Assembly: GCA_964607145.1 (NCBI GenBank)
Contig: CAZSIX010000002.1
Location: 139,989 to 203,988 of the forward strand
Direction of reading: 5' to 3'
Length of the DNA: 64,000 bases
Source: an uncultured Planctomycetota bacterium
Lineage (GTDB): Bacteria; Planctomycetota; JAJSAM01; JAKLKS01
Below are positions 1 through 64,000 of this stretch, in pieces (the stretch's first letter is position 1; the number at the start of each line of letters is the position of its first letter). The translations under genes and the position numbers were made by a program. A model generated the notes under the pieces. The model ran no database searches. It was not told where the DNA came from and was given only the letters and a program-made list of their open reading frames with translations.

Positions 1-830
1 AAGGTCCCGCCGCGGAAGCCCTCGACGAGGCCCGGTTCGTAGGGCCACGAGCCCTGCGGGGTCTGTCGCGAGACGAGCGTCTCCAGGTGGCGCCTCCACG
101 GGGTGGAGGGCGCCTTCGTCCCGACCATCTCCGCCGCCCGCAGGCCGAGCACGGCGAACTGGGAGGTCGAAAGGTTCGGAGCCCGGCCGGGCTTCAGTTT
201 CGTCGTGGCGCCGGGCACGGGAGCGGCGGCGGCGGCGAGGGTGTGGTAGCCCCAGTAGCCGGACTGCGCGTCGAGGGCCTGTGCGAGGTCCGACGCGAGC
301 CGGTCGGTCGCGCGCGGCCAGCCGCGGACCCCGAGGAAGAGGTTGATCGCCGCCCCGGCCGTGTAGACCTGCGTGTGCGGCTCCCGGCGGAGGACCGAGT
401 CCCCGGTGGCCAGCCAATCGGCGGTGCGGCGCGCCGCGGCGAAGGACTCCTCCGACTCCAGGGCGGCCAGCGCCCAGCCCGCCAGCGCGTTGATGCCCGC
501 ACCCCACGTGTCCTCCCGGTGGGGGAACGCGCCGGCGTCCACGAAGGTCCCGTCCTCCCGCTGCAGCGCGAGGAGCCGCGCGGCGGCGGCGTGCGCCGCC
601 TCCATGACGCGCGGGCGGAGTCCCGGGGACACGCCGATGCGCTCGAGCCTCCGCCAGGGGGCCGACGGGTCGGCGGGGGGCGCGGGCGGGTTCGTGGCCG
701 CGGGAGCGGCGCGGACCGCGTGGACGCCGGACGGGGCCGGTCCCGCCGCCAGGAGCGCCGCGGCGACGAGGATCGCGCCCGCCCGCACCCGAGGCCGGGC
801 GCGCGCGAGGGAAATGGCCGGGAGCCGCAT
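1..830 (-). CDS. Prenyltransferase/squalene-oxidase (terpene-cyclase-like alpha-alpha toroid) repeat protein, N-terminal part; signal peptide MRLPAISLARARPRVRAGAILVAAALLAAG; C-terminus beyond window edge
   Basis: Manual minus-strand translation from ATG (rc at 828-830): ...LQREDGTFVDAGAFPHREDTWGAGINALAGWALAALE...QSGYWGY... resembles prenyltransferase/SQHop-cyclase repeats; same family as the partial gene at 62535..64000. Not in ORF track because it runs off the window. Confidence 0.55.
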   Translation of the reverse strand, partial: MRLPAISLARARPRVRAGAILVAAALLAAGPAPSGVHAVRAAPAATNPPAPPADPSAPWRRLERIGVSPGLRPRVMEAAHAAAARLLALQREDGTFVDAGAFPHREDTWGAGINALAGWALAALESEESFAAARRTADWLATGDSVLRREPHTQVYTAGAAINLFLGVRGWPRATDRLASDLAQALDAQSGYWGYHTLAAAAAPVPGATTKLKPGRAPNLSTSQFAVLGLRAAEMVGTKAPSTPWRRHLETLVSRQTPQGSWPYEPGLVEGFRGGT

Positions 831-919
831 CCCCCGATCGTGACGGCGGGCACGCCCGTGTCAAGGCGCGAGGACCGCAATCCTCGCGCGGGGGGAGGGG
901 CGCACTACGATCGCCCGCC

Positions 920-3121
920 ATGAGCGAAGCGCGCACGCGCCTGGACGGGCTGTTCCGGCCGCGGTCGGTGGCGGTCATCGGCGCGTCCCGCCGGGCCGGG
1001 ACCATCGGGCGGGACCTGCTGCACAACCTCCTCCTGGGGGAGTTCGAGGGGAAGGTCTTCCCCGTCAATCCCCGCGCCGAGGTGGTGCACTCGCTGAAGT
1101 GCTACCCGTCCGTGCTGAGCATCCCCGACCCCATCGACCTCGCCGTCGTCGTCGTCCCCCGCGAGGAGGTGCTCCGCGTCGTGGACGACTGCGGCCGCAA
1201 GGGCGTCCGCGGGGTCGTGGTCATCAGCAGCGGGTTCCGGGAGGTGGGCGAGGAGGGAGTCCGCCGGGAGCGGGCGCTCCTCGACGTGGTGCGCGGGTAC
1301 GGGATGCGGATGGTGGGCCCCAACTGCATGGGGATCCTCAACACCGACCCGGCGGTGCGCCTCGACGCGACCTTCTCGCCCACGGCGGCGCTGCGCGGCA
1401 GCATCGGGTTCCTCTCCCAGTCCGGCGCCATGGGCGTCGCCATCCTCAACCACGCGCGCTCGCTGGGACTGGGGTTCTCCATGTTCGCGTCCATGGGGAA
1501 CAAGGCGGACGTCTCCGGCAACGATCTGCTGCTCTACTGGGAGGACGACCCGGACACCCGGCTCATCCTCATGTACCTGGAGTCCTTCGGCAACCCCCGC
1601 AACTTCATCCCCATCGCGCGCCGCATCACGCGGAAGAAGCCGATCATCGCGGTGAAGTCGGGCCGCACCGTCGAGGGCGCCGCGGCGGCCGCCTCCCACA
1701 CGGGCGCGCTGGCCGGGCCCGACGCGGCGGTGGACGCGCTGCTCTCCCAGTGCGGGATCCTCCGGGCCTCCAGCGTCGAGGACCTGTTCGACATGGCCCT
1801 CGCCTTCGACGGACGGCCGCTGCCCCGGGGCGACCGGGTGGCGCTCCTCACCGACGCCGGCGGTCCCGCCATCATGGCGGTGGATGCGCTCGCCGCCGCC
1901 GGCCTCCGCCCGGCGGCGCTCTCCGCGGAGACGCGCCGCGATCTCGCCCGCGGGCTCAGCCCCGACGCGTCCGTGGCGAACCCCGTGGACATGCTGGGCC
2001 ACGCCACCGGCGACGACTACGCCCGCTGCCTCCGCCGCCTCCTCGCGGACGACGCCGTGGACGCGGTCATCGCGCTCTACGTGCCTCCCGTCATGCACCG
2101 CCCCGTGGAGGTCATCGCCGCCATCTTCGATGCGGCACGGGACCAGCCCGCGGGCGCGGAGAAGCCGGTCCTCTGCGTGTTCATGGCGCGGGAGGAGATC
2201 CTCGACGCGGTGCAGCGGTTCCCCGAGCGGGGGCCGCCGGTCTACCGCTTCCCCGAGTCCGCGGTGCGCGCGCTGGGCGCCCTCGTGCGGTACGCCCGCC
2301 TGCGGGATCGGCCCGAGGGCACGGTGCCCGACCTCGCCGTGGACCGGCCCGCCGCGGCGCGCGTGCTCGACGCCGCCGCGGCGGCGGGCCGGGAGCACCT
2401 GACCGTGGACGAGGCGCGGGAGGTGTTCGAGGCCTACGGCATCCCCTTCGCGCGGTCCGCGACGGTGGCGACGCGGGCCGGCCTGCGGGCCGCCGTGGAG
2501 CGCCTCGGCCTCCCGCTGGTGATGAAGGTGCTCTCCCCGGACGTCGTCCACAAGACCGAGGTCGGCGGCGTCGCCGCGGACCTGCGGACCGCCGCCGAGG
2601 TCGAGGCGGCGTGGGACACCATGACCGAACGCCTCGCCTCCCTCGACCCGCCTCCGCGCGTGGAGGGGGTCCTCCTCCAGGAGATGCGCCGCGGCGCGCA
2701 GGAGATGATCCTCGGCCTCGCCACGGACGCCGTGTTCGGTCCCGTGCTCATGGTGGGCATGGGGGGAGTCACCGTGGAGGTGGCGGGGGACGTCGCCTTC
2801 CGCGTCACGCCGGTGACCGTGGAGGACGTGGACGAGATGATCGCGTCGCTGCGCGGGGCGCGTCTCCTCGGGGCGTTCCGGGGGAGGGAACCGCTCGCCA
2901 CGGGCGCGCTCCGGGACGCGGTGCTCCGGCTGGGTCGGCTGTCCGCCGACTTCCACGGGATCCTCGAGGCGGAGGTGAATCCCTTCATGGTCGCGCCCGG
3001 GGCCGCGGAGACGGTGGCCGTGGACGGGCGCATCCGGATCGCGCCGGACCGGTTCCCCGCCGGGGCCCCCTCCCCGGCGCGCCCCGGAACTCCCGGAATC
3101 TCGTCGGAGGTTCCCCCTTGA
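920..3121 (+). CDS. Acetate--CoA ligase (ADP-forming) family protein: CoA-binding, succinyl-CoA-synthetase-like and ATP-grasp domains
   Basis: 733-aa ORF; N-terminus RSVAVIGASRRAGTIGRDLLHNL (CoA-binding), SQSGAMGVAILNHARSLGLGFS, C-terminal ATP-grasp region PLVMKVLSPDVVHKTEVGGV. Confidence 0.9.
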   Translation: MSEARTRLDGLFRPRSVAVIGASRRAGTIGRDLLHNLLLGEFEGKVFPVNPRAEVVHSLKCYPSVLSIPDPIDLAVVVVPREEVLRVVDDCGRKGVRGVVVISSGFREVGEEGVRRERALLDVVRGYGMRMVGPNCMGILNTDPAVRLDATFSPTAALRGSIGFLSQSGAMGVAILNHARSLGLGFSMFASMGNKADVSGNDLLLYWEDDPDTRLILMYLESFGNPRNFIPIARRITRKKPIIAVKSGRTVEGAAAAASHTGALAGPDAAVDALLSQCGILRASSVEDLFDMALAFDGRPLPRGDRVALLTDAGGPAIMAVDALAAAGLRPAALSAETRRDLARGLSPDASVANPVDMLGHATGDDYARCLRRLLADDAVDAVIALYVPPVMHRPVEVIAAIFDAARDQPAGAEKPVLCVFMAREEILDAVQRFPERGPPVYRFPESAVRALGALVRYARLRDRPEGTVPDLAVDRPAAARVLDAAAAAGREHLTVDEAREVFEAYGIPFARSATVATRAGLRAAVERLGLPLVMKVLSPDVVHKTEVGGVAADLRTAAEVEAAWDTMTERLASLDPPPRVEGVLLQEMRRGAQEMILGLATDAVFGPVLMVGMGGVTVEVAGDVAFRVTPVTVEDVDEMIASLRGARLLGAFRGREPLATGALRDAVLRLGRLSADFHGILEAEVNPFMVAPGAAETVAVDGRIRIAPDRFPAGAPSPARPGTPGISSEVPP

Positions 3122-3171
3122 CGGCCGGGGTATGATCCGCCGGACGGTGGCACAAGGGAGGCCCTGGGGCC

Positions 3172-3993
3172 ATGGCCAAGGCGAAGAAGAAGGCCGCGAA
3201 GAAGAAGGCCGTGAAGAAGGCGGCGAAGAAGGCCGCCAAGAAGGTCGCCAAGAAGGTCGCGAAGAAGAAGGTCGCGCGCAAGGTCGCGAAGCCGGCGAAG
3301 AAGAAGGTCGCGAAGAAGGTCGCGAAGAAGAAGGTGGCGAAGAAGGTCGCCCGCAAGCCAGCGGCGAAGAAGCCCGCCGCGAAGAAGCCGGCGGCGAAGA
3401 AGCCGGCGGCGAGGAAGCCCGCCGCACCGCGGCCCGCGGCCGCTCCCGCTCACGCTCCCGCTCCCGCTCCCGCTCCCGCCCCGGCCCCCGTGGCCGCGGC
3501 CCCCGCTCCCGCACCGGCTCCCGCTGCGGAGGCCGCTCCCGCGTCCGACGCCGGCGGCGCCGCGCCCGCCGGGGGCGGATCGGAACCCGTCGCATTACGA
3601 GGACCGGGGGAAGGGGTGGCCGGTCTCGGCCACCTCTTCCTTCCGGTGCCGTCCTTCGACGAGGGCTGGCGCTTCTGGACGGAGGTCCTCGGCCTCCGCG
3701 CCCTGGACTCCTGGGGCGAGGGGGACTCCCGCGCCGGACTCGCCGCCCTCGGCGACGCCCACGTGGTCGTCTCCGCCGAGCCCCCCGCCTTCAGCGAGGA
3801 GACGGGGATGACGGGCCGCCTCGACGCGGCGCAGGTCTGGCTCCGCACCGGCGACGTGGACGCGCTGCACGCGCGGGTCGTCGCGCGCGCCGGCACCGTC
3901 GTCCGCGCCCCCTACCGCACCCACTGGGGCCCCCGCGCCTTCACCGTCGAGGCGCCCGGCGGGCTGCGCGTGGGGATCGCGGAGCAGGGGTAG
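3172..3993 (+). CDS. Lys/Ala-rich histone-H1-like N-terminal tail (KKAAKK repeats then AP repeats) fused to a C-terminal VOC (glyoxalase/bleomycin-resistance/dioxygenase) domain
   Basis: 273-aa ORF; first ~90 residues are AKKK/AAKK repeats, then APAPAPAP, then a VOC-like domain HLFLPVPSFDEGWRFWTEVLGLR...GGLRVGIAEQG. RBS-like GGGAGG upstream. Confidence 0.8.
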   Translation: MAKAKKKAAKKKAVKKAAKKAAKKVAKKVAKKKVARKVAKPAKKKVAKKVAKKKVAKKVARKPAAKKPAAKKPAAKKPAARKPAAPRPAAAPAHAPAPAPAPAPAPVAAAPAPAPAPAAEAAPASDAGGAAPAGGGSEPVALRGPGEGVAGLGHLFLPVPSFDEGWRFWTEVLGLRALDSWGEGDSRAGLAALGDAHVVVSAEPPAFSEETGMTGRLDAAQVWLRTGDVDALHARVVARAGTVVRAPYRTHWGPRAFTVEAPGGLRVGIAEQG

Positions 3994-3999
3994 TCCCCC

Positions 4000-5250
4000 T
4001 TACGCCACCACCCTCCCGTGGTGGACCACGATCTCCGCGTGGTTCACGCCGTGCTCGTAGGGGAGCAACCGGTGGTCGGGGACGTCGAGGATCACCAGGT
4101 CCGCCCGCATGCCGGGCACCAGGGCGCCGACCTCGTCGCCGAGGCCGAGGGAGCAGGCGGCGTTGCGCGTGGCCGCCACCAGCGCCTCCGCCGCGGAGAG
4201 GTGCAGCCCCACGCAGCCGATGGCGATGGCCTGCTGGAGGCTGGGCAGCATGGAGGAGCCGGGGTTGCAGTCCGTGGCCAGGGCCACGGGCACGCCGGCC
4301 TCGATGAGGCGGCGCGCGGGCGCGAACCGGCGCATGCCGAGGAAGAAGGACGTCCCCGGGAGCAGCACCGCCACCGTGTCCGACCGGGCCAGGGCGGCGA
4401 TGCCCGCGTCGCCCACCTCGAGGAGGTGATCCGCCGACGCGCAGCCGAGTTCCGCCGCCAGCGCCGCCCCGCCGCCGTCGGAGAGTTCGTCGGCGTGGAT
4501 GCGCAGCCCGAGGCCGTGGGCCCGCGCCGCGGAGAGGATCCGGCGGGACTGGTCCACGGTGAAGTAGCCGGCCTCGCAGAACACGTCGCAGTACTGCGCC
4601 AGGCCCCGGGCGGCGACGACGGGGATCATCTCCTCCGCCACCAGGCGCGTGTAGTCGTCGGCGCGGCCCCGGTACTCCTCAGGCACCGCGTGGGCGCCGA
4701 GGAACGTCGGCACGAGGTCGCCCCCGTCGTCCAGCGCGATCACCACCGCCAGCGCGCGGACCTCCTCGTCGAGCGTCAGCCCGTAGCCGGACTTCACCTC
4801 CATGGTGGTCGTCCCGTGGAGGAGCGCGCGCCGCCGGAGCCCGCGCGCGCGATCCAGCAGCGCGTCGTCGGAGGCGGCCCGGTGGGAGCGCACGGAGGAG
4901 AGGATCCCCCCGCCCGCGGCGGCGATCTCCTGGTAGGTCGCTCCCAGGCAGCGCCGCTCGAACTCCCCCTCGCGCGTGGCGGCGAACACGAGGTGCGTGT
5001 GGGCGTCCACGAGCCCCGGGATCACCGCCCGCCCGGCGGCGGAGATCTCGTGGGCCGGCTGGAAGACGCGGCGCAGTTCGTCGCTGGGACCCACCGCGAG
5101 GACCCGTCCCCGCCCGCACGCGACGGCGGCGTCGCGGACGGTGCCGGTCTCCCCCTGCTCCCGGCCGCGGCGGGGGCCGGGTACGCCGCCCGCCATGGTG
5201 AGGACCTCCGTCGCCGAGTGGACGAGGAGGTCGCAGGGGACGCGGTTCAT
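4000..5250 (-). CDS. hutI: Imidazolonepropionase
   Basis: Start taken at MNRVPCDLLVHSATEVLTMAG (ATG rc 5248-5250). PGLVDAHTHLVF, metal-binding HxH and DCNPGSS motifs typical of HutI. Start overlaps upstream ORF stop by ATGA. Confidence 0.9.
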   Translation of the reverse strand: MNRVPCDLLVHSATEVLTMAGGVPGPRRGREQGETGTVRDAAVACGRGRVLAVGPSDELRRVFQPAHEISAAGRAVIPGLVDAHTHLVFAATREGEFERRCLGATYQEIAAAGGGILSSVRSHRAASDDALLDRARGLRRRALLHGTTTMEVKSGYGLTLDEEVRALAVVIALDDGGDLVPTFLGAHAVPEEYRGRADDYTRLVAEEMIPVVAARGLAQYCDVFCEAGYFTVDQSRRILSAARAHGLGLRIHADELSDGGGAALAAELGCASADHLLEVGDAGIAALARSDTVAVLLPGTSFFLGMRRFAPARRLIEAGVPVALATDCNPGSSMLPSLQQAIAIGCVGLHLSAAEALVAATRNAACSLGLGDEVGALVPGMRADLVILDVPDHRLLPYEHGVNHAEIVVHHGRVVA

Positions 5251-5540
5251 GGCTGCGGCGGACGGCGGCGCGGCTTGCGGGCGGGGGGGTCCTTCGCCGG
5301 GAGTTCGTCGACCACCTCGCGCAGCCCCGCCAGCGTGGTGGGGGAGAGCGTGAGGCCGACGTGTCCGCAGCCGAGGCACACCATGCCCTGCACGGCGAAG
5401 TCGTGGAAGCGCGAGCCGGGGGCCTCCACGAGGAGCACCGACGAGTTCGGGTGGGCGCTGGTGCGCATGGGGGCCGGCCCGAAGAGCCGGGAACTCCTGC
5501 AGAACGGGCAGCGCGGGCCCGGGGTGCGGCTGGTGCTCAT
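5247..5540 (-). CDS. Small zinc-ribbon protein (CxxC...CxxC), paralog of the adjacent ORF, embedded in the hut operon
   Basis: [17 protein letters not shown]...VCLGCGHVGLTLSP; ATG at 5538-5540 overlaps upstream stop (ATGA); its stop overlaps the hutI start (ATGA). Confidence 0.6.
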   Translation of the reverse strand: MSTSRTPGPRCPFCRSSRLFGPAPMRTSAHPNSSVLLVEAPGSRFHDFAVQGMVCLGCGHVGLTLSPTTLAGLREVVDELPAKDPPARKPRRRPPQP

Positions 5541-5803
5541 GGCGATTCCTCTCCCGCCGGGTCGTCCCCGCCGTCGTCCTCCGCTCCGTCCTCCGCCGCC
5601 GGGCGCCTCCCCGGCATCCGGTCGCTCACCTTGCGCCGCGGCTTCCGGTAGAGGTGCACGAAACCGCAGACGGCGCACGCGAACCCGACCAGCGGGTCCC
5701 CGAACCAACCGAAGGTGGCGGGCACGTAGCCGTGGATGTCCTTCGGGGCGGTGAACTCCGTGGCCCCGCAGGAGAGGCACTTCGGCGGGCGCTGCGCGCT
5801 CAC
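5537..5803 (-). CDS. Small zinc-ribbon protein (CxxC...CxxC), embedded in the hut operon
   Basis: GTG at 5801-5803 overlaps the hutU TGA (GTGA); [17 protein letters not shown]...[15 protein letters not shown] then acidic tail. Same frame as junk ORF 5537..7528 but only this segment looks protein-like. Confidence 0.55.
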
Positions 5804-7491
5804 GGCGCGCCCCCCGCGGAGGCCGCCGGCAGCATGGGGATGCGGACCCCCCGCTCCCGCGCCGTCCGCACCGCCTCCGGGTAGCCGGCGTCGGCGTGGC
5901 GCGCGACGCCCGTGCCCGGATCGGCCGTGAGCACGCGCTGGAGGCGCGAGTCCATCTCCGGCGTCCCGTCGGCGCAGACGACCATGCCCGCGTGCTGCGC
6001 GTAGCCGATGCCCACGCCGCCGCCGTGGTGGATGGAGACCCAGGTGGCGCCGGCGGCGGTGTTCACCAGCGCGTTCAGGAGGGGCCAGTCGGCCACCGCG
6101 TCGGTGCCGTCGCGCATGGACTCCGTCTCCCGGTTGGGGGACGCGACGGAGCCGGAGTCGAGGTGGTCGCGGCCGATGACCACGGGCGCCGAGAGTTCCC
6201 CGTCGCGGACCATGCGGTTGAACTCCAGCCCGGCGCGTGCGCGCTCGCCGTACCCGAGCCAGCAGATGCGCGCGGGGAGGCCCTGGAACGCGACCCGCTC
6301 GCCGGCGAGCCGGATCCAGCGGGCCAGCGGGCGGTCCTCCGGGAACAGCCGCAGGATGGCCTCGTCGGTGCGGCGGAGATCCGCGGGGTCGCCGGAGAGC
6401 ACCGCCCACCGGAAGGGACCCTTCCCCTCGCAGAAGAGCGGCCGGATGTAGGCGGGCACGAACCCGGGATACGCGAAGGCGTCGGCGAAGCCCTCCTCCT
6501 TCGCGAAGCCGCGGAGGTTGTTCCCGTAGTCGAAGGTCGCCGCGCCGCGCCGCTGGAGTTCCACCATGGCGCGGCAGTGGTCGACGATGGTCCGCCGGGA
6601 CTCCCGCTCGCAGCGGGCCGGGTCGGATCGCCGCAGCGCCAGCGCGTCCGCCAGCGGCAGGCCGTCGGGGACGTACCCGTTCAGGGGATCGTGCGCGCTG
6701 GTCTGGTCCGTGAGGAGATCCGGGACGACGCCGCGGTCCAGCAGCCGCCGGAGGAGCGTCGTGGCGTGCGCCTCCACCGCCACGGAGAGCGGCTCGCCCC
6801 GCTCGCGCGCCGCCAGCGCGCGGTCGATGCCCTCGTCCAGCGAGGGCGCCCGCTCGTCGAGGTAGCGCGTGTGGAGGCGCTTCGCGATGCGCGCGGGATC
6901 CACCTCCGCGGCGAGGCAGGCGGCGCCGTTCATGGTGGCCGCCAGCGGCTGCGCGCCGCCCATGCCGCCCAGCCCCGCGGTCACGACGAGCCGCCCCTCC
7001 AGCGAGTCGGCGCCGAAGTGCTTCCGGCCCGCCGCCGCGAACGTCTCGTAGGTGCCCTGGAGGATCCCCTGCGTGCCGATGTAGATCCACGACCCCGCGG
7101 TCATCTGGCCGAACATCATCAGCCCGCGGGACTCCAGTTCCCGGAAGTGCTCCCACGTGGCCCAGCGTCCCACGAGATTGCTGTTGGCGATGAGGACGCG
7201 GGGCGCGTGCGCGTGGGTGCGGAACACCGCCACGGGCTTGCCGGACTGCACCAGCAGCGTCTCGTCGTCGCGGAGATCGCGGAGCGTCGCCAGGATGGAC
7301 TCCAGGCACGCGCGGTCGCGCGCGGCGCGGCCGGATCCGCCGTAGACCACCAGCCGCTCCGCGTCCTCCGCCACCTCCGGGTCGAGGTTGTTGAGGAGCA
7401 TGCGGTAGGGCGCCTCCGTCTGCCAGGAGCGGCAGTGGAGGGTGGTCCCGCGGGGAGCGGGACCCGGCGTCCACGGGGGGGCCGCGGTCAT
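5800..7491 (-). CDS. hutU: Urocanate hydratase
   Basis: 563 aa from MTAAPPWT; [13 protein letters not shown] and [12 protein letters not shown] motifs; ATG overlaps the hutH stop (ATGA at 7488-7491). Confidence 0.95.
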
Positions 7492-9092
7492 CGCGCCCCC
7501 TTCGCCGCGGCGCGCCGGCGCCGCGCACGGGCCGGCCCCCCGTCGCCGAGCCCCGCCAGCGGGCCCGCGGCCCGCTCCGCCGCCGCCACGAGGCTCCCGT
7601 CCCGCACCATGCCCGCGAGCGTCTCCAGGTCCCCCGCGGGGGACGCGTCCCCGGTGCGCCGGGGCACGTCGCGACGGAGGCGGGCCAGCGCGGCGCCGGT
7701 CCCGCGGCCCGGGGCGAGGCCGTCCAGGTGGGCCATCCCCTCGGCGGCGCAGAGCAGTTCGCAGGCGAGCACGCGCTCCGCGTTGGCGACCACGTCGAGC
7801 AGTTTCCGCGCCGCGTGAGTCCCCATGGACACGTGGTCCTCCTGGCCGGCGCTCGTCGGGAGGGAGTCCACGGAGGCGGGATGGGACAGAACCCGGTTCT
7901 CCGCCACCAGCGCGGCGGCGGTCACCTGGACGATCATGTACCCGGAGTGCAACCCCCCCTCGGCGGCGAGGAAGGGCGGCAGCCCCCCGTTCAGGTCGGG
8001 GTTCACGAGCGACTCCGTGCGCCGCTCGCTGATGGAGGCGATCTCCGCGGTGGCCATGGTGGCGTAGTCGAACGCCAGGGCCAGCGGCTCGGCGTGGAAG
8101 TTCCCGGCGGAGACGACCTCCACCGCGCCGCCGGGGAACAGCAGCGGGTTGTCGGTCACGCTGTTGGCCTCCCGGAGCGCCACGGCGAGGGCGTGGGAGA
8201 GGGCGTCCCGGGCGGCGCCGTGGACGACGGGCGCGCAGCGCAGCGAGTAGGCGTCCTGGAGGCGGCCGTGGGGGCGGCGGTGGGAGGGGGGCACGGCGGA
8301 GCCCCGCAGCAGCCGGCGCATGTTGGAGGCGACGACGGCCTGGCCCGGGTGGGGGCGGAGCGCGTGGACCTCCGGCCGGAGGGGACGGAGGGATCCGCGC
8401 AGCGCCTCGTGGGTGAGCGCGCAGGCGACGTCGGCGGCGCGGACGAGGCCGTCGGCGCGGGCCAGCGCCGCCAGCCCGATGGCGTTCGTCACCTGCGTCC
8501 CGTTGACGAGACAGAGGGCGTCCTTGGGACCGGGGCGGGCGGGGCGGATCCGCGCCGCGCGGAGCGCCGCCGCGCCGGGGAGGCGGACGCCCCGGTGCTC
8601 CGCGGTCCCCTCCCCGATGAGCACCAGCGCCATGTGGGCCAGGGGCGCGAGGTCCCCGGACGCGCCCACGGACCCCTGCGACGGGACCACCGGCGTCACC
8701 CCGCGGTCGTAGAGCCGGAGCAGCAGGTCCAGCAGCGAGGGCGTGATGCCGCTGTGCCCGCTGGCCAGGGTGTTGGCGCGCAGCGCCATGGCGAGGCGCA
8801 CCACCTCCCGCGGGAGCGGCGCGCCGACGCCGGCCGCGTGGGAGCGGAGCAGGTTCACCTGGAGTTCGCCCAGGCGCTCCCTCGGCACCGCCACGTGCTG
8901 GAGGCGGCCGAAGCCCGTGGACACGCCGTACACCGACCGCCCCTCGTCCACGATGCGATCCACCAGCCGCGCCGCCCTCTCCACCGCGCGGCGCGCGCCG
9001 GACGACAGGCCGATACGCGTGACGGAACCGTCGAGCACGCCCCGCACGGCGGCCAGGTCGATGCTCCGCCCGTCCAGGACCAGCGTTCCCAT
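7488..9092 (-). CDS. hutH: Histidine ammonia-lyase
   Basis: 534-aa ORF; [16 protein letters not shown] (MIO-forming ASG motif) and overall HAL architecture. Confidence 0.95.
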
Positions 9093-9204
9093 GCCTTCGC
9101 ATCCTACCCCGCGCTCCCCGGCGCCCTCCGCGGTCCCGCGGCGTCCCCGTCCGCGGACGGACTGCGCCCCCGCGCCCCCTTCCCGCTACGATGCCGCTCC
9201 CCCC

Positions 9205-10323
9205 ATGAAGATCGGCCTCGATCTCTCCATCCTCGAGCGTCCCTGCCCCACCGGCGTGGAGCGGGCGTGGCGCTGCCTCGTGCGGGAGGTGACCGCCGCG
9301 CCCGGCGAGGACCGGTTCGTGCTCTACAGCCGGGGCGCGCTCGACCTAGGCATCGCCTCCCTCCCCCGCGTCATCCAGCCCGTGGCGCTGGGGGGGACCG
9401 ATCGCACCAGCCTCTGGCGGGAACTCCGGCTCGCGCCGGCGCTCAAGCAGGACGGGGTCGACCTGCTGCACTCCCCCGTGGCCGCCATCCCGCTGCGCAC
9501 CTCCGTGCCCCGCGTGGCGACGGTGCACGAACTCCCGTGGCTCCGCCACCCCGGCGTGGAGGGGCGGGGGCGGGAGGTGGCCCATCGCATCCGCGTCCGC
9601 ATCGCGGCCCAGGTGGCGGCGGCGCTGGTCGTCCCCAGCGAGGCCACGGCCACGGACCTGGCGGCGGCGCACCCGTCGGCGAAGGAGCGCATCCGCGTCG
9701 TCCCCCACGGGGTCGATCCCTTCTTCCTGGACCGCGGCGCCGCCTCCGCCGCGGGGACCGCCGCGCTGGCCGCGGCGGGGCTCCCCGCGGGGACCGCGTT
9801 CCTGTTGGCCGTGGGCGCGCTCCGGCCGCGGAAGGACGTCGCCACCCTCCTCGACGCCCACGCCCGCTACCGCGCGGCGGGGGGGGATCGGCTCCTCGCC
9901 CTCGCGGGACCCGGCGAGCCGCCGGCGGTCCTCCCCGAGGGCGTCGTCGCGCTCGGCTTCCTCGAGGACGGCGCGCTCCGGGCGGCGTACCGCGCCGCCG
10001 ACTCCCTCGTCTACCACTCCCTGAACGAGGGGTTCGGGCTCCCGCCGCTGGAGGCCATGGCCGCGGGCACACCCGTGGTGGCCACCGCCGTGGGTTCCGT
10101 CCCCGAGGTCGTCGGCGGGGCGGCGCTGCTGGTCCCCCCGGGGGATGCCGCGGCGCTGGCGGCGGCCATGGGCGCGGTGACCGGCGACGGCGCGGTCCGC
10201 GGGAGGCTCCGGGCGGCGGGCCCGCCGCGCGCGGCGGAGTTCCCGTGGGCGGCGGCGGCCCGGCGGGTGCGGGAGGTCTGGCGGGAAGTGGCGGAACGGG
10301 CGGCGGCGTCCAAGAGGGGATGA
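9205..10323 (+). CDS. Glycosyltransferase family 1 (GT4-type)
   Basis: [20 protein letters not shown]... then C-terminal E-x7-E region [22 protein letters not shown]. Divergent from hutH. Confidence 0.85.
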
Positions 10324-11531
10324 ACGGAACCCCCCGCCGGTCGCCCCGCGGCGCGCCGCCCCGGGGGGCGGGCGTCCCCGACGCGCCCCCGCCGCGCGTC
10401 CTCCTCAACCTCACTCCCTACGACGGGCTCGCCAGCGGCGCCCGCGAGCGGGCCCTCGGCCTCGCCGCGGCGCTGGTCCGCCGCGGCGTGGACCTGATCC
10501 TCGCCGAGTCCGCGCGGGACGACCTCGCGTCGCTGCTGGCGGCGGGGGCGGCGCGCGGCCTCGTGCCCCGCGTCGTCCGCACCTCCCTGGACCCGGCGTG
10601 GCCGCTGGGTCGCGCGCTGCGGAGCGCCCGCGTGTTCGCGGACCTCCTCGCGGCGGAGCGCCCCGACGTCTTCCTCACCGACTTCTACCCCGTCGTGCGG
10701 GTGCCCGGCGTGCGCACGGCGGTCACCGTCCACGACCTCCGCTGGCTCGCCTCCCCCGTGGGGCGGCGGGCGGCCCGCTCGCTCTACTTCCGCACCGCCT
10801 ACGGCCGCGCGCTCCGGCGCGCCGACCTGGTCGTCACGCCCTCGGCGTTCACCCGCGACGAGGTCGTGGACCGCCTCGGCGTCCCCGTCCGCCGCACCGC
10901 CGTGGTGCCCAACGCCGTGTCCGACACCCTCCGCCTGCCGCTGGATCCCGCCGCGGGGGCCCGCGTGCGCGAGCGGCTCGACCTCCCCCGGAGGCCCTAC
11001 CTCCTGGCGCTGGGCGTCTTCGAGGAGCGGAAGAACCTGCCGCTGCTCCTGGAGGCGCTCCGCCGCCTCCACGCGGGAGACCGGCCCCCGCCGCCCCTCG
11101 TGCTGGCGGGCCGCGGCGGCCCCGGCGAGCCGGGCATCCGCGCCGCGGCGCGGGCGCTGCCCCCCGGCGCCGTCCACATGGCCGGATACGTGCGGCCCGT
11201 CGACCTCCCCGCGGTCTACGACGGCGCCCGGGCGCTGGTCCACCCCGCCCTCTACGAGGGGTTCGGCATGCCCGTGGTGGAGGCCATGGCCCGCGGCGTC
11301 CCCGTCGCCTGCGCCCGCGCCGCCGCCCTCCCCGAGGCCGCCGGCGGAGCGGCCGCCCTCTTCGACCCCCGCGACCCCGAAGACTGCGCCCGCGCCGTCG
11401 CCGCCGTGTCCCACGACGAACCCCTCCGCGCCGACCTCCGCGCCCGCGGCCAACTCCGGAGCGCCGGCCTCACCTACGACGCCGTCGCGGCGGCGCTGTT
11501 GGGGGCGGTGGGGGTGGGGGTGGGTGGGTGA
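10320..11531 (+). CDS. Glycosyltransferase family 1
   Basis: ATG overlaps the upstream stop (ATGA); ...VLLNLTPYDGLASGARER..., YEGFGMPVVEAMARGVPVA. True start may lie further downstream. Confidence 0.8.
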   Translation: MNGTPRRSPRGAPPRGAGVPDAPPPRVLLNLTPYDGLASGARERALGLAAALVRRGVDLILAESARDDLASLLAAGAARGLVPRVVRTSLDPAWPLGRALRSARVFADLLAAERPDVFLTDFYPVVRVPGVRTAVTVHDLRWLASPVGRRAARSLYFRTAYGRALRRADLVVTPSAFTRDEVVDRLGVPVRRTAVVPNAVSDTLRLPLDPAAGARVRERLDLPRRPYLLALGVFEERKNLPLLLEALRRLHAGDRPPPPLVLAGRGGPGEPGIRAAARALPPGAVHMAGYVRPVDLPAVYDGARALVHPALYEGFGMPVVEAMARGVPVACARAAALPEAAGGAAALFDPRDPEDCARAVAAVSHDEPLRADLRARGQLRSAGLTYDAVAAALLGAVGVGVGG

Positions 11532-11557
11532 CGCCGGACCATGGCGATGCAAGCCGG

Positions 11558-13015
11558 CTAGCGAACTCTCAGCTCGACCGCCTCAGCCCGATCGAACGGA
11601 CTCCCATCACCAACCTCATAGAAGTAGTTCGATCCCCACGCGAGCCAGGCTCCTTCAATATCAGTAGCGTGAGCCCCCGTGTCACCGGTGAAGAGTTCCA
11701 CAACCCCGCTCACAGTCGTCCGAACAGGGTAAGCGCGATGGGCGAACGACCCATCGCAGAGTTCGCCCCGCGAGTTGCTTCCCCAACCGAACAGCGCTCC
11801 TTGCGAATCTAGCGCATATCCAGAGTCAAACCCTGCCGCAATGCGTACGATACTGCGAAGACCCACAACGCTGCCCGGAGTCAAACGACTGACCTGAGTT
11901 CCATCTCCCAGCTGACCAAACGCATTCGAGCCCCAGGTGAACACCTCACCGCTGTCGCTGAGCACCAATGAGAACTGACCGCGTGCCGCAACGGCGACCG
12001 CGGTTGGGATTCCCGGAACGCCAACCGGGGTCCACCGATCCTCCGTTGCTCCGTCCCCAAGCTGGCCGGCCCCGTTCCACCCCCATGCGAGAACCGCGCC
12101 GCCGTTCAGGAGTGCCACGTTGTGCTGGTTGCCGACCGCGAGCGCGCGAATGCCGTCTAGCGCGGGAACGCGGATCGGTCGAACGCGAGGGCTATCGGTA
12201 CCATCGCCCAAGTTTCCTCTGGCGTTGCCTCCCCACGCAAAGACCTCTCCTGCGGCAGTTACGGCGAAAGACGTAAAAAAACCCGCTGAAACCGCAATCG
12301 GATCCCGAACCTCCGGAACAGGTTCGGGTACGACGCTGGGAGCACCGTCCATGAACCCATCGTGGTCCCCCCAGAACAGGAGCGTTCCATCATCCCGGAT
12401 CGCGAGGAGATGCTCTCCCCCGGCCGCGATGGTAACGATGCGCGAGAAGCCCTCCAGCGGCACCGGGCGCGTCTCGTAGTACGGATAGCCCTCACCGTAG
12501 GGTCGCGACTCGTTTCGCGCAAAGGACGCGGGGTACTCACCCCAGAAGCGGAGCGTTCCATCGGACATGCGCGCAACCCCGAACTCCGTTCCGAACTGCA
12601 CGTCGCTCACTCGCGGAACGACATCAATCCGGCGTGACTTTGAGATGACTCGACTGTCAGCCGTCCTAACCCGCACGCGCACGTCTTCGTGGACCTCGGT
12701 GGGGCTCCAGTTGAACTGGGCAGTGCGGGCGCTCTCCGTTCCGAGAATGTCCCAGGTCAGCCCCGAGTCTCTGGACGCTTCCACAACGACGATCTCGCCC
12801 CCGACCCCTTGCGCCTTCCACTCGACCGTTGCAACCCTTCCCACCGGCCACAGTTCGTGATTTCGCGGCTCACGCAGCATGATCTTGCCGAAGGCCCCTG
12901 TTGGATCGTCAGAGTTATTGCGGCCACAGCCGGGCAGCACGAGCCCAAACTGAAGCACAACAGAAACCAGAACGACCGCAGCGCAACGCGCACGACTGAG
13001 CGACAACGCCGACAT
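11558..13015 (-). CDS. RCC1-repeat (beta-propeller) lipoprotein
   Basis: MSALSLSRARCAAVVLVSVVLQFGLVLPGCG (lipobox); several repeats of the type WGWNGAGQLGDG, WGSNAFGQLGDG, WGGNARGNLGDG. Nucleotide composition and codon use are clearly lower in GC than the flanks. Confidence 0.85.
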   Translation of the reverse strand: MSALSLSRARCAAVVLVSVVLQFGLVLPGCGRNNSDDPTGAFGKIMLREPRNHELWPVGRVATVEWKAQGVGGEIVVVEASRDSGLTWDILGTESARTAQFNWSPTEVHEDVRVRVRTADSRVISKSRRIDVVPRVSDVQFGTEFGVARMSDGTLRFWGEYPASFARNESRPYGEGYPYYETRPVPLEGFSRIVTIAAGGEHLLAIRDDGTLLFWGDHDGFMDGAPSVVPEPVPEVRDPIAVSAGFFTSFAVTAAGEVFAWGGNARGNLGDGTDSPRVRPIRVPALDGIRALAVGNQHNVALLNGGAVLAWGWNGAGQLGDGATEDRWTPVGVPGIPTAVAVAARGQFSLVLSDSGEVFTWGSNAFGQLGDGTQVSRLTPGSVVGLRSIVRIAAGFDSGYALDSQGALFGWGSNSRGELCDGSFAHRAYPVRTTVSGVVELFTGDTGAHATDIEGAWLAWGSNYFYEVGDGSPFDRAEAVELRVR

Positions 13016-13311
13016 CCGTGCGCATGCGCGTCGCGCACCCGCGCCAGACGCTGGCCATCGATGCGGCATATTGCCGCGCCGAGTCATCGAGGAACTCAAG
13101 CGGCTGCCGCACAGGCCCAAGCTACACGGCACAGTGTCGGGATACGGTGTCAGTCTCCCACGTGGTTTCCGCGGTGCGTTCACTCCGCGACGGGGCCCCG
13201 CGAAGGCAGCGCAACCCGGGAACAGCCGGACCGGCTCCGAACGGCGGAGCGGACGGGGGTGCCGACTCTCTCCGTCTCCCACCCACCGCCGCCGCACGCC
13301 GGCACGACCCC

Positions 13312-14091
13312 CTACCGCACCGTCCTGATCTGCAGCACCAGCGCGGCGTTGGAGATGCCGGGGACGTCGGCGAGGCCGGCCACGGTGAAGGTGCAGCGGG
13401 AGCCGCGGGCTCCGCCGAGGGGCTCGGGGAGGGGGCGCCAGGGGACGAGGGAGTCGGGGAGCGGGACGGGGACGCCGTCGCGGAGGAACCGGACGCGGTA
13501 GAGGAGGGCCCGCGGCGGGGCGTCGGGGCGGGCCGTCTGGTCGGTGTTCTCCAGGGTGATGGTCACGGTGGGGTCGCGGTCGGTGGTGTCCCGCTGGAGG
13601 GCGACGCACTCCACGGACCACCCGAGGAAGCAGGTGCCGGGCCATCCGTCGGCGCGGGCCACGAGGGTGCGTCCGTGGGGGGCCATGGTGAGGCGCGAGA
13701 ACAGGGGCCGATCGCCGGCGCCGCGGAGGGAGACGGAACCGGCGCGGGTCTCGCCGGGCGCCACGTCCTCCCACTCCACGTGGTCGAAGTGGAACGGCCG
13801 GTAGGGCGCGTCGAAGCCGGCGGCGGGGGCGGGGAAACCGAGTTCGACGTCCACGTCCAGCAGTTCCAGGGAGGCGGCGCCCTCGTTGGCCACGACGAAC
13901 TCGACGCGGCCGCCGTCGTCGTGGAAGTGGTTCTGGAGTTCGCGCACCACCACCCGCCCCCCGGGTCCGAGGCGGTCGCCGACGCCGGTCTGGAGCGCCG
14001 CGGGGTCGACGGTCCCGCCCACGCCGGCGCAGCCGGCGGCCACCGCCGCCGCCACGAGGGGGAGGGTGGCCCGGATCCAGGCGGGGTTCAC
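13312..14091 (-). CDS. Hypothetical lipoprotein
   Basis: GTG start overlaps the NUDIX stop (GTGA); VNPAWIRATLPLVAAAVAAGCAG signal/lipobox; last gene of the ispH-NUDIX operon. Confidence 0.6.
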   Translation of the reverse strand: MNPAWIRATLPLVAAAVAAGCAGVGGTVDPAALQTGVGDRLGPGGRVVVRELQNHFHDDGGRVEFVVANEGAASLELLDVDVELGFPAPAAGFDAPYRPFHFDHVEWEDVAPGETRAGSVSLRGAGDRPLFSRLTMAPHGRTLVARADGWPGTCFLGWSVECVALQRDTTDRDPTVTITLENTDQTARPDAPPRALLYRVRFLRDGVPVPLPDSLVPWRPLPEPLGGARGSRCTFTVAGLADVPGISNAALVLQIRTVR

Positions 14092-14684
14092 GCGTCCCTC
14101 CCCCCCGCCCGCGGCAGTCCGTCGAGGAGGTCCCGGACGAACATGCCCGTCAGCCCCCAGAGCGTCTCCCCGTCCCACTCCAGGTAGGGCACGTCGCGGA
14201 AGAGGCCCATGGGCGTGCGGCGATCCTCCGTGCGCCAGCGCGAGCGATCCAGCAGCGCGGCGAAGGGGATGTCGAAGAGCCGATCCACCTCGGAGGCGTC
14301 CGCGACGAGCCCCTCGGGCCCGGGGATCCGCCCCACGAAGGCGGCCACGTGGAAGCCGGCGATGGACACCCGGTCCGGGAGGCGGCGCAGGACCTGCACG
14401 GCGGCGGGGTCGAGGCCCACCTCCTCGGCGGACTCGCGGAGCGCGCAGGTCAGGGCGTCCTCGTCCCCCTCGCGGGCCCCCCCGGGGAACGCCACCTGCC
14501 CCGGGTGGTCGGGGAGGTCGGCGCGGCGGCGCGTGAGGAGGAGGTGGGGCTCCCCCGACCGCAGGAAGACCGGCGCCAGCACGGCGGCGTCGCGGAGCCC
14601 GTCCCGGGGGCGCCAGTCCCGCGCCACCGGTCCTCCCGCGAGGAGGGCCCGGAGCGGGGGCGCGACGGCGTCGGCGGGGGTCAT
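14088..14684 (-). CDS. NUDIX hydrolase (CoA-pyrophosphatase-like)
   Basis: MTPADAV...; NUDIX box GGAREGDEDALTCALRESAEEVGL; ATG overlaps the ispH stop (ATGA). Confidence 0.85.
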   Translation of the reverse strand: MTPADAVAPPLRALLAGGPVARDWRPRDGLRDAAVLAPVFLRSGEPHLLLTRRRADLPDHPGQVAFPGGAREGDEDALTCALRESAEEVGLDPAAVQVLRRLPDRVSIAGFHVAAFVGRIPGPEGLVADASEVDRLFDIPFAALLDRSRWRTEDRRTPMGLFRDVPYLEWDGETLWGLTGMFVRDLLDGLPRAGGRDA

Positions 14685-15613
14685 CGCACCGTCGGGAGGA
14701 GTTCGCGGGGCAGGGCGAACCGGACGTTCTCGATGACCGTGGGGACCTCCTCCGGCTCGCCGCCCCCCAGTTCGCGGAGGCGGGCCACGATGCTGCGCAC
14801 CAGTTCCTCCGGCGCCGAGGCCCCGGCGGTGATGCCCACCGTCTCCACGCCGGCGAACCAGGCCGGGTCGAGATCGCGGGCCGACTCCACGAGCCGGGCC
14901 GGCGCGCCCCCCTGGGAGCCCACCTCGACGAGGCGCTGGGAGTTGGAGGAGTTGGGCGCGCCCACGACGAGCAGCAGGTCGATGCGCGGCGTGAGCGTCT
15001 TCACCGCGTTCTGGCGGTTCTGCGTGGCGTAGCAGATGTCCTCCTGCGGGGGCCCCTCGATGGCGGGGAACCGGCGCCGGAGGACGTCCACGATGGCGCG
15101 CGTGTCGTCCACGGAGAGGGTGGTCTGCGTGAGGAAGGCGACCCGCTCGGGGTCCTCCACGGCGACGCTCTCGGCGTCCGCGATGGAGCCCACGAGGCGC
15201 ATGCGCTCGGGGGCCTCCCCCATGGTGCCCTCGACCTCGACGTGCCCCGCGTGGCCGATGAGGAGGATCTCCCGCCCCTCCTCGGCGTGGCGGCGCGCCT
15301 CCAGGTGGACCTTCGTGACGAGGGGGCAGGTGGCGTCGATGGCGCGCAGTCCCCGCTCCGCCGCCTGCCGGCGGATCTCCGGGGAGACGCCGTGGGCGGA
15401 GTAGATGACGACGGCGCCAGGGGGGATCTCGGCGACGTCGTCCACGAACACCGCGCCCATCCCGCGCAACCGGTCCACCACGTGCCGGTTGTGGACGATC
15501 TCGTGGCGGACGTACACGGGGGGGCCGTGCATGTCGAGGGCGCGCTCGACGATCTCGATGGCGCGGTCCACCCCCGCGCAGAACCCGCGGGGGGCGGCGA
15601 GGAGGATCTTCAT
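14681..15613 (-). CDS. ispH: 4-hydroxy-3-methylbut-2-enyl diphosphate reductase
   Basis: MKILLAAPRGFCAGVDRAIEIVE..., conserved Cys ligands (CAGV, ATCPLV, ICYATQNRQ). Confidence 0.95.
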   Translation of the reverse strand: MKILLAAPRGFCAGVDRAIEIVERALDMHGPPVYVRHEIVHNRHVVDRLRGMGAVFVDDVAEIPPGAVVIYSAHGVSPEIRRQAAERGLRAIDATCPLVTKVHLEARRHAEEGREILLIGHAGHVEVEGTMGEAPERMRLVGSIADAESVAVEDPERVAFLTQTTLSVDDTRAIVDVLRRRFPAIEGPPQEDICYATQNRQNAVKTLTPRIDLLLVVGAPNSSNSQRLVEVGSQGGAPARLVESARDLDPAWFAGVETVGITAGASAPEELVRSIVARLRELGGGEPEEVPTVIENVRFALPRELLPTVR

Positions 15614-15807
15614 CGGGGGGAGGATACACCAGCCCCGGGGAGACCCCCTCCTCGCGCGCCCGCCTTGCCCCGCCCGGAGGGAAGAGATAGCCTTGACGCC
15701 GTGTTGATGCGTGAAGGTCCCGGGGGGGCGTGCCGGGGGACGGCGCGATCCGTCCCGGGAATCGCGGTCGAGCGTCCGCAGCGCGGGCGCGGGGGAGGCG
15801 GCAGGAC

Positions 15808-16053
15808 ATGAGCGGCAAGAAGGGGTTCCTGGTGTTCGCGGCGGTGGCGGGTCTGCTCTCGGCGGGGGCGGTCGGGTGCGCCTCCAAGGGCGATCACCAC
15901 GGCGAGAAGAAGGACGACTCGAAGATGGAGAAGAACTCCTGCAAGGGCGGCGGCAAGTGCAAGGAGGGCGGGAAGTGCAAGTCCGGCGGACAGTGCAAGG
16001 AAGGCGGCAAGTGCAAGGCCGGCGGCGGCTGCGGCAAGAACTCCTGCGGCTAG
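15808..16053 (+). CDS. Small secreted/lipoprotein Cys-rich repeat peptide (GG[KQ]CK repeats); candidate RiPP precursor for the adjacent MNIO
   Basis: MSGKKGFLVFAAVAGLLSAGAVGCAS (signal peptide, lipobox) then KGDHHGEKKDDSKMEKNSCKGGGKCKEGGKCKSGGQCKEGGKCKAGGGCGKNSCG; GGAGG RBS 9 nt upstream of ATG 15808; located 57 nt before the DUF692 gene. Confidence 0.75.
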   Translation: MSGKKGFLVFAAVAGLLSAGAVGCASKGDHHGEKKDDSKMEKNSCKGGGKCKEGGKCKSGGQCKEGGKCKAGGGCGKNSCG

Positions 16054-16110
16054 ACGATCCCACGGCATGACCGGGACGCCGGGGGCCCCGCCTCCGGCGT
16101 CCCTCCCGCC

Positions 16111-16965
16111 ATGATCGCCAACCGATTCGGCCTCCCGGACCTCGGGTTCGGCGTGGGGCTCCGCCCGACGCACTACGCCCACGTCCTCTCGACGTGGCCG
16201 GCGGTGGACTTCTTCGAGATCATCTCGGAGAACTACATGGACCAGGGGGGGCGGCCGCGGGAGGCGCTGGAGGCGGTGGCCGCGCGCTACCCCGTCGTCA
16301 TGCACGGCGTGTCGCTGTCCATCGGGTCCACGGATCCCCTGGACATGGACTACCTCCGCCGCCTGCGGGCGCTGGCGGATCGCATCGACGCGCCCTGGCT
16401 GAGCGACCACCTCTGCTGGACCGGCGTGGCGGGGGAGAACCTCCACGACCTGATGCCCGTGCCCCGGACCGAAGAGGCGGTGCGCCACATCCGCGACCGG
16501 GTGCGGCGCGTCCAGGACTTCCTCGGGCGGCCGCTCCTGCTGGAGAACCCCTCCTCGTACATGGGCTTCGCCGCCGACGCCATGCCCGAGGCGGAGTTCC
16601 TGGCCCGCATCGCCGAGGGCGCCGACTGCGCCCTCCTGCTGGACGTGAACAATGTCCACGTGAGCGCGCGGAACCACGGGTTCGACCCGGAGGCGTACAT
16701 CCGCACGCTCCCCCTGGACCGCGTCGTGCAGTTCCACCTCGCCGGCCACGAGGACCACGGGGCGTACATCATCGACACGCACGACGCGCACGTCGTGGAC
16801 GCCGTGTGGGACCTCTTCCGGCGCACCTGGGCGCTGACGGGGCCCCGCGCGACGCTGGTGGAGTGGGACGACCACATCCCGCCCTTCGAGGTCGTGCACG
16901 CGGAGGCGGAGCGCGCCCGCGCGGAGGCGGCGGCGTCCCCGGCGGAGGGCGCCGTTGCCCGGTAG
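16111..16965 (+). CDS. DUF692 family protein (multinuclear non-heme iron oxidative enzyme, MbnB/TglH/BufB-like)
   Basis: 284 aa; [42 protein letters not shown] motifs typical of DUF692/MNIO TIM-barrel proteins. Confidence 0.9.
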
Positions 16966-17770
16966 GGAGGGGCGCGACGGGGCCCTCGACGGGCTGGAGC
17001 GCTGGGTGCGGGACGTCGTGACCGCGCCCGCGGACCCCGACGGCGCGGAGGCGGGGCGCGTCCTCGCCCCCCTCCCGGGCCTCCCCCCGGCGGAGCAGTT
17101 GCGGATCTACCGGGACGGCTGGTTCTCGCGGCTCCGCTCGGCGCTGGCGGAGGACTTCCCGGGCCTCGAGCACGCCCTCGGCCACCACGGGTTCGACCAC
17201 CTCTGCGCCGACTACCTGCGCGCCCACCCGTCCTCGTACACCGACATCTGCCGCGTGGGCGTGGACATGGAGCGGTTCGTGCGGTCCCGGACGGACCTCG
17301 CCGACGTCGGGTTCCTCGCCGACCTGGCGCGACTGGAGTGGTCCGTCACGTCGGTCTTCGACCGCGCCGACGGCCCGGTGCTGCGGGTCGCCGATCTCGA
17401 GGGGACGGACACGGAGACGCTCGCCGCCGCCCGCTTCCCCCTGGCGTCCACCACGGACCTCCTGGACCTGGGGTACCCGGTGCACGAGTACCTGGAGGCC
17501 GTCCTCGCCGAGGGGTCGCCGGCGGTTCCCGCGCCGCGGCCCTGCACCGTCGTCGTCTCCCGCGCCGGGACCGCCATGAGCCGGATGGAGGTCGCCGGCC
17601 CCCTCGTCCCCGTGCTGCGGGCGCTGGCGGAGGGCGCGTCGCTGGAGGAGGCGGTCGGCACCGCCGCGGAGTGCGCGGAGGACGACGCGGCGCTGGAAGC
17701 CCTGGCGGTGGCGATGCGGGACGGGTTCGCGCGCTGGGTCGGGGCGGGCGTGTTCGCGCCGACGGGGTAG
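16955..17770 (+). CDS. DUF2063 family protein (MbnC/BufC-like partner of the MNIO)
   Basis: 271 aa; overlaps the DUF692 gene by 11 nt; N-terminal region typical of DUF2063 (LQRWV-like, [19 protein letters not shown]). Confidence 0.8.
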
Positions 17771-17808
17771 GCCGCGGGCCGCTGGCCCGATCCCGACCCG
17801 AGAGGCCG

Positions 17809-18669
17809 TCAGTTCCCCTTGCGGGCGTCCTCGGCGTCCTTCTCCGCCAGGATGCGGGTCCACTCGGCGACCAGGGCGCGGTACTTCTCGGGGACCTTGT
17901 CGAAGTCGCCGTTGTCCACGGCCTCGCGGACCTTGGCGGGGAGGCGGGCGAAGAACGCGCTCTTGAGGTCCTCCTCCGACGGCGGGTCGCGGTCGCTGCG
18001 GGGGGGCCGGGCGGAGGGGTCCGCGGGGTCCCGGCTCTCGCGGCCGTCCTCGGGCTTGTCCCCCTTCGGCTTGCCTTCCTCGTCCGTCTTCGGCTTCTCC
18101 TCCCCGTCGCCGGGCTTCGGATCCTGCTTGCCCTCCTGGTCCTTCTTCTCGGGGGAGGGCTCGTCCCCCTTCCCTCCGGACCCGGACCCGGGCTGGGGCT
18201 GCCCGCTCCCGTCGCCGGAGGGGGAGCCGGTCCGCGCCTGGGCGAGGAGGTCGTCGATGCCCGAGAGGATGGCACCGCCCTGCCCCTTCACCGCGCGGAG
18301 GAGTTCCGCCATTCCCTCCGACGCGCCGTTCCCGCCGCCCGTCGGGGCGGCGCTCCCGGAGGAGGCGGACCCCCGTCCGCAGGACTCGCAGGACCCGCCG
18401 GCGGGCATGGACGCGCCGTTCTTGCAGTCGCCGCAGTCCTCGGGGAGGCGGATGTCCACGGGGCCCGCGGCCGCCTTCTCGCCCCGCGCCAGGCGGGCGA
18501 GGCTGGCCTCGTTGGCCTTCAGGGCCCGCGTGATCCGCGCGGCGATCTCCCGGATGTCCTCCTGCCCCTCGGGGCCGTGGACCGGGCCCTCCGCGACGGC
18601 CTGCGGGGCGGCGAAGAGGAGGATCGCCGCGGCGGCGGGCAGGAACGGCGTGGAGCGCGGGCGGGCCAT
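17809..18669 (-). CDS. Secreted low-complexity protein with CxxC...CxxC cluster and conserved C-terminal domain
   Basis: MARPRSTPFLPAAAAILLFAAPQAVA signal peptide, GGAGGTG RBS; DCGDCKNG...SCESCG; Lys/Glu/Asp/Pro-rich middle; C-terminal ARLPAKVREAVDNGDFDKVPEKYRALVAEW. Confidence 0.6.
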   Translation of the reverse strand: MARPRSTPFLPAAAAILLFAAPQAVAEGPVHGPEGQEDIREIAARITRALKANEASLARLARGEKAAAGPVDIRLPEDCGDCKNGASMPAGGSCESCGRGSASSGSAAPTGGGNGASEGMAELLRAVKGQGGAILSGIDDLLAQARTGSPSGDGSGQPQPGSGSGGKGDEPSPEKKDQEGKQDPKPGDGEEKPKTDEEGKPKGDKPEDGRESRDPADPSARPPRSDRDPPSEEDLKSAFFARLPAKVREAVDNGDFDKVPEKYRALVAEWTRILAEKDAEDARKGN

Positions 18670-18933
18670 GGTCACCTCCGGCGTGCCCGCGGCGGGTGTT
18701 CCCGGGGCACGACTCCCAGTATAGACGCCCGGGGGGAGGCCGGCGTGCCGGGTTCCGCCGGCAGGGCGGGGAGCGCGGACGCCGCGGTCACCGCCCGTCG
18801 CCCGGGGCCGGCGGGATCGGCGGCGGGGAAGGGGGGAACCCACCCGATCCCCGCCCGCGGCGGAACGGTCGGCGCGCGGGGACCGGGCCGCCGCGGCCCG
18901 GTGGTAGGACCCCGGGCCGCGGCGCGTGGTTCT

Positions 18934-19263
18934 CTAGGAGAGATGACCGGCGATGAGCTTGGTCATCTCGAACATCGAGACCTGCTTCTTGCCGCCGAAG
19001 ATGGGCTTCAGCTTGTCGTCGGCGTTGATCATGCGGCGGTTCTTCGCGTCCTGGAGACCGTTCTTCTTGATGTAGTCCCAGATCTTCTTCGTGACCTCGG
19101 TGCGGGGCATCGCCTTGGCGCCGATCACCGCGCCCAGCGCCGCACTGGGGTTGAGCGCCTTCATGAAGGCCGGGTTCGGCTTCCGCTTCGCGGCCTTCTT
19201 CTTCGGCGCCGCCTTCTTCGCCGGTGCCGCCTTCTTCGCCTTCGCCTTCTTCTTCGCCGCCAA
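18934..19263 (-). CDS. SWIB/MDM2-domain protein with Lys/Ala-rich N-terminal tail
   Basis: C-terminal MPRTEVTKKIWDYIKKNGLQDAKNRRMINADDKLKPIFGGKKQVSMFEMTKLIAGHLS is a SWIB fold; N-terminal AAKKKAKAKKAAPAKKAAPKKKAAKRK. Start assumed at TTG 19261-19263 preceded by AAGGAGG; an alternative ATG (MKALNPS) gives a shorter protein. Confidence 0.75.
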   Translation of the reverse strand: MAAKKKAKAKKAAPAKKAAPKKKAAKRKPNPAFMKALNPSAALGAVIGAKAMPRTEVTKKIWDYIKKNGLQDAKNRRMINADDKLKPIFGGKKQVSMFEMTKLIAGHLS

Positions 19264-19421
19264 GAGTCCCTCCTTCTGGCCCTTGCGCCAAAGGGGTCGA
19301 TCCGGCCCCTCGCTACTGTTGGTGCGGGTCGGGCTACCCAGCCCGAACCCGACGACGAAATCTACGCCACGATTCGGACACTTTCCAGAGGGAAACGGGA
19401 GGGAGGACGCGCTTCGCCGAC

Positions 19422-21590
19422 TCAGAACTCGAGGGTGAGGGTCAGGACGAGGCCCCGGCCGGCGCCGTTGACCCCCGACCCGTGGAAGCGGTAGTCCCGG
19501 TTGAGGACGTTCTCCACGGCCAGGTCGAGGCGCGCCGCCGCCCCCAGGCGGAGCCCCCCGCGGATGTGGAGAACGCCGAAGCCGGGGGTCCCTCCGTCCG
19601 GGATGCGCGTGTCGGCGGCGTCGGCGGACGAGAGCCGGTCCTGCCCGTCGGCGGCGACGAACACCGCCTCGATGTACCAGCGGCGCTCCGTGCCCGACTC
19701 GTGGCGGAGCCACAGGGCCCCGAAGGTCGGCGGGATCTTCGAGAGCGGCTCGCCGGTGTCGCGGTGGGTGCCCCGGGTGAAGGTGATGTTGCCGCCGGTG
19801 CTGAAGCCGCCTCCGAGCAGCACGCGGAGGTCCGCTTCGAGTCCGTCGATGCGGGCCGTGCCGACGTTCCCGCGCGTGGTGTACGCCCGCCCCGAGCCGT
19901 CGGTGGCGGCGCCGCCGTAGGTCGTGGGGACCCGGTCGATGAGGTCGCGGAGGTGGGAGCGGTACCACGTGACGCCGCCGGAAACGCGATCCCGCTCCGC
20001 GCGCAGACCCATCTCCCATTGCGTGAGCGTCTCCGGATCGAGATCGCGGGCGGGCACGTCGAAGGAGGTGGAGGTGACCTGGAAGACGGTCAGGTCCTCC
20101 ACGTTGGGGGCGCGGAAGCCGCGGGAGATCCCGGTGTAGGCGCGGAAGCCGCCGCCGAGATCCCCGTGGAGGTGCGCGGCGCCGGTGACGTCGGAGAACG
20201 ACTCGGAGAAGTCCGCCAGGGGCGTGGCGTCGGAGGGATCGGGATCCACGTCCCGCGCGTCGATGCGGAAGCGGCTGGCCCGCACCCCCGCCACGGCGCG
20301 CAGGCGATCCGTGAGCCGGGCCTCGTCCTGCACGTACGCCCCCGCCGACGTGTAGGTCGCGGAGCCCGCGAAGGTCCCCCGGTCGAAGTCCGTGCGCGCG
20401 CCCGTCGTCACGTCCGTCCTCACGCGGTCGCTGGAGACGGAGTCGCGGTACCACTCGAGGCCCCAGGAGATCCGGTGCGCCTCGTGCGGGACGGTGGTGG
20501 CGCGCACCACGACCCCCGGCGTCGTCACGTCGTCGTTGGTGCGGTCCAGGTTGTCGCTGCCCGTGCGCCGCTCGAAGCGGCGCTCCGTCTGGCGGTGCAG
20601 GCTGACGGTGGTCTCCACCGCGCGCAGCAGGTCGGAACTCCCCTCCGCGCGGAGGGTCGCCGCGACGAGGTCCCGCTCCTGCTCCTCGATGCGCCAGACC
20701 GCGTTGCGCGTGCTGCCCGTTCCCCGCCAGCCGGTCACGAGGAACTGGGGGCGACGGACTCCCTCCTGCCGGACGTGCTGGGCCACGAGGTCGAGGGACC
20801 GCCCCTCTCCCAGGGCGAGGCGCGCCGCCATGTCGCCGTCGGTCTCGTCGTACCCCGTGAAGGGCTGCGTGTCCACGTGACGCCCGCCGCGGAGATCGCC
20901 GAAGGCGCCGATGCTCCCGCCGGCGAGCAGGCCGAGACCGGTGCTCCGCACGTTCCCCTCGATGCGGAGCCGCTCCGAGTCCTCGGCGGTGGCGTCCCGG
21001 TACGCGAGGCGCCCGCCCGCCGTGGCCGCGCCCTCCGCCAGCGGCTCCGCGCGCCGCGTGAGGACGCGCACGACGCCGCCTAGGGCGTCGCTCCCGTAGA
21101 GCACCGACGACGGGCCGCGGACCACCTCGATGCGTTCCACGGTCTCGACGTCCACCGTGGCCAGGTACTGGTTGGGGCCGCCCCGGTAGGTGGAGTTGTT
21201 GAGGCGCACGTCGTCGATCATGAGCAGCGTCTGCTTGCCGATGAGCCCGCGGAGGATGGGGGAGCCCTGCCCGTGGGTGGTCTTCTGGACGAAGATCCCG
21301 ACCTCCTCCAGCAGCGCCTCGGGGACGTTGCGGGACTGCCGATCGAGGATCTCCCGGCGGTCCACCACGGTCACGGCGAAGGGAACGTCGCCGACGGCGG
21401 CGCGCGTGGAGGTGGCGGTGACCTGGACCTCCGGGACCAGCGCCGCCTCGGGCTCCGGGGGCGGCGGATCCTCCGCCGGCGAAGGGGCGGGGAGGGGCGG
21501 TGGCGCGTCCTGGGCCAGGCCCGCGGGCGGGTCCGCCGCGAGGGCGGCGGCGGCGAGGAACAGGGGCAGGACGGGGCGGCGTCGATGCAT
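19422..21590 (-). CDS. TonB-dependent outer-membrane receptor
   Basis: 722 aa; signal peptide, plug domain (LLMIDDVRLN...RIEVVRGPSSVLYGSDALGGVV), C-terminal beta-barrel ending in aromatic residue (LTLEF). Confidence 0.9.
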   Translation of the reverse strand: MHRRRPVLPLFLAAAALAADPPAGLAQDAPPPLPAPSPAEDPPPPEPEAALVPEVQVTATSTRAAVGDVPFAVTVVDRREILDRQSRNVPEALLEEVGIFVQKTTHGQGSPILRGLIGKQTLLMIDDVRLNNSTYRGGPNQYLATVDVETVERIEVVRGPSSVLYGSDALGGVVRVLTRRAEPLAEGAATAGGRLAYRDATAEDSERLRIEGNVRSTGLGLLAGGSIGAFGDLRGGRHVDTQPFTGYDETDGDMAARLALGEGRSLDLVAQHVRQEGVRRPQFLVTGWRGTGSTRNAVWRIEEQERDLVAATLRAEGSSDLLRAVETTVSLHRQTERRFERRTGSDNLDRTNDDVTTPGVVVRATTVPHEAHRISWGLEWYRDSVSSDRVRTDVTTGARTDFDRGTFAGSATYTSAGAYVQDEARLTDRLRAVAGVRASRFRIDARDVDPDPSDATPLADFSESFSDVTGAAHLHGDLGGGFRAYTGISRGFRAPNVEDLTVFQVTSTSFDVPARDLDPETLTQWEMGLRAERDRVSGGVTWYRSHLRDLIDRVPTTYGGAATDGSGRAYTTRGNVGTARIDGLEADLRVLLGGGFSTGGNITFTRGTHRDTGEPLSKIPPTFGALWLRHESGTERRWYIEAVFVAADGQDRLSSADAADTRIPDGGTPGFGVLHIRGGLRLGAAARLDLAVENVLNRDYRFHGSGVNGAGRGLVLTLTLEF

Positions 21591-21722
21591 GGGCGGCCTC
21601 CGGGGACGGGAGTCGCCCCGCGGATCGCAATCCGCGGGCCGGTCACGTCCGCCGGGGCGACGGGCCCGTCGCCGCCGGCCCCTGTCGCCGAATCCGCCGC
21701 CCGTGGCGCGGGGCTGTCGGGG

Positions 21723-23144
<1,422 letters not shown>

Positions 23145-23282
23145 GGGGGTCTCCGGGGTGGCGAGGGCGGGACGGCGCCCAAGGTACGGCGGCACGGGGC
23201 GGCGCCGGGCAAAGATGCCCGTCGGGAGCGGGACCCGCGTGACCGGGTCACGGCGGGGGCGCGGCGGGCCAGGTCCGGCCGA

Positions 23283-24950
23283 CTACGTCCGGTTCCAGTC
23301 GAAGACCGGGCGCTCCGGTTTGCCGTACATGGTCAGCGCGCCGCGCTCGCCCACCGCGTTGGGCCGCTGGAAGATCCAGTTCTGCCACGCGGAGAGGCGG
23401 CCGAAGACCTTGGTCTCCGGCGTCTCGCGTCCGGCGAACCGGAGGTTCGCCTCCAGCCCGGTGAGGGAGTCCGGCGACAGGCTCACGCGCTCCTCGCAGG
23501 CCACGCGGACCTCGTCCTCGAAGTCGATGTCGTCCAGCGCGAACGTGACGAGGCCGGCCTCCTCGGCGGCGACCGCGGCGAGGGGTTGCGTCGCCGCGCA
23601 GACCTCGTCCGCCCGCGCCGCGTCCGCGAGGAAGCGGCTCTGGAGGCGGGTGAGCCCGTTCCCCATGGGAAGGGGTCCCCCGTTCATCGCGGACACGGCG
23701 ACGGTGACGGCGCCGGCCTCGTCCTCCAGCATGTAGGAGCGATCCGCCGCCAGGGCGGGCTCCAGGAGCGAGCCCGCGAAGCACGAGCCCCCGTCGATGA
23801 CGGCGAAGAGGGACTTGGCGGTGAGGTCGAGGCGACGGAGCGTGCGCGCCCGGAAGGCGATCATCTCGTCCGCGAACCAGTGGGCCCGCGCGGCGAGGAG
23901 CGCGCGGTCCCACTCCAGGACGCGGGCGACGTCGCCCCGGGTCTTCAGCAGGACGAGCCCGATCTCCAGGTGGTTGACCCGGAGCCGGAGGAGCGCGTCG
24001 TCGAACTCCCGCCATGCGCGCAGCGCCCAGGTCTCCGACCCCGCGGCGAGCCACGCGGGCCCGTCCGCCGGCGGTGCGGCCGCGGGCCCCTCGATGGTGA
24101 GGGTGGCGCGGCGGCCGGGAGCGTCCAGTTCCAGCAGGACGTGCCGGTAGCGGATCGCCGACGGGGTGACCTCCGGCGAGAGCGGCTCCAGGGGGACGCC
24201 GGGCCCGCCCCGGGAGGGGCGCTCGGCGCGGCTCGCCGCCGCCAGGGCGGCGCTCCGCTCCGCCACCACGGCGTCGAACCGGCTCCGCGGCGCCAGGGCG
24301 TCCACGAGGCCCCAGTCCACCGCGCGCTGCCCCTTGATGCCCTCGGCCACGGTGCAGAACACGTCGGCGCGATCCCGCCGGACCTTCCGCTTGTCCACCA
24401 CGCGGGTGAGTCCGCCGGTGCCGGGGAGCACGCCCAGCAACGGGACCTCGGGGAGGCTCACGGCGCTGTTCCCGTCGTCCACGAGGACGATGTCGTCGCA
24501 GGCGAGGGCCAGTTCGTACCCGCCGCCGGCGCACGTCCCGTTGAGCGCCGCCAGCGAGCGGAGGCCGCTGCGCAGGCTCGCGTCCTCCAGCGCGAGGCGC
24601 GTCTCGTTGGTGAACTTGCAGAAGTTCACCTTGAAGGCGTGGCCCGACGTGGCGAGCATGTTGATGTTCGCGCCGGCGCAGAAGATGCGGTCCTTGGCGC
24701 TGGAGACGACGACGCAGCGCACGCCCGGGTGCTCGAAGCGCAGGCGCTGGATGGCGTCCGCCAGTTCGATGTCCACGCCGAGGTCGTAGGAGTTGAGCTT
24801 CAGCCGGTACCCCTCGCGCAGCGGCGCGTCCTCCCTCACGTCCATGGCGAGGCGGGCGATCTCGCCGTCCACCGTGAGCCGCCAGTGGCGGTACCGGGAG
24901 GGATGCGTCTCGAAGTCCACGGCGGGGGCGGGCGCGGCGGCGTCGTCCAT
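23283..24950 (-). CDS. boxC: Benzoyl-CoA-dihydrodiol lyase (enoyl-CoA hydratase/isomerase superfamily)
   Basis: 555 aa; crotonase-fold motifs (RCVVVSSAKDRIFCAGANI, ALNGTCAGGGYELALACD) and size typical of BoxC. Confidence 0.85.
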   Translation of the reverse strand: MDDAAAPAPAVDFETHPSRYRHWRLTVDGEIARLAMDVREDAPLREGYRLKLNSYDLGVDIELADAIQRLRFEHPGVRCVVVSSAKDRIFCAGANINMLATSGHAFKVNFCKFTNETRLALEDASLRSGLRSLAALNGTCAGGGYELALACDDIVLVDDGNSAVSLPEVPLLGVLPGTGGLTRVVDKRKVRRDRADVFCTVAEGIKGQRAVDWGLVDALAPRSRFDAVVAERSAALAAASRAERPSRGGPGVPLEPLSPEVTPSAIRYRHVLLELDAPGRRATLTIEGPAAAPPADGPAWLAAGSETWALRAWREFDDALLRLRVNHLEIGLVLLKTRGDVARVLEWDRALLAARAHWFADEMIAFRARTLRRLDLTAKSLFAVIDGGSCFAGSLLEPALAADRSYMLEDEAGAVTVAVSAMNGGPLPMGNGLTRLQSRFLADAARADEVCAATQPLAAVAAEEAGLVTFALDDIDFEDEVRVACEERVSLSPDSLTGLEANLRFAGRETPETKVFGRLSAWQNWIFQRPNAVGERGALTMYGKPERPVFDWNRT

Positions 24951-25025
24951 GGAGGGGTCTCCCGTGCGGCCGGGGAATGGAACGGCCCCCGGGAGCGCTC
25001 CCCGGGGGCCGCTGGAACGCTCGGG

Positions 25026-25976
25026 CTAGGCCAGCGCGGCGACCTTCGCCTCGTACTCGGCCTGGGAGATCTTCCCGGCCTTGAGGTCGGCGTTGAGCGC
25101 CTCGATCTTCGCCTTGTCGGCCTTCTTCTTCGCCTCGATGGCGGCCTTGTCCGACTCGTAGGCCTTCTTGCCCTCCGCCTCGGCGGACTTGAAGACCGAC
25201 TTCAGCGTGTCCATGTCGGCCTTGCCGCCGGAACCGAAGTAGTTGTCCGCCATCCGCCCGATGGCCCACGTGGCGGCGTAGGAGGTCACCGCTCCCACGG
25301 CGCTGCCCCAGCCGGGGACGAGCTTCACCACGTTGGTGACCGCGATGCGGGCCCCCGTGCCGACGCCCACGCCCAGCAGCAGGCTCTTGGCGGCTTCCTT
25401 CGTCACGTGGTGGCCGTGGTACTGGCCGATGTCCCGGATGAGCTTGATCTGGATGCCCACGACGGCGAGGTCCGTGGCGATGGCGACGCCGGGGATGGGG
25501 AAGGCGCCGAGGATGGCGCTGAAGATGGCGTACTTCCGCGTGTCCTCGGTGATCTCCTTCGCCCGCTGCGCGGCGTCGTGGATGGCGTGGATGTCGCTCG
25601 GCAGCACCGTGTCCTTCGCCTCGGAGAACACGCGGCCGAGGAGATTGGAGTGCTCGACGGGGATGCCCAGGCCGGAGCGGATGCGCTCCAGGAGCGCCTT
25701 CTCCTCGGGGGTGGCCTTTCCGTCGGCGTTCACCATCCCGTAGGCGGCGTTGTAGACCCCCTGCTTCGCGTCGGGGGTGGCCACGGACTTCAACTGGGCG
25801 TCCAGGTCGCCGGGGGCGTCGATGAGCGAGTTGATGGTCGTCCCGGCGGGCAGCTTCACTCCCTCGAGGGCGGCGGCGATGGCGGCGCGCTCCTCCGGGG
25901 CGATGGTCCCGTCGGCCTTCGCGACGTGGACGAGGATGCGGACCGTGGCGAGCGCCTCTTCCTGCGGGTTCGGCAT
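25026..25976 (-). CDS. TerB-like N-terminal domain plus a possibly membrane-associated C-terminal domain (DUF697-like guess)
   Basis: MPNPQEEALATVRILVHVAKADGTIAPEERAAIAAAL (TerB-like); middle hydrophobic FPIPGVAIATDLAVVGIQIKLI; Lys/Ala/Glu-rich tail. AGGAGG RBS. Confidence 0.7.
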   Translation of the reverse strand: MPNPQEEALATVRILVHVAKADGTIAPEERAAIAAALEGVKLPAGTTINSLIDAPGDLDAQLKSVATPDAKQGVYNAAYGMVNADGKATPEEKALLERIRSGLGIPVEHSNLLGRVFSEAKDTVLPSDIHAIHDAAQRAKEITEDTRKYAIFSAILGAFPIPGVAIATDLAVVGIQIKLIRDIGQYHGHHVTKEAAKSLLLGVGVGTGARIAVTNVVKLVPGWGSAVGAVTSYAATWAIGRMADNYFGSGGKADMDTLKSVFKSAEAEGKKAYESDKAAIEAKKKADKAKIEALNADLKAGKISQAEYEAKVAALA

Positions 25977-26252
25977 GGCTGACCTCCTTCGTGTGATCGG
26001 GTGTTCCCGGACCGCCCGGTGGCGGCCCCGGCCTCGCGCGCCCTTCCCGTGGGTCCCGCGCGGGGGGGACCAGCATACCCCGCGAGCCGCGGGAATCGAA
26101 CGGCACCGCGGCCCCCCAATCCGTCGCCCCCGGGTAAAGTGCAAGCGACTTGACCCCGGGCCGGTCACCCCGACCCCCATGCGGCACCTCCCGCACTCCT
26201 GTTCTCGGTTGACGGATCCTCCGAACCATCCCAGACTCGACCGGCGATCTCC

Positions 26253-28940
26253 ATGTGGATGAACAGCAAGGTTCCCGCCGGTGCGTTCCGACCCGAGGCG
26301 CTCCTCGTCCACCGCGAGTGGATCGAGCGAGCGGCTCGTGCACTGGTCCATGGAGAGACCGAAGCGGAAGATCTCAGCCAGCAGGCGTGGCTCAAGGTCC
26401 TCCAGCATCCCCCGCCCTCGACGCCGGAGCGTCCTCGAGGCTGGTTCCGTTCGGTGCTCCGATTCACGGCGCTCGACCGGGCGCGGGCCGAGCGACGCCG
26501 GCGCAGGCACGAGACGGCCGCCTCCAACCGGGAGGCGGTGGAATCCACCCCTGAGAGCGTCCTCGCTCGCGCCGAGTCCCTCGACAGGGTGGCCCATGCC
26601 GTCTTCGCGCTGGAGGAGCCCTACCGCACCGCGGTGCTCCTCAGGTACTTCGAGGGGCTCGACCCCCGGGCCATCGCGGCCCGTCAGGGAGTTCCGCTGG
26701 AGACCGTGAGGACGCGCCTCAAGCGCGCCCTCGCCCTGCTTCGGGAAGGCCTGGAAGAGAGGAGCGGGGGCGAACGGGGGGCCTGGGCGCTCGCGCTCGT
26801 GCCCCTCCTTCGGGAGGCACCGGCGACTTCGACCGCCACCGTCGCAGGACCCGGAGCCGCCCTGGCGGCGGGGGGAGTTCTCATGGGGAAGAAGACGGTT
26901 GCCCTGCTCTTGGTGGCGCTACTCGCTGGTGGGGCCTGGTGGGGCCTCCGGACAGTCGAGCCTCTCGAAGTCGGCTCGGCTCTCCCCGGGACCGGAGGTG
27001 GTCCCGTCCCGCAGGTCCCTTCCCTGCCGATCTCGGCTCCCCCCTCCCCGCCGCCGACCGCGCCCCCTCCCTCCCGTCCTGCCCCGGCGGCCACGGGGCA
27101 GGTGACGGATCGCGAAGGCCACCCCATCCCTGGAGCCCGCGTCCTCTCGTTCCCCGATGACCTCCCGGTCCCGCTCGATCCCGCCTCCGTCCGGGGGGAG
27201 CAGGGGCCGGGGCGAGTCTCGATGGCTGACGCCGATGGACGTTTCTCCGTGACCCTCGCAGGCACGTCCCCCCTCTTCTCCATCCGCGCGGAGGCCGAAG
27301 GCTACGGACCGACATGGGCGTCCGGCGTACGACCCGGAAGCGATGTGGCTCTCACGCTCGATGGACCCGGCACGATCGTCGGGAGCGTGACCGACACCCG
27401 GGGCGACCCCGTGCCCGGGGCCGTGGTCCGCGTCGCCACTCTCGTGGATCTCACCCGGACGGCCAGGGAGACCACGACCGGCGCCGACGGCGCCTACCGG
27501 CTGACCGGAGTGCCCACGGCCCCCGGACTCTACTCCCTCGAAGTCTCGGCCCCTGGCCTGGCGACGGCACTGAGGGTGCTTCCGGAGACTCCCCGACCGG
27601 GGGAAGAGATCCGCTACGACGTCATCCTGGCCCGCTGGTGTGTCCTGCGGGGCCGCGTGCTCGATGGCAGGACGAACGAGCCCGTTCCCGGGGCCCGGGT
27701 GGTCCTTTGCGCCACCGCATGCACGGGAGGCGGAGGCTGGACCTCGAGCACCGGGAGCGGGGGCCGCCGGACCGACAACCCCGACGCCTGGAAGGCGCTG
27801 GGAGAGGCGACGACGGGAGCCGGCGGCAGCTACCGCATCGACCGCCTTCTCCCCGGCGGCATGAACCCCTGGCTCTCCGTGTACGCAGGGGCCCTCAAGG
27901 ACGGTTGGACTACCCAGCTCCTCCAGGTGACCCTCACCAACGCAGGCGAGGAGGCGGAACTCGATCTCCGCCTCTGGCCCGCGGCGACGATCGAGGGGCG
28001 AGTGTTCGAAGGCGAGCAGCCCGCCTCCGGGGTCACCGTGAGTGCCTCCATTGCCGGGACCGAGACCGCCTCCTGGTTTCCCTCCATGTACGGTGAAGTT
28101 CCCCTCTGGTGGAGCACGACCGACGGGGAGGGCCGATACCGCCTCCAGGGAGTCCCCGTCCCCGGACAGGGACCTGCAACCGCCGAGGTGAGGGCCTACT
28201 CGCGGAGCATGATGTTCCAGGTGGGCGGGAAGGCGGAACCCGCGGCCCGGGCGGAGATCGAGGTCCTTGCAGCGAAGACGACTTCCGTCCCCGACCTCGT
28301 CATGCCCGCGTTCCGCCCCGCCGCGGTGGACGTCGTGGTGGTCGATCGGGAGGGCCGCCCCATCGGCGGGGCGGAGTTCGTTGCGCCGGGATGCCCCACC
28401 AACCCCCGGACCGACGCGTCGGGGCGGGCCCGGCTTCTCTGGCCACCCGGCGATTCCCCCTCGCCTGCTCGCCCTGTCATCGTCCGGGCCCGTGGTTTCG
28501 GCCCGGAGGCGGTAGCGGTAGTGCCCGACGAAGCGGACCCGCCAGTCGTCCGTGTCGTCCTCGGACGTGGCCACACGCTGAAGGGGAGAGTCCTCGGAGC
28601 CGGCCCTGAACACAACGACCGTGTCCTGGTCCAGGTCGCCAATGGCCACCTGGCTCCCGAGGAGGCCTTCCGCCGGGCGATGGAGAGCTCCGGCGGCACC
28701 GCCACGATCCCGTCCTTCCCGCCGCTACGGGTGTACGCCTCCCTCGCTCCGGACAAGGACGGCCGCTTCCGCGTCGAGGACCTCCCCGATGGTCCGTGGT
28801 ACCTGAGGGCGGTCGCCTACCTCCCGGAGGATCCTGCGGAAGGGCTCCCCTCCCGCACCCGCGAGTCGCCCCTCGTCACAGCAGGACCCGAATCCGGGGA
28901 GGTCGTCATCGAGATCCCAGCCGATCCCACGCCGAAGTAG
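26253..28940 (+). CDS. ECF sigma-70 factor fused in one ORF to a transmembrane segment and a large periplasmic carboxypeptidase-regulatory-like beta-sandwich region
   Basis: N-terminus: sigma-70 region 2/4 (EDLSQQAWLKVLQ..., LEEPYRTAVLLRYFEGLDPRAIAARQGVPLETVRTRLKRAL). Then TM helix KKTVALLLVALLAGGAWWGL. Then repeated DxxGxPIPGARV / TDGEGRYRL-type modules. No stop between the domains. Confidence 0.75.
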   Translation: MWMNSKVPAGAFRPEALLVHREWIERAARALVHGETEAEDLSQQAWLKVLQHPPPSTPERPRGWFRSVLRFTALDRARAERRRRRHETAASNREAVESTPESVLARAESLDRVAHAVFALEEPYRTAVLLRYFEGLDPRAIAARQGVPLETVRTRLKRALALLREGLEERSGGERGAWALALVPLLREAPATSTATVAGPGAALAAGGVLMGKKTVALLLVALLAGGAWWGLRTVEPLEVGSALPGTGGGPVPQVPSLPISAPPSPPPTAPPPSRPAPAATGQVTDREGHPIPGARVLSFPDDLPVPLDPASVRGEQGPGRVSMADADGRFSVTLAGTSPLFSIRAEAEGYGPTWASGVRPGSDVALTLDGPGTIVGSVTDTRGDPVPGAVVRVATLVDLTRTARETTTGADGAYRLTGVPTAPGLYSLEVSAPGLATALRVLPETPRPGEEIRYDVILARWCVLRGRVLDGRTNEPVPGARVVLCATACTGGGGWTSSTGSGGRRTDNPDAWKALGEATTGAGGSYRIDRLLPGGMNPWLSVYAGALKDGWTTQLLQVTLTNAGEEAELDLRLWPAATIEGRVFEGEQPASGVTVSASIAGTETASWFPSMYGEVPLWWSTTDGEGRYRLQGVPVPGQGPATAEVRAYSRSMMFQVGGKAEPAARAEIEVLAAKTTSVPDLVMPAFRPAAVDVVVVDREGRPIGGAEFVAPGCPTNPRTDASGRARLLWPPGDSPSPARPVIVRARGFGPEAVAVVPDEADPPVVRVVLGRGHTLKGRVLGAGPEHNDRVLVQVANGHLAPEEAFRRAMESSGGTATIPSFPPLRVYASLAPDKDGRFRVEDLPDGPWYLRAVAYLPEDPAEGLPSRTRESPLVTAGPESGEVVIEIPADPTPK

Positions 28941-29025
28941 ATCCCGTTGAGTCCGTTCCTCCCTCCGCCTCGGCTCGCTTGCCCGTTGAACCGGCGCGGC
29001 TCACGGGGGGTTGCCTCGCAGCCTT

Positions 29026-29229
29026 TCAGTCCAGCGGGATGACGTTGGCGGCGCGGAGTCCCTTGTCCCCCTGCGTCACCTCGAACTGCACCTTCTGGCC
29101 GTCGCGGAGGGTCTTGAAGCCCTCCGTCTGGATCGCCGAGAAGTGGCAGAACACGTCCTTGCCGTCATCCCCGGAGATGAACCCGTAGCCCTTCTGGTCC
29201 GAGAACCACTTGACCGTGCCGGTCGCCAT
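29026..29229 (-). CDS. cspA: Cold-shock protein, CspA family
   Basis: [33 protein letters not shown]; AAGGAGG RBS; long 5' leader. Confidence 0.95.
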
Positions 29230-29421
29230 CGCTGAGACCTCCTTGCATCACCCGCGGAGCGGGCTGAAACCACCCCCTCGCGGGGGCAAAAAAATGACCG
29301 CGACACCACGGGGCGCCGCGGTCGACCAGTGCCGGAGAGGTGCGTCCGAGGCCTGCATTCCGCGGGGAGCGTATCGGTCCTTCTCGGAGCGTTGCAAGGG
29401 GAAAGTCGATGGCGGCGGGCG

Positions 29422-30006
29422 CTACACCGCCACCAGTTCGATCACCTCCGGCACGCGCTCCTTGAGGCGGGCCTCGATGCCCTGCCGGAGGGTCGCCGTG
29501 GAGGACGGGCACCCTGCGCAGGAACCCTGGAGGACCACGCGCACGACGCCGTCCTCGTAGCCCGCGTAGATGATGTCGCCGCCGTCCCCCTGCACGTAGG
29601 GGCGGACCTCCTCGAGGACCTCCAGGATCTTCCGCTCCGCGTCGGAGGTGGGCGCGCCGGCCTGCGCCGACCCCTTCGGCAGGACCGGCTCGCCGGACTT
29701 CAGGTGCTCGCGGATGGCGGTCCCCACGCGGCGGGCCTCCTCCGGCCAGCGCTCCTCGTCCTCGCGGCTCACGGTCACGAAGTTCCCCGCCACGAAGACC
29801 CCCGTGATGGACCCCAGCGCCCAGATGCGGCGGGCGAGGGAGGACTCCTCCGCCTCCGCGGCGGTCCGGAACTGGGCGGTGCGCCCCTCCAGCAGCGGAC
29901 GGTCCACGGTGAACTTCAGGCTCTTCGGGTTCGGGGTCGCGGCCGCCAGGATGCGGACGTGATCCCCCGGCGGCGGTCCGGCGGGCGTCGGCGCGTGCTC
30001 GTGCAT
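29422..30006 (-). CDS. nfu: NifU/Nfu-type Fe-S cluster scaffold/carrier protein
   Basis: Nfu_N-like N-terminal part and C-terminal NifU domain with CxxC (LQGSCAGCPSSTATL). Confidence 0.8.
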   Translation of the reverse strand: MHEHAPTPAGPPPGDHVRILAAATPNPKSLKFTVDRPLLEGRTAQFRTAAEAEESSLARRIWALGSITGVFVAGNFVTVSREDEERWPEEARRVGTAIREHLKSGEPVLPKGSAQAGAPTSDAERKILEVLEEVRPYVQGDGGDIIYAGYEDGVVRVVLQGSCAGCPSSTATLRQGIEARLKERVPEVIELVAV

Positions 30007-30041
30007 GGGCGTCTCCTCTCGCCCGCCATCCTACCCCCTCC

Positions 30042-30076
30042 AACTCGCACGCATCATTCCGGGAATGATGTCGTCG
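30042..30076. repeat. 35-bp element copy 1 (AACTCGCACGCATCATTCCGGGAATGATGTCGTCG), contains palindrome TTCCgGGAA; intergenic between nfu and the kinase gene
   Basis: Matches 41201..41235 at 34/35 positions. Confidence 0.7.
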
Positions 30077-30101
30077 CGTTGGTTCGTAGGATGGCGCGCC
30101 C

Positions 30102-31433
30102 GTGAGCGAGCCCGCGACGCTGGAACCCGGAACGATGCTGGCGCACTACCGCGTGGAGTCCGTCCTGGGCGCGGGCGGCATGGGGACGGTCTACCTGGCG
30201 CGGGACACGGCGCTGGACCGGCCCGTGGCGGTGAAGGTGCTGCGGCCGGAGGTGGCGGGGGATCCGGACACGCTGGACCGGTTCGTGCGGGAGGCGCGGG
30301 CGGCGGCGCGGGTCAGCCACCCCAACCTGACGCACGTCTACTTCGTCGGCGGCGTGGAGGACCGGCCGTTCTTCGCCATGGAGCACGTGCCCGGCCGGAC
30401 GCTGGAGGAGCGGGTCCGGCAGGACGGTCCCTTCGACCTGGCCTCCGGCATCGACACGCTGACGCAGGCGGCGAAGGGCCTCCGGGCGGCCCACCGGGCG
30501 GGAGTGATCCACAGGGACGTGAAGCCCTCCAACCTGATGGTGCTGCCCGACGGCATGGTGAAGGTGACCGACTTCGGCCTCTCCAAGTCGATGCACGCCG
30601 ACGTGGAGGAGACCGCCGGCGGGCGGCTCATGGGGACGCCCACGTACATGAGCCCGGAGCAGTGCCGCGGCCGCGCGGTGGACGAGCGGACGGACGTGTA
30701 CCTCCTCGGGCTCACGGGCTGGTTCATCTTCGCCGGCGCGCCGCCCTACCCGGGGACCGTCCTCGCGGAGGTTCTCGACGCGCAGATGAACCGTGCGCTG
30801 CCGGACCTGCCCGACCGGGAGCCGTCCCTGCCTCCGGGCCTCGACGGGCTGCTCGCCGCCATGTGCGCCAAGGACCCCGCCGCCCGTCCCGCGGACATGG
30901 ACGCGGTGCTGGGGCGCCTGGCGGCGCTGCGGCCGCGCCCCGTGCGGATGGCGTCCGTGTTCGCCCGGGGAGCGGCCTTCGCCGCCGATACGGTCCTGTT
31001 CGGGACGGTCTTCGCGGCGCTCTCGTTCCTCTTCCTCGTCGTGCTGTCGGGCCGCGGCTCCGTGCTGGCGGAGACGCTGGAGGCGCTGGTGCTCCTGGCG
31101 GCGGCGGGCGCCGTCTTCCTGCTCCCGGAGGGGCTCTGGCAGACCTCCGCGGGGAAGGCGCTGTTCCACCTGCGGGTGGTGCGGGCCGACGGCACGCGGC
31201 CCGGGTGGGGGGCGCTGGCGGCCCGCGCGCTCCTCCGCCTCCCCGCCCCCGTGCTGCTCCCGCTGGCGCCGTTCGGGCCGGAGCGCGTCGGTGCGTGGCT
31301 CTTCGGGCTCCAGGGACTCGCCCTGGCGACGGGCTTCGTCTGGGTCCTCTTCGCGCAGGGCCGGACGCTGTCCGACGTCGTCACGGGAACACGCGTGGCG
31401 TACGACTTCGAGGACGAGCCCCCCCGGCGCTGA
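30102..31433 (+). CDS. Ser/Thr protein kinase fused to a C-terminal RDD-family membrane domain
   Basis: GAGGMGTVYLA...VAVKVL, HRDVKPSNLM, DFGLS, GTPTYMSPEQ; C-terminal hydrophobic segments with R..D..D pattern. Confidence 0.9.
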   Translation: MSEPATLEPGTMLAHYRVESVLGAGGMGTVYLARDTALDRPVAVKVLRPEVAGDPDTLDRFVREARAAARVSHPNLTHVYFVGGVEDRPFFAMEHVPGRTLEERVRQDGPFDLASGIDTLTQAAKGLRAAHRAGVIHRDVKPSNLMVLPDGMVKVTDFGLSKSMHADVEETAGGRLMGTPTYMSPEQCRGRAVDERTDVYLLGLTGWFIFAGAPPYPGTVLAEVLDAQMNRALPDLPDREPSLPPGLDGLLAAMCAKDPAARPADMDAVLGRLAALRPRPVRMASVFARGAAFAADTVLFGTVFAALSFLFLVVLSGRGSVLAETLEALVLLAAAGAVFLLPEGLWQTSAGKALFHLRVVRADGTRPGWGALAARALLRLPAPVLLPLAPFGPERVGAWLFGLQGLALATGFVWVLFAQGRTLSDVVTGTRVAYDFEDEPPRR

Positions 31434-31516
31434 GAAGGGCCGTCGCCGGATCGAGCGCCCGGCCGCCGCCCTCGCGCCGGCCGCGGCCATCGTGTACGGT
31501 GGGCGCGGAGGTGGTC

Positions 31517-32548
31517 ATGGACGGACGCCGCGCCCTCGCCCCGCTGCTCCTGCTCGCCGTCGCCGCGTGCGGCGGGGGGGAGCCCCGCTCCGCGCCGGCG
31601 CCCGCCGGGGGAGTCGCGCCCCCGGGGCCGCCCGCCGCGCGGGAACGGGTCGTCTACGCGGGCTCCGCCTGGTTCGGTCACGCCCCCGCGTGGGTCGGCA
31701 TCGAGAAGGGGATCTTCGCGGAGGCCGGCTTCGACGTGGAGGACCGCGCCTTCGGCTCCAGTCCCAATCGCGTGTCCGCGCTGGAGTCCGGCGCCGCGCA
31801 GTTCGCGAGCCTCGGCGAGGTCGCGATGCTCCAGGCCATGGCCGAGGGGCGGGAGGGGTTCTTCTGGATCGGGAACCAGGACATCGCCCCGGGGAACGAG
31901 GGGCTGGTCGCCGTCGGGATCGAGCGGGTCGAGGATCTCCGCGGGAAGCGCATCGCGGTGAACTTCAACACGTCCGTCCACATCACCGTCGCGCTCCTCC
32001 TGCGGAAGGCCGGTCTCGACCCGGCGAAGGACGTCACGCTGCTCCGCGCCGACGACTCCGCCGTCGTGGACCTCGTGCGGAGCGGCGAGGCCCAGGCGGG
32101 CTGCATCTGGGAGCCGTTCTACTCCGACCTCCGCGCGCTCCCCGGGGCCCGCGTCCTCGGGACGGACACGGACACGGAGATCTACGAGCGGTTCCGGACC
32201 ATGACCGGCCCCGACGTCGTCTGCGCGTCGCGGCAGTGGGTGGAGCGCGATCCGGCCCGCGCGGGCCGGCTGCTGAAGGCGTACTTCCGTGCCGTGGCGT
32301 GGTGCCGCGACCATCCCGAGGCGCTCCTCGATCTCGTCGCCGCGCGCGTGGGCAAGCCGCGGGAGTCGGTCGCCGCCGCCATGAAGAACTTCGTCTGGCT
32401 GGACGGGCCCGCTCAGCGCGTCGTGATGAGCGATGCCCGCATGTTCGGCCAGGCGGAGTACGCGTCGAAGGTGCTCGTGGAACTGGGACTCATGAAGGCC
32501 GTTCCCGCGTTCCGCAACTGGACGCGGACCGACCTGGTCCTGGAGTAG
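31517..32548 (+). CDS. ABC transporter substrate-binding lipoprotein (NitT/TauT / SsuA-TauA-like)
   Basis: MDGRRALAPLLLLAVAACGGG lipobox; NMT1/SsuA-like body; followed by permease and ATPase genes. Confidence 0.8.
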   Translation: MDGRRALAPLLLLAVAACGGGEPRSAPAPAGGVAPPGPPAARERVVYAGSAWFGHAPAWVGIEKGIFAEAGFDVEDRAFGSSPNRVSALESGAAQFASLGEVAMLQAMAEGREGFFWIGNQDIAPGNEGLVAVGIERVEDLRGKRIAVNFNTSVHITVALLLRKAGLDPAKDVTLLRADDSAVVDLVRSGEAQAGCIWEPFYSDLRALPGARVLGTDTDTEIYERFRTMTGPDVVCASRQWVERDPARAGRLLKAYFRAVAWCRDHPEALLDLVAARVGKPRESVAAAMKNFVWLDGPAQRVVMSDARMFGQAEYASKVLVELGLMKAVPAFRNWTRTDLVLE

Positions 32549-32554
32549 GGGCCG

Positions 32555-33484
32555 GTGATCCGGTTCCCCCCCGCGATTCCCGCGCGGCGGCGGTTCCTCC
32601 TGGGCTGCGCCGGCGTGCTGTCCGTGCTCCTGCTCTGGTGGGCCGTCACGCTCCCCGTGTTCCGCGAGCGGATCGTCCGTTCCGAACTGGTGGGGACGGG
32701 CACGTTCGACGTGCTCAAGGACCCGGTCTCCGGCGGGGACGTGCGCGTGGAGCGGACGCGCCGCGTCGAGCGGGAGGAGGAGCGGCCGCGGGCGCTGGTC
32801 AACCCGCCTGCGCTGGACACGCCCCGGAACACCGCCCGCGACGCGTGGCGGCTCATCGTGGAGGGCCGCCCCGGCCTCCTCGCCCACACGCTCTGGTCCA
32901 CGGGGCGGATCCTTGCCGGCTTCCTGCTGGCGGCGGCGGTGGCGGTGCCCCTCGGCGTCGCCATGGGGCTCTTCCCGTCGCTCCGCGCGCTGCTCTCCCC
33001 GCTGATCTCGTTCCTCCGCCCGCTGCCGTCCATCTCGTGGGTGCCGCTGGCGATGATCTGGCTGGGCGCCGACGAGGCGCAGAAGCTGGCCATCATCTTC
33101 ATGGGCTGCTTCTCGGCGGCCGTGGTCTACACCGTCGAGGCCACGCTGAAGGTCGACCCGGTGCTCATCCGCGCCGCGCGCAATCTCGGCGCCACGCCCC
33201 GGCAACTCCTCTGGCGCGTGCTCCTGCCGGCGGCGCTCCCCAACGTGGTGAGCGGGCTCAAGGTCGTGCTCGCCATCGGCTGGACGTGCGTCATCTCGGC
33301 GGAGATCGTGGGCACGCAGAAGGGCCTCGGCGCCCTCATCTGGACGAGCAAGGAGACGTCGAACACGGCGGCGGTCCTCGTGGGCATGGCGACCATCAGC
33401 GGCGTCGTGCTTCTCCTCGACGTGGCGGCGGAGCGCATCGAGCGGGCGCTGCTCCCGTGGGTCTCCGCGGGGGACGGCCGGTGA
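32555..33484 (+). CDS. ABC transporter permease (NitT/TauT family)
   Basis: Multiple TM helices and an EAA-like motif region (AARNLGATPRQLLWRVLLP). Confidence 0.9.
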   Translation: MIRFPPAIPARRRFLLGCAGVLSVLLLWWAVTLPVFRERIVRSELVGTGTFDVLKDPVSGGDVRVERTRRVEREEERPRALVNPPALDTPRNTARDAWRLIVEGRPGLLAHTLWSTGRILAGFLLAAAVAVPLGVAMGLFPSLRALLSPLISFLRPLPSISWVPLAMIWLGADEAQKLAIIFMGCFSAAVVYTVEATLKVDPVLIRAARNLGATPRQLLWRVLLPAALPNVVSGLKVVLAIGWTCVISAEIVGTQKGLGALIWTSKETSNTAAVLVGMATISGVVLLLDVAAERIERALLPWVSAGDGR

Positions 33485-34245
33485 GCGGGCCGGTCCTCCG
33501 GGCCGCGGGCGTGACCCACCGCTTCGGCGCCGTCACCGCGCTGGCGGGACTCGACCTGGAGGTCCGCCGCGGGGAGTTCCTGGTGCTCGTGGGTGCGTCG
33601 GGTTGCGGAAAGTCCACGCTGCTCGGCCTCTTGGCCGGCTTCGATCGGCCCACGGAGGGGGGCGTGTTCCTCGACGGGGAGCCCATCCTCGACGTGGAGC
33701 CGCGGTGCGGCATGGTCTTCCAGTCCTACGCGCTGTTCCCGTGGCTGACGGTGGAGGAGAACATCGCGTTCGGACCGCGGCTCCGGGGCCGCGCCGACCC
33801 GGTGCGCACCGCCTCCCTCGTGCGGCTCGTCGGGATCGAGGGGTTCGAGCGCCACTACCCGTCGCAGCTCTCCGGCGGCATGCGGCAGCGCGTGGCGCTG
33901 GCCCGGACGCTGGCGAACGATCCCGGCGTGCTGCTCTGCGACGAGCCCTTCGCCGCCCTCGACGCCATGACGCGGCGCGTCCTGCAGGAGGAACTGGCGC
34001 GCATCGTGTCCGCCGAGGACCGCACGTGCGTCTTCATCACGCACTCCATCGAGGAGGCGCTGATGCTCGGCGACCGCGTAGTCGTCCTCTCCTCCCGGCC
34101 GGGGCGCGTGAAGGGCATCGTCGACAACGACCTGCCGCGGCCGCGCACGGAGGACGTCCTCGCCTCCCCCGCGTTCCACGCCCGCCGCCGCGAGATCTGG
34201 GACAGCGTCCGCGAGGAGGTGGAGGCCTCGCTGCGGCAGCGGTGA
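33481..34245 (+). CDS. ABC transporter ATP-binding protein (NitT/TauT family)
   Basis: GTG overlaps the permease stop (GTGA); Walker A GASGCGKST, signature LSGGMRQRVALAR, Walker B LLCDEPF. Confidence 0.9.
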   Translation: MSGPVLRAAGVTHRFGAVTALAGLDLEVRRGEFLVLVGASGCGKSTLLGLLAGFDRPTEGGVFLDGEPILDVEPRCGMVFQSYALFPWLTVEENIAFGPRLRGRADPVRTASLVRLVGIEGFERHYPSQLSGGMRQRVALARTLANDPGVLLCDEPFAALDAMTRRVLQEELARIVSAEDRTCVFITHSIEEALMLGDRVVVLSSRPGRVKGIVDNDLPRPRTEDVLASPAFHARRREIWDSVREEVEASLRQR

Positions 34246-34322
34246 GGGGCCACGGCCCGGGCGCGTAGACTGCCCTCCCGGCCGGCCCCTCCGCCCGGGG
34301 ACCGCCAGGAGAACCCGCCCCG

Positions 34323-35567
34323 GTGGACACGTTCCGGTTCGTCGTCGAGTGGGTCCTGCCCACGCTCTTCGCGCTCCCGGCGCTGCTGTTCCTGCGGGAG
34401 CCGCGGGAGGACGGCCGCAGCGCCGGGCTCCTCTGGCGCTACCGGTGGCCGATCCTCGTGGCGACGCGCCTCCTCTGGCCCGTGGCGCTGTTCGCGGTGG
34501 CAGGCGTGGACAACCGCCACGAACTCGCGTCGGACCTCTGGAACCGCCGCTGGCGCACGGATCGGTTCCTCGAGGGCGGGCTTCCCGGCACCACCTACGG
34601 GAACCAGCACGCCCCGCTCCTCCCGTGGGTGGAGATCGTCGGGCGGCTCCTCGTTCCCGGCCGCCACTTCGCCGGGAGCCTGGCGGTCTTCATCCTCGGG
34701 GACTGCCTGGCGGTGCTCTGCGGCGCCCGCCTCGCCGGCCGGCTCCGCGCGTGGGCGGGGGCGTGGCTCCTCCTCACGCCCGCCCTCTGGCACCAGACCG
34801 TGGTGCGGGGCCAGGACGAGGCGCTCTTCACGGGACTCCTCGCGGCGGCGCTGCTGACCGGGGCGCGCGGGCGCCTCGCGTGGACCGGGGCGATCCTCGG
34901 CCTCGGGCTCGCCGCCACGAAGCCCACCTTCGCTCCCTACGCGCTGGCGGTGCTCCTCGTCCCCGGCTTCCGCACACGCTGCGCGTGGACGGCGTTCCTC
35001 GGCGTCGTGGGCGGGGCGTACGGAGCCAACGCGGCGCTGGGGGCGTCGGCGGTGCCCGACATCCACCGGCACGTCGAGAACTGGGGAGCCGGCATGGGCA
35101 TCCCGGATTCCCTCGTGCGGCTCTTCCCCGGGTTCCCCCTCGCCGCCGGCGCGGCGCTCTGCGCGGCGGCGACGGTGGCGGCGCTGGTGGCGTCCCCGCT
35201 CCTCCTCCGGCGCGGCCCCGCCCTGGAGCGCGCCATCGCCTCCGTCGTCCTCGTGCACGCGGCGCTCCTGCTGACGCTCCCGTGCGGCGTCTCGCCGTAC
35301 TTCGCGCAGGGACTCGTCCCCGTGGTCCTCTTCCTCGGCGCGCCCGACGGTTCGCGGGCGGCGCGGGCGGCGCGCGTGCTGCTGCCGGTGGCGGCGTGGC
35401 TGTGCGCCCTCCACTGGACGCGCTCCCCGCTCCTCGGCGCGGCGGTCAAGCCGGTGATGATCGCGTTCCACGGGCTGCTGGTCTGGCTCGTGGTGCGGCG
35501 GGGGCGCGCGGCGTCAGCGCCCGACGGAGACGCAGACGCCGCCGGTGTCGTCGGCCAGGCCCCGTAG
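34323..35567 (+). CDS. Polytopic integral membrane protein (DUF2029/GT87-like guess)
   Basis: 414 aa, many hydrophobic helices; 3' end overlaps the convergent gene by ~50 nt. Confidence 0.65.
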   Translation: MDTFRFVVEWVLPTLFALPALLFLREPREDGRSAGLLWRYRWPILVATRLLWPVALFAVAGVDNRHELASDLWNRRWRTDRFLEGGLPGTTYGNQHAPLLPWVEIVGRLLVPGRHFAGSLAVFILGDCLAVLCGARLAGRLRAWAGAWLLLTPALWHQTVVRGQDEALFTGLLAAALLTGARGRLAWTGAILGLGLAATKPTFAPYALAVLLVPGFRTRCAWTAFLGVVGGAYGANAALGASAVPDIHRHVENWGAGMGIPDSLVRLFPGFPLAAGAALCAAATVAALVASPLLLRRGPALERAIASVVLVHAALLLTLPCGVSPYFAQGLVPVVLFLGAPDGSRAARAARVLLPVAAWLCALHWTRSPLLGAAVKPVMIAFHGLLVWLVVRRGRAASAPDGDADAAGVVGQAP

Positions 35568-36842
35568 GAACGCCGTCTGACCGGTGGCGATGGCCACGCA
35601 GTCGATGCGCACGCCGCGCAGGCTCGCGACGGCGCTCACCACGCGACGGATGGTCGCCTCGTCCCTGAACAGTCCCGTGGAGGGCACGCCGTCGGTTAGG
35701 AAGAGCACCTGGTCCGGTGCCTCCTGCCCCCGCTCGAAGAAGTCGTCGCGGCCCGTCGGGTCCATCGCGAGCAGCAGCGCGTCGTAGATGTTCGTGAGCC
35801 CGCCCGATCCGGCGCGCGCGACGACGGCGCCCGCGGAGCGCACGTTGTCCGGCGACGCCGGAATGAGCCCGCTCCGCCACGCCTTCGCCTCGTCGGAGTA
35901 GACGACCACGCCGAACCTCGACGTCCGCGGGAGGCGGCCGAGCACCGCCACCAGTTCCTCGCGGGCGAGGTCCAGCTTGGTCCCGAACTCGGCCGTCGCG
36001 GCGAGCCGCTTGCGATCCGCGGGGGACACGGTCACGGGCCGGTCCATGCTCCCGGAGACGTCGAGCACGAACACGGGCCGCTCTCCCACCACGGGGACGC
36101 CGTACCACGTGGGCAGGTCGTACTCGATGTCGCCCCGCGGCGGCGCCTGCCGCGTCGCCAGCCACCGCTCCCACGGGCCCGGCTCCCGACCCAGGTCCTG
36201 CCCGGTGATGAGCCTCAGCGCCGCCTCGGCGTCGGCGGCGAGGCGGGTGCGCTCCATCTCGAGGAAGCGGATGAGCACGGGGACCGCGGCCTCGACGCGG
36301 CGGGTCGCCGCGGCGCGCACGGCGGCGGCGCGGACCTGCCACGAGGCGTCCGTCAGGGCCTCCACGACGGCGATGCCCCCGGCGGGTCCCCGGTCCACCG
36401 TCGACAGCGCGAGGATCGCGGAGGCGCGGACCGCGGGGTGGCGGTCCATGAGGGCGCGGGCGAGGATCCCCCTCGCGGCCGGGTCATCCTTCGCGCCCAG
36501 GGAGAGGACCGCGGAGGTCCGCTCCGCGATGGAGGCCGTCTCCGCGACGGTGCGGAGGCGGGCCAGCGCCTCCGGCGACGAGACTCGGGAGAACGCGTCC
36601 GTGGCGTGCGCCCAGACGGCGGGCGTCCGCCGGTCGTGGAGGGCCGCGGCCACCGCGGTGACCCCCTCCGCGTGGCCCGCCGACGTGAGCAGGGCGAGCC
36701 CCCGGCACGTCCCGACCTCGCCGGTCCGCGCCGCCGCGTCGAATCGGCTCCGGAGGACGTCGAAGGGCTCGTCCTGGCCGCGGGCCCCGGCGGCGGCGGA
36801 GGCCGCCGCGACGGCGGCGAGGACGAGGAGGGGCGCCCGCAT
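35514..36842 (-). CDS. Secreted HEAT-repeat protein with C-terminal von Willebrand factor A-like domain
   Basis: Signal peptide MRAPLLVLAAVAAASAAAGA; HEAT-like repeats (DRHPAVRASAILAL, DASWQVRAAAV); vWA-like VFVLDVSGSMD...LTDG; paralog at 47895..49586. Confidence 0.8.
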   Translation of the reverse strand: MRAPLLVLAAVAAASAAAGARGQDEPFDVLRSRFDAAARTGEVGTCRGLALLTSAGHAEGVTAVAAALHDRRTPAVWAHATDAFSRVSSPEALARLRTVAETASIAERTSAVLSLGAKDDPAARGILARALMDRHPAVRASAILALSTVDRGPAGGIAVVEALTDASWQVRAAAVRAAATRRVEAAVPVLIRFLEMERTRLAADAEAALRLITGQDLGREPGPWERWLATRQAPPRGDIEYDLPTWYGVPVVGERPVFVLDVSGSMDRPVTVSPADRKRLAATAEFGTKLDLAREELVAVLGRLPRTSRFGVVVYSDEAKAWRSGLIPASPDNVRSAGAVVARAGSGGLTNIYDALLLAMDPTGRDDFFERGQEAPDQVLFLTDGVPSTGLFRDEATIRRVVSAVASLRGVRIDCVAIATGQTAFLRGLADDTGGVCVSVGR

Positions 36843-36904
36843 GGCGCCGAGAGTACCATGTCGCCACGGGGCGTCCGGAGGTGGCCCGGCCCCGGGGAGG
36901 ACCC

Positions 36905-37417
36905 ATGGCGGAACTGGAGGCGTTCGGCGAGGACGCGGAGAGCGGGCGGGCGCTGCGCCTGCTGGAACTGGCCGGCCTCGACGCGTGGCCCGCCGACCTC
37001 GCCCTCCCCACGGCGAAGTTCGTCCTCCTGCTCTGCTGCGACGCGCGCGGCGTGTCCGACGCCGCCCTCGGCGGGGTGGCCCGGCGGGCCCTGGCGCAGG
37101 GGATGGTCTACCTCTGCGCGTGGGGACCGGAGTGCGACCGCGTGGAGACGGTCTTCGAGGAGTGCGCCGCGGCGGTCGGCGGCAGCGACGAGCCGGAGTC
37201 GGCCATCCTGACCGAGTCCGACGGGGAGGAGCCTCTCTCGCAGGCGCTCCGCATCGCCATCCGCGAGGTCGCTCCGGCCACGGACTTCGAGGCCTCCTGC
37301 GGGACCACCCTCGTGGTCTGCGCGGGAATGCCCCGCCGCGCCGAGACGCTCCGCGAACTGCTCGAGGACCCCGTCGATCTGGACGACGACGCGTACGAGA
37401 TCGACGACGACGAGTAG
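36905..37417 (+). CDS. Hypothetical acidic protein
   Basis: MAELEAFGEDAESG...DLDDDAYEIDDDE; GGGAGGA RBS 5 nt upstream; divergent from the HEAT/vWA gene. Product unknown. Confidence 0.45.
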   Translation: MAELEAFGEDAESGRALRLLELAGLDAWPADLALPTAKFVLLLCCDARGVSDAALGGVARRALAQGMVYLCAWGPECDRVETVFEECAAAVGGSDEPESAILTESDGEEPLSQALRIAIREVAPATDFEASCGTTLVVCAGMPRRAETLRELLEDPVDLDDDAYEIDDDE

Positions 37418-37419
37418 CT

Positions 37420-39804
37420 CTACTCCTGCACCCTCCACCGGTGGTCGAACCAGCCGGCGGCGAGAACGCCGTCGGTCCCCTCGTCCAGGATCCGGGGGGA
37501 GAACACGCACCAGTCGGGATAGCCGCACCCCGAGGCGAACAGGCGGAGGGCACAGCCCAGGCGGGTGCCCGCGGCACCGGTGTCCGCCAGCGCGGCCACG
37601 AGGCCGCCTCCGGGATCGTCGGCGCGGGGGCGGACCACGAGGGCGCCGAGATCCTCCCCCTCGAACCAGCGCCCGCCGACGCGCACGCCGCCGCGCCGCG
37701 CCTCGAAGACCCCGTCGCCGCCGAGGAAGCGCTCCCAGGCCGCGTTGGTGTCGCGGTTCCCGTAGAGGACGACGTCCCGACCTCGCTCGACGGCGCCGGC
37801 GGCGGCGTCGCGGTCGGCGACGATGGGGGCGTCCCCGCGGGCCCGGTAGGTCCAGGTGGACGCGTCCCATCGCGCCCGATCCAGGAGTTCCCGGTTCTCC
37901 CGGGCCGTCCCCCCGGTGCCCACCACGAGGACGAAGCGGCGGAGGAGCGCCCGCTTGAGGGGGCCGGATCGCTCCGGCGACTTCTCCGCGGGGTCCGGCG
38001 GAGGGGCGGGCGAGAGGCGTCCGCCGTCGAGGAGGAACGACCGCGCGACGCCTCCCCCCGGCGGACGCACGGCGAGCCGGCGCACGTTGGTCGCCGTCAG
38101 CACGATCCACGGTGGAAACGGGAGTCGCGCGGCGAGGAGGCGGCTCGGCTCGCCGTAGCGGAGCGGCTGTTCGATGCGGAGCCAGTGGTGGTCCGGGTCC
38201 ACCGCCGGGTCGGCGGCGATCCAGCCCGCGACGGCGGGCTCCGCGGTCCTCGGTCCCGTGGATCGGAAGAGGTCGAGGATCCCGGGCCAGTCGACGCAGC
38301 CGCGCCGCTCCTCCCCCGGCGCCGAGTCGATCCACCAGTGCCCCGCGCCGGGCTGGAAGTGGCGGCGGGGCGGCGCGCCCGCGGCGTCCAGCGCCGCCAC
38401 CATGGCCTCTCCCTCGGACGCGGGCACCACGTCGTCGTCGGCGCCATGGAGCACGAAGAGAGGGACCTGGACGAGGTTCGGAAGCAGTTCCTCGGTGCGC
38501 GAGGCGCCGTCGGCGCCGCGCCAGGGCTGCTGCCCCGCGGCGGCGGGGCGGGGCGCCCCGTACGTGTCGAAGGACCGCCAGCCCGCGCTCGGCGCCGCCG
38601 CCAGGAAGCGATCGGGGTCGTTGGCGGCGAGGTGCCACGTCCCGTGGCCCCCCATGGAGTGGCCGGACAGGTACACGCGCGCCGGGTCGCCGCCGGGGAG
38701 CCGTAGCGCCTCGGCGAGCACCTCGTAGGCGTCCACCCGCCCCCAGTCCTGCCAGTCGAAGCCGAACTCCCCGCGGTTGGTGGGGCACGCGATGCGGAAG
38801 TCCCGCTTGGCGTCGTACGCGTTGGCCTGCCCCCGCGACTCGACGCCGGCGCCGTGGAGGGAGAGCAGCGTCCCGACCCCGGCGGACGGCGCCCCGCCGC
38901 CTCCCGCGGGAGCGAGTTCCGCCCATGGCTGCACGGAACCGTCGATTCGCGAGATGAACGTGCGCCGCCGGGCCCGGCTCTCGCGGGAGCCGGCGGCGGC
39001 CATGTGGAGGGGGGTGCCGCGGGACGCGCGCGACTCCGTATCGACCAGCAGGGCGCCGTGGGGCGGCGCGCCCGCGGCGGCGGCCCTTGGCAGCGCGAAG
39101 CCGATCCGGCGCGGGGCGAGGGGGGCAAGGTCGAAAGGGTCCGAGCGCGTGGCACCACCGGGCGTCCCCGCGGAGGTCGCGGGCGGGACCGCCGCCACCA
39201 CCCGCTCTCCCCGAAGCCAGGCGCGGGTCGGGTTCCAGCACAGCACGCCCGCCGGACCCCCGTCGTCGTCGGCGTCGGGGCGGGTCAGCGTTCCCGGGGA
39301 CGGCGTGGGCAGGTCGTCGGCGGGCTCGAACGTGAGCGAGAAGCCCGACCGGACACCACCGGCCAGGAGGTGGTTGGCGCCGGCCGCGAGGGCCACGGGG
39401 AAGCGCCAGTCCCGGCGGCTGTAGACGTCGCACGCGTAGGGAGTCCCGTTCACGAAGAGGAACGCGGCGCCGGGCGCGACGGCGGTCACCACCACGTCGG
39501 CGGCGCACTCCACGGTGGCCGCCGCCCAGAGCGCGCCGCCATCGCGGTTCCCCTGGAGCCCTTCCGGGGGCACGGCGTCCCGGGGCTCCCAGGCGGAGCG
39601 TGCACCCGGGCCGAACTCGACGGTGTCCCCCTCCGCGGGCGGCGCCGCGTCCCGGGGGAACGCGTGCCGACGCAGCACCGGGGAGGGTGAGAAGGGGACG
39701 CGGCCGGCGGGCCCGCCGTCCTTCAGTACGAGCCAGCGGCGGGGAGCCTCCGGGACCGGGTTCCCCCCGGCGCGGGCGTGTGGCGGCGAGAAGCCGGCCG
39801 CCAC
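37420..39804 (-). CDS. Large alpha/beta-hydrolase (S9 peptidase/esterase-like) with N-terminal beta-sandwich region; start uncertain
   Basis: Contains LSGHSMGGHGTWHLA (nucleophile elbow GxSxG) and HGADDDVVP; N-terminal region reads protein-like up to ~39800; no in-frame ATG there, GTG at 39802-39804 proposed. The 5' half of the 1035-aa track ORF is spurious. Confidence 0.6.
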   Translation of the reverse strand: MAAGFSPPHARAGGNPVPEAPRRWLVLKDGGPAGRVPFSPSPVLRRHAFPRDAAPPAEGDTVEFGPGARSAWEPRDAVPPEGLQGNRDGGALWAAATVECAADVVVTAVAPGAAFLFVNGTPYACDVYSRRDWRFPVALAAGANHLLAGGVRSGFSLTFEPADDLPTPSPGTLTRPDADDDGGPAGVLCWNPTRAWLRGERVVAAVPPATSAGTPGGATRSDPFDLAPLAPRRIGFALPRAAAAGAPPHGALLVDTESRASRGTPLHMAAAGSRESRARRRTFISRIDGSVQPWAELAPAGGGGAPSAGVGTLLSLHGAGVESRGQANAYDAKRDFRIACPTNRGEFGFDWQDWGRVDAYEVLAEALRLPGGDPARVYLSGHSMGGHGTWHLAANDPDRFLAAAPSAGWRSFDTYGAPRPAAAGQQPWRGADGASRTEELLPNLVQVPLFVLHGADDDVVPASEGEAMVAALDAAGAPPRRHFQPGAGHWWIDSAPGEERRGCVDWPGILDLFRSTGPRTAEPAVAGWIAADPAVDPDHHWLRIEQPLRYGEPSRLLAARLPFPPWIVLTATNVRRLAVRPPGGGVARSFLLDGGRLSPAPPPDPAEKSPERSGPLKRALLRRFVLVVGTGGTARENRELLDRARWDASTWTYRARGDAPIVADRDAAAGAVERGRDVVLYGNRDTNAAWERFLGGDGVFEARRGGVRVGGRWFEGEDLGALVVRPRADDPGGGLVAALADTGAAGTRLGCALRLFASGCGYPDWCVFSPRILDEGTDGVLAAGWFDHRWRVQE

Positions 39805-39845
39805 GAGCCCGAGCAGCAGCGCCCCGTGGGCGTTGTGTGGCGGCT

Positions 39846-40463
39846 TCAGTTCCGGTTGCCCAGGTACTTCATCGTGATCTTGCCCTTCACCGGGACGAGC
39901 CCGTCGACGTCGTCGACGTCGCCCGTGAACTTGACCGAGTGGGAACCCTTGCACTGCGTGAACTTCTTGATGCCCTTCACGGCTCCGCCGAGTTTCACGG
40001 ACTCGCCGTCCACCAGCAGTTCGCCGGACACGTCGCTGCGGAGCGGGGTCTTCGACTGCTGGAGCTGCGATTGCACCACCGCATCGAACATCCCGGAGAT
40101 GAAGCGGCCCACCGCCTGCGCCGCCTCCGGCGAGTCGATGGCGGGCCGGGCGCCCTTGGTGGTGGGTTTCGCGTTGTCGAAGACGATGACCTCGCCGACG
40201 TCCGCCTCGGCGGAGCCGCCGGGGCCGGCGAAGAGCGGGTTGATGAACTCGAACATCAGCGTGGACTCGTCCACGACCAGCGTCCCGTCCTCGATGGTGC
40301 CCTGCGCCCTGATGGGGCCGAAGGGGGTGCCGACGACCACGGTCACGGAGCCCTCGATGCCGTTCCAGGACGAGCCGCCGTTCACGCTGAACGCGGAGCC
40401 CCGGGCGTGCATCCCCAGCATCGCCACCGCCACCGTCACCGTCGACAGCAGGTACCTGCGCAT
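39846..40463 (-). CDS. Hypothetical secreted protein
   Basis: 205 aa; signal peptide MRRYLLSTVTVAVAMLGMHA; somewhat lower GC than neighbours. Confidence 0.6.
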   Translation of the reverse strand: MRRYLLSTVTVAVAMLGMHARGSAFSVNGGSSWNGIEGSVTVVVGTPFGPIRAQGTIEDGTLVVDESTLMFEFINPLFAGPGGSAEADVGEVIVFDNAKPTTKGARPAIDSPEAAQAVGRFISGMFDAVVQSQLQQSKTPLRSDVSGELLVDGESVKLGGAVKGIKKFTQCKGSHSVKFTGDVDDVDGLVPVKGKITMKYLGNRN

Positions 40464-40633
40464 GACCTTCGCCCCCCCTTTCGCGGCGCCCGCGGGCGCC
40501 CGCCAAGCCGTGCCGTGCGGCTGCCATCGCGACGCGGAGACTCTACCGCTCCGCCGGGGGCGGTGCCCAGCGCGGACCGCGCGTGGGGGCGGGTATGGTG
40601 GGGCGCCGGAGCACGGCTCCGACGGAGGGTCCC

Positions 40634-41227
40634 ATGGGCGAACGCCGGGAGGTGCGGCCGTTGACGGAGGCCAACCAGGGGGAGTTCCTCGCGTTCATGG
40701 CGGACGAGGCGTCCCGCGGGTGGTGCTTCTGCGTCGCGTGGTGGGTGGACACATGGAAGGGGTTCCCCGAACGGAGCGCCGCGGAGAACCGCCGCCTCCG
40801 CGAGTCCCTGCTGGCGCGCGGGGAGCGCGACGGGTACCTGCTCTACGTGGACGATCGCGTGGCGGGGTGGTGCCAGGCGGGGCCGAGGGACCGGCTTCCG
40901 ACGCTGGCATCGGCGTACGGTCTCGCGCCCGATCCCTCGGCGTGGGCGATCACCTGCTTCGAGATCGACCCGGCCCGCCGGGGCGGGGGCGCGGCGCGGG
41001 ATCTGCTCTCGGGCGTGCTGCACGACCTGCGTCGGCGCGGCGTCCGGCGGGTGGAGGGGTTCCCGAAGCGGGGCGACTCCCTGGAGCCGGGGGAGGCGTG
41101 GAACGGTCCGGAGCGGCTGTTCTCCTCGCTCGGCTTCCGCGAGGAGTCCGCCGTCCCGCGCGGGCCCGTCATGGTGATCGAGTGGGCCGGCGGGGACGCG
41201 AACTCGCACGCAACATTCCGGGAATGA
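40634..41227 (+). CDS. GNAT-family N-acetyltransferase
   Basis: Start taken at MGERREVRPLTEANQGEF; acetyl-CoA-binding-like ARRGGGAARDLLSGVLHDLRRRGVRRV. Confidence 0.75.
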   Translation: MGERREVRPLTEANQGEFLAFMADEASRGWCFCVAWWVDTWKGFPERSAAENRRLRESLLARGERDGYLLYVDDRVAGWCQAGPRDRLPTLASAYGLAPDPSAWAITCFEIDPARRGGGAARDLLSGVLHDLRRRGVRRVEGFPKRGDSLEPGEAWNGPERLFSSLGFREESAVPRGPVMVIEWAGGDANSHATFRE

Positions 41228-41235
41228 TGTCGTCG
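41201..41235. repeat. 35-bp element copy 2 (AACTCGCACGCAACATTCCGGGAATGATGTCGTCG), overlaps the GNAT stop codon, between convergent genes
   Basis: Matches 30042..30076 at 34/35 positions. Confidence 0.7.
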
Positions 41236-41243
41236 AGTCGGGG

Positions 41244-41645
41244 TCAGAGGCCGGCGAGGACGGACCGGACGCGGCGGACGAGCATGTCCGGCGAGAACGG
41301 TTTCTGGAGGAACTGGGCGCCGTCCTTGAACACGCCCTCCATGACGCCGGCCTGGACGGGCGGTTCGTCGATGTACCCGGAGATGTAGAGGACGCGCAGC
41401 GAGGGCCGGAGGGCGCGGGCGCGCCGCGCCAGTTCGTGGCCGTTCATGCCGGGCATCACGAAGTCGGTGATGAGGAGATCCACGGTCCCCTTCCAGGACC
41501 CGAGGACCGCCAGCGCGCCCTCCGCGTCGGCGGCGTCCATGATGGAGTACCCGTGCGGCGCGAGGAACGCGCGGACGGCGAGCCGGGCTCCGGGGTCGTC
41601 GTCCACGATCAGGATCACCGGGGCGTGTCCGGGGTTCCCGCTCAC
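41244..41645 (-). CDS. Response-regulator receiver domain protein (CheY-like, stand-alone)
   Basis: GTG overlaps the upstream stop (GTGA); ILIVDDDPGARLAVRAFLAPHGYSIMDA...LLITDFVMPGMNGHELARR...LYISGY; upstream part of the 351-aa track ORF is junk. Confidence 0.8.
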   Translation of the reverse strand: MSGNPGHAPVILIVDDDPGARLAVRAFLAPHGYSIMDAADAEGALAVLGSWKGTVDLLITDFVMPGMNGHELARRARALRPSLRVLYISGYIDEPPVQAGVMEGVFKDGAQFLQKPFSPDMLVRRVRSVLAGL

Positions 41646-42424
41646 GAGGCACCTCCCGCGGGCCCGGCCGAAGGCACGGCACCGGCCAGCCGCTCCAGGG
41701 TCACGTCCGTGAGGAATGCGAGCCACGAGAGGATGCCGAGGAACTTCGCGCCGTCCTCCACGAGGTTGAGGCCGTTGTCGAGGGCGCCCGCGTCGAACGT
41801 CAGATCCAGGCCCAGCGAGGCCGCGAACAGCACTCCCGTCGCCAGCAGCATGGGAGGGCGGCGCCGGAGGATCCACTGCCGGTTCGACCAGCCCCACCAT
41901 CCCGCGAGCGCCGCTTCCGGCACGAGGGGGATCCAGTCGGGCCACTTCAGGATCATGGGGAAGATCTGATCGTGGAGCAGGAACCCGTCGTCCACGAGCA
42001 GAAGGAGGGAGAGGATCGCCGCGCCGGGGAGGAGGGACGCAGGCGCGCCGGACTCGCGTCCCCTCGAGGCCGCCCATCCGAGGAACGCGATGGCCGTGGC
42101 CGCGGACCACGCGACGAGCCCGACCTGGGAGAAGATGCCCGCGGTGACGGGGTGCATGCCGTGGGGACCGCCCTCGTAGGCGAAGGGCGCCGCCTGCACG
42201 TCCCTGAGGTAGTACGCGGCCGTGTGCCGCCCCCACAGGGCCACCGCCGCCAGCCCGGCCAGCGCGGGGACGTGGGCGCAGAGCACCCACGCGATCCACG
42301 CGCGACGCGGCGCCGAATCCGGCTGGGACGGGTCCTGCACCGTTCCTCCCGATCCGCGGCGCCGTCGAGCGCCCCGGGCGACGCGCCAGCGTAGCCGCAC
42401 GGCGGCCGCCGGACGAGCCCGCAC
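41642..42424 (-). CDS. Integral membrane protein of unknown function
   Basis: Several TM helices (WIAWVLCAHVPALAGLAAVALWG..., LLPGAAILSLLLLVDDGFLL...); stop overlaps the response-regulator start; the real start may be the internal GTG near 42340. Confidence 0.6.
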   Translation of the reverse strand: MRARPAAAVRLRWRVARGARRRRGSGGTVQDPSQPDSAPRRAWIAWVLCAHVPALAGLAAVALWGRHTAAYYLRDVQAAPFAYEGGPHGMHPVTAGIFSQVGLVAWSAATAIAFLGWAASRGRESGAPASLLPGAAILSLLLLVDDGFLLHDQIFPMILKWPDWIPLVPEAALAGWWGWSNRQWILRRRPPMLLATGVLFAASLGLDLTFDAGALDNGLNLVEDGAKFLGILSWLAFLTDVTLERLAGAVPSAGPAGGAS

Positions 42425-42437
42425 CGCCCGCGATTCC

Positions 42438-43004
42438 TCACCGGATCGTCCCTTCCATGGCCGCGACCACGTGCTCGAGGTGGGTCCGCTGGCGCGAGCG
42501 GTCGCCGTCCACGCGCAGGTGGAGGAACACCACGGGCCTCGGGTTCCAGCGGGCCCAGTCGAGGATGCGGAAGTAGACGCGATTGCACCAGTAGGCCCCG
42601 ATGCGTGGCTCGCGCTCGAGGCCGGGGACGAGTTCCACGGTCGGTGCGAAGGCGCTGTGCAGACGGAGGGGAGTCTCCTGGCCGGGGGGGGAGATCCCCG
42701 GGGACGCGATGGGCCGGTCCTCGGCCCATGGCTCGATGTTCGTGTCCCAGGCGCCGTCGATCCCCGCCTCCCCGGTCGCGATCACGCCGGCCACATCCGC
42801 GGTCAGCGCACGGGCGAGGATCGTCTCCGCCCGCCGGGAGACGGGGAGGATGAGTGTCCGGTGGATCCCCGGGTGGCGCTCCCGCCACAGGAGCAGGACC
42901 TCCTCGCTGGCGTTGGTGCCGCGGTCCGGTCGGGTCGGCGTCCCGAAGGGCTCGAACGCGGTGAGGAGCAGGGGCCTCGCCCTCCGGTCCTGAGCGTCGG
43001 CCAT
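42438..43004 (-). CDS. Pyroglutamyl-peptidase I-like (peptidase C15) protein
   Basis: MADAQDRRARPLLLTAFEPFGTPTRPDRGTNASEEV... typical Pcp N-terminus; start at internal Met of the 235-aa ORF. Confidence 0.7.
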   Translation of the reverse strand: MADAQDRRARPLLLTAFEPFGTPTRPDRGTNASEEVLLLWRERHPGIHRTLILPVSRRAETILARALTADVAGVIATGEAGIDGAWDTNIEPWAEDRPIASPGISPPGQETPLRLHSAFAPTVELVPGLEREPRIGAYWCNRVYFRILDWARWNPRPVVFLHLRVDGDRSRQRTHLEHVVAAMEGTIR

Positions 43005-43205
43005 GCGTGTCCTCCCGTCGGGTGAGCGGCGCCGGAGCGTACCCGATGTTCCCTCCGCGGGTCGTCGGCGGGGGTCTACCCGGCGCGGGCGGGGGGGACG
43101 GGGAGGGGGCCTCGTTGAAGGAATCCGCCGCCCCGCGCTGTCCATTCCCGTGGAGGGGCCCCCGCGGCGGGGGTCCCCCGGTCTCCCGTGCCATGGAGGT
43201 GGAGC

Positions 43206-43421
43206 ATGACGAAGAAGTGGCTACGACTCGCGCTCGTCGCCGGTGCGGCGGCTCTCGCGGCGCCGGCGCTGGCGGGCGACGGGAACGGCGCGTTCCAGTG
43301 CGACAACGCGTGCCCCCTCGCGCAGCAGGCGAACACGATGCGCTCCTTCGGCGGCGAGTGGGCGGCGCCGCACGCGACCGCGCTGACCGCGGCCGTCCGG
43401 CGGAACCTGGAGCGGATCTAG
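43206..43421 (+). CDS. Small secreted Cys-containing protein upstream of the ECF sigma factor
   Basis: GGAGGTGGAG RBS then ATG 43206; MTKKWLRLALVAGAAALAAPALA signal peptide; mature part has CDNAC. Confidence 0.5.
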   Translation: MTKKWLRLALVAGAAALAAPALAGDGNGAFQCDNACPLAQQANTMRSFGGEWAAPHATALTAAVRRNLERI

Positions 43422-43477
43422 GTCGGGCGGGCGGTCGCCGGGCCCCGGGGGCGGCATCCACCCCCGATCGGGGGACG

Positions 43478-44038
43478 ATGAGCGGGCTCACTCGGGATCA
43501 GTTCCGGCGGGCGTTCGAGGGGAATCGGGACCAGGTGTTCCGGTTCCTCTACCGCCTGTCCCGCAACGCCGCCGACGCCGACGACCTCCTCCAGGAGACC
43601 TTCCTCACCGTGTGGAACAAGCGGGACCAGTTCGAGGGGCGCGGCAGCCTGGAGGGCTACCTCCGGCGCACCGCGTACCGCACGTTCCTGAATCACCGGG
43701 AGCGGACGGGCCGTCGCGCGCGCCTGGCGCCCTCGGCGGGATCCCTCGACGCGGGGCGACTGCCCGAGCCGCCGGATCCGCGTCCCGCGGAGAGCCTCGA
43801 CGACGCGGACGCCCGCCGCTTCCTCCTGGCCCTCGTGCGGCGGGAACTGGACGGGATGCCGGAGGCGCAGCGGGACGCCTTCGTCCTGTTCCGGTACGAG
43901 GGGATGACGTGCCCCGAGATCGCCGAAGCGACGGACACCCCGGTCAAGACCGTGGAGACGCGGGTGCGCCGCGCGACGGCGGCGCTCGCCGGCCGGCTGG
44001 AACGCTATCGCTCCTACCTCCCGGCGGGGCGCCCGTGA
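43478..44038 (+). CDS. ECF-family RNA polymerase sigma factor
   Basis: DLLQETFLTVWNKRDQF (region 2), FVLFRYEGMTCPEIAEATDTPVKTVETRVRRA (region 4). Confidence 0.9.
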   Translation: MSGLTRDQFRRAFEGNRDQVFRFLYRLSRNAADADDLLQETFLTVWNKRDQFEGRGSLEGYLRRTAYRTFLNHRERTGRRARLAPSAGSLDAGRLPEPPDPRPAESLDDADARRFLLALVRRELDGMPEAQRDAFVLFRYEGMTCPEIAEATDTPVKTVETRVRRATAALAGRLERYRSYLPAGRP

Positions 44039-45210
44039 CCCGCGACGCGATCCCGCCGGATCTGCTGCGCGCCCTCGCCGAGGGGACGCTTCCGCCGGAG
44101 GAGGAGCGCCGTGTCCTCGCGCTCGTCTCCGGCGACCCCGTCGCCGCCGCCGACCTCGCCGCCATGGTCCAGGTGCTCGCGCTCGCCGCGGATCCCGCGC
44201 CCCCGCCGGTCTCGTCGGTGACCGCCGACGGGATGCTGGCGCGGATCGACGGCGCCGCGGTGCCGACGCCGTCCCCCGCCGGGCGCCGCATCCTGCGGCG
44301 GAGGCTGCTGCCGCTCGCGGCGGCGGGCGTGCTCGTCGCCGCCGGGCTCGCGGGCGCGAGCCTGCTGCTCCGCGGGCCGCAGGGACCGGCGACGGTCGCA
44401 CTGGCGATCCTCGGCGGATCCCCCCCGGTGGCGTCGGCGCAGGAACCGGAGCCGGTCCCGGCGGCCCTCCTCGCGTACGAGCCCGACGCGGATGGCACCA
44501 TCCGCTGGCTGCCGACGGTGGAGGAGGGGCGCGCGCTGGCGCGGCTCGCGGGACGCCCCGTGCTGGTCTACCTGTTCCATCCCTCCTGCCCGCTGTGCCG
44601 CCGGATGGGGGAGACGACCTTCCGGGACGCCGCCGTGCGGGCGGCGGCCCGCTCCTACGTGCCTGTCCGCGTCGACGTCACGGAGGGCGCCGGGGAGATG
44701 GACGTGGAGGAGATCTTCCGGCGGGGGTGGCCCTACATGGCGACCCAGGACGCCGACGGGGCCACGCTTCGCGAGTTCCCCGGGTTCCACGAGCCGGAGG
44801 AGATGACGGACCTGCTCGCGCCCGCCGGCGCCACCGCGCCGCCGCCCTGGGAGGCGGTCCGCGACGGAGCGGCGCGCCTCACCCGCGCAGACGCGCTGAT
44901 CGCGGAGGGCCGCCCCGGCCTCGCGTGGCGGGAGGTGGAGTCCGTCGCCTCCGCCGCGCCGGGGACTCCGCTGGCCGCGGCCGCGGAGGCGCGGCGGGCC
45001 CGGCTCACCGCCCGCGCCCGCGAACTGCTCGACGCCGCCCGCGCCGACGCCGTCGGCGATGGCGCCGCCGCATCCCGCGCGCTTCGGGAAGCCGCGCGCG
45101 TGTACGAGGGCTCCCCCGTGGCGGGGGAGTTCGACGGCGTCCGCCGGGCGCTGGACGAGACGGGGACCTTCCCCGTCCTCGTGGCGGCCCCGACCCCCCC
45201 GAGGAGGTGA
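44035..45210 (+). CDS. Anti-sigma factor: N-terminal cytoplasmic part, one TM helix, periplasmic thioredoxin-like domain with C-P-L-C motif
   Basis: GTG overlaps the sigma-gene stop (GTGA); TM LLPLAAAGVLVAAGLAGASLLL; periplasmic RPVLVYLFHPSCPLCRRMGETTF. Confidence 0.8.
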   Translation: MTRDAIPPDLLRALAEGTLPPEEERRVLALVSGDPVAAADLAAMVQVLALAADPAPPPVSSVTADGMLARIDGAAVPTPSPAGRRILRRRLLPLAAAGVLVAAGLAGASLLLRGPQGPATVALAILGGSPPVASAQEPEPVPAALLAYEPDADGTIRWLPTVEEGRALARLAGRPVLVYLFHPSCPLCRRMGETTFRDAAVRAAARSYVPVRVDVTEGAGEMDVEEIFRRGWPYMATQDADGATLREFPGFHEPEEMTDLLAPAGATAPPPWEAVRDGAARLTRADALIAEGRPGLAWREVESVASAAPGTPLAAAAEARRARLTARARELLDAARADAVGDGAAASRALREAARVYEGSPVAGEFDGVRRALDETGTFPVLVAAPTPPRR

Positions 45211-45213
45211 CCC

Positions 45214-46074
45214 GTGATCCGGCGTTCCGCGCTGGTCGCAGCCGCGCTGCTGCTCTCCGCCGCATCCGCCGTCGCCGCCGACGCGCTCGCGCCGGCGCTG
45301 GCGTCCCTGGAGAAGGGGGACTACGCCGCCGCGGCGGAGGTCGCCGCGAAGGTCCCCGCCGAGGATCCGCTCTATCCCCGGGCGCGCTACCTCATCGGGG
45401 AGTGCGCCCTCGCCCGCGGAGACGACGCGGCGGCGGCGGCGGAGTTCCGCAAGGTGCTCGAGAAGCGCCCCGGCGCCGTCCCCGCGATGGTCGGCCTGGG
45501 CCGCGCACTGGTGGCGGGGGGCAAGGCGGAGGAGGGGGAGGGCGAGATCCGGAAGGCGCTCAAGGCGGAGCCGAAGGATGGCGCCGCCCACCGGGCCCTC
45601 GGCGAGGCGCTGATCGCGCGCCGCAGGGAGGACGACGCGAAGAAGGCGTTCCTCGAGGCCCTGAAACTCGATCGCAAGGACGGGCTGGCGGCGCGGGCGC
45701 TCGTGGAACTCCACCTCAGGAAGGACGAGATCGACCTGGCGCTCCGGGTCGCGGAGACGCTGGTGAAGGCCGACGCCGCGTCGCCCATGGGCTACTTCCT
45801 CCGCGGCCTCGCGCTGGATCGCAAGGGGAAGGACGACGAGGCCATCGACGCGTACGAGAAGGCGCTGGCGAAGGACGACGGCTTCCTCGACGCGCACAAG
45901 AACCTCGCCATCCTGTGCACGTCCCGCAATCCGCTCTACGGGAACGCCGCCCGCACGAAGAAGGCCCTGGCCCACTACGCGCGCTACTTCGAACTGGGCG
46001 GACGCGACGAGGGGCTGCGGCAGGTCTACACGACCATCCGTTCCGTGCTCGAGGGCGACGCCGGAGAGCGATGA
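45214..46074 (+). CDS. Secreted tetratricopeptide-repeat protein
   Basis: GAGGAGG RBS, GTG start; signal peptide; TPR-like repeats (AEFRKVLEKRPGAVPAMVGLGRAL, AAHRALGEALIARRREDDAKKAFLEALKLD). Confidence 0.8.
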   Translation: MIRRSALVAAALLLSAASAVAADALAPALASLEKGDYAAAAEVAAKVPAEDPLYPRARYLIGECALARGDDAAAAAEFRKVLEKRPGAVPAMVGLGRALVAGGKAEEGEGEIRKALKAEPKDGAAHRALGEALIARRREDDAKKAFLEALKLDRKDGLAARALVELHLRKDEIDLALRVAETLVKADAASPMGYFLRGLALDRKGKDDEAIDAYEKALAKDDGFLDAHKNLAILCTSRNPLYGNAARTKKALAHYARYFELGGRDEGLRQVYTTIRSVLEGDAGER

Positions 46075-46177
46075 CTCCCGTCCGGTTCCGCGCGGCGGGG
46101 CCGGAGGAACGATCGGCTGCGACGCGTCCCGGGGCCTCCGTGCGGGGCTCCTTCGGGGGCGGGCCCCGGGACCTCCG

Positions 46178-46771
46178 TCACCGGGCCGCCGCGGGCGGCC
46201 CCCGCGGCCGGTAGTCGCGCACGAAGGCGAGCAGGCCGTCGAACCACCGGTGGAATCCCATCGCCAGCATCTCGTCCGCGGCCTCGTCGTTGTTCCAGCC
46301 GTGGACCTCCATGCGGTAGATGGCCACCAGCGCTCCCGTGCGATCGCAGCCCTGCGCGCAGTGCACGAACACGGGTCGGCTCGCGGGGTCCGTGGCGACG
46401 GCGAGGAACTCCTCGACGGTCCCCTCGTCCGGCGGGTCCACGGTGAGGCCCGCCCGGAGCGGGAGCGCCACGACGCGGAGGCCGAGCGCCTCCGCGGCGG
46501 GATCCTCGGGATGGACCGCGCGGAGGCACACCACCGTGCGGACGCCCAGGTCCCGGAGCGCGCGCAGGCCTTCGGCGTCCGGTGCGGCGCCCCGGTAGAG
46601 GCCGTCGTCGACCCGGGACAGGTGGGGGACGGGAATCGCGGCCATGCCGGGATCGGAGGCGGGGGCCGCGCAGCCGGCGACGCACAGCAGGGCGGACCCC
46701 GCCGCAAGGCCGTGACGGACTCTCCGGCTCGCCGCGACGGGAACGGCCACGGGAGCGGGCGGGGATCCCAT
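46178..46771 (-). CDS. Dual-specificity/protein-tyrosine phosphatase-like lipoprotein
   Basis: Lipobox LLCVAGCAAP; catalytic loop VHCAQGCDRTG (CX5R). Confidence 0.8.
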   Translation of the reverse strand: MGSPPAPVAVPVAASRRVRHGLAAGSALLCVAGCAAPASDPGMAAIPVPHLSRVDDGLYRGAAPDAEGLRALRDLGVRTVVCLRAVHPEDPAAEALGLRVVALPLRAGLTVDPPDEGTVEEFLAVATDPASRPVFVHCAQGCDRTGALVAIYRMEVHGWNNDEAADEMLAMGFHRWFDGLLAFVRDYRPRGPPAAAR

Positions 46772-46841
46772 GGCCGCAATCTATCGTCCCCGCGGGGATC
46801 GCGTCCGCATCCCTGCGGGCCTCCGGGATTACAATCGCGCC

Positions 46842-47834
46842 ATGCGCATCGCGTCCGTGCTCGCCCTCGCCGCCGCTCTGGGCGCCATCCCGGCCCTCGC
46901 CGCCCCGCCCACGGGGGCCCTGGGCCCGCTCCGCGTCGAGGTCTTTGATCGGCTGGGCGTCCTGTCGCCGCTCGCGCCGCGGAAGGAGCGCCGCGCGCTG
47001 GAGAGGGCCCGGGCGGTGCTGCTCCTCCCCGCGGAGGACGTGGTGGCGGAACTGAAGTTCGCGGCGAAGGTGACGAAGGTCCTCTCCCGCGCGTTCCCCG
47101 GCGACGCCGTGCTCGACCCCATCCAGGAGTCGGCCGTCGCCACGCTGGGGGCTGTCGTGTTCACCGAGCGGGACGCGCTCGCCGCGGCGGCGGGCTCGCT
47201 ACCCTCCGCGGGTGCGGAGCGCGCGCTGGGGAAGGCGGTCGCGTCCGCCGACCGGCGCCTCGGAGGCCTGGAGGGGAAGCCGGTCTGGACGCGTGCGGCG
47301 CTGCTGGCGAGGACCTGCGCCGGCGTGGAGCGCACCGCGGAGCGGCTGGGGGTGGATCTCGACGAGCCGGAGCCCGAACCGCCGGTGGCGGACTTCTCCC
47401 TGGAGGACGTCAACCCGAACTCGCCGACCTCGGCCTCGTCCGTCTCGCCGCGGCAGCACATCGGCGCGGTCTCCGTCTGGTACTTCGGGCACTCCACCTG
47501 AAGCTACTGCCGGGCCCAGTTCCGGGCCCTCGACGGGATGCAGCAGGAGATCCTCGCCGACGAGCCCGGCTCGACCACGCGCATCCTCGGCATCAACGCC
47601 GCCGGCCACGAGTCGGCGAACGGGCTCGCCACCGCCGACGTGACGCTCCCGTGGCTCCAGGACACGCCGGCGGCGGACGCGTGGGGGCTCTGGGACGCGA
47701 CCTGGCGGGACGTCGTCGTCCTCGACGCCGAGAACCGCGTGGTGGCGGTCTACAACCTCACGAGCAACGATCTCGGCCAGCCCGCCAACTACGAGGCGCT
47801 CCTGGCGCTCATCCGCGGCGCCGAGGCGGAGTAG
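46842..47834 (+). CDS. TlpA/ResA-like periplasmic thioredoxin-fold oxidoreductase interrupted by an in-frame TGA (47499-47501) at the first position of the redox motif (T-[TGA]-S-Y-C); candidate selenoprotein or else a disrupted gene
   Basis: ORFs 46770..47501 and 47538..47834 are in the same frame with no other stop between them. Joined sequence ...PVADFSLEDVNPNSPTSASSVSPRQHIGAVSVWYFGHST[U]SYCRAQFRALDGMQQEILADEPGSTTRILGINAAGHE...VVVLDAENRVVAVYNL aligns as one thioredoxin domain with U-x-x-C. 6-bp hairpin GGGCCC-AGUUCC-GGGCCC starts 11 nt after the TGA. Confidence 0.55.
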
Positions 47835-47894
47835 CCCGATCCCCGCCGTCCCGTGGCCCCCGCCCCGTAGGATCCTCCGGCGGAGGGAACCTGC

Positions 47895-49586
47895 ATGACG
47901 GCTCGACCTGCGGCGACGGGGCTGGCACTGGCGCTGCTCGCTCTCCCCGTCGGCCCGTCGCCCGCCGCGGCGTCTCCCGGGGACGAGGCGCTGGAGGCCT
48001 TCCGGAAGGCCGAGCGGACGCTCGCCGTCACGAAGGCCGCCTGGTGGAAGGGGTTCGACGATGCGGAGCGGCGCGCCGTGGAGGCCTGGCGCCGGCCCGA
48101 TCGCGAGCAGTTCACGGACGGCGTGCTCGAGCCCGCCCCCGACGAGCCCCCCATCGACGAACTCTTCGGACGCTGGGCGGAGATGGAGGCGACGCACGGC
48201 CGCCTCTTCCGCGACCTGGGCGCGTCGGGCTCGCCGAAGGCGCTCCCCCTCCTCTGGAAGGAGGCCATGGCGGCGGTGGCGGAGGCGGAGGCCGCCGAGG
48301 CGGCCAACGCCCCCGGCGAGGTCAAGCGGTGGAAGGCGGGGCCCTCGCAGGAGCCGTCCATCCGGATCCACGGGCTGGCCCGGCGGCGGGAGGGGCTGGT
48401 GGAGGGGCTGGCCGCGGCACCGGGCGCGGCGGAGTTCCTCGCCGGGGACGGTCTCCAGGAGGCCGCCCGCGCCGATGCCCGCGCCCGCGCCGTGGCCCGG
48501 CGCGTGCTGGTGGCGGACGCGCTGGCGCGCGTTCCCTCGGGGCGCGGCCGCGAGGCCCTCGCCGCGCTGCTCAAGGACCCGGCGCCGGCGCTCCGAATCG
48601 CCGCGCTGGAGGGCCTCCAGCGGGCCGGGGGCCTCGACGCCGCCTCCGGCACGCCGCTCCTGGCGGATCCGGAACTCGCGGTGCGGTTCGCCCTGGCGGA
48701 CGTCCTCCTCGCGGCGCCGCCCCGCGAGGGCGCGTGGGTGGGACCACTGCTGGAGGCCTACGGCGCCGCGTCGGGGCGCTGGCGGCGGGAGGCCTTGGCG
48801 GTCCTCCGCCGCGTCACCGGCCGCGCCGACGGGGACGACCCCGCGGCCTGGTCCGCCTGGTTCGCGTCGGCGAGCGCGTCGCTCGGGGATGGCTCCTACC
48901 GGTGGCCCGCGGCGGACGCGGCGCCTCCGCCGCTCCCCCCGGACCCGGCGGCGGCGTACGCGTACGGCATCCCCCTCCCGACCCACGGGCTGTTGCTCGC
49001 CGCGGATGGCTGGGACGACCTCGTCGTCCCGGCGAAGTACGAGTTCCAGCGGACCCGGCACTTCCGGGACTGGACCACGGGCTCCCGGGACTGGCGGAAG
49101 GAGCGGGAGAGCGTGGGGGACGTGTTCTTCCGCGAGGTCCGCCGCGCGCTGGCGTCGCTGGCGGAGCCGGTGCGGTTCCGGATCCTCCTGAGCGGACACG
49201 CCGCCAACCAGGCGGACGCCGTCTCGTGGTACCCGGAGAAGGGGCCGGTCGCCGTGTCCGACCCGCAGCGCCGGCGCGCCGCCGCGTTCCTCGAGGACTT
49301 CAAGGTCGGGATGACGGAGAACTTCCAGCATTCGCTGCGGCTGCTGCAGGACGAGACCTGGGCGGACACAGCGGTGCTGGTGACCAACGGCAACCGGAAA
49401 CTGGGCCGGTTCATGTGCGGCCAGGCGCTCCTCGAGGAGTTCGTGCGCCGCCACCGGTTCCGGCGCCTGCGGCTCCACGTCGTGCACTTCATGGATCACG
49501 GCGCCGAGACCACGCGCGTACTGCGCGGGCTGGCGGAGTCCACCGGCGGGACCTACATCCGGGCGCTGGAGTCCACGCCGCCGTAG
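47895..49586 (+). CDS. Secreted HEAT-repeat protein with C-terminal vWA-like region (paralog of 35514..36842)
   Basis: Signal peptide MTARPAATGLALALLALPVGPSPAAA; HEAT-like repeats; C-terminal FRILLSGHAANQADA...GLAESTGGTYIR similar to the ending of the other paralog. Confidence 0.7.
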   Translation: MTARPAATGLALALLALPVGPSPAAASPGDEALEAFRKAERTLAVTKAAWWKGFDDAERRAVEAWRRPDREQFTDGVLEPAPDEPPIDELFGRWAEMEATHGRLFRDLGASGSPKALPLLWKEAMAAVAEAEAAEAANAPGEVKRWKAGPSQEPSIRIHGLARRREGLVEGLAAAPGAAEFLAGDGLQEAARADARARAVARRVLVADALARVPSGRGREALAALLKDPAPALRIAALEGLQRAGGLDAASGTPLLADPELAVRFALADVLLAAPPREGAWVGPLLEAYGAASGRWRREALAVLRRVTGRADGDDPAAWSAWFASASASLGDGSYRWPAADAAPPPLPPDPAAAYAYGIPLPTHGLLLAADGWDDLVVPAKYEFQRTRHFRDWTTGSRDWRKERESVGDVFFREVRRALASLAEPVRFRILLSGHAANQADAVSWYPEKGPVAVSDPQRRRAAAFLEDFKVGMTENFQHSLRLLQDETWADTAVLVTNGNRKLGRFMCGQALLEEFVRRHRFRRLRLHVVHFMDHGAETTRVLRGLAESTGGTYIRALESTPP

Positions 49587-49618
49587 GTCGGGGCCCGGGG
49601 ATCGGGAGGAGAGGCAGC

Positions 49619-50467
49619 ATGGCGAAGGGCAGGAAGGCGACGCCGTCCCGCTCGCGGTGGGACGTCCACCCGGCGGTCGGGATGGTGGGGAACTGGGTGC
49701 GCACGCTGAAGGAGAAGACCGGGCGCGACCTCGACGAGTGGGTGGCCCTCGTGGAGAAGGAGGGACCCGCCGGCGAGAAGGAGCGGCGCGACTGGCTGCG
49801 CAAGGAGCGGGGCCTCGCGATGAACTCGGCGTGGTGGATCGCGGAGAAGGCCTCCGGCGGCGGAACCTGGGACGAGGACCCGGACGCCTACCTGCGCAAC
49901 GCGGAACGCCACGCGACGGAACTGTTCTCGGGGGCCCGGGCCGGCTCTCGACCGCTGTTCGACGCGCTCGTGGAGCGGGGGCGGGCTCTCGGCGGGGACG
50001 TGAAGATCTGCCCATGCCAGACCATGGTGCCCTTCTACCGGAAGTTCGTGTTCGCCGAGGTCCGGCCCACCGCGGACGGCGTGGAACTGGGCCTGGCGCT
50101 GGGAAACCGGAAGCCCTCCGGCAGGCTCGAGCCGCTGGCGCGGATGGTGGGGAACCGGGTGCAGCACCGCGTCCTCCTCTCCTCGCTGGGGGACCTCGAC
50201 GCGGAAGTCGAGGGCTGGCTCCGGGAGGCGTACGAGCAGGGGGACCGCACGCAGGAGAAGAAGCTGGCGACGGCGGGCCCCCCGGCGGACCTCGAGGCGG
50301 CGCTCAAGCGGTCGAAGCCGGCGAAGGCGACCTGGGACTCCATGACGCCGCGCATGCAGTCCGACTGGATCCTCTTCATCGAGTCGGCGAAGAAGGCGGA
50401 GACCCGCGCGGCCCGCGTCGCTCGCGCGGAGGAGCGGCTGGCCGCGGGGAAGAAGACGACGTACTGA
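49619..50467 (+). CDS. DUF4287-like N-terminus / YdeI-OmdA-like C-terminal domain protein
   Basis: GGGAGGAGAGG RBS; C-terminus PAKATWDSMTPRMQSDWILFIESAKKAETRAARVARAEERLAAGKK typical of YdeI/OmpD-associated family. Confidence 0.7.
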   Translation: MAKGRKATPSRSRWDVHPAVGMVGNWVRTLKEKTGRDLDEWVALVEKEGPAGEKERRDWLRKERGLAMNSAWWIAEKASGGGTWDEDPDAYLRNAERHATELFSGARAGSRPLFDALVERGRALGGDVKICPCQTMVPFYRKFVFAEVRPTADGVELGLALGNRKPSGRLEPLARMVGNRVQHRVLLSSLGDLDAEVEGWLREAYEQGDRTQEKKLATAGPPADLEAALKRSKPAKATWDSMTPRMQSDWILFIESAKKAETRAARVARAEERLAAGKKTTY

Positions 50468-50475
50468 CCGGGCCG

Positions 50476-51621
50476 TCAACCGCGGCGGAGGATCTCCGCG
50501 GCGCGCACGAGGCTCTCCAGTTTGCGGCGCGCGCCGTCGGCGTCATTGACGGGCCTGTCGGCGAACGTCCCGAAGCCGCAGTCGGGGTTGAGCATCACGC
50601 GTCCGGGGCCGAGGATCTCCGCGGCGCGGCGGGCCCGCGCGGCCACCGCATGGGGGTCCTCGATCTCCTCCGTGCGCGGGTTGACGGCGCCGAGGCCGAG
50701 CATGGCCGCCGGCGGGAGCCCGGCGAGCACTTCCAGCGAGCCCGCGCGCGGTGTCGCGTACTCCAGCGCGAAGAAGCCCACGCGCATCCGGGCGAGCCAC
50801 GGGAGCAGCGGGTCGTAGTCGCCCTCCAGCAGCACCTCGTCCTTGCGGCTCCAGTTGCCGCGGCAGACGTGGATGCCGAAGCGGGTCCCCTGGATGCCCT
50901 CCACCACCCGGTTGAGAAGGTCCACGGCGAGGTCGAGTTCCCCCTCGGGACTGGCCTTGGCGGCCAGGGCGGCGCACATGAACGTGCGCGTGGCGGACTT
51001 CCCCGCGAACACGACCTCCGTAAGGACCGGCTCGTCGAACTGCACGAACTCCACGCCTTCCGCGGCCAGCGCCATGGCCTCCGCCCGGAGTAGGGCGACG
51101 ATGGCCTCGTTCAGCGCGGCCCGCGACGGGTAGGCCCCCTCGGACAGCCCCTTCACCCACGTGGATCGGGAGAGGAGGTAGGGGCCCGGCAGCGTCGCCT
51201 TGACGGGACGCTTCGTGTGGCGGCGGAGGAAGCGGACGTCGTCCAGGACGAGCGGGGCGCGGGCGCGGAGCGGGCCCGTCACGGTGGGGTTCTTGAGGGC
51301 GAACGCGGGCACGTCGAGGGCGGAGAGCATGGCCTCGAAGCCGGCCTTGTCCTCGACGAAGTCCAGGAGGTCCGCCATGGTCATCAGCCGGAGCCCCTCC
51401 ACCCGCTCGCACAGGAACGAGTAGAAGTTGTCCCGGCGCTGCTCGCCGTCGGTGACCACGTCGACGCCGGCGTCCTCCTGGTGGCGGAGGGAGAGCAGCA
51501 CCGCCTCGTCCCGCAGCGCCTCCAGATCGGGCGACCGGCGCCGCGTCGCCTCCAGCAGGGCCGGGGGGCGGGGCCAGGAGCCCACGGTCGTGACCGGGAA
51601 CGCGGGGAGCGGGTCGCTCAC
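50476..51621 (-). CDS. Short cobalamin-independent methionine-synthase-family (MetE C-terminal domain/UroD-like) methyltransferase
   Basis: GTG overlaps the upstream TGA (GTGA); VTTVGSWPRP..., zinc ligands GIHVCRGN and NPDCGFG; ~380 aa as in YxjG/YxjH-type proteins. Confidence 0.8.
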   Translation of the reverse strand: MSDPLPAFPVTTVGSWPRPPALLEATRRRSPDLEALRDEAVLLSLRHQEDAGVDVVTDGEQRRDNFYSFLCERVEGLRLMTMADLLDFVEDKAGFEAMLSALDVPAFALKNPTVTGPLRARAPLVLDDVRFLRRHTKRPVKATLPGPYLLSRSTWVKGLSEGAYPSRAALNEAIVALLRAEAMALAAEGVEFVQFDEPVLTEVVFAGKSATRTFMCAALAAKASPEGELDLAVDLLNRVVEGIQGTRFGIHVCRGNWSRKDEVLLEGDYDPLLPWLARMRVGFFALEYATPRAGSLEVLAGLPPAAMLGLGAVNPRTEEIEDPHAVAARARRAAEILGPGRVMLNPDCGFGTFADRPVNDADGARRKLESLVRAAEILRRG

Positions 51622-52364
51622 GGAACCTTCATCCCGATGCGGACCGCGGTCCCGTCCATCAGCGTCCGCGCCACGGGGGAGCGGCGCACCGTCTCCTCCC
51701 ACAGGGCGCGCAGCGCGTCCTCGTCCCCGTCGGCGTCCACCCACGCGGTCCCCTCGATGGCCTCCAGGGCCGGGGTTCCCTCGTCCTCCACCGCGAGGAA
51801 CACGAGCAGGTTCGACGACTTCGCCCGCAGGGACACCTCCACGTTCCGCACGGCGATGCCGCGCCGGGAGGCGCGCCACTGGAATCCGACGGCGAGGCAG
51901 CCTCCCAGGGACGCCAGCAGCAGTTCCACGGCGCTGGGAGCGGGGTCGGCGGTGTCCAGGGACGCCGGCTGGCCCACGGGGACGGCGTGGTTGCGCGCGA
52001 ACGCCCGCCCCTCCATGCCGCCGGTCCACCGGGTCCGGACGGACCAGGAGAACCCGCGCGCCGTCGCCAGGTCGGCGTCCAGCGACTCGTCCCTCGCCCC
52101 CGCCTTCCGCAGGAACCAGGACGTGCTGCCGCCGTCCCCGGGGCGCACCGCGTCGATCCCGTGCCCGACCATGCGGCACCAGGCGGGAAGATCCTCGCGC
52201 ACGCTCACTTCGCGGCTCCGGACCTCCAGCACGCCGCGGGGCGGGACGCGCCGCATGGCGTCCCGGATGATCAGAAGGAGTCCGCTGCCGCAGTCGAGGT
52301 CCCCGCCGTCGCAGACTCCGTCCGCGGCGGGTGCCGGGACGGCATCGGTTCCGCCGTCGGCCAT
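51618..52364 (-). CDS. TusA-like sulfurtransferase domain fused to an OsmC-like domain
   Basis: N-terminus DGGDLDCGSGLLLIIRDAMRRVPPRGVLEV (TusA-like); C-terminus ELLLASLGGCLAVGF...(OsmC/Ohr-like). Confidence 0.7.
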   Translation of the reverse strand: MADGGTDAVPAPAADGVCDGGDLDCGSGLLLIIRDAMRRVPPRGVLEVRSREVSVREDLPAWCRMVGHGIDAVRPGDGGSTSWFLRKAGARDESLDADLATARGFSWSVRTRWTGGMEGRAFARNHAVPVGQPASLDTADPAPSAVELLLASLGGCLAVGFQWRASRRGIAVRNVEVSLRAKSSNLLVFLAVEDEGTPALEAIEGTAWVDADGDEDALRALWEETVRRSPVARTLMDGTAVRIGMKVP

Positions 52365-52368
52365 TTCG

Positions 52369-52731
52369 CTAGTACGTCACGCAGGGCGATCCGCCGGAGA
52401 GGAACTCCACCAGTTTCGCGCCGCCCACGATGGCGGCCCCGTCCACCAGGCGGGCCTCGTCGAGCCCCCGCTTCTTGAAGCAGGGGGAGCAGACGAGGAT
52501 CTTCCCGCCGGCGCCGTGGAAGGACTTCATGAGGTCGCGCAGCGCGGCGAACCCCTCCTCGTGGACGTCGTCCGCGTAGCCCTTCTGGCACAGGCGCACG
52601 CCCTCGGTGCTGAGGAACACGATGGTCTCCTTCTCCGAGGCGGCGGCGGCGTTGGCGATGACGAAGGCGACCGTGGCGCGGTCCGTGTTGTCCTTCGCGC
52701 AGGTGAGGCTCACGCAGAATCGTCCGGCCAT
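52369..52731 (-). CDS. DsrE/DsrF-family sulfur-relay protein
   Basis: 120 aa; FVIANAA...ILVCSPCFKKRGL pattern of the DsrE/YchN family with conserved Cys. Confidence 0.75.
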   Translation of the reverse strand: MAGRFCVSLTCAKDNTDRATVAFVIANAAAASEKETIVFLSTEGVRLCQKGYADDVHEEGFAALRDLMKSFHGAGGKILVCSPCFKKRGLDEARLVDGAAIVGGAKLVEFLSGGSPCVTY

Positions 52732-52734
52732 GGG

Positions 52735-52989
52735 TCAATCCTCCTTCCGACGGATCCTGTAGACGGGGTGCCGCTCGTCGACGAGGGCGTGCCCCGTGAG
52801 CCCGCACCACGCGGGGATGTCCAGCACGGCGCCGGGGTCCGTCGCCGTCACGACGAGGACGTCACCGGGTCGCATCTCCGCGAGCCTCCCGCGGAGCGCC
52901 ATGACCAGATCGCCGCAGCCCAGGTCCCCGGCGTCGTAGGGAACCTCGGTGGACGCGGCCGGTCCGGCGGGGGTCTTCGCGGGGCTCAC
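52735..52989 (-). CDS. TusA-family sulfurtransferase-like small protein
   Basis: 84 aa; YDAGDLGCGDLVMALRGRLAEMRPGDVLVV (TusA fold, Cys in the CPxP position). Confidence 0.75.
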   Translation of the reverse strand: MSPAKTPAGPAASTEVPYDAGDLGCGDLVMALRGRLAEMRPGDVLVVTATDPGAVLDIPAWCGLTGHALVDERHPVYRIRRKED

Positions 52990-52999
52990 CCCGACGATG

Positions 53000-54112
53000 C
53001 TACCGCACCTCGCGGAAGGTGAGCGTGCGCGTCCAGGCGGAGCCCGGCAGTTCCTTCCCGTCGACCTCGATGTAGGCCTTCGGGTTGGCGTTCACGGGAC
53101 CGACCGCCTGCCCCGGAGGGATGACGAGGTCGCGGCCCCGGTTCCAGACGACCCGGCGCTCGTCCAGGTTGCCGAAGTAGTAGTCGACCATGGCGGGATC
53201 GCCCTTCGTGTAGCCCGCGGCGGTGGTCAGGCGGACCTTCTCGGCGTTCCCGTCGTTCAGCGTGAAGTCGCCCACGAAGATGTCGGCGATGGCGACGTCG
53301 TGGGGCACCCAGCCGAGGCCCGGGGCCCAGAACTCGGGCCAGCAGTGGTAGGACTGGTCCTTCTCCTTGCCGTCCAGTTCCGCCTTGAAGAACGAGCCGT
53401 AGACCATCCGCGTGGGGATGCCCTTCGCCCGCGCCATGGCCGTCCACAGCGAGTGGAAGTCGGTGCAGTTCCCGGTCCTGGACGTGAGGCAGTACTCCGA
53501 GGACCCCACGGGCGAGGCCTTCTTGTTGGCGGGGTCCTTGACCCAGTAGTCGACGTTCCCGAGGACCCAGTCGTAGATGCGCCGCGCCGCCTTCGCGGGG
53601 TTGGTCTCCGTGCCCACCGCCTCGTCCGCCACCTTCCGGACGGCGGCGTCCATCTTCACGTGGGCGTTCTCGCCGAGGTAGGCCGCCATGGTGGCCCGCT
53701 CCGCGTCCGTGAGGGGACGCGTGGCGGCGGGATCCACGCTCCGCCTCACCTCGCGACGCACGATCCGGAACCGCTCCACGACCTTGAAGGGCTTGACGTC
53801 GGCCCCCGCGAGTTCCACGTAGAGGTGGGAGTTCCCGAACTGGTCCATCACGACGCGGACCTCCCCGGGAACATCCGCCGTCAGGTCGCGAACGACCTGA
53901 TCGGGGTCGTCCTGGGGGAGCGCGAACCACGCGCGGACCGACTTCGCGCCCTCGGGCACCTTCACGTCGAAGGCGTGCGTGGCGTCGAACGTGGCGGTCT
54001 TCACGCCGGCGGCCCACGCGGCGGATCCCGGCTCGGGACCGGAGGGGCCCGCGCTGGCGCACCCGGCGACCGTCAGCGCGACAACGAGGGTTGCGGCGGG
54101 GACGCGGATCAT
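53000..54112 (-). CDS. Transglutaminase-like cysteine-protease lipoprotein
   Basis: MIRVPAATLVVALTVAGCASAG; core GNCTDFHSLWTAMARAKGIPTRMVYG...YHCWPEFW (Cys-His-Asp transglutaminase core); AGGAGG RBS. Confidence 0.85.
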   Translation of the reverse strand: MIRVPAATLVVALTVAGCASAGPSGPEPGSAAWAAGVKTATFDATHAFDVKVPEGAKSVRAWFALPQDDPDQVVRDLTADVPGEVRVVMDQFGNSHLYVELAGADVKPFKVVERFRIVRREVRRSVDPAATRPLTDAERATMAAYLGENAHVKMDAAVRKVADEAVGTETNPAKAARRIYDWVLGNVDYWVKDPANKKASPVGSSEYCLTSRTGNCTDFHSLWTAMARAKGIPTRMVYGSFFKAELDGKEKDQSYHCWPEFWAPGLGWVPHDVAIADIFVGDFTLNDGNAEKVRLTTAAGYTKGDPAMVDYYFGNLDERRVVWNRGRDLVIPPGQAVGPVNANPKAYIEVDGKELPGSAWTRTLTFREVR

Positions 54113-54222
54113 GGTCGACCTCCTGCGGGCGGGGCGAGGGACGGGGGAAAGGCGCGGGCCCCGCGGCGGAGACTCCGTCGGAGGAGGTTGCCTGCGGGGC
54201 CCGGCATACAGGGCTTGTGGGG

Positions 54223-55626
54223 CTAGAACTTGTAGGCGATGTAGGCCTGGACGCGGTTGTCCCGGCCGTTGCGCTGCGCGACCCAGTCCGTGAACCAGTA
54301 CATGTAGTCGATGCCGATCTCGACGGGGTCCAGGTTCAGGCGCGCACCGACGTAGTGGACGAGGTTGCGGCCGCGGCCGCCGGCGCCCACGTCCCCGTTG
54401 TCCACGTCGTCCTGGCTGCGCCCCACGTGGAGGGACCACGTGTCGGAGACCTTCCACCCCGCCTCCACCCACCCGCCCATGGTGTGGATCTCGTCCCCGG
54501 TGACGGTGTTGATGCCCTGGAAGATGCCGCCGCGGACGTCGTCCAGGTTCCGGCCGCAGAACCACTCCCCCTTGAAGGAGAAGGCGGATCCGATGGGCAC
54601 CATCCAGTCGAAGCCGACGGCGACGGAGTCGAAGTCATCGGTGGTCGCGATCTTCACGTCCGTGTGCTCCCACGCCCGGTGACCCCAGAGGCCGATCTCG
54701 GCGCTGTTCTTGCCGCCCATGGGGAACTTGAGCGCGGTGCGTGCCTGGAGGGTGGGCCGCGCGGAGGCCTCGCCGTCCCGGTATCCGTTCGCGTCGAGGT
54801 TCTGGTTGTCGTCGGCGCCGGTGAGGCCCGCCATGAAGCCCATCTTCACCTTCACGTCGCCGCCGAACTCGGCCTCCACCCGCGCCTGCGGGCGCCGATC
54901 GCCCAGGTTCCCCGCGCCCCACATCACGAGATCGGGGTTGGCGCTGGGGAAGAGGGGGGAGATCAGGTCCGCCGCCTGGCCGGCCAGGAGGGAGGCTCCA
55001 CCCCAGTCGAGCTTCACGTACGCGTGTCGCATGCGCAGGGCCGCGCGCGACTCGGACTGGCCCGTGAGGCCGCTGTTGTAGAAGTCGACCTCCATCTTGC
55101 CCGTGACCTTCGCGTCGTTCACCGCGGCGACCCGGCCCGCGTCGATGTCCACGCCGAACCGCGTGAGGCGGGGGTGGATGGTGAGCGACGTGGCGTTCTT
55201 CTTCGCCCCCGCGGGGGCCGTGGGGTCCTCGGAGCGGACCCAGCCCACGGTCTGCGTGTTGCTCGCACGCGAGTCGTCCCAGATGGCGTCGAGGCGGAGG
55301 AAGCCGTAGAACTTGAGCGTCGAGGAGCCCTTCACCGTCAGGTCCCGCGCCCGCAGGTAGCGGTCGAGTTCGCTGGCGATGGCGGAGTCCGCCGCCGGCG
55401 CGGCGCCGGAGCCCGATCGCGCCGCCCGGAGGTCCCCTTCGAGTTCGCGGATCCGCGCGTCCTGCTCGGCCATCCTGGCGCGCATCTCCTCCTGCGCCTT
55501 GCGGAGGGCCTCCAGTTCGCTGCGCGTGGCGGCTCCGTCCTCGACGGCGAAGGCCGGTCCCGCCGCCGCCAGCACCGCCATCACCGCCAACCCGCTCAGC
55601 CATCGCCGCGTCGTCGTCGAGGTCAT
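54223..55626 (-). CDS. Outer-membrane porin with N-terminal coiled coil (DcaP-like)
   Basis: Signal peptide; coiled coil ELEALRKAQEEMRARMAEQDARIRELEGDL; beta-barrel-like alternating pattern; C-terminal ...AYIAYKF. GGAGGA RBS; AT-rich upstream region. Confidence 0.7.
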   Translation of the reverse strand: MTSTTTRRWLSGLAVMAVLAAAGPAFAVEDGAATRSELEALRKAQEEMRARMAEQDARIRELEGDLRAARSGSGAAPAADSAIASELDRYLRARDLTVKGSSTLKFYGFLRLDAIWDDSRASNTQTVGWVRSEDPTAPAGAKKNATSLTIHPRLTRFGVDIDAGRVAAVNDAKVTGKMEVDFYNSGLTGQSESRAALRMRHAYVKLDWGGASLLAGQAADLISPLFPSANPDLVMWGAGNLGDRRPQARVEAEFGGDVKVKMGFMAGLTGADDNQNLDANGYRDGEASARPTLQARTALKFPMGGKNSAEIGLWGHRAWEHTDVKIATTDDFDSVAVGFDWMVPIGSAFSFKGEWFCGRNLDDVRGGIFQGINTVTGDEIHTMGGWVEAGWKVSDTWSLHVGRSQDDVDNGDVGAGGRGRNLVHYVGARLNLDPVEIGIDYMYWFTDWVAQRNGRDNRVQAYIAYKF

Positions 55627-55791
55627 GCCTGGATCCTCCGGTACCTGGGTTCCCCGCGGGAACGGCCGGGAAGCATTATCTGCTTGCCTTATCACTAAGA
55701 TGGAAAGAATCTCTGACAATCCCCCGCGCCGGGCTCCGACGGTCCGCACCGGGGTCCCGGCTACAATCCGACTTCGTTACGGAGGGGTGCC

Positions 55792-57552
55792 ATGCGAAGC
55801 GTCGCCATCGCCGCGGCCGCGCTGCTGTTGGGGGTGGCGGGACCGGCCCTGGCGGAGGGACTCGTGGAGACGAGCCCCGTCTCGGACCCCGCCGTCGGCT
55901 ACTCCATCCGGCCCCTCCGCGGTTGGGAGCCCCTGCCCCGCAAGAACCCCGGCGATCCCACCGCCGGGAGCGAGGTCGGCGGCTGGTACGGGAAGAAGGA
56001 GTGGCAGGGTTGCCGGCTGGAGATCCTCGCCTTCGGCTCGTTCTTCGACGAGGGGCGGGAGCGGGTGGACACCGTCGCCCCGACGCCGCCCCCCGGCGGC
56101 GATGAGGGGGGATCCGGCGAGGGGGAAGGCCCCCCGGAACCTCCGGCGGGGGGCGAGGAGGGCGGCGACGGCGGCGGCGAGGGCGACGGCGCCGGCGGAG
56201 GGCCGACCCCTCCCGGCGACGGGAGCGCCCCCGGGAAGCCGAAGGCCGGGCCGGCGACGGTGGAGGAACTGTTCGGTCCGCCGCCCGCCTCCTTCGAGGA
56301 GTGGCGCACGCGGGTGGCCGACCTCTACAAGCGCAATCGCATGCGCTTCGACCTGCAGGAGGTCAAGCGCCTCAAGTTCGGGAGCGACGAGGGGGTGCTC
56401 TGGGAGGGGCTGGCGAGCGTCTCGCCGGGCAGGAGCGATGTCGTGGCGCTGGCGGCGGCCAGCATCCGTCGGCGCAACTTCGAGGTCGTCGCCATCCTCT
56501 CCACGACGGACTCCCAGCCGCCCCGGGGCAACGGCAATCCGTTCGTGGTCTGCCTCCGATCGCTGCGCATCCTCTCCGACAGCGAGATGGAGCGCGCCCG
56601 CGATGCGCTGGCGAAGCGCACGACGGGGCTCGACGACGAGGGCGCCTGGGCGGAGCGGGTGAAGCGCAGCCTCCCCAAGGGGTGGAAGTACCGCGAGACG
56701 GCGAACTACATCATCGTCTACGACAAGTCCATCGACGCGGAGCCGCCCAAGGGGAACCCGAACCTGGTCCCGCGCATCCAGCGGCAGCTGGAGGGCATCC
56801 GGAAGAACGTGTACGAGGTCCTCTTCCCGCCGGACCGTCCCATCACGGTCAAGTCCGTGGTGAAGATCACGCAGGACCCCGAGCAGTACCGCGCCTACAA
56901 CGCCCCCGCGGGATCCGCCGGTTACTGGTCATGGCCCTCGCGGGAACTGGTGTTCTTCTACAGCGCATCCGACAACGACCTCACGCTGGACGTGCTCAAC
57001 CACGAGGCGTTCCACCAGTACATCTTCTACTCCGTCGGGCAGGTGGCGCCCCACTCGTGGTTCAACGAGGGGCACGGCGACTACTTCGCCGGCTTCACCG
57101 CGAAGGAGGGGAAGTTCCTCGAAGGGAAGTTCGATCGGCGTCACGACAAGATGAAGGCCGCCGTGGACGGGCGCATGTGGGTGCCGCTGGACAAGTTCCT
57201 GAAGTACTCCCAGGCCGAGTACTACCGCCGGGGAGGCAAGCCGAAGGAGGGCGGGGACGTACTCCAGAACTACGCCCAGGGCTGGTCCATCGTCTACTTC
57301 CTCCGCACGACGAAGGACCCGAAGTACGCGGGTGTCCTGGAGCGCTACTTCAACGCGCTCAAGGCCGAGGTCACCGCCTGGCGCAAGCAGGTGGAGGAGG
57401 AGGCGGCGAAGTCCGGCCTGCCGCCCCGCCGGGGGCTCCTCGTGCCCGAGGAGGTCAACGAGGCGGCCCGGGGCAAGGCCCTCGAGGCCGCGTTCAGCGG
57501 GATCGACCTCTCCGTCCTCGAGAAGGACTGGATCGACTCGAAGCCCTACTGA
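55792..57552 (+). CDS. Secreted protein with HExxH motif (putative zinc metallopeptidase, DUF1570-like) and Gly/Glu/Pro-rich linker
   Basis: Signal peptide MRSVAIAAAALLLGVAGPALA; low-complexity GGDEGGSGEGEGPPEPPAGGEEGGDGGGEGDG; LNHEAFHQYIF (HExxH). Confidence 0.7.
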   Translation: MRSVAIAAAALLLGVAGPALAEGLVETSPVSDPAVGYSIRPLRGWEPLPRKNPGDPTAGSEVGGWYGKKEWQGCRLEILAFGSFFDEGRERVDTVAPTPPPGGDEGGSGEGEGPPEPPAGGEEGGDGGGEGDGAGGGPTPPGDGSAPGKPKAGPATVEELFGPPPASFEEWRTRVADLYKRNRMRFDLQEVKRLKFGSDEGVLWEGLASVSPGRSDVVALAAASIRRRNFEVVAILSTTDSQPPRGNGNPFVVCLRSLRILSDSEMERARDALAKRTTGLDDEGAWAERVKRSLPKGWKYRETANYIIVYDKSIDAEPPKGNPNLVPRIQRQLEGIRKNVYEVLFPPDRPITVKSVVKITQDPEQYRAYNAPAGSAGYWSWPSRELVFFYSASDNDLTLDVLNHEAFHQYIFYSVGQVAPHSWFNEGHGDYFAGFTAKEGKFLEGKFDRRHDKMKAAVDGRMWVPLDKFLKYSQAEYYRRGGKPKEGGDVLQNYAQGWSIVYFLRTTKDPKYAGVLERYFNALKAEVTAWRKQVEEEAAKSGLPPRRGLLVPEEVNEAARGKALEAAFSGIDLSVLEKDWIDSKPY

Positions 57553-57581
57553 GGGTCCGCGCGTCGGCGGGCCCTCCCGCG

Positions 57582-57607
57582 AGGCTCCGGGCCAGCCCGG
57601 AGCCTCG
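57582..57607 (+). terminator. Perfect 11-bp GC-rich hairpin 30 nt after the stop of the HExxH protein gene (no U-tract)
   Basis: GAGGCTCCGGG-ccag-CCCGGAGCCTC. Confidence 0.4.
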
Positions 57608-57974
57608 GCGTCGACCACGGCGAGGCCGGGATTCGGACGGCGACGGTCGAAGGAGCGGGTTGCCCCGCGTGGCGGGCGCGCAGCGCACCCGACGCCTGCG
57701 CCGCCTGTACCCGCCGACGGCCGCGGGGCCGCCCGCCATCCCGACGTGCGACCCGACCGCGGGCGGTACCCTTCCTGCCCCGCCGGGCGTCGCCGGGAAC
57801 CGAGGTTGCGCCGGCGGGGTGCCCCTTCTGTCAGCGCTCTCGATCCAATCGCCGTTGGCGAACACCCGGATCCACGCACCCGCCCCCGCCGGACTCTTCG
57901 GGTCCCGGTCACCCCGGCGCAAGATGAACGTCGCGCGGGCCGGCCAGGGGCCAGGCCGCCGGAGGAGGCACACC

Positions 57975-58388
57975 ATGGCGGAAGCGGGCGTGGTGACGGT
58001 GCGGACCACGGCGGGCGAGGGGTACGCCTGCCGCGTGGATGCCGGGGGGCACGGGCTGCGTGCCGACGAGCCCGCGGCGGCGGGGGGGACGGACTCGGGG
58101 CCCACCCCCTCGGCTCTTCTGCTCTCGGCGCTGGGGGCCTGCACGGCCATCACCCTGCGGATGTACGCGGGGAGGAAGGGCTGGCCGCTGGAGGACGTCG
58201 AGGTGCGGCTCTCGCGCACGCCGGGCACCCCGGGCGACGGGGACGGCCGCGACCGCATCCACCGGTCGGTGCGGGTCACGGGATCCCTGGACGCGGAGCA
58301 GAGGGCCCGCCTCCTGGACATCGCCGGCAAGTGCCCCGTCCACCGCATGCTCACCGGCGGCATGGTGGTCGAGACCGTGGCGGGGTAG
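57975..58388 (+). CDS. OsmC/Ohr-family peroxiredoxin-like protein
   Basis: GGAGGAGG RBS; ...SALLLSALGACTAITLRMYA...LDIAGKCPVHRML (both conserved Cys). Confidence 0.85.
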   Translation: MAEAGVVTVRTTAGEGYACRVDAGGHGLRADEPAAAGGTDSGPTPSALLLSALGACTAITLRMYAGRKGWPLEDVEVRLSRTPGTPGDGDGRDRIHRSVRVTGSLDAEQRARLLDIAGKCPVHRMLTGGMVVETVAG

Positions 58389-58456
58389 CGCCGCCCATGG
58401 GCCGCGGGGTCCGGGAATCGAACGGGCCCGGCGGTGCCGGGCCCGTGGTCAGGTGC

Positions 58457-58531
58457 TGGTAGCGGGGGCCGGATTCGAACCGGCGGTCTCCAGGTTATGA
58501 GCCTGACGAGATACCACTTCTCCACCCCGCG
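58457..58531 (-). tRNA. tRNA-Met (anticodon CAT; elongator Met or tRNA-Ile2 if lysidinylated)
   Basis: Minus-strand cloverleaf: acceptor CGCGGGG/CCCCGCU, D-stem GAGA/UCUC, anticodon stem-loop UCAGG-CUCAUAA-CCUGG, T-arm GCCGG-UUCGAAU-CCGGC, encoded ACCA 3' end. Confidence 0.75.
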
Positions 58532-58624
58532 TCGGTGTTGGGGTCGGATGCTACGAGGGCGGCACCTCGGGTCCAAGTTTCCACGGGTGTCGGGCCCGCG
58601 GCCGTGGCCCGGTAGCATGCGGCC

Positions 58625-59731
58625 GTGACCCCGGCCCGCAGTCCCGGCGAGACCGCCGCAGCCCTCCGCGAGGCGGCGCGGGCCATCGGGTTCGACCTCG
58701 TGGGCACGGGTCCCCTCCACGGGCCCGAGGACGGCGGTCGGCTGCTCCGCTGGGTCGCCTCCGGTCGCGCCGGCGAGATGGCGTACATGACGGCGAACCC
58801 GGACCGCCGGGCGGACCCGCGGCGGACGCTGACGGACGCCAGGGGTGTGGTGGCCGTGGGTCTCCACCACGACCCGGGGGATCGCCCCCCGGATCCAGGG
58901 ACGGCGGCGCCGGCGCCGGAGGGTCCGCCGCGGGGCTTCATCGCCCGCTATGCGCGGGGGCGGGACTACCACCGCGTGATGGAGACCGCGCTGCGGAGGC
59001 TCAAGGCGGAGGTGCTCCGCATCGGCGGGCCCGGGACCACCGCCCACTGGACCGTGGACCACGGACCGGTGCTGGACCGCGCCCTCGCCGCCGGCGCCGG
59101 CCTCGGGTTCGTGGGGAAGTCCACGGCGCTCATCCACCCGAGGGCGGGCTCCTACTTCCTCCTCGGCGAAGTCCTCACCAACCTCGAACTGCCCCCCGAG
59201 GAATCGCCCGCCGGGGGCTGCGGCACGTGCAGCCGGTGCATCGACCTCTGCCCGACGGCCGCCATCACCGCCCCCTACGAGGTGGACGCCCGCCGGTGCA
59301 TCTCCTACCTGACCATCGAGCTGCGAGGACCCATCCCGGAGGAGTTCCGACCCGCCGTGGGCTCCATGGTGTTCGGCTGCGACATCTGCCAGGAGGTCTG
59401 CCCCTGGAACCGCTTCGCCCGCCCCGTCTCGGCGGCGGACCTGAGACCCCGGGCGGTGGCTGTGGAACCGGACCTCCTGCGCCTGGCGGCCATGGACGAG
59501 GCGGAGTGGAAGTCCGCCTTCCAGGGCATGGCCATCCTCCGGGCCGGCTATGGGGCGTTCCGCCGCAATGTCGCCGTGGCGCTGGGGAATGCGGGCGGGG
59601 CCGCCGCGGAGGCGGCGCTGGAGGCCCTCGCGCGGTGCGGCGATCCCCTCGTGGAGGAGCACGCCCGGTGGGGGCTGGGGCGCCTGGCCGCGGAAGGCCG
59701 CCCCGGACCGGGTGAACATCAATCTGCTTGA
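58625..59731 (+). CDS. queG: Epoxyqueuosine reductase
   Basis: Two 4Fe-4S ferredoxin motifs (CGTCSRCIDLCP, CDICQEVCPWN) and HEAT-like C-terminus typical of QueG. Confidence 0.9.
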   Translation: MTPARSPGETAAALREAARAIGFDLVGTGPLHGPEDGGRLLRWVASGRAGEMAYMTANPDRRADPRRTLTDARGVVAVGLHHDPGDRPPDPGTAAPAPEGPPRGFIARYARGRDYHRVMETALRRLKAEVLRIGGPGTTAHWTVDHGPVLDRALAAGAGLGFVGKSTALIHPRAGSYFLLGEVLTNLELPPEESPAGGCGTCSRCIDLCPTAAITAPYEVDARRCISYLTIELRGPIPEEFRPAVGSMVFGCDICQEVCPWNRFARPVSAADLRPRAVAVEPDLLRLAAMDEAEWKSAFQGMAILRAGYGAFRRNVAVALGNAGGAAAEAALEALARCGDPLVEEHARWGLGRLAAEGRPGPGEHQSA

Positions 59732-59883
59732 TTGAATGTATTGATGTGACGAATGTCATGAAACATGAAATCGGGCTTGACGTCCGCGGCAAATCTGGTT
59801 GAATCGTGGTACGGGAAGCACCGGGCTTCCCGTTGGACGTTGCGGACGAGGGGGCTTGGCCCCCCACGACGGGAGGGACGAGA
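59732..59883 (+). promoter_or_regulatory. AT-rich promoter-like region and structured 5' leader upstream of the TGA-interrupted ORF
   Basis: Local GC drop; TTGATTGAATG / TTGATGTGA / TTGACG / TTGAATCG motifs; 8-bp hairpin CGGGAAGC-accgg-GCTTCCCG (59812-59832); GGGAGGGA RBS. Confidence 0.4.
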
Positions 59884-60564
59884 ATGCGCATGGGCAAGAT
59901 GGCGGGGCTGGTCGCGCTCGCGGCCGTGGCTTCGCTCACGTCGTACCAGGTCGATCTCAAGGCCGGCTGAGGCGTTCCGTTCGCCTGCGGAGCAGGCGTC
60001 AACACCGCGAAGATCAACTGGGACGACAACGCCGAAGTGCCGGCGGAGTCCCGCCGCGTCTCGTCCGGCAGCGCCGAGCAGGGTGGCGCCGTCGTCGAGG
60101 TGGGCGAGGACTACGACGCGGCCATCGAGGCGCTCAAGGCCAAGAAGCCCCTCCTGGTCTACTACTTCGTCGAGGGCGTCGTGGACCCGATGAACGACAA
60201 CTACACCTTCTCGCGGAAGTTCGAGATGGGTGTGCTCGGCATCTCCAAGGTGGTGGACTTCCTGAACAAGGAGTTCGTCTGCCGGAAGATCGCCCTGCCC
60301 GCCGAGGCCGACATGAAGGTGGCGAAGAACCAGGCGCGCATCGAGATCTACGGCGCCACGAACACCCTCATCGGGACCATCGGTCGCGACGCCGACGGCC
60401 TGCTGAACTCGGCGCCGTTCACGGCCTTCGCCAAGGTACGCATCGCCAAGAGCGACTCCCTCGCCAAGAAAGAGATCGCGCGCCTCGAGAAGGAGAAGGC
60501 CGAGGCCGCCCGTCGCGAGAAGGACGCTCCCGCTGCCGAGACCGAGGTCGCCGACGCCCGGTAG
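59884..60564 (+). CDS. Secreted protein whose ORF is interrupted by an in-frame TGA (59968-59970) between the signal peptide and the body; possible recoding or disrupted gene
   Basis: ATG 59884 with GGGAGGGA RBS: MRMGKMAGLVALAAVASLTSYQVDLKAG-[TGA]-GVPFACGAGVNTAKINWDDNAEVPAESRR... The body runs in the same frame to 60564 and has no signal peptide of its own (track ORF 60037..60564 starts at an internal GTG). Hairpins lie 1-30 nt after the TGA. Confidence 0.4.
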
Positions 60565-60592
60565 TCCGACCCGGAACGCGAACGCCTGACAC

Positions 60593-60617
60593 GGGCGGGG
60601 CCGAGAGGCCCCGCCCG
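60593..60617 (+). terminator. Intrinsic-terminator-like hairpin after 59884..60564 gene
   Basis: GGGCGGGGCC-gagag-GGCCCCGCCC followed by GTTCGATTCG. Confidence 0.5.
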
Positions 60618-60677
60618 TTCGATTCGCGGCGCCGCCGCGCCCGGTCGGGACGGCGCGTCGCGGTAGACTGCTCCGCC

Positions 60678-61373
60678 ATGGAGCCCCCGAGCGTCCCGTC
60701 GGTGGTGGTCCGACCCGGGCGGGAACTCCGCGGGCCGTCGGGCTGGATCGCGATCTTCGGTCGGGCCGCGCCGCTGGAGGTCGAGATCGGGTTCGGCCGC
60801 GACGATGGACTGCTCCGCCGGGCGGCGCTGCATCCGGACCGGGACCACGTCGGCGTCGAACTGCGGTGGGAGCGGGTCGATCGCTACGCGCGGCGCGTCG
60901 CCCGGGCGGGCCTCCCCAACCTGCGCATCGTCCCCGGGAGGGCGGAGGTCGCGGTGGGGGTCCTGTTCCCGTCGGGCTCCGTCGATGCCGTGCGCGTGCT
61001 CTTCCCCGATCCCTGGCCCAAGTGCCGGCACGGGACCCACAGGCTGGTGCAGCCCTTCTTCATCCGGGAGGTGCGCCGCATCCTTCGACCGGGCGGACTT
61101 CTCGTGCTCGCCACCGACGATGAGCCGTACCAGAACCAGATGGAGCGCACGGTCGCCGAAGCGGGGGGTTTCCGGGACGTGCTCGGCGAGGAGCCGGGCG
61201 AGGACGAGGAGCTGCGCTCCATGGCCATGCCGCGCCTCGGCGCGGGGGAAAGGATCGGGTCCGATGGCACGACGATCTTCGAAAGGAAGGGGCTCGCGCG
61301 CGGCCGGGGCATCCGGTACTTCCGGTTCCGCCGGGAAGGGACGCCCGTCGAAGCGGCGCTCCCTCCGCGCTGA
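60678..61373 (+). CDS. trmB: tRNA (guanine-N7)-methyltransferase
   Basis: ...EIGFGRDDGLLRRAALHPDRDHVGVE...VRVLFPDPWPK..HGTHRLV... TrmB hallmarks. Confidence 0.9.
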   Translation: MEPPSVPSVVVRPGRELRGPSGWIAIFGRAAPLEVEIGFGRDDGLLRRAALHPDRDHVGVELRWERVDRYARRVARAGLPNLRIVPGRAEVAVGVLFPSGSVDAVRVLFPDPWPKCRHGTHRLVQPFFIREVRRILRPGGLLVLATDDEPYQNQMERTVAEAGGFRDVLGEEPGEDEELRSMAMPRLGAGERIGSDGTTIFERKGLARGRGIRYFRFRREGTPVEAALPPR

Positions 61374-61395
61374 GCCGACGGAGCATCCGTCGGGC

Positions 61396-61875
61396 GTGCC
61401 CATCCTCTGGAGCCCGTGGCGGATGGAGTACGTCCTGAAGGGGCGCCCGCCGGGCTGCGTGTTCTGCGAGGCGCGCTCGCGGACCGACGACCGGGAGGCC
61501 CTGGTCCTGCATCGCGGCGCCCACGCCTTCGTGGTCCTGAACCGCTACCCGTACAACACGGGGCACATGATGATCTGCCCGAACCGCCACATCGAGGAGC
61601 CGGCGGACATGACCGAGCACGAGTCGCTGGAGGTCATGGGCCTCCTCGGTCGCTGTGCGACCCTGGTGCGGAACCGGATGAACGCCGAGGGTGTGAACGC
61701 CGGGCTCAACCTCGGTCGCGCGAGCGGCGGGAGCGTGGACCATCTCCACCTGCACGTCGTGCCGCGCTGGGTGGGTGACACGAACTTCATGCCCGTCGTC
61801 GCGGGGACGAAGACGCTGGTGGAACTGCTGGACGGGACGTGGAACCGGCTCCGGGAGGGGGTGGCGGAATGGTGA
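61396..61875 (+). CDS. HIT-family (histidine triad) protein
   Basis: ...CVFCEARSR..., histidine triad HLHLHVVPR; start GTG 61396 or ATG 61423. Confidence 0.8.
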   Translation: MPILWSPWRMEYVLKGRPPGCVFCEARSRTDDREALVLHRGAHAFVVLNRYPYNTGHMMICPNRHIEEPADMTEHESLEVMGLLGRCATLVRNRMNAEGVNAGLNLGRASGGSVDHLHLHVVPRWVGDTNFMPVVAGTKTLVELLDGTWNRLREGVAEW

Positions 61876-62417
61876 TCTGGATCTCGCGGCGGGGCGGGCA
61901 CGGGGCGGTGGTCGCGGCCCTGCTTGCGGCCGCCCTCTCCTCCGGGTGTTCGGAGCCGGCGCCGGCTCCGGCGACCGCTCCCGTCGAGGAGGTCGGCGAC
62001 GAGGTCGCCATCCTCCGACGGCTCCCTCCCGAGGGAAGCGGCGGGATCACGGAGCCCACGCGCACCGTCGTCCGCGATGCGGCCACGCTGGACGCGCTGT
62101 GGCGGCGCGCCTCCTCCCACCGCGCCCCGGTCCCGCCTCCGCCGACCGTGGACTTCGCGAAGGAGATGGTGGCCTTCGTGTCCCTGGGGACGCGGCCCAG
62201 CGCCGGCCACGGCATCGAGATCGTCGGGGCCCGCGACGACGGCGGGAAGACCGTCCTGCTGATCCTCGAGCACAAGCCGGCGCAGGGAGCCATGTCGGCG
62301 GCCGTCGTCACCCACCCCTGGCACATGGTGATCCTCCCGCGGCGGACGGGGGAGGTGGAGTGGGTCGACTACGTGCCTCCGGACCAGCGCCTCGGCACCA
62401 ACCTCAACAAGCGGTGA
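61869..62417 (+). CDS. Hypothetical lipoprotein
   Basis: MVIWISRRGGHGAVVAALLAAALSSGCSEP lipobox; start overlaps the HIT stop. Confidence 0.65.
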   Translation: MVIWISRRGGHGAVVAALLAAALSSGCSEPAPAPATAPVEEVGDEVAILRRLPPEGSGGITEPTRTVVRDAATLDALWRRASSHRAPVPPPPTVDFAKEMVAFVSLGTRPSAGHGIEIVGARDDGGKTVLLILEHKPAQGAMSAAVVTHPWHMVILPRRTGEVEWVDYVPPDQRLGTNLNKR

Positions 62418-62534
62418 ACGGCGCACGGGCGTGAACCGACCCCGGTCCTCGTCCGTGTAGGGAGGGACGGGTTCCCGGGCATCCGCCCCCTCCGGGGCGG
62501 GCGATGGCCCGCGGGGGTCCGGAAAGGAGCCTCC

Positions 62535-64000
62535 GTGCATCCCTCCCGCGCCGTTCCGCTCCTCGCGATCCTCCTGCTCGTCTCGCCCCTCCCCTCCGCA
62601 TGCGCAGGGGACGGGGACCCGCCGCCGCCCCCCGCGGCCGAGGGGGCCGAGGCGGAGGCGCGGCGACGGGCGGACGATGCCTCCCTCCGCGCCCGGCGCC
62701 TGCGCGAGGAGGCGGCGGCGGCGGAGAGGGAGGCGGCGGCGGCGGATCTGGAGGCGCTGCGCGCCCGCCGCCGGGATCTCGAGGAGCGGATCCGGACAGC
62801 GGAGGACGCCCTGGCGACGGCCCGTGCCGACGGGGCCACCCCGTCCGTCGTGGACGGGGCCGCCGCCCGGCTCCGCGCGCTCTACGAGGAGTCCGCGGGC
62901 ATCTCGGCGCGGCTCGCGGGTGGAGGGGCGGCGCCGGTGGTGGCGGTGGGGGCGGCAGGCGTCCCCCGGGCCCCCGCGCGACTGGCCGTGCCCTTCGACG
63001 GGACCGCCGGTCTCGGACCGCTCCAGCCGCGCGCGGACGCGGCGGCGGCCGTGGAGGAAGGGCTCGACTGGCTCGCCCGGCACCAGGCCCCCGACGGCTC
63101 CTGGGACTGCGACGGGTTCGACGCCCGCTGCGATGGCGGCCGCTGCCCCGGCACCGGCGGGCCCCTGTACGACGTGGGCGTGACGGGCCTCTCCGTGACC
63201 GCGTTCCTCGGCGCGGGGGAGACCCACACGACGGTGCGCCACGGTCCCACCGTCCGCGGCGCGCTCAAGTACCTGAAGGGAGTGCAGGACGCCGAGGGCT
63301 GCTTCGGGGCGCGCACCTCCAGCCACTTCACCTACGGCCACGCGCTGGCCACGCTGGCCATGGCGGAGGCGTACGCGCTCACGTCCTCGCCGCTCTTCGA
63401 GAAGTCGGCCCAGGAAGGGGCCAACTTCATCCTGCGGGCGCAGAACCCGTACGCCGGCTGGCGCTACGGCGTGCGTCCCGGGGACAGCGACGCATCGGTC
63501 ACCGGGTGGATGGTGCTGGCGCTCCAGAGCGCGCGCGCCGGGGGACTCGCCGTGGATCCCGCGGCGTTCCAGGGAGCCGTCGCGTTCCTCGACCGGGTCA
63601 CCGATCCCGCGACGGGGCGCGTGGGCTACACGATGCGCGGGAACGGGCCGGCGCGGCCCATGGATGTGGTCGATCGCTTCCCGCAGGATCGGTCGGAGGC
63701 GCTGACGGCGGAGGGAGTGCTGGTGCGGCGGTTCTCGAGCAGCGGGGATGCCTCCTCCGACGCGCTGGTCCGGCGGGGCACGGCACTGTGCCTGGAGCGC
63801 CTGCCGGCATGGGACCCGGCGGCCGGCGGGACCGACTTCGTCTACTGGTACTTCGGGACCCTCGCCACTCGCCTCGAGGGCGGTGACGGCTGGCGGCGCT
63901 GGCGGGAGGCGCGGGATCGGGAGTGGAGCCGCATGCAGCGCGGCCCCGCCGACGGCTGCGCCCGCGGGTCATGGGATCCGGTGGACGCCTGGGGTTCGGA
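62535..64000 (+). CDS. Prenyltransferase/squalene-oxidase repeat (terpene-cyclase-like) lipoprotein, C-terminus beyond window
   Basis: AAGGAG RBS, GTG 62535; VHPSRAVPLLAILLLVSPLPSACAG lipobox; ...LDWLARHQAPDGSWDCDGF..., GWMVLALQSARAGGL... repeats typical of the alpha-alpha toroid family. Not in ORF track (no stop inside window). Confidence 0.75.
   Translation, partial: MHPSRAVPLLAILLLVSPLPSACAGDGDPPPPPAAEGAEAEARRRADDASLRARRLREEAAAAEREAAAADLEALRARRRDLEERIRTAEDALATARADGATPSVVDGAAARLRALYEESAGISARLAGGGAAPVVAVGAAGVPRAPARLAVPFDGTAGLGPLQPRADAAAAVEEGLDWLARHQAPDGSWDCDGFDARCDGGRCPGTGGPLYDVGVTGLSVTAFLGAGETHTTVRHGPTVRGALKYLKGVQDAEGCFGARTSSHFTYGHALATLAMAEAYALTSSPLFEKSAQEGANFILRAQNPYAGWRYGVRPGDSDASVTGWMVLALQSARAGGLAVDPAAFQGAVAFLDRVTDPATGRVGYTMRGNGPARPMDVVDRFPQDRSEALTAEGVLVRRFSSSGDASSDALVRRGTALCLERLPAWDPAAGGTDFVYWYFGTLATRLEGGDGWRRWREARDREWSRMQRGPADGCARGSWDPVDAWGS

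Follow-up and report, generated by a model that had tools for sequence, protein, structure and literature searches.

In this study, we investigated a four-gene cassette in the window, that is, the whole stretch of 64,000 nucleotides from an uncultured Planctomycetota bacterium, and observed that it encodes a TusA-like protein, a DsrE-like protein, a TusA-OsmC fusion and a short MetE-like enzyme. Judged from sequences and predicted structures, the cassette appears to represent a distinct and widespread MetE-like family accompanied by a three-part cysteine relay, which points to new sulfur/selenium chemistry. Our preferred reading, held tentatively and with a somewhat less than even prospect of being right, is that a cysteine/selenocysteine chalcogen relay would be coupled to methionine-synthase-type zinc chemistry.

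Organization of the cassette and its operon

The following genes of the window are considered here:
54223..55626, minus strand: DcaP-like porin of the outer membrane (Pfam DcaP 31.1 bits, cut-off 27), having a signal peptide and a coiled coil at its N-terminal side
53000..54112, minus strand: exported transglutaminase-like (Cys-His-Asp) lipoprotein, 370 aa (Pfam Transglut_core 89.7 bits)
52735..52989, minus strand: TusA-like putative carrier, 84 aa, GTG start (Pfam TusA)
52369..52731, minus strand: DsrE-like protein, 120 aa (Pfam DsrE)
51618..52364, minus strand: TusA-OsmC fusion, 248 aa (Pfam, AlphaFold, Foldseek)
50476..51621, minus strand: short MetE-family zinc enzyme, 381 aa (Pfam Meth_synt_2)
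57975..58388, plus strand: stand-alone canonical two-cysteine OsmC, 137 aa (Pfam OsmC 70.1 bits)

The original prediction had described four minus-strand genes with tight gaps, and open reading frames were found exactly where it placed them. Gaps of 3 and 4 nt separate the TusA, DsrE and TusA-OsmC genes, and the MetE-like GTG start overlaps the TGA of the TusA-OsmC gene by 4 nt, as GTGA; the TusA gene contains, at its 3' end, a strong ribosome-binding site for the DsrE gene (AAGGAGG), and the NCBI gene calls agree on products of 248 aa and 381 aa (P0001, P0121). Its domain assignments likewise hold for PF01206, PF02635, PF02566 and PF01717; the fusion's TusA domain scores below the Pfam cut-off in the window (19.2 bits, cut-off 28.6) but is supported in other ways, given below. 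The operon probably starts further upstream than these four genes, since 10 nt separate the TusA start from the end of the transglutaminase-like gene, which is itself preceded by the porin gene. The latter is likely the first gene of the operon in the window, and its start at 55626 was assigned from the signal-peptide-like N-terminus MTSTTTRRW. The stand-alone OsmC gene lies about 2.3 kb from the operon start on the opposite strand and is possibly an accessory of the cassette, its membership being uncertain. The divergent pair of a DUF1570-like protein and OsmC recurs in one related locus (L094), and in Neobacillus novalis a stand-alone OsmC gene lies directly 3' of the cassette.

Conservation and distribution

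The TusA-OsmC protein is encoded in at least 549 species genomes and falls into over 1,262 clusters when grouped at 90% identity, so that the fusion, which had been put forward as unusual, is not rare, though uncharacterised. Within the best 80 of the at least 549 loci, strict four-gene order and contiguity were observed in 67, from about ten phyla that include Planctomycetota, Acidobacteriota, Methylomirabilota, Nitrospinota, Verrucomicrobiota and Bacillota, whereas the remaining 13 are interrupted by contig ends or slight displacements. This recurrence bears out the proposal that the genes form a conserved unit and places their arrangement far beyond chance; searches seeded with the MetE-like protein recover the identical cassette. 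The view that these are chance neighbours, or loosely related stress genes with independent functions, deserves practically no credence, because order and strand recur in the same 67 loci, start and stop codons of the cassette genes overlap or abut, and fusions join TusA to OsmC and, elsewhere, to the MetE-like domain. The recurrent gene order and the TusA::MetE fusions together refute it.

The TusA::MetE fusions make up a large sister family, present for example in Aquisphaera giovannonii, in which the same type of TusA domain (DGGxLDCGxGLLL...DLPAWCR) is fused directly to a MetE-like domain that has an FMC loop, with TusA and DsrE genes preceding. These fusions indicate a physical coupling of TusA and the MetE-like enzyme, and they give the strongest support to the earlier claim that the cysteine-carrier set is functionally tied to that enzyme. 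The sister family has no OsmC domain, which, to judge from this absence, is dispensable there.

The literature searched yielded no description of the four-gene module. The MetE-like family comprises thousands of sequences and is found in abundance in anammox communities and in those of soil, peat, groundwater and sponge. Neobacillus novalis, Niallia oryzisoli and Aquisphaera giovannonii are in culture, and the question is directly testable.

The TusA-like and DsrE-like proteins

The 84-aa TusA-like protein matches Pfam TusA at 43.4 bits (cut-off 28.6) and the DsrE-like protein matches Pfam DsrE at 55.3 bits (cut-off 22.7). A DxGxxGCGDL active-site motif replaces CPxP in the former, and the CPxP test fails in both TusA-type domains, which read C-G-D-L in the 84-aa protein and C-G-S-G in the fusion; this CG motif in place of the canonical CPxP, read from the alignments, is counted against the relay model. 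Cys25 is invariant in both TusA-type domains (64/64 homologues of the 84-aa protein, in which Cys62 is kept in 62/64) and aligns with the TusA cysteine of 3lvj, at the position of E. coli Cys19, the active-site residue of TusA on the loop that leads into helix 1. The TusA-type proteins may serve as persulfide carriers, passing the persulfide to a partner. An extra N-terminal Cys-rich domain is found on the TusA of at least 39 of 80 relatives, the window copy being without it.

The DsrE-like protein displays a CSPC (CxxC) motif at Cys81/Cys84, with Cys81 kept in 77/77 homologues and Cys84 in 76/77, the sole exception at position 84 being an in-frame TGA at one locus (L032), which would give a CSP-U, or CxxU, form. 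In the NCBIfam search, the DsrE2 model reached 19.3 bits against a cut-off of 210, the YedF model gave no match at E <0.01, and the YedE model was likewise unmatched by the cassette proteins.

The TusA-OsmC fusion

In the fusion, a linker helix joins a TusA fold (residues 16-86) to an OsmC fold (residues 106-246); the AlphaFold model has a pLDDT of 77. The sub-threshold TusA domain is supported by the presence of PF01206 in most homologues and by the Foldseek match of the AlphaFold model to E. coli TusA (3lvj_C; TM 0.84, rmsd 2.3 Å). The OsmC domain scores 50.6 bits in Pfam (cut-off 27.5), OsmC structures match the fusion at E of about 2e-6 in Foldseek, and the best NCBIfam match of this domain is "OsmC-related (seleno)protein". 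Throughout the family Cys25 and Cys63 do not vary, and Cys18 is kept in 74/80. The OsmC pocket occurs in three states, C156/S229 in 54 members, A156/C229 in 17 and D/E156 with S229 in 9; the window copy has C156 but S229, and so does not form the two-cysteine peroxidase site.

The short MetE-like enzyme

Two coding features of the enzyme were followed:
50578..50871, minus strand: span of the zinc-ligand codons, invariant in alignment A2
50974..50976, minus strand: Cys216 codon (TGC), on a family-specific mobile loop

The MetE-like protein matches Pfam Meth_synt_2 at 73.3 bits (cut-off 21) and is the catalytic barrel only, a single domain without the folate-binding N-terminal barrel (Meth_synt_1); its AlphaFold model has a pLDDT of 85.9. 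The closest relative is MesD (PDB 3RPD; E 3e-24), to which Foldseek gives TM values of 0.75/0.83 at 25% identity. The zinc-ligand codons are those of His251 (50869-50871), Cys253 (50863-50865), Glu287 (50761-50763) and Cys348 (50578-50580), and upstream of this span the gene encodes Ser15, Glu60 and Asp196, which align to 3RPD Ser22, Glu73 and Asp188, the homocysteine-binding residues of MesD as defined in PMC7857596. The zinc ligands and the Ser/Glu/Asp residues are invariant in alignment A2 and are kept in distant homologues too, and the original claim that the reaction differs from homocysteine methylation goes beyond the evidence; conversion of homocysteine to methionine is a possible activity predicted for this enzyme.

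Membership of MesA-D was rejected at the sequence level. Identity to MesD is 25%, the core methionine synthase families being defined as <30% identical to one another (PMC7857596); the best NCBIfam methionine-synthase models reached 144 (PRK04326), 109, 75 and 39 bits against cut-offs of 406, 392, 258 and 399, and the MetE equivalog models 51-57 bits against 541-930.

The enzyme might instead be a fifth family of folate-independent core methionine synthase, served by TusA, DsrE and TusA-OsmC as thiol-disulfide helpers, not chalcogen carriers, which would keep the zinc thiolates and Cys216 reduced or activate the enzyme. We regard this as unlikely. In its favour, the zinc and homocysteine-binding residues are intact, MesD as the closest relative itself needs a dedicated partner protein (PMC7857596), the DsrE CxxC and the Cys pairs resemble redox motifs, and thiol-redox genes (glutaredoxin, Redoxin, stand-alone OsmC) recur nearby. 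It is weakened in that no SAM riboswitch or T-box was found upstream of the cassette in Bacillaceae or five other loci, and in that the adjacent regulator in Neobacillus is of the selenium-associated LysR type, not a methionine regulator. Furthermore, the exported protein, the porin and an ABC importer suggest substrate uptake, and a set of three helpers reserved for one enzyme, with one helper fused to it in the sister family, would be a heavy outlay for redox upkeep alone. The study of MesD and its partner MesX reportedly used E. coli metE complementation as its assay.

Cys216 and the predicted selenocysteine forms

At position 216, 74 of the 77 loci encode Cys and three have TGA (L043, L067, L071), and three more TGA-216 forms were obtained from metagenomes (L089, L091, L092), making six contigs in all. 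In the four contigs covering that region, the alignment runs on past the TGA to residue 364-380. All six share the 14-mer AGCCCGGAGGGCGA, which forms an invariant hairpin, GCCC-GGA-GGGC, located 25 nt after the UGA and possibly SECIS-like, the six sequences being interrelated; the same 14-mer is found in only 2 of 18 Cys-forms encoding the same peptide. The in-frame TGA at codon 216 is predicted to be selenocysteine in these relatives, the window copy having Cys, and a candidate new selenoprotein family is added in this way.

In the AlphaFold model, the Cys216 loop (208-220) has a pLDDT <50 and directly follows strand 192-196, which carries Asp196. The loop is missing in MesD and in homologues of 48% identity or less, with the exception of P0248 at 43%. 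Our alignments suggest that Cys216 may be an extra catalytic residue of the MetE-like family, and we know of no described methionine synthase with a catalytic Cys/Sec of this kind.

Cys216 also bears on a fuller form of the reading first offered for this cassette, in which the relay would bring persulfide (or perselenide) to the zinc site for S-/Se-methylation, with methanethiol, methyl persulfide or methylselenol as products, for example in detoxification or volatilisation. MetE-family enzymes alkylate zinc-bound thiolates, persulfide carriers are coupled here to a MetE-like enzyme, and the mobile-loop Cys216 could present a persulfide to zinc; S-methylation of a persulfide is one of several possible readings. 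Nevertheless, we consider it quite improbable: the invariant Ser/Glu/Asp homocysteine triad would be needless for a protein-persulfide substrate, no methyl-donor module is present, and a porin and a binding-protein-dependent ABC importer fit acquisition better than detoxification.

Neighbouring genes and selenium leads

Porins of the same family are encoded upstream of the cassette, on its own strand, in 22 of 81 loci, and the porin counterpart at locus L089 matches the phosphate-selective porin O/P family. Transglutaminase-like orthologues adjoin the cassette in 45 of 81 loci, with identities of about 45-60% and two outlying paralogues at 36-39%; the gene also stands beside the cassette in ABC-transporter-type loci. 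A signal peptide was present in every orthologue whose N-terminus falls inside the contig, and the window's protein carries the lipobox LTVAGC. The roles of this exported protein and of the porin are not explained by the relay model.

Cysteine desulfurase, rhodanese and SelD are not regular neighbours of the cassette in the Pfam and NCBIfam tallies of the 25 commonest families, and neither a corrinoid protein nor DUF1852 MesX is among these families. The NCBIfam tally of 132 flanking genes, in which each of the 25 commonest families occurs in at most two genes, likewise lacks SelD, SelA, SelB and YedE. A RACo-like gene was noticed near the cassette in one locus.

In two Neobacillus genomes, the cassette-adjacent regulator matches the selenium-metabolism LysR family (LysR_Se) at 302 bits (cut-off 250). 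One ABC operon embeds the cassette, and its binding protein matches TIGR04553 at 337 bits (cut-off 250), the model of the putative selenate binding protein. These selenium-associated curated families adjoin the cassette in two lineages only, and the labels "putative selenate" and "selenium-associated" were themselves arrived at by computation. Judged by these tallies, the restriction to two lineages and the lack of an S/Se-mobilising enzyme among the regular neighbours are both counted against the relay model.

Such neighbours raise the prospect of a selenium-specific acquisition and trafficking pathway, in which selenite/selenate would enter via the anion porin or ABC transporter, be reduced and bound by the Cys pairs, be held as selenotrisulfide/perselenide and be passed towards selenophosphate synthesis, while the MetE-like enzyme would handle a seleno-amino acid or methylated selenium species. 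We find this doubtful, to the same degree as a fifth core-synthase family. The regulator and the binding protein score above their cut-offs, the porins belong to anion-selective families, and selenium use by the hosts is evident from the predicted Sec forms of two cassette proteins; however, the few lineages concerned and the missing SelD, SelA, SelB and YedE weigh on the other side, and Sec in an enzyme speaks for reactivity at that position, not for selenium as the substrate. To our knowledge, the methionine-synthase fold has no known role in selenium delivery. The TusA and CxxC-DsrE pair resembles YedF, a selenium-associated protein of TusA plus CxxC DsrE architecture (PMC5322559), but the cassette proteins are unmatched by the YedF and YedE models. 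Cys216 and its Sec forms, the DsrE CxxC, the upstream transglutaminase-like protein and porin, and the selenium-associated neighbours were all absent from the original prediction. Taken together, the Cys216/Sec forms, the CxxC motif, the exported protein, the porin and these neighbours make selenium as plausible a cargo as sulfur.

Proposed chalcogen relay and its meaning

According to the chalcogen relay that we prefer, the porin and the exported transglutaminase-like lipoprotein encoded upstream in the window would act with the four genes as one functional module. Three small cytoplasmic cysteine proteins would relay a chalcogen atom, S or Se, carried as persulfide, perselenide or selenotrisulfide, from TusA to the CxxC-type DsrE and on to the TusA domain of TusA-OsmC, which would dock on the MesD-like core methionine-synthase homologue. 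The enzyme would still bind zinc and the amino-acid end of homocysteine, the mobile-loop Cys216 (Sec in some relatives) would form the covalent link with the chalcogen, and catalysis would couple zinc-thiolate alkyl (methyl) transfer at the homocysteine site with S/Se transfer between Cys216 and the relay. The order and direction of the relay, S/Se as its cargo, homocysteine as substrate, and methionine or a seleno-analogue as product are what we infer here.

A bolder version of this scheme, which we rate as a long shot, would make the enzyme a chalcogen-mobilising methionine synthase that salvages S/Se while making methionine. A methyl-S/Se species, with methanethiol, dimethyl disulfide, methylselenol, dimethyl diselenide and methaneseleninate as candidates, would first form a mixed dichalcogenide with Cys/Sec216, CH3-X-S(e)-enzyme. 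Homocysteine, as a thiolate activated by zinc, would take the methyl group to give methionine, and the persulfide/perselenide left on 216 would be removed by TusA, DsrE and TusA-OsmC for assimilation, for example towards selenophosphate synthesis. If true, methionine would be made independently of folate and B12 while S/Se is salvaged, the enzyme would parallel cysteine desulfurase or selenocysteine lyase without using PLP, and the MetE superfamily would gain its first selenoprotein.

The module sits between two questions, namely the methyl-group source of core methionine synthases, MesD included, and the safe traffic of selenium to selenophosphate synthetase. If methionine is made, what genomes are taken to say about the dependence of Planctomycetota, Acidobacteriota, NC10 and others on methionine and B12 would need revising, and if selenium or sulfane sulfur is moved, a new type of chalcogen-mobilising enzyme would be at hand.

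Comparison with known systems

TusA-DsrE(FH)/DsrE3 relays act in tRNA thiolation and in Dsr and sHdr sulfur oxidation (PMC11094781, PMC4175335), and the cassette has in common with them co-encoded small TusA- and DsrE-fold proteins with invariant cysteines, which in those systems pass sulfur to a terminal enzyme. The cassette differs in that a zinc enzyme of the MetE family takes the terminal place of DsrAB, sHdr or MnmA, its TusA has CG for CPxP, its DsrE has a CxxC pair, and a regular rhodanese or desulfurase partner is lacking. With YedF/YedE (Lin et al. 2015, PMC5322559) it shares a TusA (SirA-like) domain, a DsrE-like domain with the CxxC redox motif, and association with a selenium-type LysR regulator and selenium-related transport; unlike in YedF, TusA and DsrE are separate proteins, neither matching the YedF model, and the cassette has a MetE-like enzyme and an OsmC domain besides.

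In the case of MesD/MesX (Price et al. 2021, PMC7857596, 3RPD), the single MetE catalytic barrel without the folate-binding half, the conserved zinc and Ser/Glu/Asp residues and the reliance on a dedicated co-encoded partner are common to both systems. The partner is DUF1852 MesX for MesD but TusA, DsrE and TusA-OsmC in the cassette; MesD is without the loop of about 21 residues that bears the invariant Cys/Sec216, and it is confined to aerobes, whereas cassette hosts include strict anaerobes such as Brocadia. The OsmC/Ohr thiol peroxidases resemble the C-terminal half of the fusion in their OsmC fold, but the fusion keeps one of the two catalytic cysteines, whose position swaps between the canonical sites and which is replaced by Asp/Glu in 9/80 homologues. 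The MetE-like enzyme is a zinc TIM barrel and not a PLP enzyme as in the cysteine desulfurase/TusA/SufE systems; nevertheless, the IscS-TusA hand-off (3LVJ) offers a possible analogy to the step proposed here, in that a catalytic Cys on a flexible loop would swap a sulfane atom with a TusA cysteine, and the TusA domain of the fusion can be superposed on the TusA of 3LVJ.

Gene organization of the operon

It was observed that the four minus-strand genes lie in the window, which has a G+C content of about 74%, exactly at the positions of the original prediction, and the assignments made there to TusA, DsrE, OsmC and Meth_synt_2 were all recovered with Pfam, although the TusA half of the fusion protein scored sub-threshold. 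The cassette is tightly packed, with gaps of 3 nt and 4 nt followed by a GTGA start/stop overlap.

Genes of the operon and its upstream neighbours in the window
54223-55626, minus strand, DcaP-like porin, upstream on the same strand as the cassette
53000-54112, minus strand, transglutaminase-core lipoprotein, upstream of TusA, stop codon 10 nt from the TusA start
52735-52989, minus strand, TusA-like protein (TusA1), 84 aa, Pfam TusA 43.4 bits
52369-52731, minus strand, DsrE-like protein, 120 aa, Pfam DsrE 55.3 bits
51618-52364, minus strand, TusA-OsmC fusion, 248 aa, Pfam OsmC 50.6 bits and sub-threshold TusA 19.2 bits
50476-51621, minus strand, short MetE-like protein, 381 aa, Pfam Meth_synt_2 73.3 bits

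The weak TusA call of the fusion is upheld because PF01206 is present in most homologues and because residues 16-86 of its AlphaFold model superpose on E. coli TusA (TM 0.84, rmsd 2.3 A). NCBI gene calls agree with both larger proteins (248 aa and 381 aa), and the downstream neighbour is a convergent gene for a DUF5655/OmdA protein. A promoter and terminator scan of window 50000-56200 gave no signal above shuffled background. No Rfam match at gathering thresholds, hence no riboswitch or leader, was obtained in eight loci including three from Bacillaceae, and a SAM or T-box tie to methionine is therefore not demonstrable. Divergent from the operon are an exported 586-aa protein with a weak DUF1570 match (55792-57552, plus strand) and a canonical two-cysteine OsmC (57975-58388, plus strand); the same pair, a DUF1570-like exported protein and a stand-alone OsmC, was found in the related locus L094.

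Other observations in the window

At 15730-17770 (plus strand), a small ORF of 107 aa with a signal peptide and no Pfam match precedes genes for an MbnB/TglH/ChrH-family enzyme (369.5 bits) and a DUF2063 protein, a layout that resembles a bufferin or methanobactin-type RiPP cluster, and a TonB-dependent receptor lies nearby (19422-21590, minus strand). At 21723-24950 and 25026-26597 (minus strand), a di-iron PaaA/BoxB-like protein (26.6 bits, just below cut-off) and a 555-aa enoyl-CoA hydratase-family protein suggest an aerobic pathway of the benzoyl-CoA type, and a gene for a TerB-domain protein adjoins them.

Conservation and neighbours of the cassette

Relatives of the TusA-OsmC protein are extensively dispersed, numbering more than 1,262 at E 1e-3 or better, the best 120 of which share 59-72% identity, and at least 549 loci were obtained when one genome per species was scanned. 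When the four window proteins were compared by tblastn with the best 80 loci, the genes were contiguous, on one strand and in one order in 67, and in the remaining 13 either contig ends interrupt the cassette or one gene is shifted by 1-4 kb. Non-conservation in relatives had been named beforehand as the outcome that would speak against the cluster being a unit, and what was found is this strict order in most of the best loci. The same cassette is recovered when the search is begun from MetE-like homologues. The hosts include Planctomycetota (among them the anammox Brocadia), Acidobacteriota, Methylomirabilota/NC10, Nitrospinota, Verrucomicrobiota, Dormibacterota, Actinomycetota, Myxococcota, Poribacteria and Entotheonellaceae, as well as the cultured Bacillaceae Neobacillus novalis and Niallia oryzisoli.

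Clustering of every ORF in the loci pointed to further members. Of 81 loci, 45 have an exported transglutaminase-like gene adjoining the cassette, and 22 have a porin gene. All copies of the transglutaminase-like protein whose N-terminus is contained in the contig bear a signal peptide or lipobox. Loci L005 and L081-L086, which form one clade, embed the cassette together with the transglutaminase-like gene in a PhnCDE-like ABC importer operon, with a glutaredoxin gene ahead of it. The exported protein and the porin, which the proposed models otherwise leave unaccounted for, suggest uptake of an external substrate. Among the flanking genes searched (38 with Pfam and 132 with NCBIfam), other families reached at most two matching genes each, and no desulfurase, rhodanese, SelD, MetX/MetY or corrinoid protein came up as a regular partner.

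Thiol-redox genes recur near the cassettes, namely a stand-alone OsmC in the window, L094 and Neobacillus, and a Redoxin with an extra DsrE in L095. In Neobacillus novalis the OsmC gene lies 3' of the cassette (L073 9903-10355); in L095 the additional DsrE-like gene (5371-5883, plus strand) sits between the fusion and MetE-like genes, the Redoxin/AhpC-TSA gene (7168-7794, plus strand) lies immediately 3' of the MetE-like gene, and a RACo-like reductive activator of corrinoid proteins (1-1408, minus strand) is encoded upstream on the strand opposite to the cassette. Upstream of a selenocysteine-form cassette, L067 carries a CobW/COG0523-type GTPase (3720-5090, minus strand), a family in which some members are zinc chaperones.

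The MetE-like enzyme and its loop

All NCBIfam methionine-synthase models score the MetE-like protein below cut-off (best 144 bits against 406). Its nearest solved structure is 3RPD (sequence E 3e-24; Foldseek TM 0.75/0.83, 25% identity), and the C-terminal barrels of MetE come next. Membership in canonical MetE or in MesA-D was rejected on the NCBIfam scores and the identity to MesD. The structure 3RPD is MesD, in which Ser22, Glu73 and Asp188 hold the amino-acid end of the ligand (Price et al., PMC7857596), and these residues align with Ser15, Glu60 and Asp196 of the MetE-like protein. Neither this triad nor the zinc ligands (His251, Cys253, Glu287 and Cys348) vary within the family, and both sets are kept in distant homologues, so that the pocket for a homocysteine-like substrate looks intact. 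In one rival reading the enzyme would simply represent a fifth core methionine synthase family, next to MesA-D, the only ones cited as of 2026, and the relay proteins would act as redox helpers.

A segment of about 21 extra residues, which MesD lacks, follows the Asp196 strand and contains an invariant FMC motif (Cys216). Among 50%-identity representatives it occurs only in the window protein and two of its three closest homologues (54% and 43% identity), the equivalent of Cys216 being absent from the 48% homologue and from every more distant one. Residues 208-220 form the sole long stretch of low confidence in the AlphaFold model (pLDDT 85.9), which indicates a mobile loop on the barrel's catalytic face.

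Predicted selenocysteine forms

In three loci (L043, L067 and L071) the codon at the Cys216 position is TGA, with high similarity continuing in frame beyond it, and a pattern scan of metagenome contigs added three more such forms, L089 with a full cassette, L091 and L092. The exchange of selenocysteine and cysteine is a classic mark of a catalytic residue, usually one that is redox-active or transfers a chalcogen. All six TGA forms share the 14-mer AGCCCGGAGGGCGA, which places a GCCC-GGA-GGGC hairpin 25 nt 3' of the UGA and stays constant while other synonymous sites differ among them; it occurs in just two of 18 Cys-forms with the same SPEGE peptide. The conserved hairpin fits a SECIS-type constraint, as read from six mutually related sequences. 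A single further instance concerns the DsrE, where L032 has an in-frame TGA at Cys84 (2385-2387), changing CSPC to CSP-U, with no clear hairpin seen nearby. The families given in a 2026 review of prokaryotic selenoproteins include DsrE-like (UxxC) and OsmC-like ones but none resembling methionine synthase; the L032 protein differs from the known DsrE-like selenoproteins in carrying selenocysteine at the second rather than the first position. Two of the 80 cassette loci, both members of alignment A5, adjoin a gene that matches NF040546 (best E 8e-189), the CUAEP/CCAEP-tail radical SAM (seleno)protein, which is a further selenoprotein family.

Carrier proteins and sister fusions

The cysteines of the carrier proteins are strongly preserved: Cys25 of TusA1 is invariant (64 of 64), as are Cys81 and Cys84 of the DsrE CSPC motif, with Cys84 as TGA in L032, and Cys25 and Cys63 of the fusion, in which Cys18 is present in 74 of 80. 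In at least 39 of 80 loci the first TusA bears an extra Cys-rich N-terminal domain of about 110 aa (CxxC...C.H...CxxC...ECF; for example L008 6954-7598, L022, L043 and L061), which matches nothing in Pfam or NCBIfam and is missing from the window. The two canonical cysteines of the OsmC half never occur together (54 loci with C156/S229, 17 with A156/C229 and nine with D156/S229 or E156/S229), so this half does not qualify as a canonical OsmC/Ohr peroxidase; the OsmC domain is also missing from a sister family.

In that family, found among several representatives of the MetE-like search, an N-terminal extension is identified by Pfam as TusA, with the subtype seen in TusA-OsmC (DGGxLDCGxGLLL...DLPAWCR) and the same FMC loop. 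It has many members in Isosphaeraceae and Pirellulaceae, and Aquisphaera giovannonii, which is cultured, is one of its hosts.

Sister operon
L096 7380-9569 (Aquisphaera giovannonii CP042997.1), also L097 and L098: TusA, DsrE and TusA::MetE-like protein (513-525 aa)

These three operons lack OsmC, transglutaminase and porin genes. Because the enzyme is fused to the same TusA subtype, we conclude that the TusA domain of the window's fusion is probably its direct partner, and because the sister context dispenses with OsmC, that the OsmC domain is probably an optional add-on. One 503-aa TusA::MetE-like protein, P0296, has lost the zinc ligands (ALCLGPSL/TTDAGFA against HVCRGNW/NPDCGFA) and the FMC cysteine, and is possibly a pseudoenzyme.

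Sulfur or selenium

The family names of the cassette proteins suggest sulfur, and four independent leads point to selenium. A LysR regulator divergent from the cassette in two Neobacillus genomes scores above the curated cut-off of the "selenium metabolism-associated LysR" family (302 bits against 250), a subfamily reported solely in SelD-containing organisms (PMC5322559). The ABC operon enclosing the cassette encodes a binding protein that scores 337 bits, above the cut-off of 250, with TIGR04553, "putative selenate ABC transporter substrate-binding protein". The cassette's TusA and CxxC DsrE resemble the combined architecture of the selenium-associated YedF (PMC5322559). Lastly, selenocysteine forms are predicted for two cassette proteins, the MetE-like and the DsrE, and the OsmC domain scores best in NCBIfam with "OsmC-related (seleno)protein". 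The porins, DcaP-like in the window and OprO/P-like in L089, belong to anion-selective families, which suits oxyanion uptake. Nevertheless, the selenium-associated neighbours occur in two lineages only, the curated family names are themselves computational inferences, and selD, selA and selB are absent among the most frequent NCBIfam families of the 132 flanking genes. As a rival reading, a trafficking route specific to selenium is placed somewhere between unlikely and an even chance.

Upstream of the ABC-embedded cassette of L081 (2-2576 and 3296-4105) lie genes for a YeeE/YedE-like transporter, a small TusA, a rhodanese, an Rrf2 regulator and an (R)-SAM hydrolase-like protein. The transporter and small TusA score best with the selenium models YedE/FdhT and YedF, although below both the selenium and the thiosulfate cut-offs, and YedF/YedE orthology of cassette or nearby proteins is not supported by model scores.

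Proposed mechanism and comparison with known systems

In the proposed mechanism, a cysteine relay would run from TusA through the CxxC-DsrE to the TusA domain of the fusion, and would exchange a chalcogen atom with Cys/Sec216 on the mobile loop of a zinc enzyme that may still bind a homocysteine-like substrate. This general statement is the best supported; inferred beyond it are the source of the methyl group, the product, and the direction in which the atom moves. The original prediction had instead offered methylation of a carrier persulfide, a rival set against a substrate pocket that looks intact for a homocysteine-like ligand. Reduction of methionine sulfoxide or of S-sulfo-amino acids was also considered, and PLP-free synthesis of homocysteine from activated homoserine and a persulfide was rejected as chemically unlikely without PLP.

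Full-text literature searches gave no account of the cassette, the TusA-OsmC protein or a MetE-like selenoprotein. Each fold is a known one, but no description turned up of their combination, of the extra Cys/Sec loop or of the fusions, whose function is putative. By analogy, the proposed hand-off resembles that of a cysteine desulfurase, in which a loop cysteine passes sulfur to TusA.

What the first reader, a model, noticed from the sequence alone, without database searches (positions are those of the whole stretch)
59884..60564. Second in-frame TGA-interrupted ORF: signal peptide, then TGA, then domain lacking its own signal
ATG 59884 has a good RBS and encodes a 28-residue signal-peptide-like segment ending in TGA 59968-59970. 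The same frame continues without further stops into a 198-residue protein-like body (GVPFACGAGVNTAKINWDDN...KPLLVYYFVEGVVDPMNDNYTF...). Codon usage stays gene-like across the junction. The track's 60037 GTG start would leave the body without a signal peptide and the 28-aa ORF without a function. Hairpins follow the TGA at 59982..59998 (CGCCUG-cggag-CAGGCG) and immediately after it (GGCG-uuccguu-CGCC). Possible Sec recoding (U then C six residues later), programmed read-through, or a recent nonsense mutation. This is the second such case in 64 kb, which raises the prior that the organism recodes UGA.
Basis: partly seen in the sequence, partly recalled or inferred. Interest (0 to 1): 0.6.

Follow-up and report, generated by a model that had tools for sequence, protein, structure and literature searches.

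The report
Unannotated exported selenoprotein with conserved UGA
The "stop" codon at 59968 is almost certainly read as selenocysteine, so the annotated 175-residue protein is really a 226-residue exported protein with selenium near its front end, from a family that matches no Pfam or NCBIfam model.

Summary
ATG 59884 follows a GGGAGGG ribosome-binding site. It opens a frame that is interrupted only by TGA 59968-70 and runs to TAG 60562-4, with gene-like GC3 throughout.

The TGA is not a recent mutation. All 14 related loci recovered (13 distinct, down to about 30% protein identity) carry TGA at the same column. It sits inside a conserved motif, [A/G]G-TGA-G-x-P-F-A-C-G-A-G...INWD. Eight full-length homologs have a cysteine at or next to that position.

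A hairpin, GCCUGC-GGW-GCAGGC, starts 12 nt after UGA. It meets the published bacterial SECIS consensus and puts G22-G23 in the same register as E. coli fdhF. Synonymous-site constraint holds it in place (rare GCA/UCA codon in 12 of 12 loci), and there is one compensatory G:C to U:A change.

The window's other case, TGA 47499, belongs to the curated selenoprotein family NF053656. TGA also ends about half of the ordinary genes, so the code is not reassigned.

The body models as a thioredoxin-like fold without CxxC. It matches no Pfam or NCBIfam model.

Verdict: a real selenocysteine codon in a selenoprotein family that appears undescribed. The 60037 GTG start is a mis-annotation. The Sec machinery genes could not be checked.

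The parts
59871..59877 (+). Shine-Dalgarno-like GGGAGGG, 6 nt before ATG 59884
   Evidence: Read directly. A GGAGG-type motif lies at the same place before the signal-peptide ATG wherever upstream sequence is held (11 of the 12 other loci listed; L016 is cut at the contig end). No such motif precedes the annotated GTG 60037.
59884..60564 (+). Full coding sequence of the proposed 226-residue selenoprotein, including the Sec codon and the TAG stop
   Evidence: The frame is open apart from TGA 59968. GC3 is continuous. The protein is conserved end to end in orthologs.
59884..59967 (+). Signal-peptide-like N-terminus: basic n-region MRMGK, hydrophobic core AGLVALAAVA, an A-x-A|S site, then a short segment ending KAG
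   Evidence: The same architecture appears in all orthologs, with ALAS conserved. No signal-peptide predictor was available, so export is inferred.
59968..59970 (+). In-frame TGA, proposed selenocysteine codon (residue 29)
   Evidence: TGA sits at this column in 14 of 14 Sec-type loci. Cys occupies the aligned column in P0016, and in the same DAG-C context in P0124-P0126 and P0129.
59971..59999 (+). Conserved motif G-V-P-F-A-C-G-A-G with the only invariant Cys (C35), giving U-x5-C
   Evidence: The columns are invariant. The body Cys133 is not conserved.
59982..59998 (+). SECIS-like hairpin CGCCUGC-GGA-GCAGGCG. The stem starts 11-12 nt after UGA, and loop G22 G23 A24 is counted from the U of UGA.
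   Evidence: Seen. Rare GCA/UCA codon in 12 of 12 loci, against 1.7% GCA elsewhere. One compensatory G:C to U:A change in L016. Same register as the E. coli fdhF loop G22 G23 U24 (fdhF sequence verified).
60001..60027 (+). Conserved segment NTAKINWDD, modelled with high confidence next to the folded domain
   Evidence: Invariant T41, K43, W46 and D47. The pLDDT block for residues 41-50 is 91.
60037..60039 (+). GTG used as the start in the public annotation (175-aa product P0001); judged a mis-annotation
   Evidence: P0001 is the 175-aa product from this GTG. The starts called in orthologs fall at different, non-homologous places.
60106..60408 (+). Thioredoxin-like fold domain (residues about 75-175) lacking CxxC; the equivalent site is D-P-x-[ND]-x-N-Y-x-F-S-R-x-F-E
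   Evidence: AlphaFold model with pLDDT 95-98 in this region. Foldseek PDB top hits are DsbH 2ju5, DsbD-gamma 1uc7 and AGR2/3, with E about 1e-3. No Pfam or NCBIfam hit.
60409..60555 (+). Long Lys/Glu-rich C-terminal helix (residues 176-224)
   Evidence: Helix H176-224.
60593..60616 (+). GC-rich inverted repeat GGGCGGGGCC-GAGA-GGCCCCGCCC, 29 nt after the stop; possible transcript end
   Evidence: Read directly. The terminator scan does not call it, because there is no T-run.
46842..47834 (+). Second selenoprotein gene of the window: TGA 47499-47501 in WYFGHST-U-SYCR, with hairpin GGGCCC-AGUUCC-GGGCCC at 47512-47529
   Evidence: NF053656 'TUGYCR motif thioredoxin fold (seleno)protein', 202.7 bits against a cutoff of 100. 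Homologs have CxxC at the same place. Hairpin.

Best explanation
**Proposed mechanism.** TGA 59968 is a selenocysteine codon. Translation starts at ATG 59884. A SelB/Sec-tRNA complex recruited by the hairpin 12 nt downstream inserts Sec at residue 29. The ribosome then continues to TAG 60562 and makes one 226-residue protein.

**Proposed protein.**
- It is probably exported by its N-terminal signal peptide.
- It carries a glycine-rich arm, AG-U-G-x-P-F-A-C-G-A-G, in which Sec29 and Cys35 can form a selenylsulfide or bind a soft metal.
- The arm is tethered through the conserved INWD segment and a variable linker to a thioredoxin-fold domain. That domain has lost its own CxxC and ends in a long charged helix.

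**Shown:** conservation of the UGA and its flanks, Cys homologs, the constrained hairpin, and the fold.

**Inferred:** Sec insertion itself, export, and the redox or metal-binding role.
For: 1. **Conserved TGA.** TGA sits at the same alignment column in the window and in 13 further loci (12 distinct), at 30-55% protein identity and 60-74% GC. Both flanks are conserved at the protein level.
2. **Cys homologs.** Eight full-length homologs (P0014, P0016, P0124-P0129) have Cys at or next to that position: 'DAG-C-G(G)C-GGxC(P/A)C-GAG' against 'DAG-U-GPPFACGAG'.
3. **The hairpin fits the SECIS consensus.** GCCUGC-GGW-GCAGGC satisfies every criterion of the published bacterial SECIS consensus: loop of 3-9 nt, stem of at least 4 bp, G in the first two loop positions, 16-37 nt spacing, and energy of -7.5 kcal/mol or lower (criteria quoted from PMC13188914). 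Eleven of 14 loci pass.
4. **Synonymous constraint.** The codon supplying the A of the U:A pair is GCA or UCA in 12 of 12 loci. Elsewhere in these genes GCA is 6 of 353 Ala codons, and A-ending codons are 2.9% overall. Other invariant four-fold residues vary freely at the third position.
5. **Covariation.** L016 has one compensatory change, G:C to U:A: Ala to Ser on the 5' arm together with a synonymous GGC to GGA on the 3' arm.
6. **Same register as fdhF.** Loop G22 G23 occupies the same positions as in E. coli fdhF (sequence verified). Only 3 of 772 TGAs in the window match that register.
7. **Conserved start.** A conserved SD precedes the upstream ATG wherever upstream sequence is available.
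8. **A second Sec gene on the same contig.** The window carries a member of the curated selenoprotein family NF053656 with TGA at its Sec position.
9. **Sec in the phylum.** The only related locus that carries a taxon label (L002/L004) is Planctomycetota. Complete Sec-insertion gene sets are reported in that phylum (PMC4807772).
Against: - No selA, selB, selD or tRNA-Sec lies in the 64-kb window, and the rest of the genome could not be searched.
- The hairpin is nearly invariant, so covariation support rests on a single event (31 of 500 shuffles reach it).
- The single-sequence fold is not better than shuffles (z about -0.5).
- 21% of random TGAs in this GC-rich DNA pass the loose consensus.
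- Rfam has no match.
- The L008/L009 variant (U-x8-C) lacks the standard hairpin.
- The Sec-bearing arm is modelled with low confidence (pLDDT below 50), so its geometry and role are unknown.
Confidence: 0.88

Rival explanations
1. Programmed stop-codon read-through, or insertion of a standard amino acid (Trp, Cys or Arg by near-cognate tRNA) at UGA, without the Sec machinery. The hairpin would act only as a read-through stimulator.
For: It would also explain the conserved UGA, the conserved flanks and a conserved downstream hairpin. Sec machinery is unverified for this genome.
Against: Cys sits at or next to the homologous position in eight homologs, which is the Sec/Cys signature. The hairpin has SECIS geometry and the fdhF register. 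The same contig has a curated Sec-family gene with UGA at the Sec position. Conserved read-through of this kind is not an established bacterial mechanism (background knowledge).
Confidence: 0.06
2. Two separate cistrons: a 28-residue leader or micropeptide ending at TGA, and a downstream protein that starts on its own at or near the annotated GTG 60037.
For: This is how gene callers annotated it here and in related contigs: 28-38-aa ORFs plus 140-178-aa ORFs.
Against: The 22 codons between the TGA and GTG 60037 are the most conserved part of the protein (GxPFACGAG..INWD) and stay in frame. The called starts sit at non-homologous positions and have no SD. The body would have no signal peptide. 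The Cys forms are single uninterrupted ORFs spanning both parts.
Confidence: 0.03
3. A pseudogene, a recent nonsense mutation or a sequencing error.
For: In a single sequence an in-frame stop looks like this.
Against: The same TGA is present in 13 distinct lineages from independent assemblies, with purifying selection on both sides.
Confidence: 0.01
4. Genome-wide reassignment of UGA (genetic code 4 or 25).
For: There are two in-frame TGAs within 64 kb.
Against: Thirteen of 24 long gene-like ORFs in the window end at TGA. One of these is the 47499 Sec codon; the rest include queG immediately upstream. The 74% GC content is unlike known reassigned lineages (background knowledge).
Confidence: 0.01

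Closest known systems
Bacterial Sec decoding as in E. coli fdhF (UGA plus an mRNA hairpin bound by SelB)
   Same: An in-frame UGA is followed by a short GC-rich hairpin. Its apical loop carries G22 G23 (U/A)24 counted from the U of UGA, the same register as fdhF. All criteria of the bSECIS consensus are met.
   Different: The stem is a perfect 6-7 bp with a 3-nt loop and no bulged U17. The loop's third base is U, A, G or C in different members. SelB binding was not tested.
NF053656 'TUGYCR motif thioredoxin fold (seleno)protein' (the window's other case, TGA 47499)
   Same: Same genome. Both have a signal-peptide-bearing N-terminus, a thioredoxin-type fold, a Sec/Cys pair, and a hairpin at similar spacing.
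   Different: In that family Sec sits in the canonical CxxC position of the fold (UxxC). In the target it sits on an N-terminal arm about 60 residues before the fold, as U-x5-C, and the fold's own CxxC is absent. The target does not hit NF053656.
DsbH / DsbD-gamma / AGR2-type thioredoxin-fold domains (Thioredoxin_7-like)
   Same: These are the best structural matches to the modelled body (2ju5, 1uc7, 9i3u, 3f9u). From background knowledge, they too are exported or ER-lumenal proteins.
   Different: The similarity is weak (E about 1e-3, TM 0.4-0.6, 10-18% identity). There is no sequence-level match to Pfam or the PDB. The CxxC active site is replaced by D-P-x-D-x-N-Y-K-F-S-R.
Flexible Gly-Cys-Sec-Gly C-terminal arm of mammalian thioredoxin reductase (background knowledge; functional analogy only)
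   Same: A Sec next to glycines, with a nearby Cys, sits on a disordered arm attached to a folded redox-type scaffold.
   Different: The arm is N-terminal rather than C-terminal, the motif is U-x5-C rather than adjacent C-U, and the fold is unrelated. There is no evidence of an electron donor.
Cys-form paralogous subfamily (P0014, P0016, P0124-P0129)
   Same: Same architecture and 32-38% identity over the whole length.
   Different: A four-Cys cluster, C-G(G)-C-GGx-C-x-C, replaces U...C. One member (P0014) lies next to MerR and a MerT/HMA/zf_CopZ gene, which hints at metal handling.

Membership tests
Bacterial selenoprotein (Sec-encoding UGA) | In-frame UGA conserved across orthologs, with protein-level conservation on both sides | tested here: met
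   14 of 14 loci (13 distinct) have TGA at the same column; the flanks are KAG / GxPFACGAG.
Bacterial selenoprotein (Sec-encoding UGA) | Homologs with Cys aligned to the UGA | tested here: met
   In P0016, MAFFT aligns C to the X column. P0124-P0126 and P0129 have DAG-C in the same context, and P0125 has SAG-C. In P0014, P0127 and P0128 the Cys lies 1-2 residues away.
Bacterial selenoprotein (Sec-encoding UGA) | [quoted passage not shown] | tested here: met
   Window: spacing 18, 7 bp, loop GGA, -11.3 kcal/mol. Eleven of 14 loci pass and L016 reaches -7.4. Criteria are from PMC13188914. Synonymous constraint and one compensatory pair support it.
Bacterial selenoprotein (Sec-encoding UGA) | selA, selB, selC (tRNA-Sec) and selD present in the genome | not testable with these tools
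Indirect support comes from the NF053656 selenoprotein gene on the same contig and the Sec trait reported in Planctomycetes.
Bacterial selenoprotein (Sec-encoding UGA) | Selenium physically present in the protein | not testable with these tools
   This needs 75Se labelling or mass spectrometry.
Any curated selenoprotein family (the families/subfamilies tabulated in PMC13188914, which gives a Pfam, NCBIfam/TIGRFAM, CDD or PANTHER ID for each) | Sequence match to the family's HMM | tested here: not met
   No Pfam or NCBIfam hit was found for the read-through protein (with X or C at residue 29) or for the Cys forms, at permissive thresholds (E up to 10 for the X version; E up to 1 for the Cys forms and, in NCBIfam, the C version). 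The one exception is a chance DUF4264 match at E 0.15. CDD and PANTHER models were not searched. Table read.
Thioredoxin-fold oxidoreductases | Thioredoxin-like beta-alpha-beta / beta-beta-alpha fold | tested here: met
   The model has pLDDT 95-98 over residues 80-210. All top Foldseek PDB hits are thioredoxin-fold proteins, with probability 0.96-1.0 but weak E-values.
Thioredoxin-fold oxidoreductases | CxxC (or UxxC / CxxU) at the N-terminus of helix 1 | tested here: not met
   That site is VVDPMNDNYTFSR, with no Cys or Sec.
Alternative genetic code (UGA reassigned) | UGA not used as a stop in ordinary genes | tested here: not met
   Thirteen of 24 long gene-like ORFs end at TGA, and queG ends at TGA 59729-31.

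The most novel reading that the evidence does not exclude
This is a previously undescribed selenoprotein family of high-GC bacteria; the only related contig that carries a taxon label is Planctomycetota. Sec has replaced the first cysteine of a four-Cys, metal-site-like cluster. The cluster sits on a flexible N-terminal arm of an exported thioredoxin-fold domain that has no CxxC. The Sec/Cys arm, rather than the fold's classical active site, would be the working part. It could act as a periplasmic soft-metal or chalcogen ligand (one Cys-form neighbour set is MerR plus MerT/HMA) or as a selenylsulfide shuttle.
Probability: 0.45. Interest if true: 0.6.

Novelty: new member of a known kind. Interest (0 to 1): 0.5.

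Why it matters
- **Annotation.** The public annotation of this gene and of nearly all its relatives is wrong. It gives truncated 120-178-residue products, with a separate 28-38-residue ORF called upstream in a few contigs. The family is therefore invisible to protein-based surveys.
- **Inventory.** Recognising it adds a family to the prokaryotic selenoproteome. The contigs have 60-74% GC, and the only labelled one is Planctomycetota.
- **Unusual layout.** Sec sits outside the thioredoxin fold's active site, and Cys-form relatives carry a four-Cys cluster in its place.
- **A direct experiment.** Comparing the Sec arm with the four-Cys arm should show what selenium contributes: redox activity or metal binding.
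- **Genome context.** With TGA 47499, this shows the organism decodes UGA as Sec, which matters for annotating the rest of the genome.

Tried and rejected
- **Rfam.** A permissive scan of 59800-60200 gave only chance matches and no SECIS family.
- **Pfam and NCBIfam.** Nothing for the target.
- **PDB by sequence.** A search with the family profile found nothing.
- **Public collections.** The genome-contig scan returned only one locus, a duplicate of L002. The metagenome scan returned three.
- **Single-sequence folding.** Folding energies are no better than shuffles, and the loose SECIS consensus is met by 21% of TGAs. The hairpin in one sequence therefore does not count as evidence.
GGCG...CGCC was rejected: it excludes the main hairpin and is absent from the consensus fold.
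- **In-frame TGA scan.** A GC3-based scan gave many false positives from adjacent same-frame genes, such as TusA/DsrE at 52737. Only 47499 and 59968 survive inspection.
- **Sec machinery in the window.** A motif scan and a Pfam scan of 30 window ORFs found none.
- **Terminator.** The scan found none after the gene.
- **Literature.** Searches for TUGYCR and for exported thioredoxin-like selenoproteins in Planctomycetota found nothing relevant.
- **P0034.** This protein could not be located on a contig.

Full report
**1. The observation**

- ATG 59884 lies 6 nt after GGGAGGG (59871-59877).
- Twenty-eight codons (MRMGKMAGLVALAAVASLTSYQVDLKAG) end at TGA 59968-59970.
- The frame then stays open for 197 codons to TAG 60562-60564.

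The window has 74% GC. Third-position GC in this frame is 0.80-1.00 from about 59860 to the TAG, with no dip at the TGA. The public annotation starts the gene at GTG 60037 and gives a 175-residue product (P0001).

**2. The TGA is conserved**

A protein search found only short relatives of 130-175 residues that cover the C-terminal 60% of the read-through protein. I fetched their contigs and translated upstream in frame. Every one shows the same picture: a signal-peptide-like start, then ...KAG-TGA-G-x-x-F-A-C-G-A-G-x-x-T-x-K-I-N-W-D (L001, L002 and L003; L005-L007).

An exhaustive search of representative proteins added more distant members. Their contigs also carry TGA at the same column (L008-L011; L015-L017).

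In total there are 14 loci (13 distinct), with GC of 60-74% and protein identity down to about 30%. All have TGA there. The 22 codons between the TGA and the annotated start are the best-conserved part of the protein. A GGAGG-type ribosome-binding site precedes the upstream ATG in every locus with enough upstream sequence. This rules out a nonsense mutation, a sequencing error and a two-cistron reading.

**3. Cysteine homologs**

The only full-length members in the protein databases are eight sequences of 203-226 residues (P0014, P0016, P0124-P0129). They read ...[DSN]AG-C-G(G)-C-G-G-x-C-[PA]-C-G-[AG]-G...W-D.

With X at the TGA position, MAFFT aligns P0016's Cys to that column, and the downstream Cys35 to another Cys. 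P0124-P0126 and P0129 show the same DAG-C context by eye. A family in which UGA in some members aligns with Cys in others is the standard signature of selenocysteine.

**4. The RNA element**

In 12 of the 14 loci a hairpin begins 12 nt after UGA: GCCUGC-GGN-GCAGGC in most, with small variations in L010, L015 and L016. In the window it lies at 59982-59998.

- **Consensus.** It meets all four criteria of the published bacterial SECIS consensus (criteria quoted from PMC13188914). Eleven of 14 loci pass, and L016 misses at -7.4 kcal/mol.
- **Register.** Counted from the U of UGA, the loop is G22 G23 N24, the same register as G22 G23 U24 of E. coli fdhF. I verified my recalled fdhF sequence against 5,419 E. 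coli genomes.
- **Chance level.** On its own the hairpin is weak evidence. 21% of all 772 TGA trinucleotides in this GC-rich window pass the loose consensus, although only 3 pass the exact register. Single-sequence folds are no better than shuffles.
- **Synonymous constraint.** This is what carries weight. The codon that supplies the A of the stem's U:A pair is GCA (10 loci) or UCA (2 loci) in 12 of 12. Elsewhere in these genes GCA is 6 of 353 Ala codons, and A-ending codons are 2.9%. Other invariant four-fold-degenerate residues switch freely between C and G at the third position.
- **Covariation.** L016 has a compensatory change of the outer pair, G:C to U:A. It is made by an Ala-to-Ser change on one arm and a synonymous GGC-to-GGA change on the other. 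This is a single event, so formal covariation support is thin (31 of 500 shuffles).
- **Exceptions.** L008 and L009 have a variant motif (U-x8-C) and a different, bulged hairpin. Rfam has no match.

**5. Does the organism use Sec?**

- TGA is an ordinary stop here. Thirteen of 24 long gene-like ORFs end at TGA (one is the 47499 Sec codon), including queG just upstream. The code is therefore not reassigned.
- The window has no tRNA-Sec, and I found no sel genes among 30 ORFs scanned. The rest of the genome is out of reach. This is the main gap.
- Indirect support is good. The other interrupted ORF, TGA 47499 (WYFGHST-TGA-SYCR), scores 202.7 bits (cutoff 100) against NCBIfam NF053656, 'TUGYCR motif thioredoxin fold (seleno)protein'. 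Its full-length homologs have CxxC at that place. Its hairpin, GGGCCC-AGUUCC-GGGCCC, starts 10 nt after UGA.
- The only related contig with a taxon label is an uncultured Planctomycetota bacterium. Complete Sec-insertion gene sets have been reported in several Planctomycetes (PMC4807772).

**6. What the protein is**

- **Family membership.** There is no Pfam or NCBIfam match for the Sec form, for the Sec form with C substituted, or for the Cys forms. A PDB sequence search also found nothing. The 2026 inventory of prokaryotic selenoprotein families gives each a Pfam, NCBIfam/TIGRFAM, CDD or PANTHER identifier. By the Pfam and NCBIfam tests this protein belongs to none of them.
- **Fold.** An AlphaFold model has mean pLDDT 82, and 95-98 over residues 80-210. 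It shows a thioredoxin-like domain followed by a 49-residue helix. The best PDB matches are DsbH, DsbD-gamma and AGR2/3, and they are weak (E about 1e-3).
- **Active-site position.** Where thioredoxins carry CxxC, this family has the conserved D-P-x-[ND]-x-N-Y-K-F-S-R-x-F-E.
- **Cysteines.** The only invariant Cys is C35, six residues after Sec29. The Sec arm itself is modelled with low confidence. The INWD segment is confident (pLDDT 91), which suggests it docks on the domain.
- **Export.** The N-terminus has a basic n-region, a hydrophobic core and a conserved A-x-A|S site. No predictor was available, so export is inferred.

**7. Likely function (inferred)**

The protein is probably exported, with a Sec/Cys pair on a flexible Gly-rich arm held by a thioredoxin-fold scaffold. 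I see two candidate roles.
- **(a) Redox.** The pair forms a selenylsulfide redox couple.
- **(b) Soft-metal or chalcogen ligand.** This is suggested by the four-Cys cluster of the Cys forms, and by one Cys-form gene lying next to MerR and a MerT/HMA/zf_CopZ gene.

The Sec forms sit in a housekeeping context (queG - X - trmB - HIT - PrcB_C), which gives no functional clue. I cannot choose between (a) and (b).

**8. Verdict**

TGA 59968 is a selenocysteine codon (confidence about 0.88). The gene runs from 59884 to 60564. The annotation from GTG 60037 is a truncation.

The recoding mechanism is the known bacterial one. The protein family appears to be undescribed, so this is a new member of a known kind. 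Interest is moderate. It corrects a systematic mis-annotation, adds a selenoprotein family with an unusual Sec position, and offers a natural Sec-versus-four-Cys comparison.

Noticed in passing
window 46842-47834 (+), TGA 47499-47501: The other TGA-interrupted gene is annotated as two ORFs (P0064, 219 aa, and P0039, 98 aa). It is a member of NCBIfam NF053656, 'TUGYCR motif thioredoxin fold (seleno)protein' (202.7 bits), with Sec in a UxxC motif (T-U-S-Y-C-R). Homologs carry CxxC at the same place. A hairpin lies at 47512-47529.
   Followed up: yes
window 15715-17770 (+), with 19425-21722 (-): An MbnB/TglH/ChrH-family RiPP-modifying enzyme (E 1e-110) is followed by an overlapping DUF2063 protein and preceded by a 112-codon ORF with no family match. 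This looks like a methanobactin- or bufferin-type peptide-modification operon. A TonB-dependent receptor gene lies nearby.
   Followed up: no
window 51621-52950 (-): A sulfur-relay-like cluster. A TusA-like ORF ends at TGA 52737 and is followed in the same frame by a DsrE-family gene and an OsmC-domain gene. The same-frame junction mimics an interrupted ORF, but these are two adjacent genes.
   Followed up: partly
L014 388-3127: The Cys-form homolog P0014 lies directly downstream of a MerR regulator and a 396-residue zf_CopZ/MerT/HMA protein. This hints that the family's Cys/Sec arm handles a soft metal.
   Followed up: partly
L008 460-520 and L009 423-483: A sub-branch of the family has a different post-Sec motif (U-GPPFIPLSC, that is U-x8-C). 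It lacks the standard hairpin and instead has a longer bulged stem-loop whose apical loop contains no G.
   Followed up: partly
protein P0041 (homolog of the 47499 gene): This database protein reads GHAT-W-GYC, with Trp at the Sec column. Most likely a gene caller translated TGA as Trp under an alternative code table.
   Followed up: no
window 25029-26918 (-): A large protein with a TerB (tellurite-resistance) / DUF533 domain. It may be relevant to chalcogen handling in an organism that uses selenium.
   Followed up: no
window 60593-60616 (+): A perfect 10-bp GC-rich inverted repeat (GGGCGGGGCC-GAGA-GGCCCCGCCC) lies 29 nt after the selenoprotein stop codon. It has no T-run, so the terminator scan does not call it.
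   Followed up: partly
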